A stretch of DNA of 64,000 nt from Leucoraja ocellata (lineage: Eukaryota): positions 2,170,001 through 2,234,000 of the forward strand of contig JAWMAR010000248.1 of NCBI GenBank assembly GCA_036785375.1, read 5' to 3'. The translations under genes were made by a program, and so were the position numbers. Each line of letters starts with the position of its first letter. Positions within the stretch are counted from its first letter, which is position 1. Of the stretch, positions 1 through 64,000 are shown in pieces. The notes below the pieces were generated by a model. The model made no database searches. It was not told where the DNA came from and saw only the letters and a list, made by a program, of their open reading frames with translations.

Positions 1-2072
1 TCTGTCTGCTCCCCTGGCTAGATGTGAATAATCGCAGAAGAATATTTTGAAATACTGGAGTTTTTCTTCGGTGTCCAGGACAATTTTCCTTGACCAACAA
101 CACAAAACATTATTTATCTGTTAGCAAATTAGTTGCTGTGTTCACTGCTTTTAAATCATTAACTAAACGTCAAAAGTACTCCAATATAAAGCATTTACAA
201 GGTTCCTAGTTTGTGAAAGGTGGTAGTTAAATGAAAGTCATCTTGTATCAGTGTAAACATTATTCTGAAATATTTCATTGCATCTTTTTTATGGTGATCT
301 TGCGAGATGCCACCTTGCTGCAAAATTCTGTTTAAGGAATTTTTTTTAAAGTAGTTTCTCTGATAGTGCACATGGCCTTACAGATCCCCAAGAGACATCC
401 ATCGGTTCAACATATTATCAACATTTGTCTGCTGTTCAGGTCTTTCTGGTGGATTGTTCCATTACCTGAGAAGTTTCAGAGAGAACTGAACCCTGAAATT
501 ATCAGCGAACCTCCCACTTCTGACTGTGATGGTGAAAAGGTCATTTTTAAAGCTGCTGAAAATGTGGGCCGAGTATGCTGTTCCAAGTAGCCGAGGAACA
601 TTGTGACAGTGTCCTGGCTAAGACAGTTTGGCCCCAACAATCACATTTGTCTTCCTCGACGTACAGTGTGACTGTAGCCAGTGGAATGATTTCCCTTTGA
701 TGCTCATTAACCTCATTAACACACGAACATTACATTAGGTTAAATACAATTTTAATGTCAAGCTCAGTTCTAATTTCACCTCTACGATTTATTGAGACTT
801 TGGTAGTTTTCCACCTTGCTGGCATTCTTGGGGTTTGTTCCTGGATGGTAATTGTGTCGTGTGTAATAGGTCAGGCTATCGGCTCGCAGATGGAATACAT
901 TTCTGCAGCTCCTGACTACCCACAGCCACTGACACATTCACTTGAATAAAAGTTAAATTATATTTTCAAACTTGGAAATCTCTGCTCTACGTGGTGGTTA
1001 TATACCGAGAAAATGGCTGTGCCTTCTTGAGGATGGGAGTCGTTATATTGGTGGGAAAACTCGAGCTAGTGTTAGTAAGGACAGAGTTGATAATGGGTGG
1101 GCAGGGCATGGTGAGAATAAATTGTGGGGAGCAGAGTCTTGGACAATGGTAGACTTCATGTTAAACAGTATTTTAGATTATTTTCCATGCTGAGGTATTT
1201 TCAACATACACGCATTCAGAAATAATGGTTGCACTGTTTGAAATAATTTTAAATTCTGTTCTTTTTCTTTGACATTCAGTATTCACCACCGGCTGGACAG
1301 CATCTTTCAACTGACGGGTGGAAGGTGCGTAAGGGGGTGGGGCTAGGTTTTTCATTGTCTGACTTAGTCATTTGTGTAAAGTATCAGAAGGTTGATGAAT
1401 CAGAATTGAGAAGCAAAATAAAAAAACAGGATAGATTGGTGCAGTGATGTAATTGAGCTAATGTGTGTGATGCTGTGAGTGTTTGCATGGTTATGCTCCA
1501 GGCTCAGCCATCAACCACTTTACTGAGCACAAATGTTTTGCTCAGCACCACCACCGCTCTAGGAAGGGTGCAGGCCAGTGTGACGAGGACGCTGTAAGGG
1601 CAGGTGAAGCGCAGTGTGAGGATTGAGACCGAGATAAGGTTGTTTGCTCTAGTAGAGGATTCCAAGGGGAAATGTAATTGAGCTATGTTGGTAATGGGGG
1701 CTTGGATAGGTGGGATCCTGTTTCTTTAGTGGTGATGTCAGTGTCTGGAGGGCATAGATAGATTAATGGATGGATTAGAAGGAATTAGTGGAAGGATTAA
1801 AGGGGAGTCCGGACAATTTATGTTGCATCCAAAAAGTGTGGGTGCTCAAACCCATGTAATCAGATGGTACTTGATGAATACTTGAAGAGTCATAACCTAT
1901 GAAGCTATGGATCAAGGACTGAAAGTGATCTCCTTTGGTGCAATTGGCATTTGGTGCAATTGGTGCAATTGGCATTTTGCTATACTAGTATAGTATTCAC
2001 TAGTAATATATTTGCTATACTAAGCCTATGAATAGATGTATGCAGCCCCAGTGATATTTAAAATGGGATGGG

Positions 2073-2235
2073 CACAAAGCGCTGGAGTAACTCCACGGGT
2101 CAGGCAGTCTGAAGAAGGGTCTCGACCCGTAACATCACCCATCCTTTTCCCCCAGAGATGCTGCCTGACACACTGAGTTATTCCAGCACTTTGTGTCATT
2201 CTTTATAATAAACCAGCATCTGCAGTTCCTTGTTT
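2073..2235. repeat. Penelope-terminus-derived foldback repeat with hammerhead-like core
   Basis: Inverted arms cacaaagcgctggagtaactc...caggcag / ctgcctg...gagttattccagcactttgtg around CTGAAGA-agggtctcgaccc-GTAA-caTC. Confidence 0.75.
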
Positions 2236-4181
2236 ATATATCTAAAATGCGATTGGATAATCTTGCTAATATCCATTAAGTTGATTAATCAAGTCACCTC
2301 AATAGTTCAGTTTGTATCCATATTCTGTAGGTTATTTCCCAGAAGAGTCACCTTCTAGTTTAACATACAATAAGCAGCTTGTTGGGTGCTGAGGTACATC
2401 TGCTGTAAGGCTCTGGCTCACTTAAGGCATGAAGAGTCGATGACTATTATTGCAGCTGTAATTTGAGAATTTACATTTACCAGACGATGATCTCTTGTAT
2501 AAAGAGACGTTTAACGTCTTTAGTCAAAGACTACTGTTGCAGGGAGGGTCCCGAGTTTTTTTAGATGGTTACTGTCGACTTGGATGGAGGTGGATGACTG
2601 AGCCTGCAGTTGACCATGCTTGCTGCTGTTTTATATAGTAGTACTACACATCACATTTGTGCAGGGAGCATTACCTGGAGATTTGTTTAAGAAAGAAGTG
2701 CAGATACTGGAAAAACCTGGAGATTTTGTTATTTCTCCATTTTGTAAACGGATACATTCTTTAGCTGTAAAATATTTACTAAATCAAATATCCCGTTAAT
2801 GCAGTAAAGGAGCCGGATTGTCTGAGGAGCCATAGGTTCTGGTTTTGTTCTCTGAAGGCAGGTGCATGGTACAAAGGTATTATTTGCACCATTGGGTTGT
2901 AAGGGTTGAAGTTAGATGTCTGTTTATTGGTATCATTGTTCTTGCTGATTAACTGCACTGATCCTTCTATACCAATGCTATGTGAGGAACTGTATAATCT
3001 ACAATAATGCATGAAGGCAAATTTTCTTTCCTCGGGATGTTTTATCCAAGTCCTTTATTAGACATCACAGAGAATCATTTCATTGCCTGACTAGTTAAAT
3101 TGAACCAGTTGTTGTTTCTACACATAGGAGAGCTGAGGGAAGCAACACAATGAAACAATTTTGTATTAAACAGAGTGATAAAACTGGGGAAGTAAGGACA
3201 TTTTTTTTTGATATAAGCTGTTATTGATAGGTGTCAAAGGAAAGGCTGGCACAAATCACAGCTGCTCTACGCAGAAACTGTGCTTAATATGTCTGTCAAA
3301 CATTTTGCTGTAGTATTTATGTGTCATTGTACTTTAATAGGTGCCTATCGACCATGATTATGTCGCAGTTTATCTGCTTGTGAGGTGTGGTGGGCAAAAG
3401 TGATGAATGCATTTCAGTGTAGAAATCTCCAGATGCCAAATTTTCCTTGTATGTCCATAAATTGCATGGAATATACAACAGAACAGTACACCACAAGAAC
3501 AGGCCCTTCAGCCCACATTGTCTGCGCCAAATATGATGCCAAGCCAATCTGCCTTATCTGCCTGCTAGTAATCCATTTGCCTATGATATGAATAAAAGAC
3601 AGCTTTAAACTTGCAGGGAATGCTCAGCAGTCAATCAGCATCTGAGAAGGCGATTACAGTTGCTGATCATTCATCAAACTTGATTGGTACTAAGGTTCAG
3701 GCTAGTTGACCAAATGGCTTTGGATTTTGAACCATGCATTTGAAACAGAGACATCTGAGCAACAATTCCATTCTGCCCCATCTGCCTGCTTTGCCTCAGT
3801 AGGAGTAATCTTTCATCAGAAAACAGAGCAAACATTTTCAGCATTGTAAACTGCAGAATGGAAGGTTTGATCAGTGGAGCTGTTTAACTCTTGTTAGAGC
3901 AAGCGATTATTTCTGCTAAGATGCTTCATAATAGTGCTTTTAATTGCTTCATAATAACTTGTGCGTTGGTGAATGAAATGTTTGAATTTTGAATACCGTA
4001 TCTTAGGTGGTTAGATTGTGATTTATTTGGCTGATGCTCTTTATGCACTGTAAAAAATATATATAAATTCAGTTTCCAAAAAATATTGTTGTGGATATCC
4101 TGATCAGTCATTAAACACAGGATGTGCTGATGTGAATATTACTAATGCCAAGTTCTCTCTCTTTCTCTTTATCCCCTGCAG

Positions 4182-4433
4182 CCTCAGTTTACGAACTTGG
4201 GGCTCCTCAACAGTATGGAGCAACAGATACCGAACGGATCATCCTCCACCAGCCCCTACAACAACGACCACACTCCCAGCATCACAGCACCCTCGCCATA
4301 TGCTCAGCCCAGCTCCACCTTCGAGGCTCTCTCACCATCACCAGCCATCCCATCAAACACAGATTACCCAGGCCCACATGGGTTTGATGTGTCATTCCAG
4401 CAGTCCAGCACAGCCAAGTCTGCCACATGGACA
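4182..4433 (+). CDS. TP63: TP63 exon 4 ([15 protein letters not shown]...[10 protein letters not shown])
   Basis: ctgcAG acceptor ends at 4181, GTaagt donor at 4434; 252 nt, phase 0/0. Translation matches p63 ([15 protein letters not shown]...[12 protein letters not shown]) rather than p73 or p53. Confidence 0.97.
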
Positions 4434-6449
4434 GTAAGTTATCTCAACCAACAATTTCCTGGTACATGCACTGAATTTGATGTTCACCATATATATGACA
4501 GCTTTAATAGCATCCAAGTCAGTGGGTAAGCTTTGGTTTCTAATATTGAAAAATACATCTGCCTTGAAGTGTGAAGTGTGAAATGGGCAAAAAAGGAAAA
4601 GTGGTGTTTATTATTTTAAGATGATACATTTTGGAAGGTAGGAACAGGGGCTGGGATTAATCAATAGAAGAAGCTGATAAGTATGGAGAGACAGAACCAA
4701 GTGTTTACTTGTTTTACAAGTGTCAATGCAAGATTCAGATCAGTGCATTGTCATATCCACCAGAGTGCAATGAGATTCCATGTTCGCAACAACCGATTCC
4801 AGCTGAAATTTATAACTTGGAAATATTGAAGAGAGAACAAAGAAGCAATGATAGGTTTGTGCATAATCTTGTTATACCACACTTGGAGCTTTGAGGTTAC
4901 CTCCAGCCATGTGTGAGTGGAATGGTACAGAGTTACATGGGATAATGGTGTTTTCTTACAGTAGAAGAGGGAAAAGGAGTGGCAGTTTCCAAAGCCGAAG
5001 CATTTTGCTAGTATGAATAGGAAGGAAATTCCTGCTTTGTAGAGAGAATAGAAAGGATCAATACTCAAAATGTTTATTTGTTTTGAGTATTACGACCTCG
5101 CTTTGGGAAAAGCTTTTTAATTGATTCATCTTTGGCCTGCCTGGTTTGTCATATAACCAGTGGTATCAGACAGGCCATTTGTACCTCCCCCTATGCAATC
5201 ACTTTCGTAATGTGATCATGAGCTAACTGGTCAGTAAGCATTCGGAATAATGTAATCCCTGATGATATTATGGTCCAGATTCACAGTCAGTAGCACAGCA
5301 AAGGCATTTGCAATGCCTGTTTATGTGTTTACAAGATGTATGGTTGTTACTGGCAAGGCCACAACATGTAGTCTCTCTAATGTGCCTAGAACCATTCCTG
5401 GCATTGGTTACCATCGGGCATCAGTTAAGCTGTGTCCTTGGTGTCCAGATGACATTTAAGGGCGCTCACAGACAGGAACATGGACATTTTCATTACTTTA
5501 AAATAGACATTTTAAAATATAATGATTTTTATTATGGCGTATATTTTTAAATAGGTAATTAGAGCCAGATGTTGAAACGGTGACTAAACATTATGAACTC
5601 AGTTGGACCTTGTGTAATAAGCACAACATTATCAGGCCAGCGAGTTCAAACGGAAAGTGCTGAAAACATTCAGCAGGTCAGGCAGCATCTATGGAAAGAG
5701 AAACAGTAAATGTTTCTGGTCACAAACCCTTTGTCAGAACAGTGCAGTTGTTCAGAAATACTTTGATTTTTAACGCTGCTGGGCTTCCTTGATTCCAGGG
5801 TAAAATGCTGCAAACACAGCACCCTGTGGAGATGAGAAGAAATGACCCACAACTGGTTTCTGATCCTCTTGTGTAGTGAAAGCAATTGACAATAGTTTTA
5901 CCAATTTTGCAACTACCGTAATTCTGCTCAAGCAAAAATAATTTTTATTCATCAGAACCGGTGAGCCGTCAAACCACATGAGAAACAGCAATATCAAACA
6001 GAACCAGATCAAATGTAATAAAAAGGAACTGCAGGCGTTGGTTTAAACCAAAGATAGCCACAAAATGCTGGAGTAACTCAGCAGGTCTGGTGGCATCTCT
6101 GGATAGGTGATGTTTCGGATTGGGACCCTTTTTCAGAGCCACATCAAACATGTTTTCAGTTAAATTCTGGTGCTCACGTTCTTTAAAGATTGGTGCATGT
6201 TAGGGAAAAGGCATTGAAAAAGACAGATGGTTTGTGGATATAACAATGAGTGATGCTGAATCAGTGGACGTAGTTGAGCATTTCATAAATACAATGAAAT
6301 GACATGAAATGCCGATGGAAAGATAAAAATGAATGGAAAGCTCAAGTCTTTTGCAGCATCATTGGAATTGCTGTAATGTGATGTGATTACAAAATTAGAG
6401 ATACTGGAAATCCTTAGCAAGTTAGCATTGATTTCTAGAATTTAGGAGA

Positions 6450-6846
6450 TTGAGAGGGGATCTTATAGAAACTTACAAAATTCTTGAGGGGTTGGACAGG
6501 CTAGATGCAGGAAGATTGTTCCCGATGTTGGGGAAGTCCAGGACAAGGGGTCACAGCTTAAGGATAAGGGGGAAATCCTTTAAAACCGAGATGAGGAGAA
6601 CATTTTTCACACAGAGAGTGGTGAATCTCTGGAACTCTCTGCCACAGAGGGTAGTTGAGGCCAGTTCATTGGCTATATTTAAGAGGGAGTTAGATGTGGC
6701 CCTTGTGGCCAAGGGGATCAGAGGGTATGGAGAGAAGGCAGGTACGGGATACTGAGTTGGATGATCAGCCATGATCATATTGAATGGCGGTGCAGGCTCG
6801 AAGGGCCGAATGGCCTACTCCTGCACCTAATTTCTATGTTTCTATG
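6450..6846 (+). mobile_element. CR1-clade LINE 3' fragment (young)
   Basis: Open RT C-terminus RGDLIETYKI...RGHSL...FFTQRVVNLWNSLP, 3' UTR and (TTTCTATG)n tail. Confidence 0.92.
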
Positions 6847-8179
6847 ATGTCAAGTAAACTAGAATGAATGGGATTGATCACTGGACTTCCATCCGAATGA
6901 TCAGCATTTGAAGAAAGTTGAAACCTTAAATCTGTTTCCTTTTCCACTTAGAGGTAGAATGTTTCCAGTGTCTGAGGATTCAAGGATAGAAAAGTTTAAA
7001 GGATTGAGAAGAGGGAATAAAAGAAACTTCCTGACTCACAACCATGAGTCCGTGGGATTAGAGTCATAGAGCTGTACAGCATGGAAATGGACCATGGGCT
7101 GGTCTTATGTCTGCATTTGTCTTGGCTCTTACTAAACAGCGAACTAAAATTTATAATATACTTGGATTTATTTGGAGTGTACCGTGTTTATGGTCTAAAG
7201 GAATTGTGTATTGTTTCAATTAAAAATGCTTTGGGATAACATAACATATGACAGAGACATCACAAATGGACAAAGTACCGAAGAATTTAATTTTGATTCT
7301 GTTCTCTGTTTGCCAATGGTATATCAGTCGTTGCGTGGCAGACAGTACTCTGGTTTACTGCTGTCACATTGGTTGTGAATTGATGAGAACACTTTCGGAA
7401 TCAGTGCAGCTGGTTTGATGAGCTGGGGTTTTGAACCTTCATAACCCTGTAGGAAATAGCTTGGCTCTTTGTTCTCCATTGATTCTAAACTGGGATGCCC
7501 AGGAATGATTCTGCTTTAGACTATTCTGTCTTGCTGTGTGTGAGTGGCTAACCCTCTCTCCCCAGGACACCATATTTGAGTCCAGACTTTATAGTTTTCA
7601 TTCAAATACTTGAGCTAAAGCAAGATGCAGCATGCACAGAACATCTGCTACCAGCCCATTCAACATGTGACGAGGCACAAACTTGTTTCTGTGCCAAGAC
7701 CTGTTATGACTTGTTTTTCACATCAAGTACTTCTAAACATCAGGCACAGTACCTGGGATTCTATAGATTTCACAATGTTTTGGAATGCCTGTGCACTGAG
7801 GAAAAACCTCTTTAATGAAAATCAGAAAAGGTTGAAAATTAATCAAATGCAACACATTTACAGTATCGCTCCATAGCATGAAACGGGGGATTCCTGTGGC
7901 CCACTCTATCCATACTGATCAAGTTGTCACACTGTATACAGCATGGAAACCGGCCCTTCGGCCCAAATAATTCATACTTAGTAAATTTGCGAATGAAACA
8001 AAAAATATTGCTATGGTGGTAGTACACAAGGTTATCTCTGGATATAAAAGGATCTGATCAACTGGGCCAATGAACTGAGAATGGCAGATGGAGTTTAGTT
8101 TATTATTTGAAGAGGACCTCTGGGATATACTTTTCACACACAGGTTGGTGAGTTGATGGAACACGATGCCAGCGCAAAT

Positions 8180-8595
8180 GTTAGATCCAAGTATTTGTCA
8201 CAATATACACGTACAGTAAAGTACATGTGCAATGAAAATCTTGTTTCCAACAGTTTTACACACAAAACATAAATTATCCATAACTTATACAAGACAGACA
8301 GTGAAGATAAAAAGATGCAAAAACAAATCAGTAATGCTAAATGCAATTAGAAAACAAGTCTAGATAGTACTAGAGGTGGTCTGTAGTGTTCCCCTGGGTT
8401 AGGGCTGTGCAGGCTGGGTTCAAGAACCTGATGGTTGTCGGAAGTAGCTGTTTCTGAACCTTGTGTTGTGGGACTTCGGGCTTCTGTACCTCCTGCCTGA
8501 AGGTAGCAGCGAAAAGAGAGCATGACCCTGATAGTGAGGATCCTTGATGATAAATGCTGCCTTCTTGAGGCAGCGCTTCATGTAGATGCTTTAGA
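8180..8595 (-). mobile_element. Rex1/Babar-type LINE 3' fragment
   Basis: Typical aacctgatggttgtcggaagtagctgtttctgaacc...cttctgtacctcctgcctga segment shared with 32900-33140. Confidence 0.7.
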
Positions 8596-8945
8596 TGGAA
8601 CAGAGGGCTTTAACCGAGCAGAGAAACATTCCATTGGATTGTGTTCTATAAATCTTCTGAAACGTGGTGCTCCCATTAAAAGACAGGACCACTTGCCTCG
8701 AGAAATGTAATTAACAGATAGAATCTTTGTTTGTCATGCAAGCAGGAACTACCTACTCGCATCCCATTTTCCTGCTGTTCCTTCACCCCTGTAATATTTT
8801 CCTTTGTGCCCCTCCAGACTGAGGTTTCCAACTTTTAGGCAAAAGCAGCAATGCCCAGGGATGTTCTTTGGGTATCGCTCACGACCATTCTTTCCAGATT
8901 GTGGGTTCTCCCTCCAATTGTACTTTAAACCCTATGTGGTTACAC

Positions 8946-9085
8946 AGAAACATAGAAAATAGGTGCAGGAGTAGGCCATTCAGCCCTTCGAGCCTGATCA
9001 TCCAACTCGGTATCCTGTACCTACCTTTTCTCCATACCCCCTGATCCCTTTAGCCACAAGGGCCACATCTAACTCCCTCTTAAAT
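8946..9085 (-). mobile_element. CR1 3' end fragment
   Basis: Reverse complement of the 6680-6846 tail. Confidence 0.85.
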
Positions 9086-9393
9086 GGAGACACAAGAGAC
9101 TACGAATGCTGGAATCTTGAGCAAAAAAACCCAAACTGCTGGAGGAGCTCACCAGGTCAGGCAGCATCTGTGGAGGGAAATGAGCATACATTGTTCCGGG
9201 TCAGGACCCCTGACTCCTCGCATCAGTTTGTCAGCTCACACATCCAGTGCAGAGTCCTAACTTCAGAAACCACACTATAACACCATGGACATGAGATAGG
9301 TACTGGGTACCGTGTGGCTTTGGCATCCCTGTGCCCTAAGTTATGTGGTAAACATATCTTGCATCCAATTTAATATCCCTTGTTTTACCTGAA

Positions 9394-9577
9394 GCAAAAA
9401 TGATCACTTTGACTGAAGCGGCACTTAAATGTTAAATATAGCTGAAAAAACTGTAACCGAAGGGCAAGAGTTTTGAATAAATAAAAGAATGGCATTATTT
9501 ATTCAAAATTCTTTCCCTTTGGTTGCTGATTCTCAGCTATATTTAAGTACTGCTTCAGTCAAAGTGATCATTTTTGC
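9394..9577. repeat. About 184-bp AT-rich imperfect palindrome (MITE-like)
   Basis: Arms of about 85-90 nt with perfectly complementary outer ends gcaaaaatgatcactttgactgaagc; about 10-nt loop. Confidence 0.88.
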
Positions 9578-10759
9578 CCTTTCCCCTTACCTCTGTGAAC
9601 CGGTGTTGTTTTTTTCCAGACACCAGGCAGGTGTGTGTGTTTTTTATAGTTTGAAAGAAAGGCTCTATCTGCCTGACACATGAAACAGATTTCAGACTTT
9701 GCAGGACATGACACTACTTGCAAGCTATGCAAGAGAGGCAAGACCAGAGGCGCCGGAGAGCCTACCAACGCGTCCGTTTGTGTTGTAACTTGCCTGTGTC
9801 TATCGCCCACAGCGTGAGTCTGGGCGAGGGAAGCTACCTCCATTCCAAAAACCTACCTGATCAAACCTGTCCTGCCCTGGCTGAGAAACTTTGAAGTAAA
9901 CAGGAAAAATTACTCACCATAGTCATGTGGCTTACTGGAAGATTGGAGCATTGATAATCCGGTAAATGTTCCAAAGAAAACCCATCATTGCCACCAATGA
10001 CGTTTCTGTGTGATACTGATCTTTGCAAACATTCTGGGGTCTTTCCTACTGCTAGGTTTGCGTCTACAGGTTTTTTTTTTGGAAGATATTCTTTATTTTA
10101 AAATAAATTGCAAGTAGGCTGGAGTGTCCAGGTCACTATTTTAAGTGTACGACATATTTTTCTATTTGTTCATATCAGCAACACATCAACTTTTTCTTCA
10201 CAAACATTCCATGACCGACAAGTCCAAGAGGGTTTTACACGGTTCCAAATGCTCATCGTATAAAGGTGGAAGGTCCTCCTCCTGTGGCCACTCTCTTTGG
10301 AGCCCTAACTGGCCTGTACCCAGCTTCAGAGCATTTCTGAGCAGAGAGCATAAATGTGCCAGTCTGCCACATTTGGTTGTGGTCAGCTGGCATCAGAAGA
10401 TAGCACGTTCAGAGAAACCAGAAGCAACTCAATCGCCTTGCTGGTCGTCTAGCAGCAGTCATTGTTTGTCTCGGGATTCAAACCTATGAACATATCATGG
10501 GGCAGAGTCCTGCTCAGGATAGTTCCATAAACACCATGTTTCCCTTTCCAGACTCTCTAGACAAAATAACAATCCCAAAGGAGATGTATAACGGTCTCAT
10601 CCCCTGCGCAACTGTCTCGAGGACAGCATGTGACAACGCTGTGTATGAAGGACCTTACAAGAGGAGCCTTTTACACCATCAGCCAACTTAGGTCCTGGTG
10701 CTTGTTTGAAACTTCTGGTGACAAGGAATTGCATGAGATCACAGGGTGCTCATGGAATG

Positions 10760-11047
10760 TTTAGTTTAGAGATACAGCATAGAAACAGGCTCTTCAGCCC
10801 ACCGAGTCCACGCTGACCAGCGATCACCCGTGCACTGGTTCTATCCTACACACGAGGGACAATTTAACAGAAGCCAATTAACCTACAACCTGCATGTTTT
10901 GGAATGTGGGAGGAAATTGAAGCAACAGAGAAAACCCATGCCGGTCACAGGGAGAACATACAAACTCCGTATGCTCAGCACCTGTAGTCTGTTTCGAACC
11001 CAGAGCTGTAAAGCAGCAACTCTACCTCTGTGCTGCTGTGCTGCCCC
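10760..11047 (-). mobile_element. tRNA-derived SINE (HE1-like) with CR1-type tail
   Basis: Minus-strand head ggggcagcacag...gtagagttgctg...gggttcgaa (A and B boxes); tail ends ctctaaactaaa. Confidence 0.85.
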
Positions 11048-12420
11048 TAATATTTGAATGTCGAGATCCACATTCTATTTTTCTTGTAGGCCTCCAGAGA
11101 ATTCCTGGGTCATTAGGGTAGGGGCCATGCTAGCTCCATTTTTCTCACCCCTTCTCAGGAGGTGTGTTACAGAGCATCTCTGCAGATGAGATTCATTTTG
11201 GATCTGCAAGCCAAGTGTCTGACTGCTTCAACAGAGAAGTGGGGAATGAGTTGCACCAGTACTGTACAGCAACAACAAGAGCATCTGGCCCCTGACAACC
11301 TGTTTCTTCCCCACCATCGAGAGGAAGCAGATCATCATTCCCACATTCTCAGTTTCTGCTTTGTTGGCTTTGAGCTGCACCCATTTTTTTTTATGCTGCC
11401 TTGGCAACTGCACTCCCTCCCAGCACCCTCACAAAATCATCTTCAGCTGCAGGGTGTGCTGCAGGACTGGATGTTCCTGCCTTGTTTCCAGCTGTCATTT
11501 CAACCTTGGCCTTGTAAACTTTCGAAAACACTCCCAAGCTTAGAAGTTCTGAAGAATAAAAGTCTCACCTTTGCCTTTTAAATCCAGATGTCTATTGTAT
11601 GACTTGCTTGACTGTGGATGGTTTAAGTCTAATCACTAATATTCAAAACAAGCAAGGAACCAGAAATACAAGTATTGCCATTGGATCAGATGTGACTGTG
11701 CTTACTTTCCTACACTTTAGTGATTATTTAATATTTTAACAGGCTATTTTCTCATGTCATGTTTTCCTAACTGACTGGACACATACATGAACCTAACTCT
11801 TTGTCCTTCACGTACTAATTGCCCAGTTCACAGCCTTCAGTTCTATAATTTCGCTTTCTCTCAAATGCCCATAACATACCCAGAATAAGTTGTCACCATG
11901 CCGGCACTGTGGCTGCCTCGGACTGAGGGATGGTAGGGACTGAGGGAGCATTACACTTTTTTTTCCAGTATAAATATGACATGTATTTCCCTCAGCAACA
12001 TAAATCATTCTTTCCCAAGTTTACGGCAGTGCTGATTACACAACAAACAGGCATATTAACATGAAGCAGAGAATTATTATAATCTGTGATCACTCTCCTC
12101 TCCTTCATACCCTCAATCGTGCAGCCTCCCCAGGAGGATCTGTAGATCAGTGCATCTGAATTTAAAGGTTTACTGATGTGCGGATTGAAGGTGTTTGGGG
12201 ACTCAGACTCTGCATGGAGCTGTTGACAGCCCCCCCGCCGCACCTCCCCCCCCAACCGTGGCAGGGCACTTTGCGAAGGGAGGTTCTGTGGGAGCGCTGC
12301 ATCACAGGAGGGACAGTACTGAAGGAGCGCCACACTGGGAGGTTTGCAACGACTGCTTTTGGTCAGAGCCAGTTTCTTCTCGGTGGAACCGCTGATCGTT
12401 TAATACCACGGACTTCAATA

Positions 12421-12620
12421 TTGCAGTGGAGGCCAAGTCACTGGATGGATTTAAGAGAGAGTTAGATAGAGCTCTAGGGGCTAGTGGAGTCAAGGGATAT
12501 TGGGAGAAGGCAGGCACGGGTTATTGATAGGGGATGATCAGCCATGATCACAATGAATGGCGGTGTTGGCTCGAAGGGCCGAATGGCCTCCGCCTGCACC
12601 TATTTTCTATGTTTCTATGT
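12421..12620 (+). mobile_element. CR1 3' end fragment
   Basis: Same 3' UTR (ggctcgaagggccgaatggcct) and TTTCTATG tail. Confidence 0.88.
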
Positions 12621-13556
12621 TGCTTTTTGAGTGGGTCTATTAACCACAAACAACAAATCAATGTTAACTTCAACATTTTCTCTGAGGCAATATGGCTAAT
12701 TAACCTTGTGTGACAGAATTCCACAAATTCGCCACCATCTGAATAATTTCTCCTCGTCAGTGCTAAACGTTCTTCTCCACATTCAGAGACCGCAATGCGC
12801 GGCTCTACACTCCCAGCCTGGGGAAGGATCGTGTCACAATGTTGTGTCTTTTGATGAGATTTCCTCTCATTCTTCTAATCTGGATTTGATTGCTGGTGAC
12901 AATCTCTCCTTGTGTGGCCGTCTGCTATATCTGGGATAGAATCAAAAAGCTCAGATAGAATCACTCAGCAGGTCAGGCAGCATCTCTGGAGAAAAGGAAT
13001 AGGTGACGTATCGGGTCGAGAGCCTCCTACCTGGGACTGCTCTGGGGTTTGCACTCCCTGGATGGCAAGTTCAGGTTGAAACACTAGCTAGCCATTCCAT
13101 GGTACAATGTGTTTTGAATTTGTAGTATAGATCCGTACTAAATAACAAATTATATTTAAGAACTGCACTTGTTAACCTAGCAGGGCAATTTCTACCATCT
13201 CAGCCAACGTTGTTGCCGACTTACAGAAAGTTTGGGTGACAGACAGTTCTCAGAACCTTGCGTGACCTGGGGAGTGTTTACACTTAAAGAGAATCGATTC
13301 CCTGGTCAGAGGAAGATGATGGGGCAATTTCTGTGGTCCAGCACCACTCAGCTCCCAAGCGAGCCAGATTAGAGTTCCAACCTGTGTATTCTTCTTTAGT
13401 TCAGCATATGGGAATTGCAGAGTACTCCAGATGTGGTCTCACCAAGGTTGTGTATAGATGTAGTAAGCTTGCTGCGCCGTATCCTGTGACACCTGGTAGA
13501 AAAACAGAAAGTGCTAGAGGAACTCAGCGGGTCAGGCAGCATCTGTGGAAGGAATG

Positions 13557-13717
13557 ACAATAGACAAAGGAGTAGGCCATTCGGCCCTTCGAGTCAGCAC
13601 CGCCATTCAATGTGATCATGGCTGATCATCCACAATTAATACCCCGTTCCTGCCTTCTCTCTATATCCCTTAACTTCGCTATCTAACTCTCTTGAAAGCA
13701 TCCAGAGAACCAGCCTC
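13557..13717 (-). mobile_element. CR1 3' end nested in a Penelope-terminus repeat
   Basis: The CR1 tail interrupts the repeat ...tgtggaaggaATG / ATGgacagatgat... Confidence 0.8.
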
Positions 13718-14756
13718 ATGGACAGATGATATTACAGGTAAGGACCCTTGGGACGTGGAAATTGAATGAGAAACAGAGTATGCTTAACTAGAACTTGTAC
13801 CAAACTAATCCCATAATAGCTCTCTCAGTCAAGACCCACACGCATGTCCTGACCACTAATAAGGCAGTTCCATGCACTTAGGAAGCTAACTCTTCAGAGA
13901 ATGAAAATGCCAGCAACTGTCTGATGTGCTGTTACTGCTTTGTTGCTCCTGCCATTGAGTTGGAGACTGCAATCAGGGTTGTTGCTGAGTCGCCCACTTT
14001 CTCAGCACTTGCAACTGGTAAACCGGTCTGTAGCCACAGGGAACTGAGGAAGTTGGAGTTGGGTGAATTCAGAAGCTTTCTCCATAACACCACCTCCTGG
14101 ATTGAGTTTGCATTGCAACAGTTTCGCACAGCTATTTCCCTACAGACATAAAGGCATTTTTGTGGTCATTTCTAAGCAATGTTAGTTATTTTTTAATGTA
14201 GCCAAAATAATAGCATTACAAGCACAGTAATACCAACATTTAAAAGACATTTGAACAGGTACATCGATAGAGATGTTTAGAGGAATACGGCTCAAACACA
14301 GACAAATGGGCCGAATGGAGATGTGGTATGGAAGGTTGGGCTGAGGGGGCAGTTTCCATGCTGTATGACTATGACTAATGCCATATTTTTAATGATATGT
14401 GGATCCAAAAGGTTTTGATCAGAGAAAATGGTAATGTCAGGTAGAGATCAAGGGTCTTTATTGTATTCAGTTTTTGTAATTTGCCAGCAAAGTCAGCATT
14501 TCATGGCCATTCTTTTCATTAATTTCATGGCCATTCCCTGACAACATTGTATAAATTGCTTCCTTGAACCATTTCAGTTCTTCTAAAGAAGCTACACCCC
14601 AGGACTGATGGGTGAGGGAGTTCCCCGGTGACTAGGATTATGTTAGATTTCCATTTTCATGGGCATTCTGCCTATGTCCTATGGTTGGAGGTTTGAGGGC
14701 TGTTATAGATAAGTCTAGATAAGAAACAAACAAATGAATTATACAGGAATACAATC

Positions 14757-15605
14757 GATATTCCCGCAGCTCCGCTCTTGCTCTCCCTCCCCCCTTTCAT
14801 AACAAGGACAGAGTCCCCCTTGTCCTCACCTTCTACCCCATCAACCGTCGCATACAGCAAATAATCGTCTGACATTTTCGCCACCTCCAACGGGATTCCA
14901 CTACTGGCCACATCTTCCCATCTCCACCCCTTTCAGCTTTCTGCAGAGACCGTTCCCTCCGCAACTCCCTGGTCAACTCGTCCTTTCCCACCTAAACCAC
15001 CCCCTCCACAGGTACGTTCCCCTGCAACCACAGGAGATGCAACACCTGTCCCATTACCTCAACTCCGTGCAAGGACCCCGACAGTCTTTTCAGTGGAGGC
15101 AGAGGTTCATTTGCACCTCCTCCAACCTCATCTATTATATCCACTGTTCCAGGTGACAACTCCTGTATATCGGCTAGACCAGGCACGGTGATAGTTTCGC
15201 TGAAAACCTCCGCTCAGTCCACCTAAACCTACCAGATCTCCCGGTTGCTCAGCACTTTAACTCCCCCTCCAATTCCCAATCTGACCATTCTGCCCTGGGC
15301 CTCTTCCATTGGCAGAATGAGACCAAGCGCAAATTGGAGGAACAGCACATCATATTTCGCTTGGTTAGATTACACCCCAGCAGTATGAACATTGACTTCT
15401 CTACCTTGAAGTAGTCCTTGCTTTCCCTCTCTCTCGATCCCCTCCCCCTTCCCAGTTCACCTACTAGTCTTACTGTCTCCGATTACATTTTATCTCTGTA
15501 CACCCATTCGCCTGACATCAGTCTGAAGAAAGGTCTCGGCCCAAAACGTCTCTCCAGAGATGTTGCCTGTCTCGCTGATTTACTCCGGCATTTTGTGTCT
15601 ACTAA
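14757..15605 (+). mobile_element. Penelope-like element 3' part (decayed GIY-YIG endonuclease plus terminal repeat)
   Basis: Frameshifted motifs NKDRVPLVLTF.P, GTFPCN.RRCNTCP, FICTSSNLIYYIHC, LLYIG, PVAQHFN, RKLEEQH, followed by the ctgaagaaaggtctcggcccaaaacgtc terminus. Confidence 0.85.
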
Positions 15606-17369
15606 ATGAATAGCATAGATGGCACAGAACACAGCTAGTTTATGGTAGTGGTGGAGGAAATTAATATTCAGGTTGACTCAATATTTATTTAAACTCAGTT
15701 CCTTTATGAGATAAGAGTTGGTCACAACATAATGTTCAGCACAGGCACTGTGGGCAAGAAGGCCTGTTCCTGTGCTGTACTGTTGTTCTATGTGGTCCTG
15801 GATAGTGTCAAATTTCTGGTGTCGTTGGAACTATTCTCATCCAGGCCAGTGCAATATATTCCAGTGCTTGCTGCAGACAATACAGCATCTGTACTGCTTT
15901 TGAAGGTCCAGTTGAGTTCCTGATCATTGGTGATCCTGAGGGTATTGTGATGGGAGAATCAGTGATGGTAATGTCTTAATAGCCAAGTAGTTTAGATTAG
16001 TAGGTGTAGGTGTTAGAGTAGGTGTTTAGATTTAGATTTTCTAAACACAATGTTACTTGCCACTTGCCATAGATAAGCTGCGAGTTGGTGTTTACCCATT
16101 CAGTTCCGAGGCCACCATCGGAAAGAAGTGAGGAGTCATGCTTGTCCTTAGCCAGTAATATTCCATAAAACGGCATCACTGAAAGAGCAGACACTGGGAG
16201 CTGTAGATGTTGGTTTACAAAAGCATTCACAAATAGCCGCCAAAAATTTGAGAATTAAAAATGATTTTCAGGATTTGTGTGAAAAATTAATAATCTCTAA
16301 ATGTTTACAGAGAACTGAGCTAATTTATCAAGAACAACAATCTCAGGCTGCAGGTTCACAGCAGGCCACTTAGAATAGCTTTGGAAACAGACAAAGCTAT
16401 CGTTTTCATAGATAATCGTGCAACAATACCTTACCAAATAACTTAGCATTCATTTCTACTTAATTACACAGCATTTAAACATTCACTTTCTCTTCAGCCT
16501 ACAAGCAATTGGAATTTCTTGCATTTAAATTGCACACCCATGGGGACATTACTGTCGAGAGAGTATATAACTTCACATACAAGCACCTCGTTAGTTATAA
16601 TATGACTCAATGAGGAAAAAGGGTTCACCTTATTGAAACGTGATACAGGCAAATTTCTAGCAATGCAAAACCTCCGTAACGTGGGTGTAAATTATTCTCG
16701 TTATTTATTAGTTGCTGTTAATGGGTCCAAGCTAATAAAAGACATGGGAGAAATTAAATATAATTTTTGTCTTTCCATTGCTATCAATCCATGAGTAATA
16801 AAACTAACAAGGTGAAATATGTTGTAAGCGTGGAGAGATTTGAGCGGTGTTCAGAGGGAACCAGGCATCTTTACACACAAAACATTAAAAGTTAATAAGA
16901 TAAACAAGGAACTGCAAATACTAGTTTAAAAAAAAAAGACACAAAGTGATGGAGTTCATGTCTCCAGTTAGGAAAACAGTACATTGCCGTATAGTGTAAG
17001 AGGATTTGTGGACAGGAATGAGGAAGTCTTGTTTTAATTAAATACAACCTTAGTGAAATTGCAACTGCAATATTGTGTATAGGTCTCCCTCACTACATAT
17101 TGTAGGGTTTATCTACAATGGGGTGAGTGCAGTGAAGCTATACCAGATCACTTTTTGGGATGGCGTGTTTGCTCTTCTGAGCAAAGCTGACTGGGCCATT
17201 AGCTCTTTTTAGAAGAATGAGGGGTGATCTTATTGAAATATATAAGAGGTGTTGAATGGTATAAATAAAGGCACGTGCTGATAGTTGGGGAAAGAGGAGT
17301 GGAACTAACAACAGAAGATGGGATGCGATTGATAGAAGTAATCAGATGATGCGTTCTAATGAGATAGGA

Positions 17370-18130
17370 CAGTGAAACAAATAAGAAAGGTGGGGATGAG
17401 CGAAGTAGGGAATCGTGGAAGGAGTGGCTCCTGCAGAAAGATGGGGATGGCAAGATGTGACTGGCAGTGGGGATTATGTTGTAGCTGGCGTAAATGTTGA
17501 AGAATCATGTGCTGGATGCAAAGGCTGGTGGGGTGAAAGCTGAGGACCTGGGGCACTCTATCCCTGTTCTGTTTGCGGGGAGGCAGGTTGAGAACAGATG
17601 TGCCGGAAATTAAGTTGCGGGAAGCTGGACCATCAGTCACAGTGCGGGGGGAAGTTCATTTCCTGAAGGAGGAGGACAGTTCCAAGGTCCTGGAGTGGAA
17701 GATTAATCGCAGACAAATGCGATGATCCATGATCTAGAAAGAAACAAAACGAGCCTCAAGGTCTTCCTGATGGGGAATGGAAATGCATTGGGAGTGGGCA
17801 TCTGTGATGAAGATGAGTGCAGTGGGCCGAGGAATTGGAAGTTGTTGAAGAACATGCGAGATGCTCTAGATGCTGGTATGAAGGGACTGGATAAATGGGG
17901 AGACAAAATAGAGTCTTGATATGAGAAGATGAGTTCAGTGGCGTAAGAGCAGACTGCCAGGGCTGGTGTGGGAGTTGGAGTTGGAGATGAAGTGGGTGGG
18001 GAGGTGGTGTGACATGGCATGGTCAGAGGCAGGGGGGGAGCTGTGGCACCTAGCAGCATTCGGGGTCCCGTTCTGGGGAGCAGTGAGATTGGGGTGGGCA
18101 TTGGATCCAGGGAGATAACGTTTCCCTTGG
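17370..18130 (-). mobile_element. Second, older Penelope-like fragment
   Basis: The minus-strand ORF QNRDRVPQVLSFHPTSLCIQHMILQHLRQLQ is homologous to 14800-14900. Confidence 0.75.
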
Positions 18131-18349
18131 CTACTGTGTTGCACCATCTGTGTGGAGTTTGCCTGTTCTCCCGTTGACCGTGTTGATTTTCCCAGGGTTC
18201 TCCAATTTTTACCATTTCCCAAAGACCTGCGGGTTGGTAGCTTAATCGGCATCTGCAAATTGCTTCAACTCTGCTGGTGAGTGGAAGAATCTGGAGGTAA
18301 TTGACGGGAATGTAAGGAGAATAAATTACAGAGAACATGTACTGGGAAC

Positions 18350-18707
18350 AAGGACTGGGCAAGCTAGATGCAGGAAAAATGTTCCCAATGTTGGGCGAGT
18401 CCAAACCAGGGGGCACAGTCTTAGAATAAAAGGGAGACCATTTAAGACTGAGGTGAGAAAAAACTTTTTCACCCAGAGAGTTGTGAATTTGTGGAATTCT
18501 CTGCGACAGCGGGCAGTGGAGGCAAATCACTGGATGGATTTAAGAGAGAGTTAGATAGAGCTCTAGGGGCTAGTGGAATCAAGGGATATGGGGAGAAGGC
18601 AGGTACGGGTTATTGATTGGGGACGATTAGCCATGATCACAATGAATGGCAGTGCTGGCTCGAAGGGCCGAATGGCCTCCTCCTGTACCTATTTTTTATG
18701 TTTCTAT
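18350..18707 (+). mobile_element. CR1 3' fragment
   Basis: Homologous to 6500-6846 and 12421-12620. Confidence 0.9.
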
Positions 18708-19055
18708 AAATGGGATTGCTATCTGGGATGGCATAAACGCCACATAAACAAGTCAAAGACCAATTCATCTTTGGATATGAAGAGATTTGAGCACGTGTAG
18801 GTGCTGAAATGTGGCAGTCAGGTGAGAGATCACCATGATGTTACTGACTGGAACAGAAGGAGTGAGGGATGAATGGTTTGCCAGCTGAGTGTTATGCTCT
18901 GCTCTGTTGCAGTTATGCTGCCCCAGATATCTACCACAACATTTGTATTCTGCCCCATCCATAGTCACACTTTATTCTATTTACTTCTGTAAACCTTCAA
19001 CAAGTATCTTTTTGAATAGCTTTCCACGATAACGAACCTCTGCTTTCGTGAACTA

Positions 19056-19729
19056 AATAAGCGAGTTTGGTTTTCTGAAAAACGCTAGGAATCATGGGTT
19101 TTGTCAAGGTCACAAGCGATAAAAGCTCGGCAGCTGTGCTACGGCATGGACACAGACCTGGGCCTCATCCGTGTCTCCGACGCCGTAATTGCTGCCGAAC
19201 TGCCACTGGACCATCCCCGTCCCCTCCTGCGTGCCCCCAGAGCACGGTAGTGGCGCCCACAGCCATCGCAGAGAAGTAGCGCTAAATCCAGCTCAACTCT
19301 ACCGGTCTCACGGGTTAACCTACCAGCCCTGCCTGGACTGACGGGACACCAGCCCGGAGCTGTGCAGTTAGCGCTGCTTCTCCGCGCTGGCTGTAAGTCT
19401 GGTGCCGTAATTTCCGTAAGTCCAGGAAGGGCTGTAGGTTAACCCGGCGAGACAGGCAGAGTTGAGCTCGACTTAGCGCTGCTTCTCCACGCTGGCTGTG
19501 GGTCTGGGGGCGCCACTCCCGTCTGACTCCCGACGTCTCTGGTTGCCCCCGGACGGGGGGGGGGGAGAGATGGTCCAGTGGCGGTTTGGCAGCGATTGCG
19601 ACGGCGGAGACCCGGGATCGATCCTGGCTGCAAATGAGGCGCAGGTCTGTGTCCATACCGTGGCAAGGCTGCCGAGAGTGATTTTCGCTTGTGACCTAGG
19701 ACCTGAGTCGCAATACGAACTTGCTTATT
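19056..19729. mobile_element. CpG-rich non-autonomous foldback/MITE-like element with long TIRs
   Basis: 19107-19220 is the reverse complement of 19565-19697; outer aataagcgagtt / aacttgcttatt; internal about 35-bp direct repeats. Confidence 0.82.
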
Positions 19730-20249
19730 GCTTTACTGATATTGATTCCAAATTTTCAAAAGTTGGTAATTAACATGTTCACCTTTGCAATAAATGTCAT
19801 TATGTGCTCAGCTACCAAGCTAACTTGTGTCTGCTCTTGCATGCAAATAATTGCATTGGCAGGCTTCACAAAGAGCATTTAATCAGAGATTAACCTGAAA
19901 CCAGCACTTTCAGACATTCAAGTGAAGAGTTGTTAGCTCACTGATCCTTTGTGTGCAAACTTTGAGGCCCATTCTGTGACAAGAGTGGTCATATCAAGCC
20001 TGTACAAAGCTTTTATATTGCAGAATATGTTTGCACACCAACTCTTGCTAACAGTGTGGAGCAGATTAAAGAAAACAATTTTTTTTTTGATGTTATACTC
20101 TTTTTAAAAACTTGGTTGGTGTTTACTCATGGAATAAAATTTATTGTAAACATCAAGTTTCAATTAATATCAGCTTATTTCTAAAATGACTGGAGAACCC
20201 AACAAGTATGTTGTAAGTTGAAACACCTTCTCACAAATCTTCCAAAAAG

Positions 20250-20577
20250 TATATAGAATTATGAGAGGTACAGATGGGTAGATAGTCAGTCTTTTTCCCC
20301 CAAGGTGGAAATATTAAATATTAAAGCACATGGATTTAAGATGAGAATGGGAATGTTTAAAAGAGATTTATGAGACATTGCTAGGTGCCTGGAACGTGCT
20401 GCCAGAGGAAGTGGTGGAGTAGATACTATAGGAAGGATTAAGAGGCATTAGACAGACACATGAGCAGATAAAAATGGAAGGAAATAGACAATATGCAGGC
20501 AGATGTGCAGTTATATGAACAGTGTAGATATCAAGGGCTGAAGGACCTGTTTATGTGCTGTACTGTTCTATGTTCTA
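20250..20577 (+). mobile_element. Older CR1 3' fragment
   Basis: Degenerate RT C-terminus and a gggctgaaggacctgtttatgtgctgtactgttctatg tail. Confidence 0.75.
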
Positions 20578-22023
20578 GCCATGGGCCATGGCAAAGGCAA
20601 ACCTTAGATTCTTTAGGATGTACCCCAGCCCTTGGTGATGTGTATGAGCTGTGTTCATGAGTGTGCAATGTGTGTTTCATTCTTTTGTTTGCCTTGGTTA
20701 GATTAACACTTCACCTGGTATCAGTGCTACCTGTCCTCAACATTCCAGCCCTCCCGTTTCAGTCTTTCCAGGACTGGATTTGTGTTCATTTGAAGGGGTG
20801 CTGGGGGAGCTTCCCAGAAACATAAGTGTCCTCATGAGTTTAAGCAATGAGCATTATCTGCCATGGGAATCTCCAGAGCTTTAACATCAAAGAATGAAAA
20901 GTAAATTTCATCATGAAGTCTGGATTTCCAGCAGAAGGGGTGAAGTTTGGGGCTGGATTGTCTTCCCAGGGATTGGGAGACTAAAATCCTATAATTTAAC
21001 TTCAAGAATTTGAACTTGTTTAAACATCTCAGCAGCGTTTAAAGACTACTTGGAAGTGTGGTTAAAGGACAACGACCTGCAGACCAAGTGCTGGAGGATG
21101 TGATTCAGCAGTTGACTTGTGGTGCTCGGGTACTATGGGCTGAATGGCCTTCTGAAATGTAAATGTTCGGTGATTCTGTGACTAATGGCCATAATTAAAC
21201 TTAAGTAATACTCCATTAGGTTCACTGATGGCCACAAGGGAAATAAACCAAGTAGCTTTGCAGATCAGGACCATGTGTAACTGATTCCACACCAAGCATA
21301 GTGTGACAGTTCCCCTCTTAAACATCCCTCGGTTACCCCAGGGTTTATGCTTCCCTCGACACCCAGGGAGGGGCAATAAATGCCAGTTTTGCCAGCCTGT
21401 GTGTGAAACTGTTTAAATGATGCGAAAAGACAGTTGGGAAATGTAGGAAGTTGAGAAATAATAGAAACCTCCTTAGAGGCTTATGTGAAAAGCCCTCTTG
21501 CTTTTCTCTGCCCCCCCCCCCTTCCTGTCTCTCCACCATCCGCTCTGTAACCAATACTAGAGCCCACCTCCGTCCCCCAGCCCACCCCTCGTGCCAACCC
21601 TGTTCTCTACCATTCTGCCCCATTTACTCCACATACCTTCTCCCTACCTCCCCACTCTCTTGTCTGTGACTATTTCACCGTGAATAAACGGCTGTATTTG
21701 GCTGCAGTTGAAGTTTGGGTGGCTTCTGCATTCCTCATTATGTTGGAAGCGTGGCTGGAACGTGGCCAGACCTCAGGGTGAGGCTTTGCCTGAAGCAGGG
21801 GGTGTGTACTCAGCAGCCAACTGTTAACTCTGTGTGTACCGCACTGGAAATAGATGGCTGTTTTTTATCGACTGGCACTTGTTTTGCCTGCAGAACCTGT
21901 GGAGCACCTTCGCCAGAAGGACTGCAAATTGGCTCAAAGCCTTCTTCCTGAGGACTATTCTGGATCGGCAATAAACGTTGGCCACCATGCCAACAATGCT
22001 CAAATCCTGAAAAATATTGAAAT

Positions 22024-22059
22024 AAACAAGACCTGGCAAGTTTATCTCTGAGCAAGTTT
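22024..22059. promoter_or_regulatory. Candidate p63/p53-family response element (three half-sites)
   Basis: AAACAAGACC-TGGCAAGTTT (18/20 to 2x RRRCWWGYYY, no spacer) plus a perfect half-site GAGCAAGTTT at 22050-22059. Confidence 0.45.
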
Positions 22060-22879
22060 GCCAGTCCTTCTAACAAAACCATGGATTCTTCCAGCCACTT
22101 CCCTGACTTCTGTTACTTCTCCCCAGCTGCTGATGTCCTGGAGCTGGCTTCTCTGCTGAGCCACTTGCAATGAACGGTCAGTGGACAGCCCAGTAGTGGG
22201 ATGGACAAGACCAGGGCATGGGGGGATCCCACAGCCCACAGCACTCCCCGGCTGCCTGGCATGGCACCATGTGTGCTCTCAACCTTTCCATAGATTTACC
22301 AAGTTGCTGATACTGTCCCAATTATCAGTACAATGAATAAAACGCTATCAGGATACAGCCTGAATTACAAAACCAAACATTGTTTGAGGGACTTAGTGAA
22401 ATGCACAAAACTTAATCCCCTTACATGTCTTAGTTCCCTTTCCTCTCTCTCCACAACATTCCTCTTGCTTTCCAGAGATAGATTTCATAGCAGCTCCCCC
22501 CTTCTGATCAATACTGTGAAAACAAGTCACACACCTGTGGGTGTGAACTTGTGTTACGCACTGGCTGAAAGCCCCTGCTGTTCTGCTCTGCTGAAAGCAG
22601 TCAATGGAATGTACCTGTGTTGTTTGTTTGTTTTCTTAACGGGGTCTGTGAATAAGCCAAAGTCTCAACAAATAGACTCTTTCTGGTCTGTGTTTCGGTG
22701 CAGATGTCCTGCCATAACTTTGAAGGGATCCCATTGTGAGCCCTGTAGCCCACTTTCACCAGAGAACGTAAGGAGGAGCAGGAATGGAAGCAGGAGAATT
22801 CATTGTGCGTGCTCTGCCATCACTGTGACTGTAGATGGTCTTTTGCCTCAGCACCACCTTCCTGTATTAATTAGAAGGA

Positions 22880-23080
22880 CATAAAGTGCTGGAGTAACTC
22901 AGCGGGTCAGGCAGTATCTCTGGAGAACATGGATAGGTGATGTTTCAGGTCGGGATCCTTCTTCGGACTGAAGAAGAGTGCCGACCCGAAACATCACCTA
23001 TCCATGTTCTCCAGAGGTGCCGCCCAAAGAAGCACTTTGTGTCCTTTGTAAACCGGCATCTGCAGTTCCTTGTTTCTACT
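22880..23080. repeat. Penelope-terminus-derived palindrome
   Basis: ctctggagaacatggataggtgatgtttc pairs with gaaacatcacctatccatgttctccagag; the centre is ttcttcggac/tgaagaa. Confidence 0.85.
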
Positions 23081-23189
23081 TCCTATTCATGTTTCTTGAT
23101 TCCTATATTATCCAAATAGTTATGACTCTGTCTTGCCCTGACCTTGCTCACTACATCGCCTGTCTACATCCTCTGAAGCTTCTCTGCAG

Positions 23190-23830
23190 TCTCCTCGCAA
23201 ACAGTTTTGCATCACAGTGGATGTGGATGTCTTGCACTTTATTATATGATTGTGAATAGCTGGGGCCATCAGCATCAACCCCTTCAGCAGCTCCAGTCGT
23301 TTTTGGAAAGTTCAAATACACCACCCAACACAGTTGCTTTTATCTACTTTCAACTCCAAGATATCAACATATTTCACTTTCATAAATCCAATCTTGTTTA
23401 TTATTTTCCTATCGCCATTTCCTTGGTAATAAATTCTGCCATTTTCCTTATTACTGATGTTGAGCGTACTGCTCTTTTTCCTCTATATTTGCACATCACC
23501 TGCTACCTTCCAGTCGGTGGGAGCCATTCTAGGATCTGTGACAGTCTGACGGGTGGCAACCATGCCTCCACTGTTTTCATGATTGCCTTCAGATCCCACA
23601 GATGCAGGTCGTTCAGTCCTGGAGATCAGTCAGCCTTCAGGCTCATTAGTTTCTCCTCCATCATATTTGTTAGGCAATGCAAATGTCTTTGACCTAATTC
23701 ATTCCAGACCTGTTATACTTCAGTATTTCCAGGAAATCTTCTGTGCCAGGTCTGTTATGACAGGCAAAGTGTTTGTTTAATTTCTCTACCATTTCCTTAT
23801 TCCATAGCTGTTTTTTCCCCATCTGATTCT
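23190..23830 (-). mobile_element. Decayed CR1 RT fragment
   Basis: The minus strand shows remnants of the P.DWK.A.V and LTSV..K..E RT-proximal motifs, with many indels. Confidence 0.55.
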
Positions 23831-24036
23831 GAGTGGCAAAACAAGGTTGCCCTTTTCTGTTGCTTAACCCAATATTGCCTTCCTCAAGGACTTGCGAATG
23901 AGTGGGTAATTCATATTTGATCAAAAAGGTTCTTAGTGATGTATGTTTGTGAGTGAGTGAAGTATGGCTATAGCTAAAAGGGATTGTTGTTTTAACTTTA
24001 GAAATCTTTCAGGAGTTTGAATCTAGGGTCAAATTG

Positions 24037-24242
24037 NNNNNNNNNNNNNNNNNNNNNNNNNNNNNNNNNNNNNNNNNNNNNNNNNNNNNNNNNNNNNNNN
24101 NNNNNNNNNNNNNNNNNNNNNNNNNNNNNNNNNNNNNNNNNNNNNNNNNNNNNNNNNNNNNNNNNNNNNNNNNNNNNNNNNNNNNNNNNNNNNNNNNNNN
24201 NNNNNNNNNNNNNNNNNNNNNNNNNNNNNNNNNNNNNNNNNN
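24037..24242. other. Assembly gap (206 N)
   Basis: Run of n; the true length of intron 4 is therefore uncertain. Confidence 1.
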
Positions 24243-27200
24243 TACGACTTTCTAATCTGATTAGCAGTCTCACTAACTTTTCCTTGTTGGAGACTATGTA
24301 AATGGGAGTGTTTGCTGTGTGCAGCTGTTTGGGAGTGCAGTATTACCAGTGTTTAGCAATTCTTGCCCTGAGGGTTTGGCATGTGCATTAATTCTTTTGT
24401 GGTTGGTTTAATGGACATATCCTGTCGCGTGGATACTGACAAGTTAGCCGTGTCCAAGACCCACCTGTCTGATGTCAGCACCTGGGAGTATCAAGAACGC
24501 TGCAGCTTTGAAGTAATTTATCGAGAGACTGACAGCTGGCAGCAGCTGTGAGCTCAGTAGAAAAGAGCTAAATGCTCTGAGGGCATCTGATCCAACATCA
24601 GCACAATTGTTCAGCATTTTTTTGGAGGAACACACCTTGACTGGCGGCGCATTGCACAAGAAGGCAGGTGTTAGCTGACAGGAGTTGGCACACACACATG
24701 CGCACAGGCAGAACTTGCAGACAAAAGCGTTTTCTGTAACCCAGTGTCAAAGGGCATGAGGTGCTTGTGACCAGGGTCTGAGGAAAGCAGGGGGTCAGAA
24801 ACTGAGGGGGCAAATGAATGAGCAGGGGGTTGGAAACTGAATAACACAGAGGTACAGTAAATAAACAGAAAAAAATAACAAAGTCCTGCCGTTTGAATCC
24901 TGATAATGGGACTAACAAGGGACAAGTAGTGCTACTGCCCCACAAAGGCCTAGAGCACACATGGAGTGGTAGGCAATGTAGGGAGATAGTCATAGAAACT
25001 TAGTCAGGGAATTGGATTTTCTGGGAGTTGGTGAGATTCTATGACACAACAAGGCTGCTGTATGTGTTCTATGATTATCTGGAAATGTGATAAAGATTGC
25101 AGAGGTCTGAGGTGGCCAAATCTCGGTGCTCTTGTCCATGGCGATCAAATGGCTGGTGCACAGGTGCAGCAAATAATAAGGATAGGTTTTCATTTATCGC
25201 TGGGGAATTGTACACAAAGTATTGAGGTGACACTACAGTTACCTGGGGCATGAGCAGACCACCTATCAGTCGGGTTACTGAGGAAAAATATTAATAAGTT
25301 GGAGGTAATTCTGAAGCCTGGAATGGGCAGATGAGGAAAGGTTGGACACTGGAGGCATGTATCTACTAGTGTTTAAAAGAGTGAGAATGGATTTATGTGA
25401 AAGTAGCAACTGACCAGTTGCATTTATCTGGGGCAGTGGCCTGAGAGCAAGCCAGAAGGGTAAAAGCACGGGAGGAAATGGGATGGAAAACTCATGAACT
25501 GCATGACTGAGTGTAAGAAATTAAAGATGGCGGAAGATACAATTACGGGAAAGCCGGAAACAGTCCATAGTCCATAAATCCTGCAGATTTGTCCTGTCTG
25601 TGGTCATCGTCAGATTACAGAGCACCCATGTACAGACTATTCACGTGCCAGACAATAATGATATCCAACAGGAGAAAACCCCGAAAGTGATCTGTGACAC
25701 ATTAGTAATATGAGAATATAGCCACTTCCCTCAATTAATGCCCTGAGCAATGTTACTGCCCGTTTAGCTAATACCATGAGTGGGATGAATACTATAAACG
25801 GTCAACATGGAAAGTCTGCAAATATAAAGTTCTCTTTTTGCATTGGCATTGTTTAGAAAAGTTCTCAACGGATTTAACCCGTTATCCTTCCAGTCACGGC
25901 AATTTGTTGCATCTCTGGACTGAAGGTTTTCAGCAAAGAAAATTAACTGATTTTACCAAACATTAATTAAAAAGCAAAACATTCAGCTCTATTTTAAACG
26001 CATCTCAGTCTGTGAAAGTAATTTAATTTGAATTATGTAATGTTAAATTTGGTGACTTTAAATCATTTATGTAGCCCAAGTCCTTTCACAGCCTTTCACT
26101 CAGTCACGAGCCGGTGACTGGATTCCTCAGCGTTGAATGAAAATCTGAAGTACACTGCACAAGTAAACAAGTGACACCGCTCAGAGAGCAGTGTTAGACC
26201 CTTGTTTAGTAAAAGATTATGGAACAAGCAAACCATAATGAGGTCAAACTGAGGTATAGAATTACAGGCACAGCCAGTAGAGCAAGAAACTTTTATCGGC
26301 ACAACAACTAATCTCATCCTTGCCGACAGACCCAAGTGTGGCCATGCATTTATTGGTGAATGTTATTGAGTCGGCACAATGCAGGGTGCTATGGTGTTAC
26401 AATTGAAGCACCACTTCTTGCCTGTGTGTATCATTGGACAAAACTGATGTTAACTAGTTGTCCACAACATGCACAGGTAGCTTGGGTAACTCGTGCACTT
26501 GACCAGCGTGTCACTACTCTGCGGAACTGGCAAGTTGTCAGGTGTTGGACCCAGTCCGGAAGCCATAACTCTGTGACCAGTTCCTGCCAATGCTTTGTGA
26601 TTCTGCAGCAGAGTTTGTGTCTGGAAGAGGCTGAGGGCAAAATTGAACCATGTTTTTACTTACTAATCCACGATGTGGACCATGCAGGTAATGCCAGATT
26701 TACTGTCTATCTCTCATTGCTCCTGAATTTAGAAGTTAACTATATTATGGGTCTTGATTACTGTGATAGATTTACCACCCTCAGTGCTGGCCTTGTTCTC
26801 ATTGTCTATGCCCTGTGAAGTTGTGCTTTTAAAACTGGTTAGCCTTGGCCAGAGATTACATTTTTTTACGTTCAAAACAGAAACAGTCAATATGTTTACT
26901 CAATGGCAGTCCGATCAATTTGAATACTATTATTGCCAACACATCTGCCCCATACTTGTGTAGCTCAGTAACAAGTTGGCATTGCCAACCGTGTCAAACA
27001 TGTGGCATCCATGTGGTCATAGAATTGGCTGTGGAGGTTTACACTCTCCAGATCGCTGAATGAGTTGGTATGTTAATACAAACCAGCTACATGATTAAAT
27101 CGATGCACAGCAGGCCGCAATTAGAGTCATACAGTGTGGAATCATGTCCTTCAGCCCAACGTGCCTATGCCAACCAACTTGCCCCATCTGCACTAGTCCC

Positions 27201-27699
27201 ACCTGCCCCTATCCCTCTAAGCCTATCCTATCCATATAACTGTTCAAATTTCTCTTAAACATTATGTTAGTATATGCCTCAACTACCTCGTCCAGCAGCA
27301 CATTCCATATACTCACCAAGCTTTTGTGTGAATGCTATAATCTGGAGCAAAAACAAACCATTGGAGGAACTCCACTGGTTCCAGTATCTATGGAGGCAAA
27401 ACATTTCTGGTCAGAACCCTACATCAGAATTAATTCAAGGTTTGAGCTCAGTTTTCTTAGTATTTTCACACCTCCTGCCACCCTTTCATGTGTGAACCAC
27501 ACTAGATCCTAAATGTAATAAAAATGAACTGCAAATACTGCTTAATACCAAAGATAGACACCCAATGATCTCCAGAGATGCTGCCTGCCCTATGCTGAGT
27601 TACTCCAGCACTTTGCATCTATCTTTAGATCCTGAATATGTTGTTTTGCCACACTCACTCTCCCTGGATCATTCCAAGCCGGGGTAGAGTAACCACAGT

Positions 27700-28005
27700 T
27701 ACAATAGAGAATAGACAATAGCTGCAGGAGTAGGCCATTCGGCCCTTCGAGCCAGCACCGCCATTCAATGTGATCATGGCTGATCATCCCCATTCAGTAC
27801 CCCGTTCCTGCCTTCTCCCCATATCTCCTGACTCCGCTATCTTTAAGAGCCCTATCTAGCTCTCTATCCAGAGAACTGGCCTCCACTGCCCTCCGAGGCA
27901 GAGAATTCCACACTCACAACTCTCTGTGTGAAAACGTGTGTTTCCTCGTCTCAGTTCTAAAAGGCTTGCCCCTTATTCTTAAACTGTGGCCACTGGTTCT
28001 GGACC
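27700..28005 (-). mobile_element. CR1 3' fragment
   Basis: Reverse complement of the CR1 3' UTR and RT end. Confidence 0.88.
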
Positions 28006-28740
28006 ATGACTGAAACACTCTACACCTCTACCCCCTCGCACTCACAGACAGAGAACCCTAAGAAAACACCAGCTGCTGTGATGGATTTAAGTTTTCTGCA
28101 ATTGAGAGGTGAAGCATTGATTGAATGCACAGGAGACGGGGCAGGTCAACCACGCGATGCTGACAGTGGGTATATCAGTGACTGGGATGCAGCCTCACTG
28201 TCAGGCAACCTCACCCCTCCCCAAGCTTCTGCCGCCACGCGCACTCGCCGGGAGCTTCTGCCACTCGTAATGAAACAGTACTACTTCACATGAAGAAAGT
28301 TGTTACTCCACTTCATCCTGTGTCTTTATACTAATCCTTTACTCCGACAGACTCTCTGCTTCTGTACACAAGCTTCCAGCCAAGCTCATCCGTAGCTTGC
28401 AGTGTGTGGAACCTAAACACATTGATAGAGTTATCTGAGCTCCTGGTGAAATTGATTATTGACACTGTATGTGCTTGTTACGTTTCAGCTCAAATACACT
28501 GAAGAATGTAGAACAGTAAACATAGAAACAGATGCTTCGGCCCATAATGTCTGTGCCTATAAGAACTTTGAACAGTGCAATGGAATTTATAAACTCTTGT
28601 ACTTTTTGAAATATTGTGTACTAATGCAAGCTGGTGTGATTATCATTTGTGCTCATTCAGCACCAACGTCGGAGATTTGGTGAATAAGCTGCTGTCGGTG
28701 CTTCTCAATGACCAACCCCTGTCGTTCTCCTTTCCTGCAG

Positions 28741-28927
28741 TATTCTCCAGAGCTGAAGAAGCTGTACTGTCAGATTGCCAAGACGTGCCCCATCCAGATC
28801 AAAGTGATGACGCAGCCACCACAAGGAGCTGTGATCCGAGCCATGCCAGTATACAAGAAGGCGGAACATGTCACGGAGGTGGTGAAACGTTGCCCGAACC
28901 ATGAGCTCAGCAGGGAGTTCAATGATG
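28741..28927 (+). CDS. TP63: TP63 exon 5, DNA-binding domain ([17 protein letters not shown]...[14 protein letters not shown])
   Basis: cctgcAG / GTaatg; 187 nt; contains the Zn ligands in CPNH. Confidence 0.98.
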
Positions 28928-29805
28928 GTAATGCCCTGACCGAGTCTTTAAATCAGCTTCTGAGAGGTGTTTGGGAATGTTAGGTCATTCAGAATGGCAC
29001 GCACTAGAATGTCTGGAACTTCCAATCACATCCGTTACTTGCACGTCATGAGGAGACCAGACGATGGAGTGCTACTGCAGAAACACACCACCTCATAGGC
29101 CAAACATTGGCAATACTCACATAGGGACCACTGTTCATCCAGTAAGTTCCCTTCTCAATAGGTTCAGTCGCACCAAAGCAAATAGGTCATAGAGTGACTG
29201 CTGCTTCAGAACTCGAGGTGGGGCAGAAAATAGTGAAAGGTTTCCAATTCATGATAAATTTTGATGCCATTGACTCCTTACTATCAGGTCTGCTCTCCAC
29301 ATGGAGTCACACAATTCATTTTGGGAATATTGAGATTGTGACATTATATGCTGCACGTACGAGCCAACAATGTTGTGGGTGTAATCATTGGACACTGAGC
29401 AGAAAGTAGTTGATGCTTCGATATTATGTCCAGACTAACTCAAGTGCTTATGAAGAGTTTCCAATAGGAAATCAGGCTTGACTGTAGCTGCAGCCAGCGT
29501 TTAACCAGTTTGTACAACTACACTGAGGAGCAGCCTTCTGATCCGTTGAATGCACGGAGCATGCTGGCTGCATGCATTGGAGCCACTCCTAAGGCTGTTC
29601 TGGCTCTCACCTTAGGCTCTTATTATATCAGGGCAATTGTAGATTTAATTTTCGCAAACTGTTTATTGAGGGGAAAATATTAAGAAGGAGCCTTGTGCCA
29701 CATAAGAGCTAATGGAGGGCTGTAGACTGCGGAATGATGTACATGATGTTAACCAGGTGCATGTATGTATGGCAGAGTGAAAGGGTATCGGGGTGTTTTA
29801 AATGA

Positions 29806-30012
<207 letters not shown>

Positions 30013-30319
30013 TGAAGCAGCCCTACTGCTTATATGCTGACACTTGGACTAAGCTGTACATAGTATTGGTGATTATTAACCTTTAGCACCAATTTGAATT
30101 TGGTTCCAAGAAAAATTGCCAGAGTACGTCAGACAGTTAATCTGCTACAGTCAGTTTTTTACCTTGCTGGTAAAGTTAACAAATGCATTAAACAAGTAGT
30201 CACGTCAACGGCTCTCACGGCGTGGTGTGAGCGGGAAGGCTGTAAAGAGATTGAAGCAGCTTCAGTGTTAGACAGAGTTCAGTGTGACCAAGCTTCACCA
30301 TCGTGTTGCAGGAGTGTAA

Positions 30320-30463
<144 letters not shown>

Positions 30464-31036
30464 TAAGTAGATCCACTCCTCCTCCCTTGGCTTGTAAAAC
30501 CTTCCCGTAAGAGTCGGCTTTTTCAAATCTCACCTGCGCGCTCTCGGTTTGCTTCGTGCTTCCCAGTCGTTGTGAGAGTGCAAGACTGGAAAAGGGCAGG
30601 TGAGCAAGAGGAGGGCTGACAGCACTGTTCTGGGTTTTATTGCTACCCGTCACGTTCTCAGTAACACTGCGGAAGTGTAATAGTGAGTTACCTGCTGACC
30701 ATAGGCCGGCGGAGGGGTGGCTGATCCTGGCAAGCACACCAGGCAGAAGGAAAGCTCCCCAGGGAGTGCCCTACTCAATGAACAGAGCGTTGAAGGAGCT
30801 TCTGCTGGCTGTGTGCACTGCTTGTCCTCTGCTTCTATAAACAGCAGCATTGTGCATTCATGTTGTGCCTCTAGCCCAGTAAAATATCCCTGGTGCTGGA
30901 TGTGAGCAACATCAGATACTCCAGGCATCTGTAACCAGAGGTCTTGCCAGTGTCTTGGCTCCTCTGTACAACCGTTGAATTGTATTTGCTTGGAGAGCCT
31001 TGTTGTAACGTTCACGTCTTGTTCTCGTTTATCCAG

Positions 31037-31173
31037 TGGCCAGGTGCTGGGACGCCGCTGCTTTGAAGCCCGTATCTGTGCTTGCCCTGGCCGTGACCGT
31101 AAGGCAGATGAGGACAGCATCCGCAAGCAGCAAGTGACCGAAGGGGTAAAGGGCGTTGACAGCACCAAGCGGC
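31037..31173 (+). CDS. TP63: TP63 exon 8 ([28 protein letters not shown]...STKR)
   Basis: atccAG / GTaagt; 137 nt; DNA-contact motif [10 protein letters not shown]. Confidence 0.98.
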
Positions 31174-31653
31174 GTAAGTAAAATTGGATTGTGGAGCATT
31201 GGCCTCTCTCTGTTCACTAGAGTCTGCTTCAGGCACAGACCATTGTGTGGACAGGGCCGGGATTCTCTAACATGTTGTTCAGAGGAGGCTAGTACAGAAT
31301 ATTCTACTCGCCCCCACTCCTTGGGATGGTTCCCTATGGTCAATACCTTCTGAAAACCCTGGCTACAGAAATATCGGCTTACTACTGTATACAACTCTAT
31401 CTGTTGTGAGCACAAGGGGTCAAGCTGTCACGTTTATCCTAAGGTTGCACATTTCCTCAGAGCTGCCCAACTTTGCTGCTGAGAATGTGGCAGTTAGGGC
31501 AGGGACCATGAACGGTGCCCCTCCCCTGCCATTACAGCTGGGGGCTTGATATGACCGATTAAACTTCCTGAGGAGCTGCAGACAGATGATACTGATGTGT
31601 GTATGTGTGCTGATGGTAGCACTTAGTGAAGCTCCTTGTAATCTCTCTTGCAG

Positions 31654-31736
31654 TCCGTCATGTGAACCAGGGCATCCAGGTGGCCTCCATCAGTAAGAAA
31701 CGGCGGCCAGGAGAAGAGGAGCTCTTCTATTTACCA
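31654..31736 (+). CDS. TP63: TP63 exon 9 (LRHVNQGIQVASISKKRRPGEEELFYLP; NLS and start of oligomerisation domain)
   Basis: ttgcAG / GTaggt; 83 nt; phase 1 to 0; KKRR basic motif. Confidence 0.95.
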
Positions 31737-32473
31737 GTAGGTTCCAGTTCTTTGACGTCATTCTGATCTGTGTGTGATCCATTCACCTTAATTCAATCGG
31801 ACATGCCAAACACTTTCCGAAGAATGTGTGCTGGTTCACTTTTGAAAATGAAAAATAGCAGTTTTCTCCTGGGATATCCTCAACAATCTTTGTGCTTCCA
31901 TTTTATCATCGTATTTGTCTTGAGATGTTTTACCTCAGCTGAATCAGGCACCAAGCTGTGTGTTATCAGTAAACGTCAAATGGGTGGTGATAAAGTCACA
32001 GTCATGCAGCCCAGAATCAGGCCCTTCAGCCCACCATGTCTGTGCCGACTGTTTTATTTATAGCCTTTTTATATCCATTCTTTTCCAGAATTCTCCAGTT
32101 CCAATTGTGTTCCACAAAATCTCCTATATGTGTTCTCTAGAGTCTATAGACTCCCTGCCCCATGGCAGTTGCTGCAACCATTCAGCAAGGTGCTCCACCA
32201 CTTTCCCAGCCTATGCTCTCTACACAGCTCTACTAGTTTTCCGTCTGGTCTTTGCCCTGAACCCGCTGGGTTTTGTTACTGCCGGTCACGTTTTGTTGCT
32301 GCCCTGAACCCGCTGCTCTGCTGTGGCTGCACCTCTCTGTGCTATTGCTGACCCTCTCCTCCAGCACCATCCCTGAAACCAAACACTTTGATACATTTTG
32401 GATGATGAGGCCTGTGTGACTGCCAGTGAACTTTGTTGTCGGAGCTGATTGTTGCATACTTTTTGATTTACAG

Positions 32474-32598
32474 ATAAAAGGACGGGACACTTATGAAATG
32501 TTGCTGAAAATTAAGGAGTCACTGGAACTGATGCAGCAGTTGCCACAGCACACCATCGAGAGCTACCGGCAGCAGCAGCAACTTTTGCTGCAGAAACA
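32474..32598 (+). CDS. TP63: TP63 exon 10, oligomerisation domain ([41 protein letters not shown])
   Basis: ttacAG / GTaagt; 125 nt; phase 0 to 2. Confidence 0.97.
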
Positions 32599-32899
32599 GT
32601 AAGTTATTAGAGCATCACAGCCTCAAGGCTTTATACAGACTAACAGCTGACAGCAGGCTGCTGCTGGTCATCATAGCAGGCATGGGTATATCCATCGTTG
32701 GCTCATAACTCAGTGCCTTAAAACCTCTGAGAGTTTCTTGCTGAGGCAAATTCACTGAGGCAATCCATTTCCTACATTCACTGTGGGGATCGGGGACCTC
32801 CAGCGTGCAATAGGCCCCACATAAAATGTGGAGTAACAAGCAAACTCAAAGACTAGGCAATGGCGAGAGGCAAGACCAGAAGAACTGAGAAGCAGAATA

Positions 32900-33140
32900 T
32901 CAAGTCAAGAGTGTTTTATTGTCATATGTTCCAGACATAATAATGAAACTCAATGCTCCCCAAGTCTATGTAGTTCAGATCTTATTTGTAGTGTTTACTA
33001 TTCTATTAGTTGTAGGGAGGAAGCTGTTCCTGAACCTGAATGTTACAGTTTTCAGATTCCTGTACGTTCTTCCGGATGGCAGGAGTGAAATGAGACCTGG
33101 GTGGTGTGGGTCTCTGATGCTACTGGCTGCTTTCCTGTAG
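32900..33140 (-). mobile_element. Rex1/Babar-type LINE 3' fragment
   Basis: The minus-strand ORF reads AASIIRDPHHPG-like ...SLLPSGRTYR...RFRNSFLP. Confidence 0.8.
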
Positions 33141-33149
33141 AGGCGAAAC

Positions 33150-33320
33150 AACATGTTAGAAGAACTCAGCAGGTCAGGCAGCATTGTGGAGGGAATGGAC
33201 AGGCGACATTTCAGGTCTGGTCTGAAGAAGCTCCCAACTCAACGTTGCTTGACCCGCTGAGTTCCTCCAGCACTTTGTGATTTGTTTGAGATTCCAGCAT
33301 CTGCAGTTTCTTGTGTCTAC
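33150..33320. repeat. Penelope-terminus-derived foldback repeat
   Basis: gaactcagcaggtcaggca ... gtctgaagaag ... tgcttgacccgctgagttc. Confidence 0.75.
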
Positions 33321-33556
33321 ATACAGATGCATCTCTTGTCTTGGAAAGGTGGTGGGAATATTTTGTTTCAATATTCAGAAATTCCTGAACGGTTTGAGTA
33401 GCCAACCTCCACGGCAGCAGCTATGTAACTGTGTGAGACGAATGTTTAAAAAGTATAGGGCATGCCACAATTACAGTTCCTTATCTCAGCACATAATTAA
33501 TCCACAGGCACTGGGCCATTACGTTTGGTTATGGGAAATCTGGGCCTACTTGTTTC

Positions 33557-33870
33557 ACTTTAGATTTTAGAGGTATAGCGTGGAAAATGGCCCGTCGGTG
33601 CACTGAGACGTGCCAACTAGCAATCACCCTGTACATTAGCACTATCCTACACACTAGGGACAATTTACAGAAGCCAATTCATCTACAAACCTGTATATCT
33701 TGTGGGAGTAAACCTACATGGTCACAGGAAGAATGTACAAAATCTGTACAGACTTGGATTAGATTAGATTAGATTTGTTTATTGTCATATTTCCTGTAGA
33801 CATTACCTTTGGTCAGGATCAAACTCATCTCCAGAGTTGTAAGGCAGCAACTCTACCGCTGTGCCGCCCT
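33557..33870 (-). mobile_element. tRNA-derived SINE (HE1-like)
   Basis: Same family as 10760-11047; interrupted by (TTAGA)n near 33757-33777. Confidence 0.8.
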
Positions 33871-36628
33871 ATGTGCAGGAAAGGCCAGAAGGAAGAATAA
33901 TCTTGATTCACAAAAGGAGTTAAGAGTGTATTTGATCATTAGTGTTGAGAGCATCATCACTTTAAACTCCTACGGGATTAAAACAAAGTGTTTGGAGAAA
34001 GGTCGGCATTCCATGAATTGTTAGTGCCTGAAACCATTAATACTGGCTACCAATTCAGAATTAGATAATTGTCCAGCTCTCTGTGGAACTGTAACTTTAT
34101 TAAGATGCTGCCCATCATCAAGCAGAACTCAATCTAATCTTCATGCAACAAAATCTTGTGGGATGTGGGTTGGTTAGGGGGTGAGAACTAGCCTTGTCCT
34201 TAGTGCGTGGTCATCAAAGCTTCCCCTCCTCTCATTGCCTTTTCCCTAATGGCTCCTGCAATGCAAGTACAACCGCATTCACTCGAGCTTTTGAGCAGTT
34301 GGCGTTCCTGTGGTTAAAGGAGGCAATTTAAATCGATGAGATTTATCTTTAGAATCATACAAGTGTGTCTGTCAAATCTTCACTTGTAAAGATGACAAAA
34401 TGCTGCAGTGTGCTGCTGCGAGTGCCTTATCTCCACCATCAAGTGTCTGATTTCCTTTTGTTTACTGGTTTAAGTAGCTGGTTGCTGCTCAGGCTGTTTC
34501 TTCTGTATTGTCACTTTTTCTTTGATCTCTCCTCCATGATCATGACGAGTTGCTGTGTGTGAGAGACTGTTGTCTGCTACTGTTGAAACGCTGCCACACT
34601 GTTTTCTGCAGTGGGTTTGCTGGGGTCTAGAGAGGCTAGTCAGCCACAAGATGCTAACTGACCATCAGCAGGGCTCGTATCCTGGGGCTGTACTTGAAAC
34701 CACAAGTACGCAATCAGAGCACAGGTACAGAAAAATTATGCAAGGCAGTGCACAGCAGTGTGTCAGTTAGTGTGCAAGGCAGTGTGCAAGTGCAGCAGAT
34801 CAAGATCAGTCAACTGCCGCACCCCAACTTCATCTTGTCCCTCTCACTCACCAATCTCCACGGTTAATTATGCTGCTGGTTTCATTCTCAATAAACATCA
34901 TGGCCCCTATGCCTACAGGAGAGATGTGCACGGAGGGAACGGGCATTGAATAGTGCTGCCGGTGTACTTGACGAAAGCCGTGTCTTTCACCACAAGGTGC
35001 CTGAGGGGGGGAATCGACTTCACTGAGCTGTTTGGTGGAATTTGAGTTGATCTCCTTTGCGTGGCAGTGTTAGGTGAACCAACAGCTACTGCTGAGGCCC
35101 GGCAATTGATCCATGCTGAATCCTGGCCATGTTGTGCCAGCCTCCATCACACGTTCCTCTGAGTTCAGTAAGTGGGGCTCAGCCACACCTGGAGTCACAG
35201 AACTACACAGAACCGAAACAGGCCCAACCCGGCGCAGGGGAAAGCTATTTCTTCATATACATGGAACAAGCTACCAGAGGATGCTGTAGACGTGGGCACA
35301 ACAGTGACGTATAACAGACAGTTGAACAGTGCAAGGTTAGGAAATGATTAGAAGGATATGGACTAAATGCAGGTAAATGTGACTAGCTCGGTTATAAAAC
35401 CTGGTCAGAGGGACAAGTAGGACTGAAGAGCCTGTCACCATGTTCTATGTCTCAACCATGCCAAAGAAATTGCCTAACTGAGCTAGTCGCATTTGCCTGT
35501 GCCTTGGCCCTAGCCCCCTAAACCTTTCTTATCCATATGCCTGTCCATGTCGTTTAAATGCCACAACCCTCTGTATGGGAATGTTGCCCCTCACTCTATA
35601 AACCCTCAAGTTACAGACTGCACTGTCCTGGGGGGGGGAGATGGCAATACTCTATCAATCAAATGGAAGGGGCAAAGATTTACAAGGCTGCTGGCAGGGC
35701 TGAGAAATTGCAGTAAGAAGAGGGAATGTCTGGGTGAGCGATAGTTTCCTTGGAGCAAAGGGACAGTGCGATTTAGTGAATGATATACAATTATGAGGTG
35801 CTCAGACAGGTCTTTCGTCCCAATTCGTCCATGTCAAACAAGATGCCCCATCTAAGCTAGTCCCATTTGCCTGCATTTGGCCCACCTTTCCTATCCGTGT
35901 ACCTGCACAATGTGTCTTAAATGCTATTAAAGTACCTGTCTCAACTACCTCCTCTGACAATTTATTCCATATACCCACTGCCCTCTGAGTGAAAAGGTTG
36001 CCCCTCAGGTTTTTATTAGTTCTTGGTTGGCAAAGGTTAATTGGTCCAAAGGGCCTGTATCTATCCTGTTACTTGTTTGACTAATATTTATTGCCCTATC
36101 CTCATCAATCAATTGTGCATCATAAGCCAGATTCTTCAGCAAGGCCAAGACAGTTCACTGCCCTGGTTTGTTCTGAAGGGCTCAGACATTGTATTTCCTT
36201 TTCTCATCTACTTGTGACATTTGCAGGTCCAGGCATACATGATGGTCCAACATGCGGCTAACCTCATCCAAACATATACTCCTCTCAGGGCCCAGCAATG
36301 TGATCACCCTGTCGCTCCTGATTGATATTGGGTGAAACCAGGGAGTTTGCAGAGAGTGGATGAAGTGAGGATTCTACAACTTAAACCCCTAACTTCGTGC
36401 TGTCCTGTGCTGTTATCTGGTAGTTTCACTGCACTCGGAGTTTCTTGAGACTTGAATCCCTCATTCAAAACTGTGCAAGTAAATCAGCTGGAACTGATAC
36501 CCTGTTCCCAAAGATATCGTCATGGTCATGGATGTGGGCAGGTCTAGGGCTCAGAGGTTCCACTCTGTCGATCCTTATCTATGTTTTCTTTTGTCTCTCT
36601 CTTTCTCTCTCCGGTTCCCTCTCTCCAG

Positions 36629-36797
36629 TCTGTTCAAGGCCTGCTTTCAAAATGAACACATGGAGCCAAACACTGGCAAAAGGCTGTTGGTGATGGAGAA
36701 CACGCCCGCTTGCATACAGACAGAGAACAGCTTACACAACCTCGACAAAGGGGGGTGGAACGAAGCAGCTCTAGCTCAAACATTCCACTACATGTAG
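36629..36797 (+). CDS. TP63: TP63 alternative gamma terminal exon (HLFKACFQNEHMEP...QTFHYM*)
   Basis: Long pyrimidine tract about 36582-36626, then AG ending at 36628; phase 2 join to exon 10 makes CAT (His). The start resembles mammalian p63-gamma HLLSACFRNELVEP; TAG at 36795-36797. Confidence 0.85.
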
Positions 36798-39700
36798 AAA
36801 GACCATTGTCGGAGAACTGAGCTGGAGTGTTTGGAAGAGACACATTCCACAGCGAGTAACCCAGCTCAACTTCACTGATGGGTGATATGTCTGCCTTCCC
36901 AGTCTCTACCCAGTTGCTACTGTCCATCCATCAGCGCTTGTTACCAGTTTCAATGTTCAACATCTGCGGCTATTTCTGTAGCCCCCTCAACTGGTGTGGA
37001 ATTGACTTCCGGTCCAGTGAGTGCGCGCCACTTAGTGATTGCTTCTGTAACAAAATGCCAGGTGGTTATGGTTCTGGATTAGCAGGGCAGAGGCCACAAA
37101 TTCATATCCGTGCAGTTAAACACTACAAGTTGGATACGTCACAGCCTGGCTTTCCTCACTGGTCAGGGAAGCAGTGTTCTGGAGCAAACTCCCAAATGCC
37201 ACAGCAAAGGCCACCTGCCACCCAAACTCTTAAAGTCTTCAGCATAAACCTGGGCATTAGGCAGCAAAAGTTACCTTGCCAGTTTTGTTCACACACTAAA
37301 GAAAGCCAGTACTTTTAACTAAAGGGTGTGTACTGTTTGTAAGGTTATGGAATTGGGCGAGTCTTGTGAAAATATCTCTGGCTGTTCCTTCTGAAGCTAC
37401 CTGAAATGTATCATCCCAACTTGGTGACTTTGCTCACGTGTTTCAGTTGAGGTGGGTTGGAAAGGGAACACCTGCTGAGTGTAATTTTCAGCAATGTCCG
37501 AGAGACATGTACAATTATGACAACATTGGTGAAGTTGTGGAGTTGCTACATGCTGTGTCTATAAAATCACACAGTTCACAAATGGATCCTTTGGTCCACC
37601 ATCTCTATGCTGACCACCTGGTCATCTACACTAATCCCATGTACCCACATTAAGATCATATCTTTCTTCACCTCACCTTAAGTGCCTGACCATTTCCTCT
37701 GGTGCACATTGCAGGTATCAACCACTCTTAGAGTAAAAGACAGATTATCCCTCGGGTTGTATTTAGCCTCCTTTCGCAGTGACTATATTTCCCACTGTGT
37801 TTGAACTCTGGCTCTCTGCCTCACTAGTGGAGTACCGTAACCTTTCACACATACTTGTACATTGGCACTCAGTTGTAAACAACCTAGTTGTAAATGACAT
37901 CCCTGAAACTGCCTTCTCTGCAGAGCCACCCAGGCTTCTCCCTTTGACTTCAGAGTTAATTAGCCTCTCTCAGCAAGATCTGCAAAGGAATCTTTTGTCC
38001 AGGTTACCACATGATTTGTTCCCGAATAAAGGCCACATTACACAAGACGACACAAGACAAAGATCACCCACTGATCCCCAATAAAATTGTGCCTCAGATT
38101 TCTCCAGGAATCTTTCCTTTTCCTTGCAAGTTGCTGATAAAAAGTGGAGAAAACTCTCCGGGAATGGATTCAGCAAACAAACAAAATGTGAACCAGTGCT
38201 TTAATATTTGTTGCAGGGTGGTAAACATCTTCACCTGGAACTTTGGCCACTCTACTGTGACTGTCTGTGACTGCCTCTGGAATTTTAACAATATCCCTGA
38301 CTGTCTCTTATGTAACAAATATGTGAACTGTCCAATTCGGTTCCGATGTACAAACATTTTAAATCCTTTGTGCTGATTGTATTTTATCTTCAAATTGGCC
38401 ATGAAAGCCATTCAGATGCATTGCTGCGCTTTGTGTTGCTATTTCAATGTAATTAATAACTTGGTCAGAACTTCAGTTCTTGAGATCATTGAGCAAATTG
38501 TGTATTGCAGCTGAAGGGCCTGTTTCCCTGCTCCGTTTCTGATTCTAGCTGTCGCACCCTGTTGTTAGGCTGGACCAGTTACCTTCTCTTCATCATGTTT
38601 TGGCCCAAGTGGCAAGAGCTCGCCTTATGGCAGAAATTCCAGTTTTATTGGAGAAGTTTTTTGATTTTATTGCACATTCTTTTTGTAATATTTTGCTTTT
38701 GACAGTGTTTCAGTTCATGCCTAATATCCAGCAATGAGATCAAGCACTTGGCTGCTCACTTAACGTCATTCAGCCTTAATGGTATTCTGTCCATCCACAT
38801 CAAAGTGTAAATGTGCCTGCTGTAAATATAAATTAGGTGGTCTGGACATGATGTTGGCAGCCTTCATTCTGGAACTGGCTGCACACAAAGCTGCAGCAAA
38901 GATTGTAGTGGTGACTCCAGCAAACTGGTTCCTGCAAATCCATGTTCTTGGCATTGACTTCTCTGTGTTAATTTATTTTTAAGTTTATCCTGTTGTATAT
39001 TTTTTTCCAGTTACTTTTGTCCCTTAGATAGCTAATGCATTTTTCTGAAGTTAGTCCTTGGGCATTATTCAATGTGATACAAGGTGGTCCCTCACTCCAT
39101 ATGGTGTGACTAGCACGGGAATGTTACACAGTGTTGACTTGTTTTACACCAAATCCAGAGCCCATTGGATGAAAATGTGTCCCTTTTGATAACTGGCCCA
39201 TGAATATCTGCTGCCTGTGCCCTGGGCTCCCTCTTGTGGGGCACAGGCAAACAGCAACTTGTGTCCTTGTCCTGGGCTAGAACACTTATCCGCTACCTGT
39301 GGATGCCTGAACCAGTGGAATAAAACAGAGTTCACCTGTAAAGTAAATGAGCAAAAGCAAAGCATAGCTTGCAGCCACGTGTCATTTTCTTATTTAATAA
39401 AATATTTTGTCACGCAAGAGGTGCTGTTAGTATTTGGTGTGTGGGAGTAAAATACTGCAGATGCTGGAAATCTGAAATAAAAATAGAGAATGCTGGAAAC
39501 ACTCAGCAGGTCAGGCAGCATCCGTGGAAAGAGGAAAAATAAGATTAATGATTCAGTTCTGACAAGTCATCAAGCTGAAACAATAACTCTCTCTGTCCAG
39601 ATTGTCCCCGAGCTGCTGGTTGTAGTGTTCTGTGTTTTATAGTAGGGATCCTTTCACCACCAGAGACTGTTTAACCAATCATTTTACTTCAGCTGGCTGG

Positions 39701-40044
39701 CCCAAGTGTGGAACTATAATGTCAGCCAAATATGTTCCTGAGTGAAGGAGTGTTTGCAGTTTGATTGTCGGCACTCTTGTGTGTTGCTAGAATGATGCTG
39801 AAACCTTTGCTAGATACTTTAAATAAATGGGGTAAAGAGGCTCTGTGTGGAGTGTTTCTTGGTCCTCCTGCTGTGAGGAAGCATCTGGCATTGCTGGGGA
39901 GGCAGCAGAGGCAGAGAGCAGGTCCATACCCTGGAGCCAGGGGCCTTGTGGAGGATGTAGCTGCAGTCCTCATGGGGTAGACCAGCAACGTTCCTTCGTG
40001 TTAACTTTACTAAAACATAACATGGAGGAAGATTATCATTGCAT

Positions 40045-40455
40045 TGAGAGAAACAGCATGGAAACAGGCCTTCAGCCCCACTCGTCCATGCTGACCAAGA
40101 TGCACCATCTAATCTAGTCACATCTGCTCGTGTTTGGCCCATATCCCTCCAAATTTGTCCTTTCCATGTACCCATCTAAATGTCTTTCAGATGTTGTTCT
40201 AGTATCTATCTCAGTTAGCAGCTCATTCATTTTATCCACCACCCTTTGAGTGAAAAGTTGTCTCTCAATTTTGTATTAAATCTTTCCTTTCTTACCTGAA
40301 ACCTATGCCTTCTGGTTTTTGATTCCACTGCCCTGGATAAAAGACTGTGCATTCACCTTATCTATCCCCCTCATGATTTTATACGGCCTCCTGCACTCTA
40401 AGGAATAAAGTCCTAACCTGCCTAACCTTTCCATATAGCTCAGGCCCTCAAGTCA
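40045..40455 (-). mobile_element. CR1 3' fragment
   Basis: acagcatggaaacaggcccttcagccc tail plus the RT C-terminus on minus. Confidence 0.82.
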
Positions 40456-41575
40456 TACCCGGCATCCTTCTCTCCTGGGTTTTTCTCCTTAAATCTAGAA
40501 ACTACTGTCTCGTTCCTATTACGCTCCGTGCACTGTGCACACACACTATGCCCTTGTGTGGTTAATTGTATGTATTGCTTGCCTTTTGGTTAAATTGGAA
40601 GGAATTCCAACAATGCTCTCCTCTTGCCTACTTTTGACCCATCTCTGAGAACCTCTGACTATCCCCAGGGAGTGTGAAGCACTCCACCTTCCCAAATCAT
40701 CGCGGATGCATGTGTCAGCAATGTCAGAAGCGACGCCTTCCAAATGCGACAGCGAGCCAAGTTATCTTGGCAGGCAGAGGTTAAACATGTTATTGAAGAA
40801 CAGGGGCATTCTCCCAGTGTCGTGGTCTGCTACTCATCCTGGGTCAACCCCAGAAACAGGCGATGGGCCATTCCTCCTGCTGCTTGAGTTTACAAACTAG
40901 TGCCACACTGGCAGCGGAGGTGTATATAAATATTTCTGAGGTACAGTACACATTGCAAGTGTTTCTTTAAACGTGAGCTGAACCATTGAAGTAATTAGTG
41001 TAGGAGGTACATTCCAACATCCCTCTCTGGTCACCTGGAACCTTGTCATTCCCAGAGGCATGCTGCTGGTGTCCAGGATGACCATGGGGAGGGAGGTGAA
41101 TAAAAGGAGTCTAATTCAAGTGGAGATTATTGTATGCGCAAGTACAGTGAGGTAAAGGTGCAATAGAAACCTTGCTCGCCAGATTGCTCACAACACACTG
41201 GTCAATTAGATGTTTGAGACACCAGAGATTGCAGATGCTGAAATAAGAAGCATAAACACAAACAGCTAGAGGAACTCGGAGGGCAGGCGGCATCTGTAAG
41301 GCCGTGTGTGGGATGGTTGACATTTTGGGTCTGGACCCTGCACCGTGCACTGTGCACACACATGATCTTTGGGAGGACCTGCGTATGTGGATGCAAGGTG
41401 CACCTTGATGCACTCTGTGGAGAGTTGGGAAGAAATATTGGTGGGGCGGGTGGTGCCTCATGCTGGCCCTGGGTTCAGTGTTGTGAGTGAACATGTTCAC
41501 TTTGTCCTCTGGGTAAAGAGATGTTGAAATGGGGATTGTGTTGCAGTGATTTATTATTCCCCTCTTCACCTTCAG

Positions 41576-41724
41576 GCCATCGATGCAGTCACAGCAATCC
41601 TTCGGGCCTTCACCCCCGCCGATGAACAAGATGCACAGCATGGGGAACAAGCTGCCTTCGGTCAGCCAGCTCATCAGCCCCCAACGCAACACACTCTCAC
41701 AGGCCGCCATGCCGGGCAACATGG
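41576..41724 (+). CDS. TP63: TP63 exon 11 ([39 protein letters not shown]...)
   Basis: cttcAG / GTaagt; 149 nt; [10 protein letters not shown] motif. Confidence 0.96.
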
Positions 41725-42026
41725 GTAAGTGCCATCTTCACATTCCTTCCCGTGCTCACCTGCCTCACCCTCCCTGGCCAAAGGGCATCCCTCTTCTCCA
41801 TCTCCTCCCATCTCCAGCACCAACTCCACCCTAATCTCTCAGGACCACACTGCCCTCTAGCTCGTCTGTCCATTTCTGAATTGCCAAACTTTGTTGTTGG
41901 CCTGGCTAGGAGCTGTTTCCAATTGGTCCCCCTCTGCGCCAGAACATATTCACATTGTCAATGGGTATATCCTGGTGTCGGCTCCATCCAATTTTCACTC
42001 TGTGCATTCCTTCTCCCTCCTCTGTG

Positions 42027-42306
42027 GGAGGCACAATGGCGCAGCAGTAGCGCTTCTGCCTCAACGACCTTGGTTCGATCCTGGCTCTGGGTGCTGTCTG
42101 TATGAAGTTTATCCATTCCCCCTGTGACCTCATGGGTTTGTTCCAGGTGCTCTTGTTTTCTCCCACAGTCCAAAGAAGTGCATATTTTGGGTTAATTGCC
42201 TTCTGTAAATTGTCACCAGTATGTAGGAATAACAAGTGTGATCACTGGTCGGCGCGGACTCGATGGGCCAAAGGGCCTGTTTCCGTGCTGTATCTCTAAA
42301 CTAAAC
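42027..42306 (+). mobile_element. tRNA-derived SINE (HE1-like), near full length
   Basis: A box TGGCGCAGCAG, B box GGTTCGATCC, tail gggcctgtttccgtgctgtatctctaaactaaac. Confidence 0.88.
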
Positions 42307-42829
42307 AAAGGATAGGGGACCTTGCACTAGGATAGGGATAGTGGGGCGGACAGGTGCCGCTCTTTTACCAGGCTAAGCGTTGAACTGCCTAGTATTTGCG
42401 ATTAGTCAGTGAGCCAGTGTTCAGGGCCTTAAGTGAAGGTTCCATTTTCAGATATCGAGTCACGTTGGGACAGTTGAAGGTGATACCTTGAGTGGCGGAA
42501 TGGTCGTTGACACTTTCCCTCCGACTCTGACACAGTGATGGCTGCTGATCAGGGCTACACCTCGACCAGAACTCATCTCCAGCACCGCGGCAGGGAAGGG
42601 GGTGGGACGAGGAATGAGGCGGGGCTTTGTGGGAATATCTCCTGTGGCCGTGATAGCTCAACCCAGTACCCCCGGCACCGTGGGCAGTGGAAGAGTTCAA
42701 GGAATCCAGGTCTGTCCTCTGGAGCCACGCCACAGGCTCTAGCAGCTGGTGTGTTAGGCAGGAGAGGAGAGCGGCGGCAAAGGATCCGTTTCCTCCCTCC
42801 CCCTTCTCCGTCCGCGACCTTGTTCCCTT

Positions 42830-43115
42830 CCTACAGGGAGGAGTCTAAGACTAGAAGCCATAGCCCCAAAATAAAAGGACAAATCTTTAGGAAGGAGATG
42901 AGGAGGAATTTAATTAGCCTATCTGTGAATTCATTGCCACAGATGGTTGTGGAGGCCAAGTCATTGGGTATTTTAAGACAGATACTTGATTGGTAAGGGT
43001 GTCAGAAGTTACGGGGAGAAGGCAGGAGAATGGGGTTGAGAGGGAAAAATAGATCAGCCGTGATTGAATGGCAGAGTAGACTTGATGGGCCAAATGGCCT
43101 ACTTCTGCTCCTATG
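42830..43115 (+). mobile_element. CR1 3' fragment
   Basis: ESKTRSHS..IKG..FRKEMRRN...NSLPQ plus 3' UTR. Confidence 0.85.
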
Positions 43116-43354
43116 ACATGATCTTACATCCATCCCAGTGTCCCTCCTTGTGTACCCCTCCTCCTTCCTTCCTTCCTTCCCTCTTGCCCTCTCCGCTATG
43201 TTGCTGCCCTGCCAACTGGTGTTTGTTCCCTCATTCACTCACTCACTTTGTGAGGTGGAGGCTGGCGGGGTGAGCCAGTGCCGCGATTGGGTGGGTGTGC
43301 GTGCGAGTGTGTGAGTCTGCACATGCGTTCTGACCAGATGTTGTGTGTCCTCAG

Positions 43355-43496
43355 TGCCTCAGATGATGAGCATCCCGATGCAGATGAACGGAGAGATGAA
43401 CGGCCTGAGCCCCACGCAAGGCTTGACCTCGCCGATGGCCTCCACGTCCCACTGCACGCCCCCCCCGCCGTACCCATCGGACAACAGCATCTCCAG
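43355..43496 (+). CDS. TP63: TP63 exon 12 (VPQMMS...MNGLSPTQ...[16 protein letters not shown]; PY motif)
   Basis: cctcAG / GTcaga; 142 nt; PPPPY WW-domain ligand. Confidence 0.95.
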
Positions 43497-43629
43497 GTCA
43501 GAGGTGGTGACTCGATTCATGACTTCCTCTTTATGCTGCGTTGGTGGTGGGGTGCCTCTCGCTCTGTGTGTACCATCCCTGCAAACGGCTTCCCAAACCC
43601 TCACGCCAGCTCCCAGTCGCCTCACCTTG

Positions 43630-44105
43630 CATACAGCTTGGAAACAGGCCCGTTGGCCCAACTTGCCCATGCTGACCAACATGCCTCATCTACACCGAGT
43701 TCACCCACCTGCATTTGGCCCATATCCTTCTAAACCTTTCCTATCCATGTACTGTACCTGTCCAAATGATTTTTAAATGTCATGATAGTATCTGTCTCAA
43801 CTACCACCTCTGGCCGCTCGTTCCATACAGCCTCCAAGTTTTGTGTGAAAAAGTTGCCTCTTGGGTTCCTATTAAATCCTTTCCTCTCACACCTTTAGTC
43901 TATGTCCTCGTTCTCAATTCCCCTACTCGGAGTAAAAGACTGTGCCAGTTCTCCTCCACCCTATCTATTCCCCTCATGATCTTATACACCTCTATAAGGT
44001 CACCCTGCAGCCTCCTGCGCTGAAAGGAATGAAGCCATAGTATCGAGCCCAAGCTCTCCAATCTTGGCAACATCCTCGTAAATCTTCTCGGCACTCTTTC
44101 CAGCT
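43630..44105 (-). mobile_element. CR1 3' fragment
   Basis: The minus-strand ORF reads RRFTRMLP...RRRLQGDLIEVYKIMRGIDRV. Confidence 0.87.
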
Positions 44106-45317
44106 AAACAGCATCTGAGAACCTCTCCTGGATTACAAGCAATTAAAAGAGCTCTCTCTGCTTCTCCTGGCCTTGACAGCAGCCTGTTCCCAAGGTCCCA
44201 CCATACCCACAATGCAGCCATAGCCCTCTCAGGTCTTCCTTCGCCCGCACTCCTCACCATCCTGGTTGGAGCAGCTGGAATCTTAAGGGTCAACTCAACC
44301 TGAAGTTGGTAGTTCTGTGGATCACAGTGTGGATATGGAGAACCATGTGATCTGTTGAAGTTGTTGCACTGTGACCTAGAGCCAGCATTTAGATTGTGTG
44401 AAGCCTCTTCCCATCCCAGCGCTCTGTGAGTGTGATCCATTGAAGCCACCTCCACCCTTCCCCACCTCTCCACACCAGCCTCCGCCGCCAGAACCCTGCC
44501 CTCTTCAAACTCGGCTTTGTTGATCCTCCAGCTGTGGGTGCTGCTCACAGCTTGCCGCCCATGGTGAGCGAGGGTGGAGGAAAGCTCAGTGCAGAGTGAG
44601 AGGCTGCCAGAGCCCTGGGTTGCAGGGGGACTACTGTAACGCTGGGACACTGTAGGACTGACCAGTGGAGGAGAGCTGGCCAACTCCTGGCTGCGGGAGG
44701 GGCTGCAGCAACACCGTTGCCTATGGTCTCCAGTCTGATGCCGTTGCCCTGTGAATCACAGGTCTAGGGTTGGAGTCAAATTTGGACATTGAGAGGTAAT
44801 TCCCCAGTGAGGGTGTCTGTAATTAATTCAGAGTGGTACAGCACATAAACACCCATATCCTGTGGCTCCGTGCAAAGATTGTTCTTTAAGGGACCCCATT
44901 CTCTTCATAGTTACTCTTTCAGCCTTACTGCACTTATAGAATCTCTCAGGATTGCTTGTTCACGTATCTGCCCAAGCTCCCCACGTTCGCTCACCGACCC
45001 CGTGCGATACTGAGGGAGCACTGCAGTGTAACAGGAGCTCTCTCTGCCCACCCCCCCCCCCCCCCCCCCTGGGTTCACCCCATCATCATAGGTGCCCGCA
45101 CTGTTCCCTGGGTGTGACATTGTTCCAGTGTTTCCTACAGTGCCGCCTCCTTGGCCGAGAAGCCCCCCCTCCCCGTGGCTCTAAGCTCACACACTGCAGA
45201 CGCGCCTCTGCTTTGTGTTTCTGTCTGGCTTGCTGCCTGGTTCTGGGACGGTTTGGTGAGTTGTGAAGGAGCCTGAGAACACGCAGTGCTAATCAATCTT
45301 ATCCTCTCTGCCGACAG

Positions 45318-45411
45318 TTTCCTGGCCAGAGCCGGATGTGCATCATGTTTGGAGTATTTCACCACCCAGGGGCTGATGAATATTTACCAGATCGAGCATT
45401 TTACCATGGAT
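45318..45411 (+). CDS. TP63: TP63 exon 13, SAM domain ([32 protein letters not shown])
   Basis: cgacAG / GTgagt; 94 nt; read directly from DNA. Confidence 0.97.
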
Positions 45412-45784
45412 GTGAGTATCTGACTCTCATCTCTCTGGGTTTCATCAAGCTGCTGCCTTTATAACCTTGGTATCAACTAAAAGGTGGTGCGAGTGTGGGT
45501 CAGATCAAGCTCCTCAATATCTTGACTGTGGCTGGGAAAGCAATGTAATTGTTTACTGTCATTTGGGAGCCCCTGTGGGCCTTGGATCTCGGACAAGGTG
45601 CGTGCAGAGACGAGTGTAGGAAGTCCCCCATGCCGATGGGAGACTCCTTCCCATCTTTACTCTGTCTGACTAGGGAGCAGGCCCCGGCTCTCCTTACAGG
45701 TGATCTAACTGTCTCCCTCTGCCAGCTCCACCAAGGACCAGCCAAAGTTCAGAGTGTGAAGTCGGTGTTTGTTTGGGGAAACTA

Positions 45785-46160
45785 ACTGGAGTTTGAAAGG
45801 ATGAGGATGGACCTCATTGAAGCATCCCCAAATAGTGAAAGGCCTGGATAGAGGAGATGTGGAGAGGAAGTTTCCACTACTGGGAGGGTCTAGGACCAGA
45901 GGCCACAGCCACAGAATAAAGTGACGTACCTTTAGAATGGAGAATTAGTCAGATGATGGTAAATCTGTGCAATTCATTGCCACAGATGGCTGTGGAGGCC
46001 AAGTCATGGGTATTTTTAAGGCAGAGATTGACAAACTCTAGATTAATAAGGGTGTCAGGGCTTATGGGGAGAAGGCAAAGAATGGGGTTGAGAGAGGATA
46101 GATCACCTGTGATTGATTGGTGGAGTAGACTCGAATGGACTAGTTCTGCTCCTACTGTAT
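45785..46160 (+). mobile_element. CR1 3' fragment
   Basis: VNLCNSLPQ..VEA motif and CR1 3' UTR. Confidence 0.85.
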
Positions 46161-46801
46161 ATCATGAACATGAAATGGATACAATGCTGAGATTAAAAAA
46201 ATAAAAAATAAACTTTATTCATGATAAAATAGACCTACAGAAGAAGAACTGTGCAAAATTCCTCCACATTCTCTACGACTAATGCATTCATTAGCGTTAT
46301 ATTTGGTAGTGTTCCCAAAAATCATAATTTTACCCGGCACCCTTGCCACTCATGTGGCCCCTTGGGGTGATATCCCTTCCCTTGCCAATGCTGAGACATG
46401 GAGGGATTTGGTGCACAGTCCATTAGTTAATCCATGCAGGCAGGTGTATCCTTGTCACTTGAGTCACCTCGAGTCTTGGTAAAGGATAAGGCAGGATTCT
46501 GTGTAAATGGGAAAGGTGTATTTAAAGGGAAATGTTGGATTATCATTCAGTGAACTGTGCGGTCCCTGCCGAGCCCAGGGTCTGGACTTCATTCATCGTT
46601 TAAGGTGTTGGAGCAGAGATCTCGAGTTTGAATTCGGTACGGTTTGGACAGAGTCTGCCAACGCTGACCAAGTCTCCGGCTCGGCCTGTCCAAGTTATCG
46701 GCCTGAACGCGGCATGGGCAACATTCCACGTCAGAGCCTCTCTCTGTTTGAGTTGCTGCCTGTCAATAACTAATGCTGTCCTTTCCTCAACCCCGATTCA
46801 G

Positions 46802-47098
46802 GATCTGATCAGCCTCAAGATCCCAGATCAGTACCGCCACGCCATCTGGAAAGGAATACTTGACCACAGACAGTCTCTGGACTTCACCAACGCCCCCCAA
46901 CTCCTGAGAAACAGCAGCAGTGCTTCTACCGCCAGCCTGGGCTCCCAGAACGAGACGCGCGGTGAGCGAGTCATTGACGCTGTCCGCTTCACCCTGCGCC
47001 AGACCATCTCTTTCCCTCCCCGCGACGACTGGAATGACTTTGGGTTTGATGTGGACGGGCGCCGCAGTAAACAGCGGATCAAGGAAGAGGGAGAGTGA
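46802..47098 (+). CDS. TP63: TP63 exon 14 coding part: SAM end, TID ([10 protein letters not shown]), SUMO motif IKEE, stop
   Basis: attcAG acceptor ends at 46801; the exon ends RIKEEGE* (p63-alpha terminus); TGA at 47096-47098. Confidence 0.98.
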
Positions 47099-49430
47099 TG
47101 GGAATTCCACTTCCCCGCCCAAGAGACAATCTTCCTAACCCTTCACTGACCACGCTGTTGGAGCACAATGTCTATACTCTGAGTATTCTCACACTATTTG
47201 TATCGGTTGCACTTAACCTAGTTTTGTTTTATATCTTTATTTTACATTTTTTGTCTTACGCCCAAACTGCCCATTTTCGGTAGCTGTATCAAAGCTTATA
47301 GGGTGCTCAAGGGGCTATGTGGGATTTATAACAGCTGTACTTATGCATCTCTTCCTGTTTAGAACGGATCACCCTCCTCAGCTGAGCGTGCCTGCACTGT
47401 GAGGGGGTAGAGGGAGTGCTTAAGGGGCAGAGGGAGTGTGGACAGGCTGGGCAAAGGACCCTCCTCCCTTCCTCGCTGCACCGATCCTTACTTGCACTTG
47501 GTAACTGACCCCAGGGTATTTCACACCAGGGTTGAGATTGGGTAGCTGTAACTTGCCGCTGTAACGTTGAAGGAGGGTGTTACAGCCCCTCCTTGTTGCT
47601 ATTTACGGCAATGACCGTCTCAGTACATCAGGGCATGACCTGCTCAATGCCTGTGAACGGTTAGTTTAGTCCCAGCCCTGCAGTGGTAACCAGCTCACCC
47701 GTTTACTATTTAAACCTGCCGCTGGCTTGCTGCTCAACACTGCCTGGCTTCCAATGGTCCTCCTGGCCGATTGCTCGCTTGCTGTCAGTGAGCGAGCTGG
47801 TCCTGGTTATTTGGTTAAAGCTGGCCCTCTGGTGCGGGCAGAGTGAGTGGGAACGCATCACTGCGGGATGTCTGCACGTCCCAGGCTGTGCTGACGGGAG
47901 CTGTGAAGAGGCAAGGAAATGGAAGTTGCCCCACTTGTCGCTGACAGCCTGAATTAAATTAGCCAACACTTTGACACGTTGTCACTGGGTAGACGGTGAC
48001 TGGCCTGGCCCGGCCCAGCCTGACCTAGCATGAGTGAGACGGTGACTAGCCCGGCCTGGACTGGTGTGGGTGGGACGCTGATCATTAAACTCGTTAAAGC
48101 TTTGACTGAAGTCACCACGTGTATCGTGACAGTTTACATACTGTGTGTTGTTCTCCTACTTGAACTGGTGCTGGGTGATCTGAGTGTTGCATCCGTTTCA
48201 TCTGAGAGTCCTAGATTTCAATGTTAATTTTGTATTCATCTGGATGTTTTGCTGCAGACTGTCCTATTGGTGAACTGTGAGCAGCTTGGTGCTATTGGCG
48301 GGAGTAGGGGTCATCTTGTAGGAATTCCTCTAACTCTGAAGTGGGGTGATGTCTGCAACAGCCACACTCTGCCATGCAGAGACCATTCTTTTTCACCAAT
48401 TCACAATTGTTCCAAACCTGTAGATGTAGAATGGAAAGATAATCCTTGTAGACAGTTGCTGTTTAATATCCAGTAACTCGAAAACAATCTCTGGCAAATT
48501 TTGGCCAATTCTACAGCACTTTCCTCTGGCAATCCTCAGTAAATGATTAATGTGTACAATCCAGCAGCACTGCCTGCCTGCCATGGGCTGTGTGACTACA
48601 CAAATCCCACAATTTGTGTGTGTGGGAGGGGGGGGGGGGGGGGGGTGCAGTATCAGTCACATAGAGCCAGCCACTAGGCTCAGTAATTTGCTCGGGCGCT
48701 GAGCGCTGGTGCCATCCTCTGGGGCACCAGAGCCACTTGCAGCTGAGGCAGTGAACAGTGTGAAATGCATTCTGTGCCAGGAGAGGGAGAGAACAGAGAG
48801 CATGGGTTCTGTAGAGTGAGTGTGGCTGTGACAGACTCTGACAGAGTGGCAGACAATGAAATGAGATCTGCTGAAATTTAAATGGGGTTTCCTGCCGTGT
48901 ATTTCAGAATATTGAACTATCTGGTCAGTCTTCATTTCATGTTGTAAATATCTCTGGAGCTTTTTGACAGGCTTTTTTGAAAAAATAAATATATGTTTGC
49001 GGTGGTCCAACCATAATTGTAAAGATGGTCAACAGTGTGTGCACCAACATTGGCAGGTTGGAAACTCAGCCTCGGCTACTGTTCCTGGTGATTGCGGTTA
49101 CACTATCCATGTGGCAAGCGGCGGCAGCTGAGTCCGTTTGCAGTGAGGTGCCATGGGGCTGAGTGTTTAACTAATTGCAGCAACCCAGGACAGGAGAGGG
49201 GAGGTGAGGGGAGGGGGGCAAAGGGCAGGGGAGGAGAGGAGATGGCAGGATGGTAGCAGGTTGAGAGTAGTGTTTGAAAATGGTATTTGTATTTCAACCT
49301 GTGTATCTTTGTCGCCATGTGTTGGATTTGATGCACTTTAGAGCGCTTCTTGTATAAAGTTCCACCGCAACTCTTATTTTCTTTTGCAGTATTAAGCATT
49401 CAATTAAAGATTTCTCAAGATACTGGTGAC
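47099..49430 (+). other. TP63: Probable TP63-alpha 3' UTR
   Basis: Largely transposon-free stretch after the stop, ending in a U-rich block, ATTAAA (49403-49408) and a GU/U-rich downstream tract. The end is inferred. Confidence 0.6.
49403..49408 (+). terminator. Candidate TP63 polyadenylation signal ATTAAA
   Basis: Variant hexamer preceded by U-rich sequence with TGTA and followed by tgtgtcattt/cagttttt. Confidence 0.55.
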
Positions 49431-49984
49431 TGTGTCATTTCAGTTTTTATGTCCAGAAGACAGAACAGTTCACAGCAAAACCTCCATTCGTGATCAGATG
49501 CTGTAATCGTGCTCCCTCACCGCTGAATGCTGCCTTTATGTTGCAGCTGTACACACCATCGCGGTGTGGAGGTGAACTGAACATCCATCCATCCTTAAGG
49601 ACTCCCAATACAGAAAGGGTAAACCACCCTCCCTCCCCAACTGTCTCTAACCCCCACTCCACCTGTACAACCATGGGGTGCATCCTGCCCCCACACAGAG
49701 TGAAGCTGAGGCAGGGGTGGTGATGCAGCAGATCTGAGACCTGTCTAAGCCAGGCCAGGCTGGGTCATTAGTAGTTAAAATAGGGGTGAATAAATATTTA
49801 AGGAACAGAACGTTGTGGGGAAAAGGTGCAGGGGTGGAGTCGTGGCCAGCATAGATCAGCCATGATTGAATTAAGCAGCGAGGCAGGCTCTCAGCCCGAG
49901 GATTCCGTGCCCGGTTACATTCTCTGCGTTTGGAACCCATCCATCTCCTTGTCAGCGCCGTGGAAACGGGAATGTCATAAGCTG

Positions 49985-50139
49985 TTTATTGCACAACTGA
50001 GGTCTTCACAGGCAGCTGAACTCTTATTGACAAAATCAAGTGTCTCACCTTTCATTAAAAAAAATTGCATTGTCAAATAGAAAAAAAAATAGAATAATTC
50101 ATGGACGAAACACGTTTCACAAAGATAATAAAATTTAAT
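49985..50139 (-). terminator. Candidate P3H2 polyadenylation signals (ATTAAA 50134-50139; AATAAA 49985-49990)
   Basis: TTTAAT and TTTATT on +, at the end of an AU-rich minus-strand UTR-like block. Confidence 0.5.
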
Positions 50140-50389
50140 AGTATCTATAAAATAATCATTTTATAAATAACGATTTTTAACCACAATATTATAGTTTCCT
50201 GTGCAGCATGTAAACACAAAGCACCCGCAGTAAATCAAACCACAAGTTTTGAACACACCGAAATAATACACCCGATATTTGAACAGTGAAGCCCCTGTCC
50301 AGGACATCAGTGCAGAAACAGAAAGTTCAGCTGTACAGTTCACTTCACACAGGTGGGCACCACCACATGAGGACTGATAAACACACAAT

Positions 50390-50530
50390 GACCCCAAGTG
50401 AAGCTCCCTCTGTACCGTCCTAACATACTCTCGGGGTCAGACACAGAGCGAAGCTCCCTCCACTGTTCCATCACACATTCCAAGGGTCAGACACACAGTG
50501 AAACTCCCGCCGCACAGACCCATCACACAC
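50390..50530. repeat. About 52-bp tandem repeat (2-3 copies) in the P3H2 3' UTR
   Basis: Recurrent agtgaagctccctc...ggggtcagacacag unit. Confidence 0.75.
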
Positions 50531-50986
50531 TCCTGGCACAGTTTGGTTAGTGACGGAGAGTAGCTCTAGGCAGCTGTGTGTGTCCAGTGGGACGGCTCTC
50601 TGGAGCTGCGGGAGTGGGTAAGCTGCCGCCATCTACCGTTGGTGGGGCAATGGAGAGGGATCCTTCAACCAGGCTCAGCAGGCAGCAGGCCCACCTTAGG
50701 ACCGACCCAGACTAGGCCCAGATCCACAAAGACCCGGCCGACCACAGACCCAAGCATACCCGGGAACCCAGGCCTATCCGGGACCCGGCCTACCACAGGC
50801 CCAGGCCTTCCCGGGGACCAGGCCTATACAAGGCCCAACCCTCCAGTGGGAGACAGCCGGTGCGGTTCAACTGGAAGACAATAACTGTTAGTAAAAACTG
50901 TGAACAAATTAAATAGCATTATAGAGCACATTAGAACATTCTATGGGGTTGCTGGGAATTTAAATAAAACATTATAGACTGAAGAT

Positions 50987-51079
50987 TCACAGTTCGTCCC
51001 GTGGGTTTACTTCAACTCTGCCGTCCAGTTGCTGCTGAAGTGAAATCAGCTCCATCGCCTCGTCCGCCTTTATCCGTTC
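50987..51079 (-). CDS. P3H2: P3H2 last exon 15 (ERIKADEAMELISLQQQLDGRVEVNPRDEL*)
   Basis: ctgcAG acceptor; 93 nt; ER-retrieval signal RDEL; resembles the P3H2 terminus ERIQADE...NPKDEL. Confidence 0.95.
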   Translation of the reverse strand, partial: ERIKADEAMELISLQQQLDGRVEVNPRDEL

Positions 51080-51359
51080 CTGCAGCAAAACAGAGCCACA
51101 GTCACCCAGCACCGACACAGGCCATTAACACCCAACCCCTTCACACTGACCAAGGTGACCCATCTACACGTCCCACATGCCCGCGTTTGGCCCATATCCC
51201 TCTAAAGCTGTCCTATCCATGTACCTGTTGAGATGTCTTTTAAATGTTGCATTCTATGACCCTCCTCCCCCTCACCACTTCTCTCCCTTCCATCCTCCCC
51301 CAACGCCCTCCTCTCCCCCGCACTCCTCCCATCCCTCCCTCCCTTAACCCCTTCCTGTG

Positions 51360-52019
51360 GATAGGGTGAACTGTTTTAAATACCTGAAAGTCCACATCTC
51401 CGAGGATATGACATGGGCATCACACGCCTCAGCACTCAGTGAGTAAGGCAAGGCAGCACCTCAGGCAATTGAGGAAATTCAGAGTGTCTCCGAGGATCCT
51501 CCAGTGCTTCTACGCAGCGGCGGTGGAAAGCATCTTGTCGGAACATTACCATCTGGTTTGGGAATTGCTCTGCCAAGACAAGAAGGCTCTGCAGAGAGTA
51601 GTGCGTTCAGCCGAACGCACTATGGGAACTTCACTTGCCCCCTGCAGGAACTATACATCAGGAGGTGCAACTCCAGAGCCAACAATATCATGAGAGACCC
51701 CTTCCACCCTACAACGGACTGTTCCAGCTGCTACGGTCAGGCAAACGCCTCCGTTGCCATGCAGTGAGAACGGAGAGGTTGAGAAGGAGTTCTTCCCAGA
51801 GGCCATTCGGACTGTAAATGCCTATCTCACCAGGGACTAACTCTACTGAACGTTTTTCCTTCCATTATTTATTATGTCAAAGAATATGTGTGTTATGATT
51901 GTGTTTATAGTTTGTTTGGTTGTTTGTCTTTTGCACAAAGTCCGCAAGCATTGCCACTTTTCATTTCACTGCACATCTCGTATGTGTATGTGACGAATAA
52001 ACTTGACTTGACTTGACTT
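51360..52019 (+). mobile_element. Rex1/Babar-type LINE 3' fragment
   Basis: FKYL.VHISEDMTW...KARQ.LRQLRKF...FY.AAVESIL...KALQRVVRSAE; tail AATAAA(CTTGA)n. Confidence 0.87.
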
Positions 52020-52086
52020 CAATCTCCTCTCCCCAACCCCGCACTCCTCCCCTCCCTCCTCTTCCCTCCCTCCATGAGGGCCTCAC

Positions 52087-52227
52087 CTGCTCTCGGAAGT
52101 GTGGGTCGAGGGTGAACCACAGTGCGACGGCACAGCGCTGCCCGCGGGTCACGGCCATCACCCCATGGGGGTTCTCCCCTCCCGACGAGAAGCCCACCAT
52201 CCGGCCGCAGCGAGGTTTCACCGCCGC
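52087..52227 (-). CDS. P3H2: P3H2 exon 14 (AAVKPRCGRMVGFSSGGENPHGV...GQRCAVALWFTLDPHFREQ)
   Basis: ccccAG / GTgagg; 141 nt; distal Fe-binding His (NPHGV) and 2-oxoglutarate-binding Arg. Confidence 0.97.
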
Positions 52228-52522
52228 CTGGGGGGAAGAGTTGGTCCCGAAGGATTGGGGTTTAGAGTTAGACTGGGGGAAGAGGGAGTGCAGCAGACAA
52301 TCCGGGGGAGGAGGGGGGAGTCGGATCAGGTTGGAGGGGGCGAGGTGTTTAGGGGAAATTGTAAGGGGTGGGTCGGAATGAGGGTGGGGTTCGTGTTGAG
52401 GTGATGGGAGTGGTTGATCAGGTCGGTGGGGGGGGGGGGGGAATCGTTTTTATCCGGTGGAGATTCAGATCAGAGTGGCGGTTTGGATCGGGGGGGGGTG
52501 GGGGGGGAATCTCACAACTCAC

Positions 52523-52597
52523 TGTGACAGTCTTGGCGTCGGGCTCCGTGAAAATAAACTCCCCGCCGTCAAAATCACTGTTCAGGTAGAGATGGCG
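52523..52597 (-). CDS. P3H2: P3H2 exon 13 (...LYLNSDFDGGEFIFTEPDAKTVT), with an apparent 1-nt deletion
   Basis: cagcAG / GTgagt; 75 nt where the flanking phases (2 to 0) require 3n+1. The DNA reads GCCATCTCTAC instead of GCC ATC CTC TAC. Confidence 0.93.
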
Positions 52598-52699
52598 CTG
52601 CTGGAGACACACAGTTATTCAGGGGCCGGGGTAGTGATGGGGGGTTGTGTGGGGAGGGGTGGTTAGTGAGGGGTGGTGGGGGTGAGTGAGGGGTATTGA

Positions 52700-54230
52700 G
52701 AGTCCCAAAGGCTGTGTTGCCTGCCTGGTGCCCAGGTTCGGGACTAAATTAAAAAGCAGAACCAAAAGGTAATATTCTCTGGATTGGCTCCCTGAGCCAC
52801 GTGCGAGTTAGCAGAGGATCAAGAAGGTTAATGTGTTAAGAGTTGAATGTGTGGCTCAAAGATTGGTGTGGAAGAAGTGGATTTGAATTTCCTGCACATT
52901 GGCACCAGTATTGGGGAAGGTGGGATATGTTCTGATAGCACAGACGCCACTGGAATCCGGCTGGGAACAGTGTCCTGACAAACCATATAACCAGTGCCAT
53001 AGATGGGGCTTTAAACTAAATAGTGAGGTAGTGGGATCATCAAATTGGAAATGCATGGCTGAAGTTAAAGGGAAAGAGAGCGCGGGAGAGGTTACCAAAG
53101 TTTCCAAATTAAGAAATGGGGCAAAAAGTTTAGAAAGGGATGAGTCTAACGTCAGACAAAATGAGGACCAATGTGAGAAGAGGGGTGGTGAATACTGAAT
53201 GAAAGGTGTTATATTTGAATGCACTCAGTATAGGATACAAAGGTGCATGAGCTTAGAGTGAGGTAGAAATCAGTAGGTACGATGTTGAGGGCACCAGGGA
53301 GACGTGGCTGAAGAAGAATCGGAGCTGGGAGTTGAATACTCAAGGTTATACGATTATCAAAAAGACAGACAAGTGGGCAGAGAGCAAATAAAATTGCAAG
53401 GGGTGACAGGATCAGAAGATGCTGAATCCTTGTTGGTGGAGCTAAGAAACTGCAAGGGTAAACATACCCTGATGGGAGTTATTTATAGGCCTCCGATCAG
53501 TAGCCAGGTTATAGGGTACAAATTACATCAGGAGATACAATCGGCATGTAAGAAAGGCAATGTTACAGTGATCATGTGGATTTCAATATGCAGGTAGACT
53601 GATTAAATCAGGTTGGTGCTGGGTCCCAAGAGAGAGAATTTGTAAAATGCCTACGAGATGGCATTTATTTCAAGAGAGCTGGAATAGCAAAGAAGAGGTG
53701 TAATGTGGGGCAATGGTCAGACCGCATTTAGAGTATTGTGAGCAGTTTGGGCCCCATATCTGAGGAGCGATGTGCTGAGTTGGAGAGGTTCCAGAGGAGA
53801 TTTACGAGAATGATCCCAGGAATTAATGGATTAACATGTGATGAATGTTTGACGTCATTGGGCCTGCACTCGCTGAAGTTTAGAAGGATGAGGGGGTACC
53901 TCATTGAAACTTACCAGATAGAGTCAATATGGAGAGGATGTTTCCACTTGTGGGGAGAGTCTAGGAAAGGAGGGCATAGCCTCAGAATAAAAGAACGTAT
54001 CTTCAGAAAGATGAGCAGGACTTATCCAGAGGGTGATGAATCTGTGGAATTCATTGCCACAGACGGCTGTGGGGGCTGTCATTGGGTATTTTTAAGGCAC
54101 AGAGTGACAGATTCTTGATTATTATCGGTGTCAGGGGTTATTGGGAGAAGGCAGGAGAATGGGTTTGAGAAGGAAAGATAGATCAGCCATGATTGAAGAT
54201 GGGGTAGATGCAATGGGCCGAATGGCCTGT
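52700..54230 (+). mobile_element. Internally deleted CR1: ORF1 esterase-like piece, APE endonuclease piece, RT C-terminus and 3' UTR
   Basis: CCLPGA at about 52712; ESLLVELRNCKG...GVIYRPP at about 53420-53495; LERFQRRFTRMIPG...RGYLIETY at about 53780-53915. Lies antisense in P3H2 intron 12. Confidence 0.85.
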
Positions 54231-54240
54231 GCTGTGGTAC

Positions 54241-54361
54241 CTGTAGTCACGGTGGGTGTAAAGCAGCGGCTCCTTCCAGCACACCTTGAGGCCTGCAGGG
54301 TCCAGTAGGCAGTTGTCGGCATGGATCGGGTGGCTCAGATCATTACGATTATCCTGCTGAC
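54241..54361 (-). CDS. P3H2: P3H2 exon 12 (GQQDNRNDLSHPIHADNCLLDP...CWKEP..YTHRDYS)
   Basis: tagcAG / GTacca; 121 nt; HxD Fe-binding motif (HAD). Confidence 0.95.
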
Positions 54362-54404
54362 CTGCTAGTCACGAAGGGGCTGTGAGGGTGGAGAGTAACG
54401 CCAC

Positions 54405-54900
54405 CGGCTGTGACCCCCTCCCCACAGCCCCCTCCCCGCCACAGACCCCTCCCCCACAGCCCCCTCCCCCACAGCCCCCTCCCCCACAGCCCCCTCCCCA
54501 CCACAGACCCCTCCCCCACAGCCCCCTCCCCCACAGCTCCCTCCCCACCACAGACCCCTCCCCCACAGCCCCCTCCCCCACAGCCCCCTCCCCACCACAG
54601 CCCCCTCCCCCACAGCCCCCTCCCCCACAGCCCCCTCCCCGCCACAGCCCCCTCCATCCACAGCCCCCTCCCCACCACAGCCCGCTCCCCCCCACAGCCC
54701 CCTCCCCCCCACAGCCCCCTCCCCCACAGCCCCCTCCCCCCCACAGCCCCCTCCCCCCCCACAGCCCCCTCCCCCCACAGCCCCCTCCCCCACAGCCCCC
54801 TCCCCCCACAGCCCCCTCCCCCCACAGCCCCCTCCCCCCACAGCCCCCTCCCCCCCACAGCCCCCTCCCCCCACAGCCCCCTCCCCCACAGGCCCCTCCC
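54405..54900. repeat. C-rich minisatellite (CCCCACAGCCCCCT-type, about 15-17 bp unit)
   Basis: About 30 visible tandem copies filling P3H2 intron 11. Confidence 0.97.
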
Positions 54901-54935
54901 TGCCACAACACCCCTCGCTCCCCCCTGCGACTCAC

Positions 54936-55086
54936 CTTCGATGGCAGTGCGACACACCAGGTGTGTGTAAGAGAAGTAGAGGGTGGAGTTGAGCATGAAG
55001 TAGGCCTGGATGATGGCCCGAGCCCTCTCGCTCGCCTCGTAGAACAGCGTCGCCCCCCGCAGCGAGATACGCCCCTCGACCCCGTA
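54936..55086 (-). CDS. P3H2: P3H2 exon 11 (YGVEGRISLRGATLFYEASE...MLNSTLYFSYTHLVCRTAIE)
   Basis: ctccAG / GTgagt; 151 nt. Confidence 0.96.
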
Positions 55087-55433
55087 CTGGAGAGAGACGG
55101 GGGCATTAATGAGGAATGTGGGGTAACCTGCCTCCCTCCATGCCTCCTTTCCATCTGCCCACTTCCCCCCCCCCCAGGGCTATGGGTCTGATTTCTCCCA
55201 CCCCCACACCACTCACCATGAGTACTCTGTAAACGGTGTTGTGGGACCTGCCCCCCTCACCCTCCCTTTGTCCCATTCCCCCTCGCCCTTCCCCAACCCC
55301 CCCGGGCAGTAGTTCTAACTCTCCCACTCTGCTCACCATCAAGGCTCTGCAAACGCTAGTGTGCGACCTGCCCTCTCCCCAGCGGTGGGTCTAACCCTCC
55401 CCCCCCCCCCCCCCCCCCCCCCACACCGCTCAC

Positions 55434-55529
55434 CGTCAGGGCTCTGTAAACGGTAGCTCCCTCGAAGCGCTCGTTGGGTGTGTGAGGCGACATCTTGCCC
55501 CGATACCCATCGCCCGCCGTGGTGATGCT
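55434..55529 (-). CDS. P3H2: P3H2 exon 10 (SITTAGDGYRGKMSPHTPNERFEGATVYRALT)
   Basis: ccacAG / GTgagc; 96 nt; GDGYRGK.SPHTPNE family motif. Confidence 0.96.
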
Positions 55530-55594
55530 CTGTGGAGGCAGAGACAGTGAGGGGGGTGTTAGCGATCACAGCGCGACCCCCATCTGCAGAGCAG

Positions 55595-56220
55595 GTGGGC
55601 CGAGGAATGGGCCGACCAATGCAATTTAATGCAGGTACGTGTAAGGTGTGGTATTTGGAACATTGACAGTGAACGGCAGGGCCCTGGAGAGTGTCAAAGA
55701 ACAGAGGGATCCAGGAGTTCAGGTGCATAGTCTCCTGAAAGTGGGTCACGGGCAGATAGGGTGGAAAAAGTAAGTTATTCCCTTTACCCTGTATCTGTTC
55801 ACTGCGGACAGCTCGATTGTAATCATGTGTAGTCTTTTTGCTGATTGGATAGCTTGCAACAAAAAAGCTTTTCATTGTACCTTGGTACACATGACAATAA
55901 ACTGGACTGAACTCAAAACAAGAAGGCTTTCGGCCTTCATCAGTCAGGGTATTGACCATAGAAGTTGGAACGTTATGTTCACCGTTATATAAGATCGGTG
56001 ATGCCACATTTGGAATATTGTGCTCAGTTTTGGTCACCCTGCTACAGGAAGGATGCTGTTAAGCTGGAAAAAGCGCAGAGAAGATTTACGAGGATGTTGC
56101 CAGGACTCGAGGGCCTGAGCTATAGGGAGTGGATGGGCAGGCTGGGATTTTATTCCATGGAGCGCAGGAGGATGAGGGGTGATCTTATAAAGGTGTATAT
56201 AAATAGTTGGGGAATCGATA
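55595..56220 (+). mobile_element. CR1 RT fragment interrupted by a Rex1-type tail (about 55790-55915)
   Basis: PHLEYCAQFWSPCYRKD...LEKAQRRFTRMLPGL; inserted tail ...acatgacaataaactggactgaac. Confidence 0.82.
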
Positions 56221-56337
56221 TGACGGGGGTGAGGGGGAGCGGGGTGGTTGGAGGGGAGGAGAGGGGTGCGGAGTGAAGAGTTTGGAGGGGGGGCTTTGAG
56301 GGGGTTAGGGGTGAGGTGAGGGGGGGGGGAGACTCAC

Positions 56338-56465
56338 GTTGGCCACGAGGAAGAGCTGCTGACACTCGATGGGGGTGATGACGTGGTCCATTAACACCCT
56401 CTGGCTGCCGTTCATCTGCCGCGAGTCGCTCACCACCCTCGCCCCACTGTAGGGCACCGCGCCCC
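56338..56465 (-). CDS. P3H2: P3H2 exon 9 (GGAVPYSGARVVSDSRQMNGSQRVLMDHVITPIECQQLFLVAN)
   Basis: acacAG / GTgagt; 128 nt; NG.QRV..D motif. Confidence 0.95.
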
Positions 56466-56884
56466 CTGTGTGCGGGGGGGAGAGACTGTCAGTGGGTATG
56501 GGAACCCCCCCGCCCTTGCATTCCACCCCTACTACACCAAGCTCCCCCCCACCCCCCCTCTCCTGGGCACCCTGTGAGGTTTCGGGGCAGTGTATCTGCG
56601 CGGATGGGGCACCAGCCCTTACCCCCCCCAACCCCCCCCCCCCCCCCCCCCCCGGACCCCCAGCCATGAGGAGAGATGTTCAGTAGACCCTGTGACCTCC
56701 CGCCCCACCCAGACCACCCCCACCCGCAGACCTGATCAGACCCAGCCATCCCCCGGCCAGAGTGGACACTGCCCCCTGGAGTGGACATCAGACTACCCCC
56801 AAGGGGGCCAGAGAAAACACAGACCCTCCCCCTCCCCCACAGCCAGTGGTCACCCGGACCCCCCGCCAGCCGCCGCTGCCCCAC

Positions 56885-56979
56885 CTTCCCGCTGCTCGGG
56901 CTCGCTCGCTCTCTCCGCCCGTTTCCGCTGCATCACCGGCATCACTGGGGCTCTCAGGGTCTCCGCCCCCGTCGTCCGC
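56885..56979 (-). CDS. P3H2: P3H2 exon 8, divergent linker (RTTGAETLRAPVMPVMQRKRAERASEPEQRE)
   Basis: acccAG / GTgggg; 95 nt, open; phase 2 to 1 bridges exons 7 and 9; weak sequence similarity except the terminal RE-G. Confidence 0.75.
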
Positions 56980-57109
56980 CTGGGTCAGAGGGCAGGGAGC
57001 AGGGATCAGTGGCTGAAACCCCCTCCCCACACAGCGTCACCCCCCACCCCACACTCTCACTCATCCCTCAACCCACTCATCCCCAACAACCTTAATCCCC
57101 CACCCCACC

Positions 57110-57305
57110 GCAGCCCCTCACCCCAGTCTGACCCCTCACCTCAGTCTGACCCCTCACCCCAGTCTGATCCCTGATCGCAGTCTGACCCCTCATCCAGTCT
57201 GACCCCTCACCCCAGTCTGACCCCTCACCTCAGTCTGACCCCTCACCCAACTCTGACCCCTCACCCCACTCTGACCCCTCAGCCCCCACCCGGACCCCTC
57301 ACCCC
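57110..57305. repeat. 18-bp minisatellite (CCCCAGTCTGACCCCTCA)n
   Basis: About 10 tandem copies in P3H2 intron 7. Confidence 0.93.
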
Positions 57306-57498
57306 ACGTCTCAAACCCCCCACAACCCCCCCCCCCCCCCACCACTACTGTCACCCCATTTCACCCCCCGTTTGCCCCCAGATCTGGGAGGGAGTGACAC
57401 GGAGCCCCAGCCTTGGTCGGTGCAACACGGGGTCGGTGCAGCGTGGGGTCGGTGAGGGGTGAATCAATACTGGGGGCGGCGGCGGCTTTCTCTCCCAC

Positions 57499-57551
57499 CT
57501 GCCGGAAATCTCCAGCTCCTCTTCCAGCTCCCCGGACACGGTCCAGCTAAC
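57499..57551 (-). CDS. P3H2: P3H2 exon 7, short linker (VSWTVSGELEEELEISGR)
   Basis: ctgcAG / GTggga; 53 nt; phase 0 to 2; Trp at position 3 as in other family members. Confidence 0.75.
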
Positions 57552-58147
57552 CTGCAGACAAACAAACTCCGTTCAGACCTGTTCACCAGGGACGGTCCTC
57601 ACACTTCCACCACTCAAACACATCACAACATTGTAAGCACACAGCAGCCACAGATCGACACAAAGTGTTGAAGTAACTCAACCGGTCAGGCAGCATCTCT
57701 GGACAACGTGAAAACAGTCGGGCAGGAGCCATCAGGTTCAGGAACAGCCACTTACCTACAACCATCAGGCACTTGAACCTGCTCAACCCTAACCCTTACC
57801 CAAGGAAAAACTACAGACCACCTCTTGCACTACCGGGGACTTGTTTTCTAATTGTGTTTTTGCACTAATGTCTTGATATTGTTGCCATTTTTTTCATTTT
57901 CCCCGCATAGAATATCGCGTGTGGTTTATGTATGATTGGTTTGGTGGTTCCCTGAGTCTCTGCAGCCATAACAGTTTCCCTGCCTTGGTCCCGGAATTCA
58001 CGAGAGATTGTGTTTGGAAGGAACTGTAGATGCTGGTTTATACCGAAGATAGACACAAAATGCTGGAGTAACTCAGCAGGTCAGGCAGCATTTCTGGAGA
58101 AAAGGACCAGGTGACGTTTCGGGTTAGAACTCTTCTTCGGACTCAGG

Positions 58148-58480
58148 CTTGGGTAGAGTGGATGTGGAGAGGATGTTTCCACTAGTGGGAGAGTCTAGGG
58201 GGCATAGCCTCAGAATTAAAGGACGTTCTTTTAGGAAGGAGATAATGAAGAATTTATTTTGTCAGAGGGTGGTGAATCTGTGGAATTCTTTGACCATAAG
58301 GCTGTGGAGGCAAAGTCAGTGGATATTTTTAAGGCAGAGATAGATAGATTCTTGATTAGAACGGGTGTCAGAGGATGTAGGTAGAAGGCGGGCGAATGGG
58401 ATTAGGAGGGAGAGATGGATCAGCCATGATTGAATAGCGGGGTAGACGATGTGTCAGATGGCCTAATTCTGCTCCTATCA
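58148..58480 (+). mobile_element. CR1 3' fragment
   Basis: RVDVERMFPLVGESRGHSLRIKG...QRVVNLWNSL. Confidence 0.88.
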
Positions 58481-58962
58481 CATTCACACCACAGACTGGG
58501 CTGTCTCTGCCCCGCAGTCCCAGGCACGGCCACGGGGTGGCAGCGGTGCCCCCTGCAGTCCTGGGCACAGCCACAGGGTGGCAGCGGAAGCCCACGGCCG
58601 GAGACATAACTCGGGGGCTGCGGGAAGTGCCGTCGGGTCGGGCAGCTTCTGTGTGGAGATGGGTCGGTGATTGGGATCAGCGTCCCCTGTCTGTACCCCG
58701 ACCTGCCCGGTGTTCTGCCGTGTGACACCAGACTGTGGGCAGAGACCCGGGGAGAGGAACCCATTGACCACTCCATGGCCCCCTATCCACCACTAATCCA
58801 ATCCCCCTACCACAGAACCCTCCACTACCATCCCACCCACTGCCCTCCCCCCACTGGCCGTCCACCCCATCCATCGCTGCCCCTCTCTCCCCCAACACCC
58901 ACCCACCCTCCCTCCTCTGCTGTCACCCCCCTCCCCTCCCCCCCGGAGGGGTGCCCACCTAC

Positions 58963-59052
58963 CGGGTCGATGTAGGCAAAGCCTTGTTCGGCGCTGGCTG
59001 CCTGGAGTACCTCCTTCTCCAGCCGGTACCTCTCCATGTAGTCCAGTATATC
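58963..59052 (-). CDS. P3H2: P3H2 exon 6 (DILDYMERYRLEKEVLQAASAEQGFAYIDP)
   Basis: ctccAG / GTaggt; 90 nt. Confidence 0.93.
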
Positions 59053-59366
59053 CTGGAGGGAGAATACACCGTCACTCGGGACTCAGCAGGACCACACAGC
59101 TGTGGGCCACATCTGTCTCCATACATCTGTGGGCCGCGTCTGGACAGCTGGTCCCATACAGCTGTGGGCCACATCTGGGCAGCTGCTCCCCACAGGCAGA
59201 CGTGGCCCACAGCTGGAGAGTGGACTGAAGCTTGAGGGGAGGGGTGGGGGTGAGATTGAGAGGGGGGTGAGCTGGGAAGCATTGGGGGACCTGGAGCCGG
59301 GGAGAGAGGTAGGACAGGGTCACTGGGAGCAGGCAGCTATTTCTGGGTCAGTACATGGCCTGCAGA

Positions 59367-59560
59367 GGGGCAGCACAGTGGTGCATTGGTACAGTTGCTG
59401 CCTTACAGTGCCAGGGACCTAGGTTTGGCCCTGACCACGGCTACTGTTGTATGGAGTTTGTACGTTCATCGTGTGATCGTGTGGGTTTACCCCGGGTGCT
59501 CTGGTTTCCTCCCTCCCTCCAAGGACGTACAGGTTTGTAGGTAATTTGGCTTCAGTTAAT
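59367..59560 (+). mobile_element. tRNA-derived SINE, 5' part
   Basis: gggcagcacagtggtgcattggtacagttgctgcc head and a body shared with 42027-42306. Confidence 0.8.
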
Positions 59561-59696
59561 ATTGGCATTGGGGAGTGTGCTGACCTGCTGGGGTCCTGGG
59601 GGTGAGGTGGGGGTGAGGGGAAACTGTCCTGTCGCCACCTGAGGGCGGGGCGGTGCGGTGGGGTTTGCGTGGGGGAGGGAGGGGAGTGTGACTGAC

Positions 59697-59836
59697 CTGC
59701 CGTGGCCCTGGGGTGGGCTCGCCTCTGGCCCTCAGCTCCAGCCGGTAATACGCGGTGTTGTCCAGCATGTCAGGGTCTCCAGGACGCAGCAGCAGGTAGG
59801 ACGTGCTGGCAGCCAGAGCCCCCCCATAGTCACCCA
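59697..59836 (-). CDS. P3H2: P3H2 exon 5 (VGDYGGALAASTSYLLLRPGDPDMLDNTAYYR...PRQ)
   Basis: ctgcAG / GTcagt; 140 nt; TPR-like segment. Confidence 0.93.
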
Positions 59837-60309
59837 CTGCAGGGAGGGAGAGAGAGGGGGTCAGTGTGTGGCCCCGGGTCCAACCCCCCCCCCCCCCCCA
59901 CCCCGGTCTCCACCTCCCTCACCCCCCACCTAGAGCCCCTATTGTAGTCATCCATGGGGGGGGGGGGGCAAGAGAGAGCGAGAGAGGGGACAGTATGTGG
60001 CCCTGGACCCCCTATTCCCTCCCCTGGCCCCCTGCTCTCGCAAACCCCCCCCCCCCCCCCCCCAACCTCCAGGGATCGCGCATAGTTGGAGGGGGAGGGG
60101 CATCAGTTTGTGGTCCTGAACTGCCCCACCGGCCCCCAGCCCACTCCCATCACCCTTCCCCTCCCCTCTTTCCCTCCCCGCATCCCCACCATCCCCTCCC
60201 CTCACATTCCCTCGCTCCCCTTCCCTCCTTCCCACCCTCATTCCTTTCCCGTCCCACCCACCCTCGCTCCCCTCCTCTCCCACCCTCGCTCCCCCCCGGG
60301 GACACTCAC

Positions 60310-60441
60310 CCCTGTAGTAGGAGTACTGCAGGAAGTCGTGGTGCAGGGGCAGGTAGTTGTGGATGGGCGAGAGGCGGCCAGCGCGGGTGGACAGCTGCCG
60401 CACACAGTCGTGTTCACACAGCAGCACCTGCAGGTAGTGAC
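60310..60441 (-). CDS. P3H2: P3H2 exon 4 (GHYLQVLLCEHDCVRQLSTRAGRLSPIHNYLPLHHDFLQYSYYR)
   Basis: cctcAG / GTgagt; 132 nt; CxxxC motif and the P3H2-type GRLSPI. Confidence 0.96.
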
Positions 60442-60834
60442 CTGAGGGCACACATCGTCACACACAGTCCTGTCACAGAGTCTATTATACAGACCCACCA
60501 ACCCTCCACTCACCCTCCCACACACAGTCTTGTTCACACAGCTGCACCTGGACATAGTGGGCAGGGGGTTTCAGGGCAGGACACACACACGCACGCACAC
60601 GCACACGCACTGACCTTCCAGCTCCCATCCATACTAACCACACTCCTGCGTCACCAACAACTCCCTCACGAACACCCCCACCCCTCTTCCCACTCCTCCA
60701 CCCAATGCTCCCCATCCATCACCATCTATAAACTCATGCCCACCTCACCCTTCCCTTACACCCACCCCCCCACCCCCCGGCCTCATTCACCCTCTCCCAT
60801 CCTCACCACTATCCAGCTTTGGTCAGCCTGATGG

Positions 60835-61560
60835 GACAGAGCTATACATCTGGAAACAGGCCCTTCAGCCTACCTTGTCGATGCTGACCAAGTTGACATA
60901 TTGGTCCCTTTGTTTGCATTTGGCCCACATTCCCCTAAACACTTACTGTGAATACATCTGTCCAAAGATATTTTAAAAGTTGTACTTGCATCCATTTCTA
61001 CAGCTTTCTCTGGCAGCTTATTCCAAATATGGACCACCCTCTGAGTGAAAAAGTTGCCCCTGAGGTCTCTTTTATATCTCTCCCCTCTCATCTTAAGCCT
61101 GTGCCCTCTAGTTTTAGAATCCTCTACCCTGGGAGAAAAAGACTGTGAGCATTCACTACATCCATGCCACTCATGATCGTGTATACCTCAATAAGGCCAC
61201 CCCTCATCCTCCTACTCTCTAAAGACAAATCTGCCTGTCCAAACTCTCCCTTTAACTCAAGCCCCCAAGCCCAGGTAATTTCCTGGTGAATCTTTTGTGC
61301 ACCATTTCCAATTCAATGATATCCTTCCTGTAGCTGGGCGGCAGAACCGCACACAATGTGGTCTCACCAACGACATGTACAGCTGCAACATGACAAATAA
61401 ATTGAATCTTGAATCTTGAATCTTGAATCTTGATGTCCCACCTTTTCTATCAATACCCTTCCCAATGAAGGCCAGAGTGCCAAACGCCTTCTTCACTACC
61501 TTGTCCACCTGACTCGCCACTTCCATACAACTGTTCACTCTGTTCACCAACACTCTCCAG
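60835..61560 (-). mobile_element. CR1 3' fragment
   Basis: QVDKVVKKAFGTLAFI and RGNFFTQRVVHIWNKLPE on minus; contains (TTGAATC)n at about 61401-61433. Confidence 0.87.
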
Positions 61561-62716
61561 GACTCTACCACTTACAGTGTAAGTCTTGCCCTGGTCTGAG
61601 TAATGAAGAACAGAGGGGCCTTGGAGTACATCCATAAATATTGGAAGATGGCAATGCAGGTATATGATGTGCATGACCCAAGACCAGTGGTGTGCTGCAG
61701 AGATCGGAATTTACCGGTCTGTATTTAAAGCAAGGACTTGTATGAGATCATAGGTGGCATGATGAGTAAGTGTGCAGTTGACAACATAACATTCTTCACT
61801 GCCCAGCCCTCCACCTGTTGTCTCAGGTCAACTGGGAAGATGGGCAAGGGAGTGGCAGATGGGGTTTAATTCAGACATGTGAGAAGTAGGGGAGTTATGG
61901 GAAATGAAGGCAGGGCAGGACACACAAAGTGACACAAACCACCTCCCCAAGCCAACAATGGCCCAAAGAGGTCATTTGTGGCTGCCCCTGATTGATCCTG
62001 GTCTTTTCTCACCTCCGACCCTTCACCTCCCCACCCCCTATTTTAAGACGGAAGAGGATCCTACCTGAAATGTCACCCATCGTTTTTCTCCAGAGATGCT
62101 GCCTGACCCACTGAGTTACTCTGCACTTTGTGTCTATCTCTGGAATAAATCAGCATCTGCAGTTCTTTGGTTCTGCAGTCTGGGGCGTGTAGCAAAACAG
62201 AGTAACTAGGGGTAAAAGCACATCATTCCCTGAAAATATCAACGCAGGTGGACAGGATGATGAAGGTTTATTCTGGGCTTCATTAACGAGGCACTGAGTA
62301 CAGGAGTTGGGATGTCCATGTTACAACTATACAAGTAGATGTTGAGACCACACTTGGATATGTTCTGGTCACCCAGCTACAGGAAGGATGGCATTAATCT
62401 AGTTAGATGAAAGAAAATTCTCAAAGATGTAACTGAGATTGGAGGGCTTGAGTTATAGGAGAGACACGATGGGGCTTGGACTTGAAGAAGGGTCCAACCC
62501 AAACCGTCATCTGTCCATTCCCCCCACAGATGCTGCCTGACTTGCTGACATTGTGTTTTGCTTAGGATTCCAGCATCTGCAGTGTCTAGTATGTCTGTGC
62601 AGACATCTTGGTCAGCATGGACATGTTGGGCTGAAGGGCCTGTTTCCGTGCTGGATTGTCCCTGTACACTCTGACTGCCCCATGAGGGAGTTCACGGCTG
62701 GAAACACCAGTCCTAC

Positions 62717-62903
62717 CTGCGATGATTTCGTATAGGTGCAGCCCTCGATGCTGCTCAATGTCTTCAATCTCCTGTGGCCCTTGGCACAAGGCACGGCACT
62801 CCGTCTCCGCCTCCCAGAACTGTCGCATGGCCTCCTCGAATGCACTGATGGCCAGCGAATACTGCTCCTCGTCATAATGCTTCAGCCCCTTGTCGAAGGC
62901 CTC
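62717..62903 (-). CDS. P3H2: P3H2 exon 3 (EAFDKGLKHYDEEQY...ECRALCQGPQ...LYEIIA)
   Basis: tgccAG / GTagga; 187 nt; CxxxC motif. Confidence 0.96.
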
Positions 62904-63029
62904 CTGGCAACAGACGTTACAACTCACACACTGGCAACAGGTCAACGACAACACAGGACTGCTTTCCAAATGTAGCAGCCCTCTGATCTGGGCTGGTCTT
63001 TACTGCCTGACCAAGTCCATATTGAGATG

Positions 63030-63112
63030 GTGACCAACTCGGACCATGTGAAGATCATGTCCATCCCTACCCATGTGGAGATGTCCATCCCTGCCATGTG
63101 GAGATGTCCATT
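63030..63112. repeat. About 23-bp tandem repeat (ccatgtggagatgtccatccct..) x3
   Basis: Visible direct repeats in P3H2 intron 2. Confidence 0.8.
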
Positions 63113-63302
63113 CAGCGTGTGGCTCTCCCAGAACTGATCCATACCACTGAGGTGGGTGCCCAGTCCCCAAGTATTGCACCACGAGTACAGACCACTACTG
63201 CCGCATGTCAACATTCCCCGCATGCACCCAGCAGACAGGAGAGCCCAGCATCTGCCCCAGCCCACCAACACGTCCCACCCCTGAGGACCCACACACTCTT
63301 AC

Positions 63303-63455
63303 CATGTAGGGCCGTGCTTCCAAGTCGATGAAGTGAGACTCCCCGACGCCCTCCATCTGCTTGTAACGTTCCAGGCTCTGCCTCATCTCCATGTGCTCGG
63401 GATTTGCCAGGAAGAAGGTGTGGGCGGCTGCTGCAGCCTTGGCCGGCTCGTCCAG
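63303..63455 (-). CDS. P3H2: P3H2 exon 2 (LDEPAKAAAAAHTFFLANPEHMEMRQSLERYK...EARPYM)
   Basis: ttccAG / GTaaga; 153 nt; AAHTFF.ANPEHMEM motif. Exon 1 is outside the window. Confidence 0.96.
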
Positions 63456-64000
63456 CTGGAAGAGGTCAAGGGTACGGCCGCATTAGTCATATAACAATTA
63501 CAGCACGGAAACAGGCCATCTCGACCCTTCTAGTCCGTGCCGACAAAATGCTAAAGGCATGACTAGAGGCAACACTAGTCGTGGGCAGGCTGTCGACTAG
63601 TGTTGCCTCAGCTCAGTGATACTTTATTCACATGTACCTAGGTACAGTGAAATACTTTGTTTTTGCATACAATCTTGTAAATCATACAGCGGACATCACC
63701 CGGGCAGTACGCAAAGAGTCGCCACATTTCTGGCGCAGCCAAAGTTACAAAAGCTCTTGATTCAATCACAACGGCAAAGCAGACCACACCTGGTCACTGT
63801 CGGGTCCCCCACACCTGGTCACGGGGGCCACCCCCACTCCGCCCCGCCGGGTCCCTCTTTGCTCTTGGTACACCCCCTCCCTCCCGGTTGCTCCCACCGG
63901 CCTGTCCACCAGCAGGGCGAGTCTGTCATCATCCATACCAGGATGGTGAGGTACAGCTACAGTGAAAATATGTACCTGCACTCCAAGATCTGCTCTACAA

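Follow-up and report, generated by a model that had tools for sequence, protein, structure and literature searches.

Introduction

The gamma forms of p63 end in a short peptide encoded by exon 10' of TP63, which in human and mouse (NP_001108451.1, NP_001120733.1) is a terminal exon inside intron 10, joined in phase 2 behind a pyrimidine-rich acceptor and removing SAM and TID from the product. TAp63gamma, lacking SAM and TID, is described as constitutively tetrameric and active in cell culture (PMC9091270), and gamma is reported to be the dominant p63 mRNA form in skeletal muscle (PMC9091270, PMC11551734), with TAp63gamma counted as supported at the mRNA level only (PMC11551734). Mice without exon 10' are reported to be short-lived and to develop more tumours (PMC11802870). 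According to PMC10035508, PTBP1 binds UCU/UCUU sites both at the gamma acceptor and in the poly(A) region, acting as a repressor of the exon in human cells and in Xenopus, and over-expressed zebrafish TAp63gamma has been described as pro-apoptotic (PMC3886889). The role of the 38 gamma residues is called unknown in reviews (PMC9091270, PMC11802870), and the Discussion of PMC10035508 argues that the gamma peptide has no conserved function.

p63gamma is already known in mammals, Xenopus and zebrafish, and the exon considered here, located in a 64,000-nucleotide stretch of DNA from the skate Leucoraja ocellata that was analysed as a whole (the window), is an ordinary one. It shares with human and mouse exon 10' its place inside intron 10, the phase 2 join, the removal of SAM and TID and a pyrimidine-rich acceptor, and its position and homologous first 14 residues are shared with the p63gamma of Xenopus and zebrafish. 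It differs from the human exon in its tail of 56 rather than 38 aa, in which residues 15-38 match at 1 of 24 positions, and from human and mouse exon 10' in a 3' UTR that apparently extends over about 2.5 kb or more. A protein of the thorny skate Amblyraja radiata, XP_032887583.1, has the identical 56-aa tail and join in a predicted model (tumor protein 63 isoform X5) that carries no gamma label.

Identity and exon layout of the skate gene

The gene is TP63, rather than TP73 or TP53. The best matches of its product among solved structures (PDB) are to p63, the p73 paralog lies on a different contig, and the RefSeq name of the matching thorny skate protein, tumor protein 63, supports the same identity, as does the presence of exons 11-14 with SAM and TID. 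All features described below lie on the + strand of the window. Exon 10, encoding the second half of the oligomerization domain, spans 32474..32598 and ends two bases into a codon (phase 2), with the GT donor following at 32599-32600. The gamma exon, which has a single match in the whole genome, is preceded by a polypyrimidine tract and AG acceptor at 36575..36628, the AG itself occupying 36627-36628. Joining 32598 to 36629 yields His and 55 further residues, a 56-aa tail closed by TAG at 36795-36797, so the phase 2 join, the coordinates and the length given in the original prediction were correct. The first 14 codons (36629..36668) are recognisable in skate, teleosts and tetrapods, and the first 8 residues are predicted to be helical; the remaining 42 residues and the stop (36669..36797) form a skate-specific distal tail that is predicted to be disordered.

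Exon 11 (41576..41724), whose acceptor competes with that of the gamma exon, opens the route to the alpha/beta C-termini. It is followed by exons 12-14, which encode SAM and TID, are skipped in the gamma form and occupy 43363..47095 within approximate limits set by tblastn; exons 11-14, SAM and TID included, thus lie downstream of the gamma exon at 41576-47095. Use of the gamma acceptor ends the reading frame ahead of exons 11-14 and gives a product without SAM and TID.

Further observations were made elsewhere in the window. A 45-nt in-frame exon (15 aa) flanked by AG and GT lies at 1280-1324 (+), between p63 exon 3/3' and exon 4. The start of exon 4 could be placed in 184 proteins; two of them, the Logan DeltaN-gamma product P0001 and RefSeq X5, contain this small exon and the other 182 lack it, so that it is possibly specific to skates or cartilaginous fishes. 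Downstream of p63, the stretches at 54361-55188 and 56400-60900 consist of G+C-rich, low-complexity tandem sequence with long proline-rich frames.

Spliced products carrying the gamma exon

A search with the tail found one protein among 5 candidates, P0001, a 429-aa DeltaN form that is translated from a Logan contig of 2213 nt and has the 32598^36629 join exactly. Its cluster has three members, the others being an 89-aa protein from a Logan contig of 905 nt and RefSeq XP_032887583.1, and the same 56-aa tail is found in 3/3. The skate gamma form is accordingly already known, as it is present in RefSeq, and the earlier expectation that automated annotation may overlook the exon does not hold, since RefSeq carries it as isoform X5. 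P0001 combines a DeltaN start with a gamma end. The exon for its N-terminus lies outside the window, on the upstream side, and encodes an in-frame Met located 8 residues before the usual DeltaN start. For the human DeltaN-gamma form, PMC11551734 states that robust evidence is lacking.

Contigs or reads from 4 of the 24 listed runs were aligned to 32500-41660. Runs X1 and X2 derive from two other organisms, with about 96-97% identity over the region; both are RNA by guess only, and X2 is marked 'probably DNA'. Each contains one contig whose alignment starts exactly at 36629, preceded by 30 letters known only to lie off the upstream intron. The intron bins at 34030-35253 have a depth of 0 in X1 and X2 versus 37-61 in X10, which covers the intron. 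From the Logan contigs, the RefSeq model and the X1/X2 contig starts, the gamma exon is spliced in skate. The junction proposed in the original prediction was recovered in assembled form, in the 2213- and 905-nt contigs. No raw junction reads were seen: the joint 32598^36629 is absent among the 15 joints listed for the aligned runs (1777 more are unlisted), and the raw RNA run X11, of which about 6 parts in 100 were read, has no p63 coverage on exon 10 or the unique gamma part and is uninformative. Contig depth on the gamma exon is 16 in X1 and 5 in X2, well below the bins of exons 10 and 11, which suggests a minor isoform, contig depth being a poor measure. None of the runs listed for 36629-37400 is labelled as RNA, a point given no weight as evidence.

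The acceptor and predicted regulation of the gamma exon

The original prediction of a strong polypyrimidine tract followed by AG was well founded. The tract has a pyrimidine fraction of 0.90, the highest of the nine acceptors compared (4/9 positions, those of exons 8-11, were one base off, which leaves the ranking unaffected). UCUU/CUCU-type words, predicted to be PTBP1-type sites, number 17 per 60 nt at the gamma acceptor. The 8 others compared have 0-10, and no listed intron-10 window outside this site has more than 7, making the gamma acceptor the densest site in intron 10. Since 17 such words are concentrated at this site, PTBP1-type control of the skate gamma exon is likely, as a prediction from acceptor word content. 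An Rfam scan of intron 10 gave no match at the gathering score.

Taken together, we hold with considerable confidence that the exon is orthologous to the gamma terminal exon of p63, that its product lacks SAM and TID and is likely a constitutively active tetramer, and that use of the exon is likely repressed by PTBP1-type binding. The analysis shows the join of exon 10 to 36629, an open frame that stops after 56 residues, the homology and the loss of exons 11-14 from the product. By analogy with mammals and Xenopus, the truncated skate p63 would likely form a constitutively active tetramer, and exon use would likely be held down by PTBP1-type binding at the pyrimidine-rich acceptor. The main effect of the gamma exon is likely the loss of SAM and TID.

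The 3' UTR and intron 10

Downstream of the gamma stop, AATAAA signals occur at 38025, 38080, 39319, 39396 and 39476. One X1 contig stops at 39330, just past the signal at 39319, contigs being unable to show RNA ends; X1 coverage beyond 39330 continues at about half depth to approximately 41441. The gamma 3' UTR is probably long, and was provisionally placed at 36798..39340 from X1/X2 contig coverage, with an uncertain end. Low-depth X1/X2 contigs extend over most of the 3' half of intron 10 (36798-41441), and the 5' half is empty. This low-depth coverage suggests a gamma 3' UTR of at least 2.5 kb, with read-through nearly to exon 11. Intron 10 also contains high-copy SINE/LINE-like repeats at 32900-33870, 35500-35950 and 39480-40450, which are very deep in all four runs.

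Orthology with exon 10' and age of the exon

The tail of human TAp63gamma (P0131, NP_001108451.1) has 38 aa, and 9/14 of its first residues are identical in skate, matching the original prediction on both points. The fair count is 8/13 (positions 2-14), because exon 10 supplies two bases of the His codon; the residues in common are L2, A5, C6, F7, N9, E10, E13 and P14. Identity over positions 2-14 (62%) is lower than that of the gene body (288/328). We compared this likeness with that at all stop-free AG sites on both strands of the window, 4985 in total, keeping the reading phase constant: the true site gave 8/13 and the other 4984 at most 4/13. A profile built from 11 non-skate tails scored 31.2 at the gamma site and 12.4 at the next best site. 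On both grounds, the skate exon is orthologous to human p63 exon 10', and its identification as a p63-gamma exon is borne out by homology, the phase 2 join and spliced products.

In-register homologues comprise 55 distinct tetrapod tails and 8 distinct teleost tails. The presence of the exon in skate, teleosts and tetrapods indicates, with good support, that cartilaginous and bony fishes inherited it from their last common ancestor, upholding the earlier proposal that it predates the chondrichthyan/osteichthyan split. No shark or chimaera gamma tail was found among the 120 of 454 matches listed, and a search with cluster representatives (46 matches) gave no new gamma tail among the 11 inspected. 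Lane et al. (2011) are said to have treated the p53 family of the elephant shark. The p63 isoforms obtained from lamprey by 5' RACE include no gamma-like form (PMC4743058); 5' RACE would miss one. In the skate p73 gene, 697 AG sites in 20 kb scored at best 7.8 against the p63 gamma profile, revealing no gamma-like exon; intron 10 of this gene (L007, G000:C597:773800-783799) is just about 1.6 kb long. Among the papers listed by searches of the open literature, none describes a gamma exon from a cartilaginous fish; Fig. S6 of PMC10035508 (human-Xenopus) and Fig. S2 of PMC3886889 (shark-to-human alignment) may bear on the point.

Conservation within the gamma tail

We collected 273 proteins, located the end of exon 10 in 256 and found a gamma-like tail in 105, of which 66 were distinct: 55 of 38 aa (tetrapod), 8 of 25-26 aa (teleost), the skate tail and 2 chimeric gene models, the last being excluded before clade counts. 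Tetrapods were assigned by protein names and, for a few unnamed Logan proteins, by sequence. The tail filter used positions 1-7, which inflates apparent conservation there; a neutral filter retained 59 tails and gave the same picture.

The segment was originally described as a conserved motif, HLxxACFxNExxEP, a description that the wider comparison shows to be overstated, since the motif is not invariant: substitutions occur at C, F and N in teleosts, at N, E and P in birds and at H in some frogs. In teleosts, C6 is R and F7 is L in 8/8 tails, and N9 is S or P, never N; bird tails mostly have S9, D13 and S14. Zebrafish gamma matches skate at 5/13 of positions 2-14 and human at 8/13, frog tails match skate at 8-9/13, and the pipefish has 2/13 residues in common with skate or human. 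Leaving aside H1, which is half forced, the alignment of skate and teleost tails has at most one invariant position, 14, which is variable in birds. Four frog tails, P0162, P0164, P0166 and P0168 (Aquarana, Hyperolius, Nanorana, Mantella), have Gln rather than His at position 1, which implies a changed first base of the exon.

Tail length is 25-26 aa in teleosts, 38 in tetrapods and 56 in skate. The skate distal tail shows no significant likeness to those of tetrapods (shuffle p 0.85) or teleosts (p 0.90), and the distal parts of teleost and Xenopus tails are unrelated to it. Two candidates for hidden homology with tetrapod tails were rejected: LKHST in the +1 frame near the stop (rank 28 of ~3170 windows, i-E 16) and HST past the stop (rank 18 of ~3170 windows, i-E 12; not significant). 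Between clades, likeness is limited to the first 14 residues, the rest having apparently been replaced independently. The earlier claim that the motif is the sole constrained segment stands in this between-clade sense and fails within tetrapods, where the length is 38 aa in 55/55 tails and H28 (54/55), S29 (55/55) and P38 (53/55) are kept. Tetrapod tails are also invariant for L2, C6 and L11 (55/55); skate has H at 11.

Over 36629-36961, X1 differs from the skate at 9 positions: the first 14 codons are free of change, the distal tail has 4 differences and the UTR 5. Of the distal-tail changes, 3 are non-synonymous (100 N sites) and 1 is synonymous (26 S sites); the alignment is ungapped and the stop is retained. 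These changes fit neutrality and are too few to be significant. The absence of differences from the first 40 nt is expected by chance (p 0.19).

Possible reasons for the persistence of the first 14 residues

We tentatively favour, at slightly less than an even chance, a structural reason, namely that the segment is kept as an extension of the oligomerization domain. The first ~8 gamma residues would continue the second helix of this domain up to a Glu-Pro stop. Such an extension would account for about 14 residues being moderately kept across jawed vertebrates and the rest being replaced independently. An AlphaFold model of the 89-aa P0003 with 57 sequences has a helix at 17-41 that spans gamma residues 1-8, with a pLDDT of 87 for residues 31-40 and at most 50 beyond; pLDDT tracks alignment depth, AlphaFold readily lengthens lone helices, and the model was folded without an alpha control. 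Proline occurs at positions 2-13 in 1/64 tails and at position 14 in 50/64. Helix propensity over positions 2-13 lies above the mean of 5200 control frames in 12/12 representatives and in the best 5% in only 3, these counts, like those for proline, coming from tails related by descent. The teleost substitutions retain helix-forming residues. The possibility of an amphipathic helix was rejected (shuffle p 0.59-0.94 in 13/13 tails), and since the segment is not amphipathic, its packing on the tetramer is not indicated. No solved structure includes the gamma tail, and an AlphaFold model of the full-length protein was unusable (mean pLDDT 40).

Alternatively, the first 40 nt may be kept as RNA, for exonic splicing elements that they would hold next to a regulated acceptor; the peptide would then be a by-product, and only the truncation would matter. 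We regard this as a serious, somewhat doubtful explanation. The segment adjoins an acceptor regulated by PTBP1 and tolerates chemically radical swaps (C/R, H/L, S/R), and the authors of PMC10035508 hold the peptide to be functionless; however, an RNA fragment wholly within the human gamma exon did not bind PTBP1 according to the same paper. Codons that differ do so by one base in 8/8 cases in zebrafish versus 32/50 in the gene body, and in 4/5 versus 28/40 in human, but this excess rests on few, non-independent sites. X1 has no differences over the first 40 nt, which, as noted, is within chance. Selection at the protein level would fit two features, the scarcity of proline at 2-13 and the constant tail length of 38 aa among tetrapods.

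The first 14 residues could also be a short linear motif for a specific partner, for stability or for localisation, a proposal we consider improbable. The residues invariant throughout the tetrapod tails and the 8 common to skate and human would suit it, and PMC9091270 and PMC11802870 leave open what the gamma C-terminus does. Against it, teleosts swap C6, F7 and N9, skate replaces L11 by H, the one position besides H1 that may be constant between skate and teleosts is variable in birds, and the filter on positions 1-7 inflates the conservation.

A chance intronic frame or an independent exonisation in skate, which would suit the lack of kinship between the distal 42 residues and those of other tails (shuffle p 0.85 and 0.90) and the lack of another cartilaginous-fish tail among the 120 of 454 matches listed, is scarcely credible and is largely refuted by the AG-site controls and the profile, given an 8/13 in-register identity in the same intron and phase that lies far beyond 4984 controls, and spliced gamma products on record.

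Significance

Documented p63gamma has so far reached back to bony vertebrates, as described for Xenopus (PMC10035508) and zebrafish (PMC3886889), and the skate exon would extend its age to the ancestor of jawed vertebrates. The three-clade comparison of skate, teleosts and tetrapods narrows the question of the gamma tail to residues 1-14. A more specific version of the helix extension, in which the first 13 residues prolong the second tetramerization helix in a conserved manner and so tune the p63 tetramer, and in which the exon is an early jawed-vertebrate innovation, is speculative and rather unlikely as a whole. If true, the gamma tail would be an ancient structural element and not the functionless by-product of truncation for which PMC10035508 argues.
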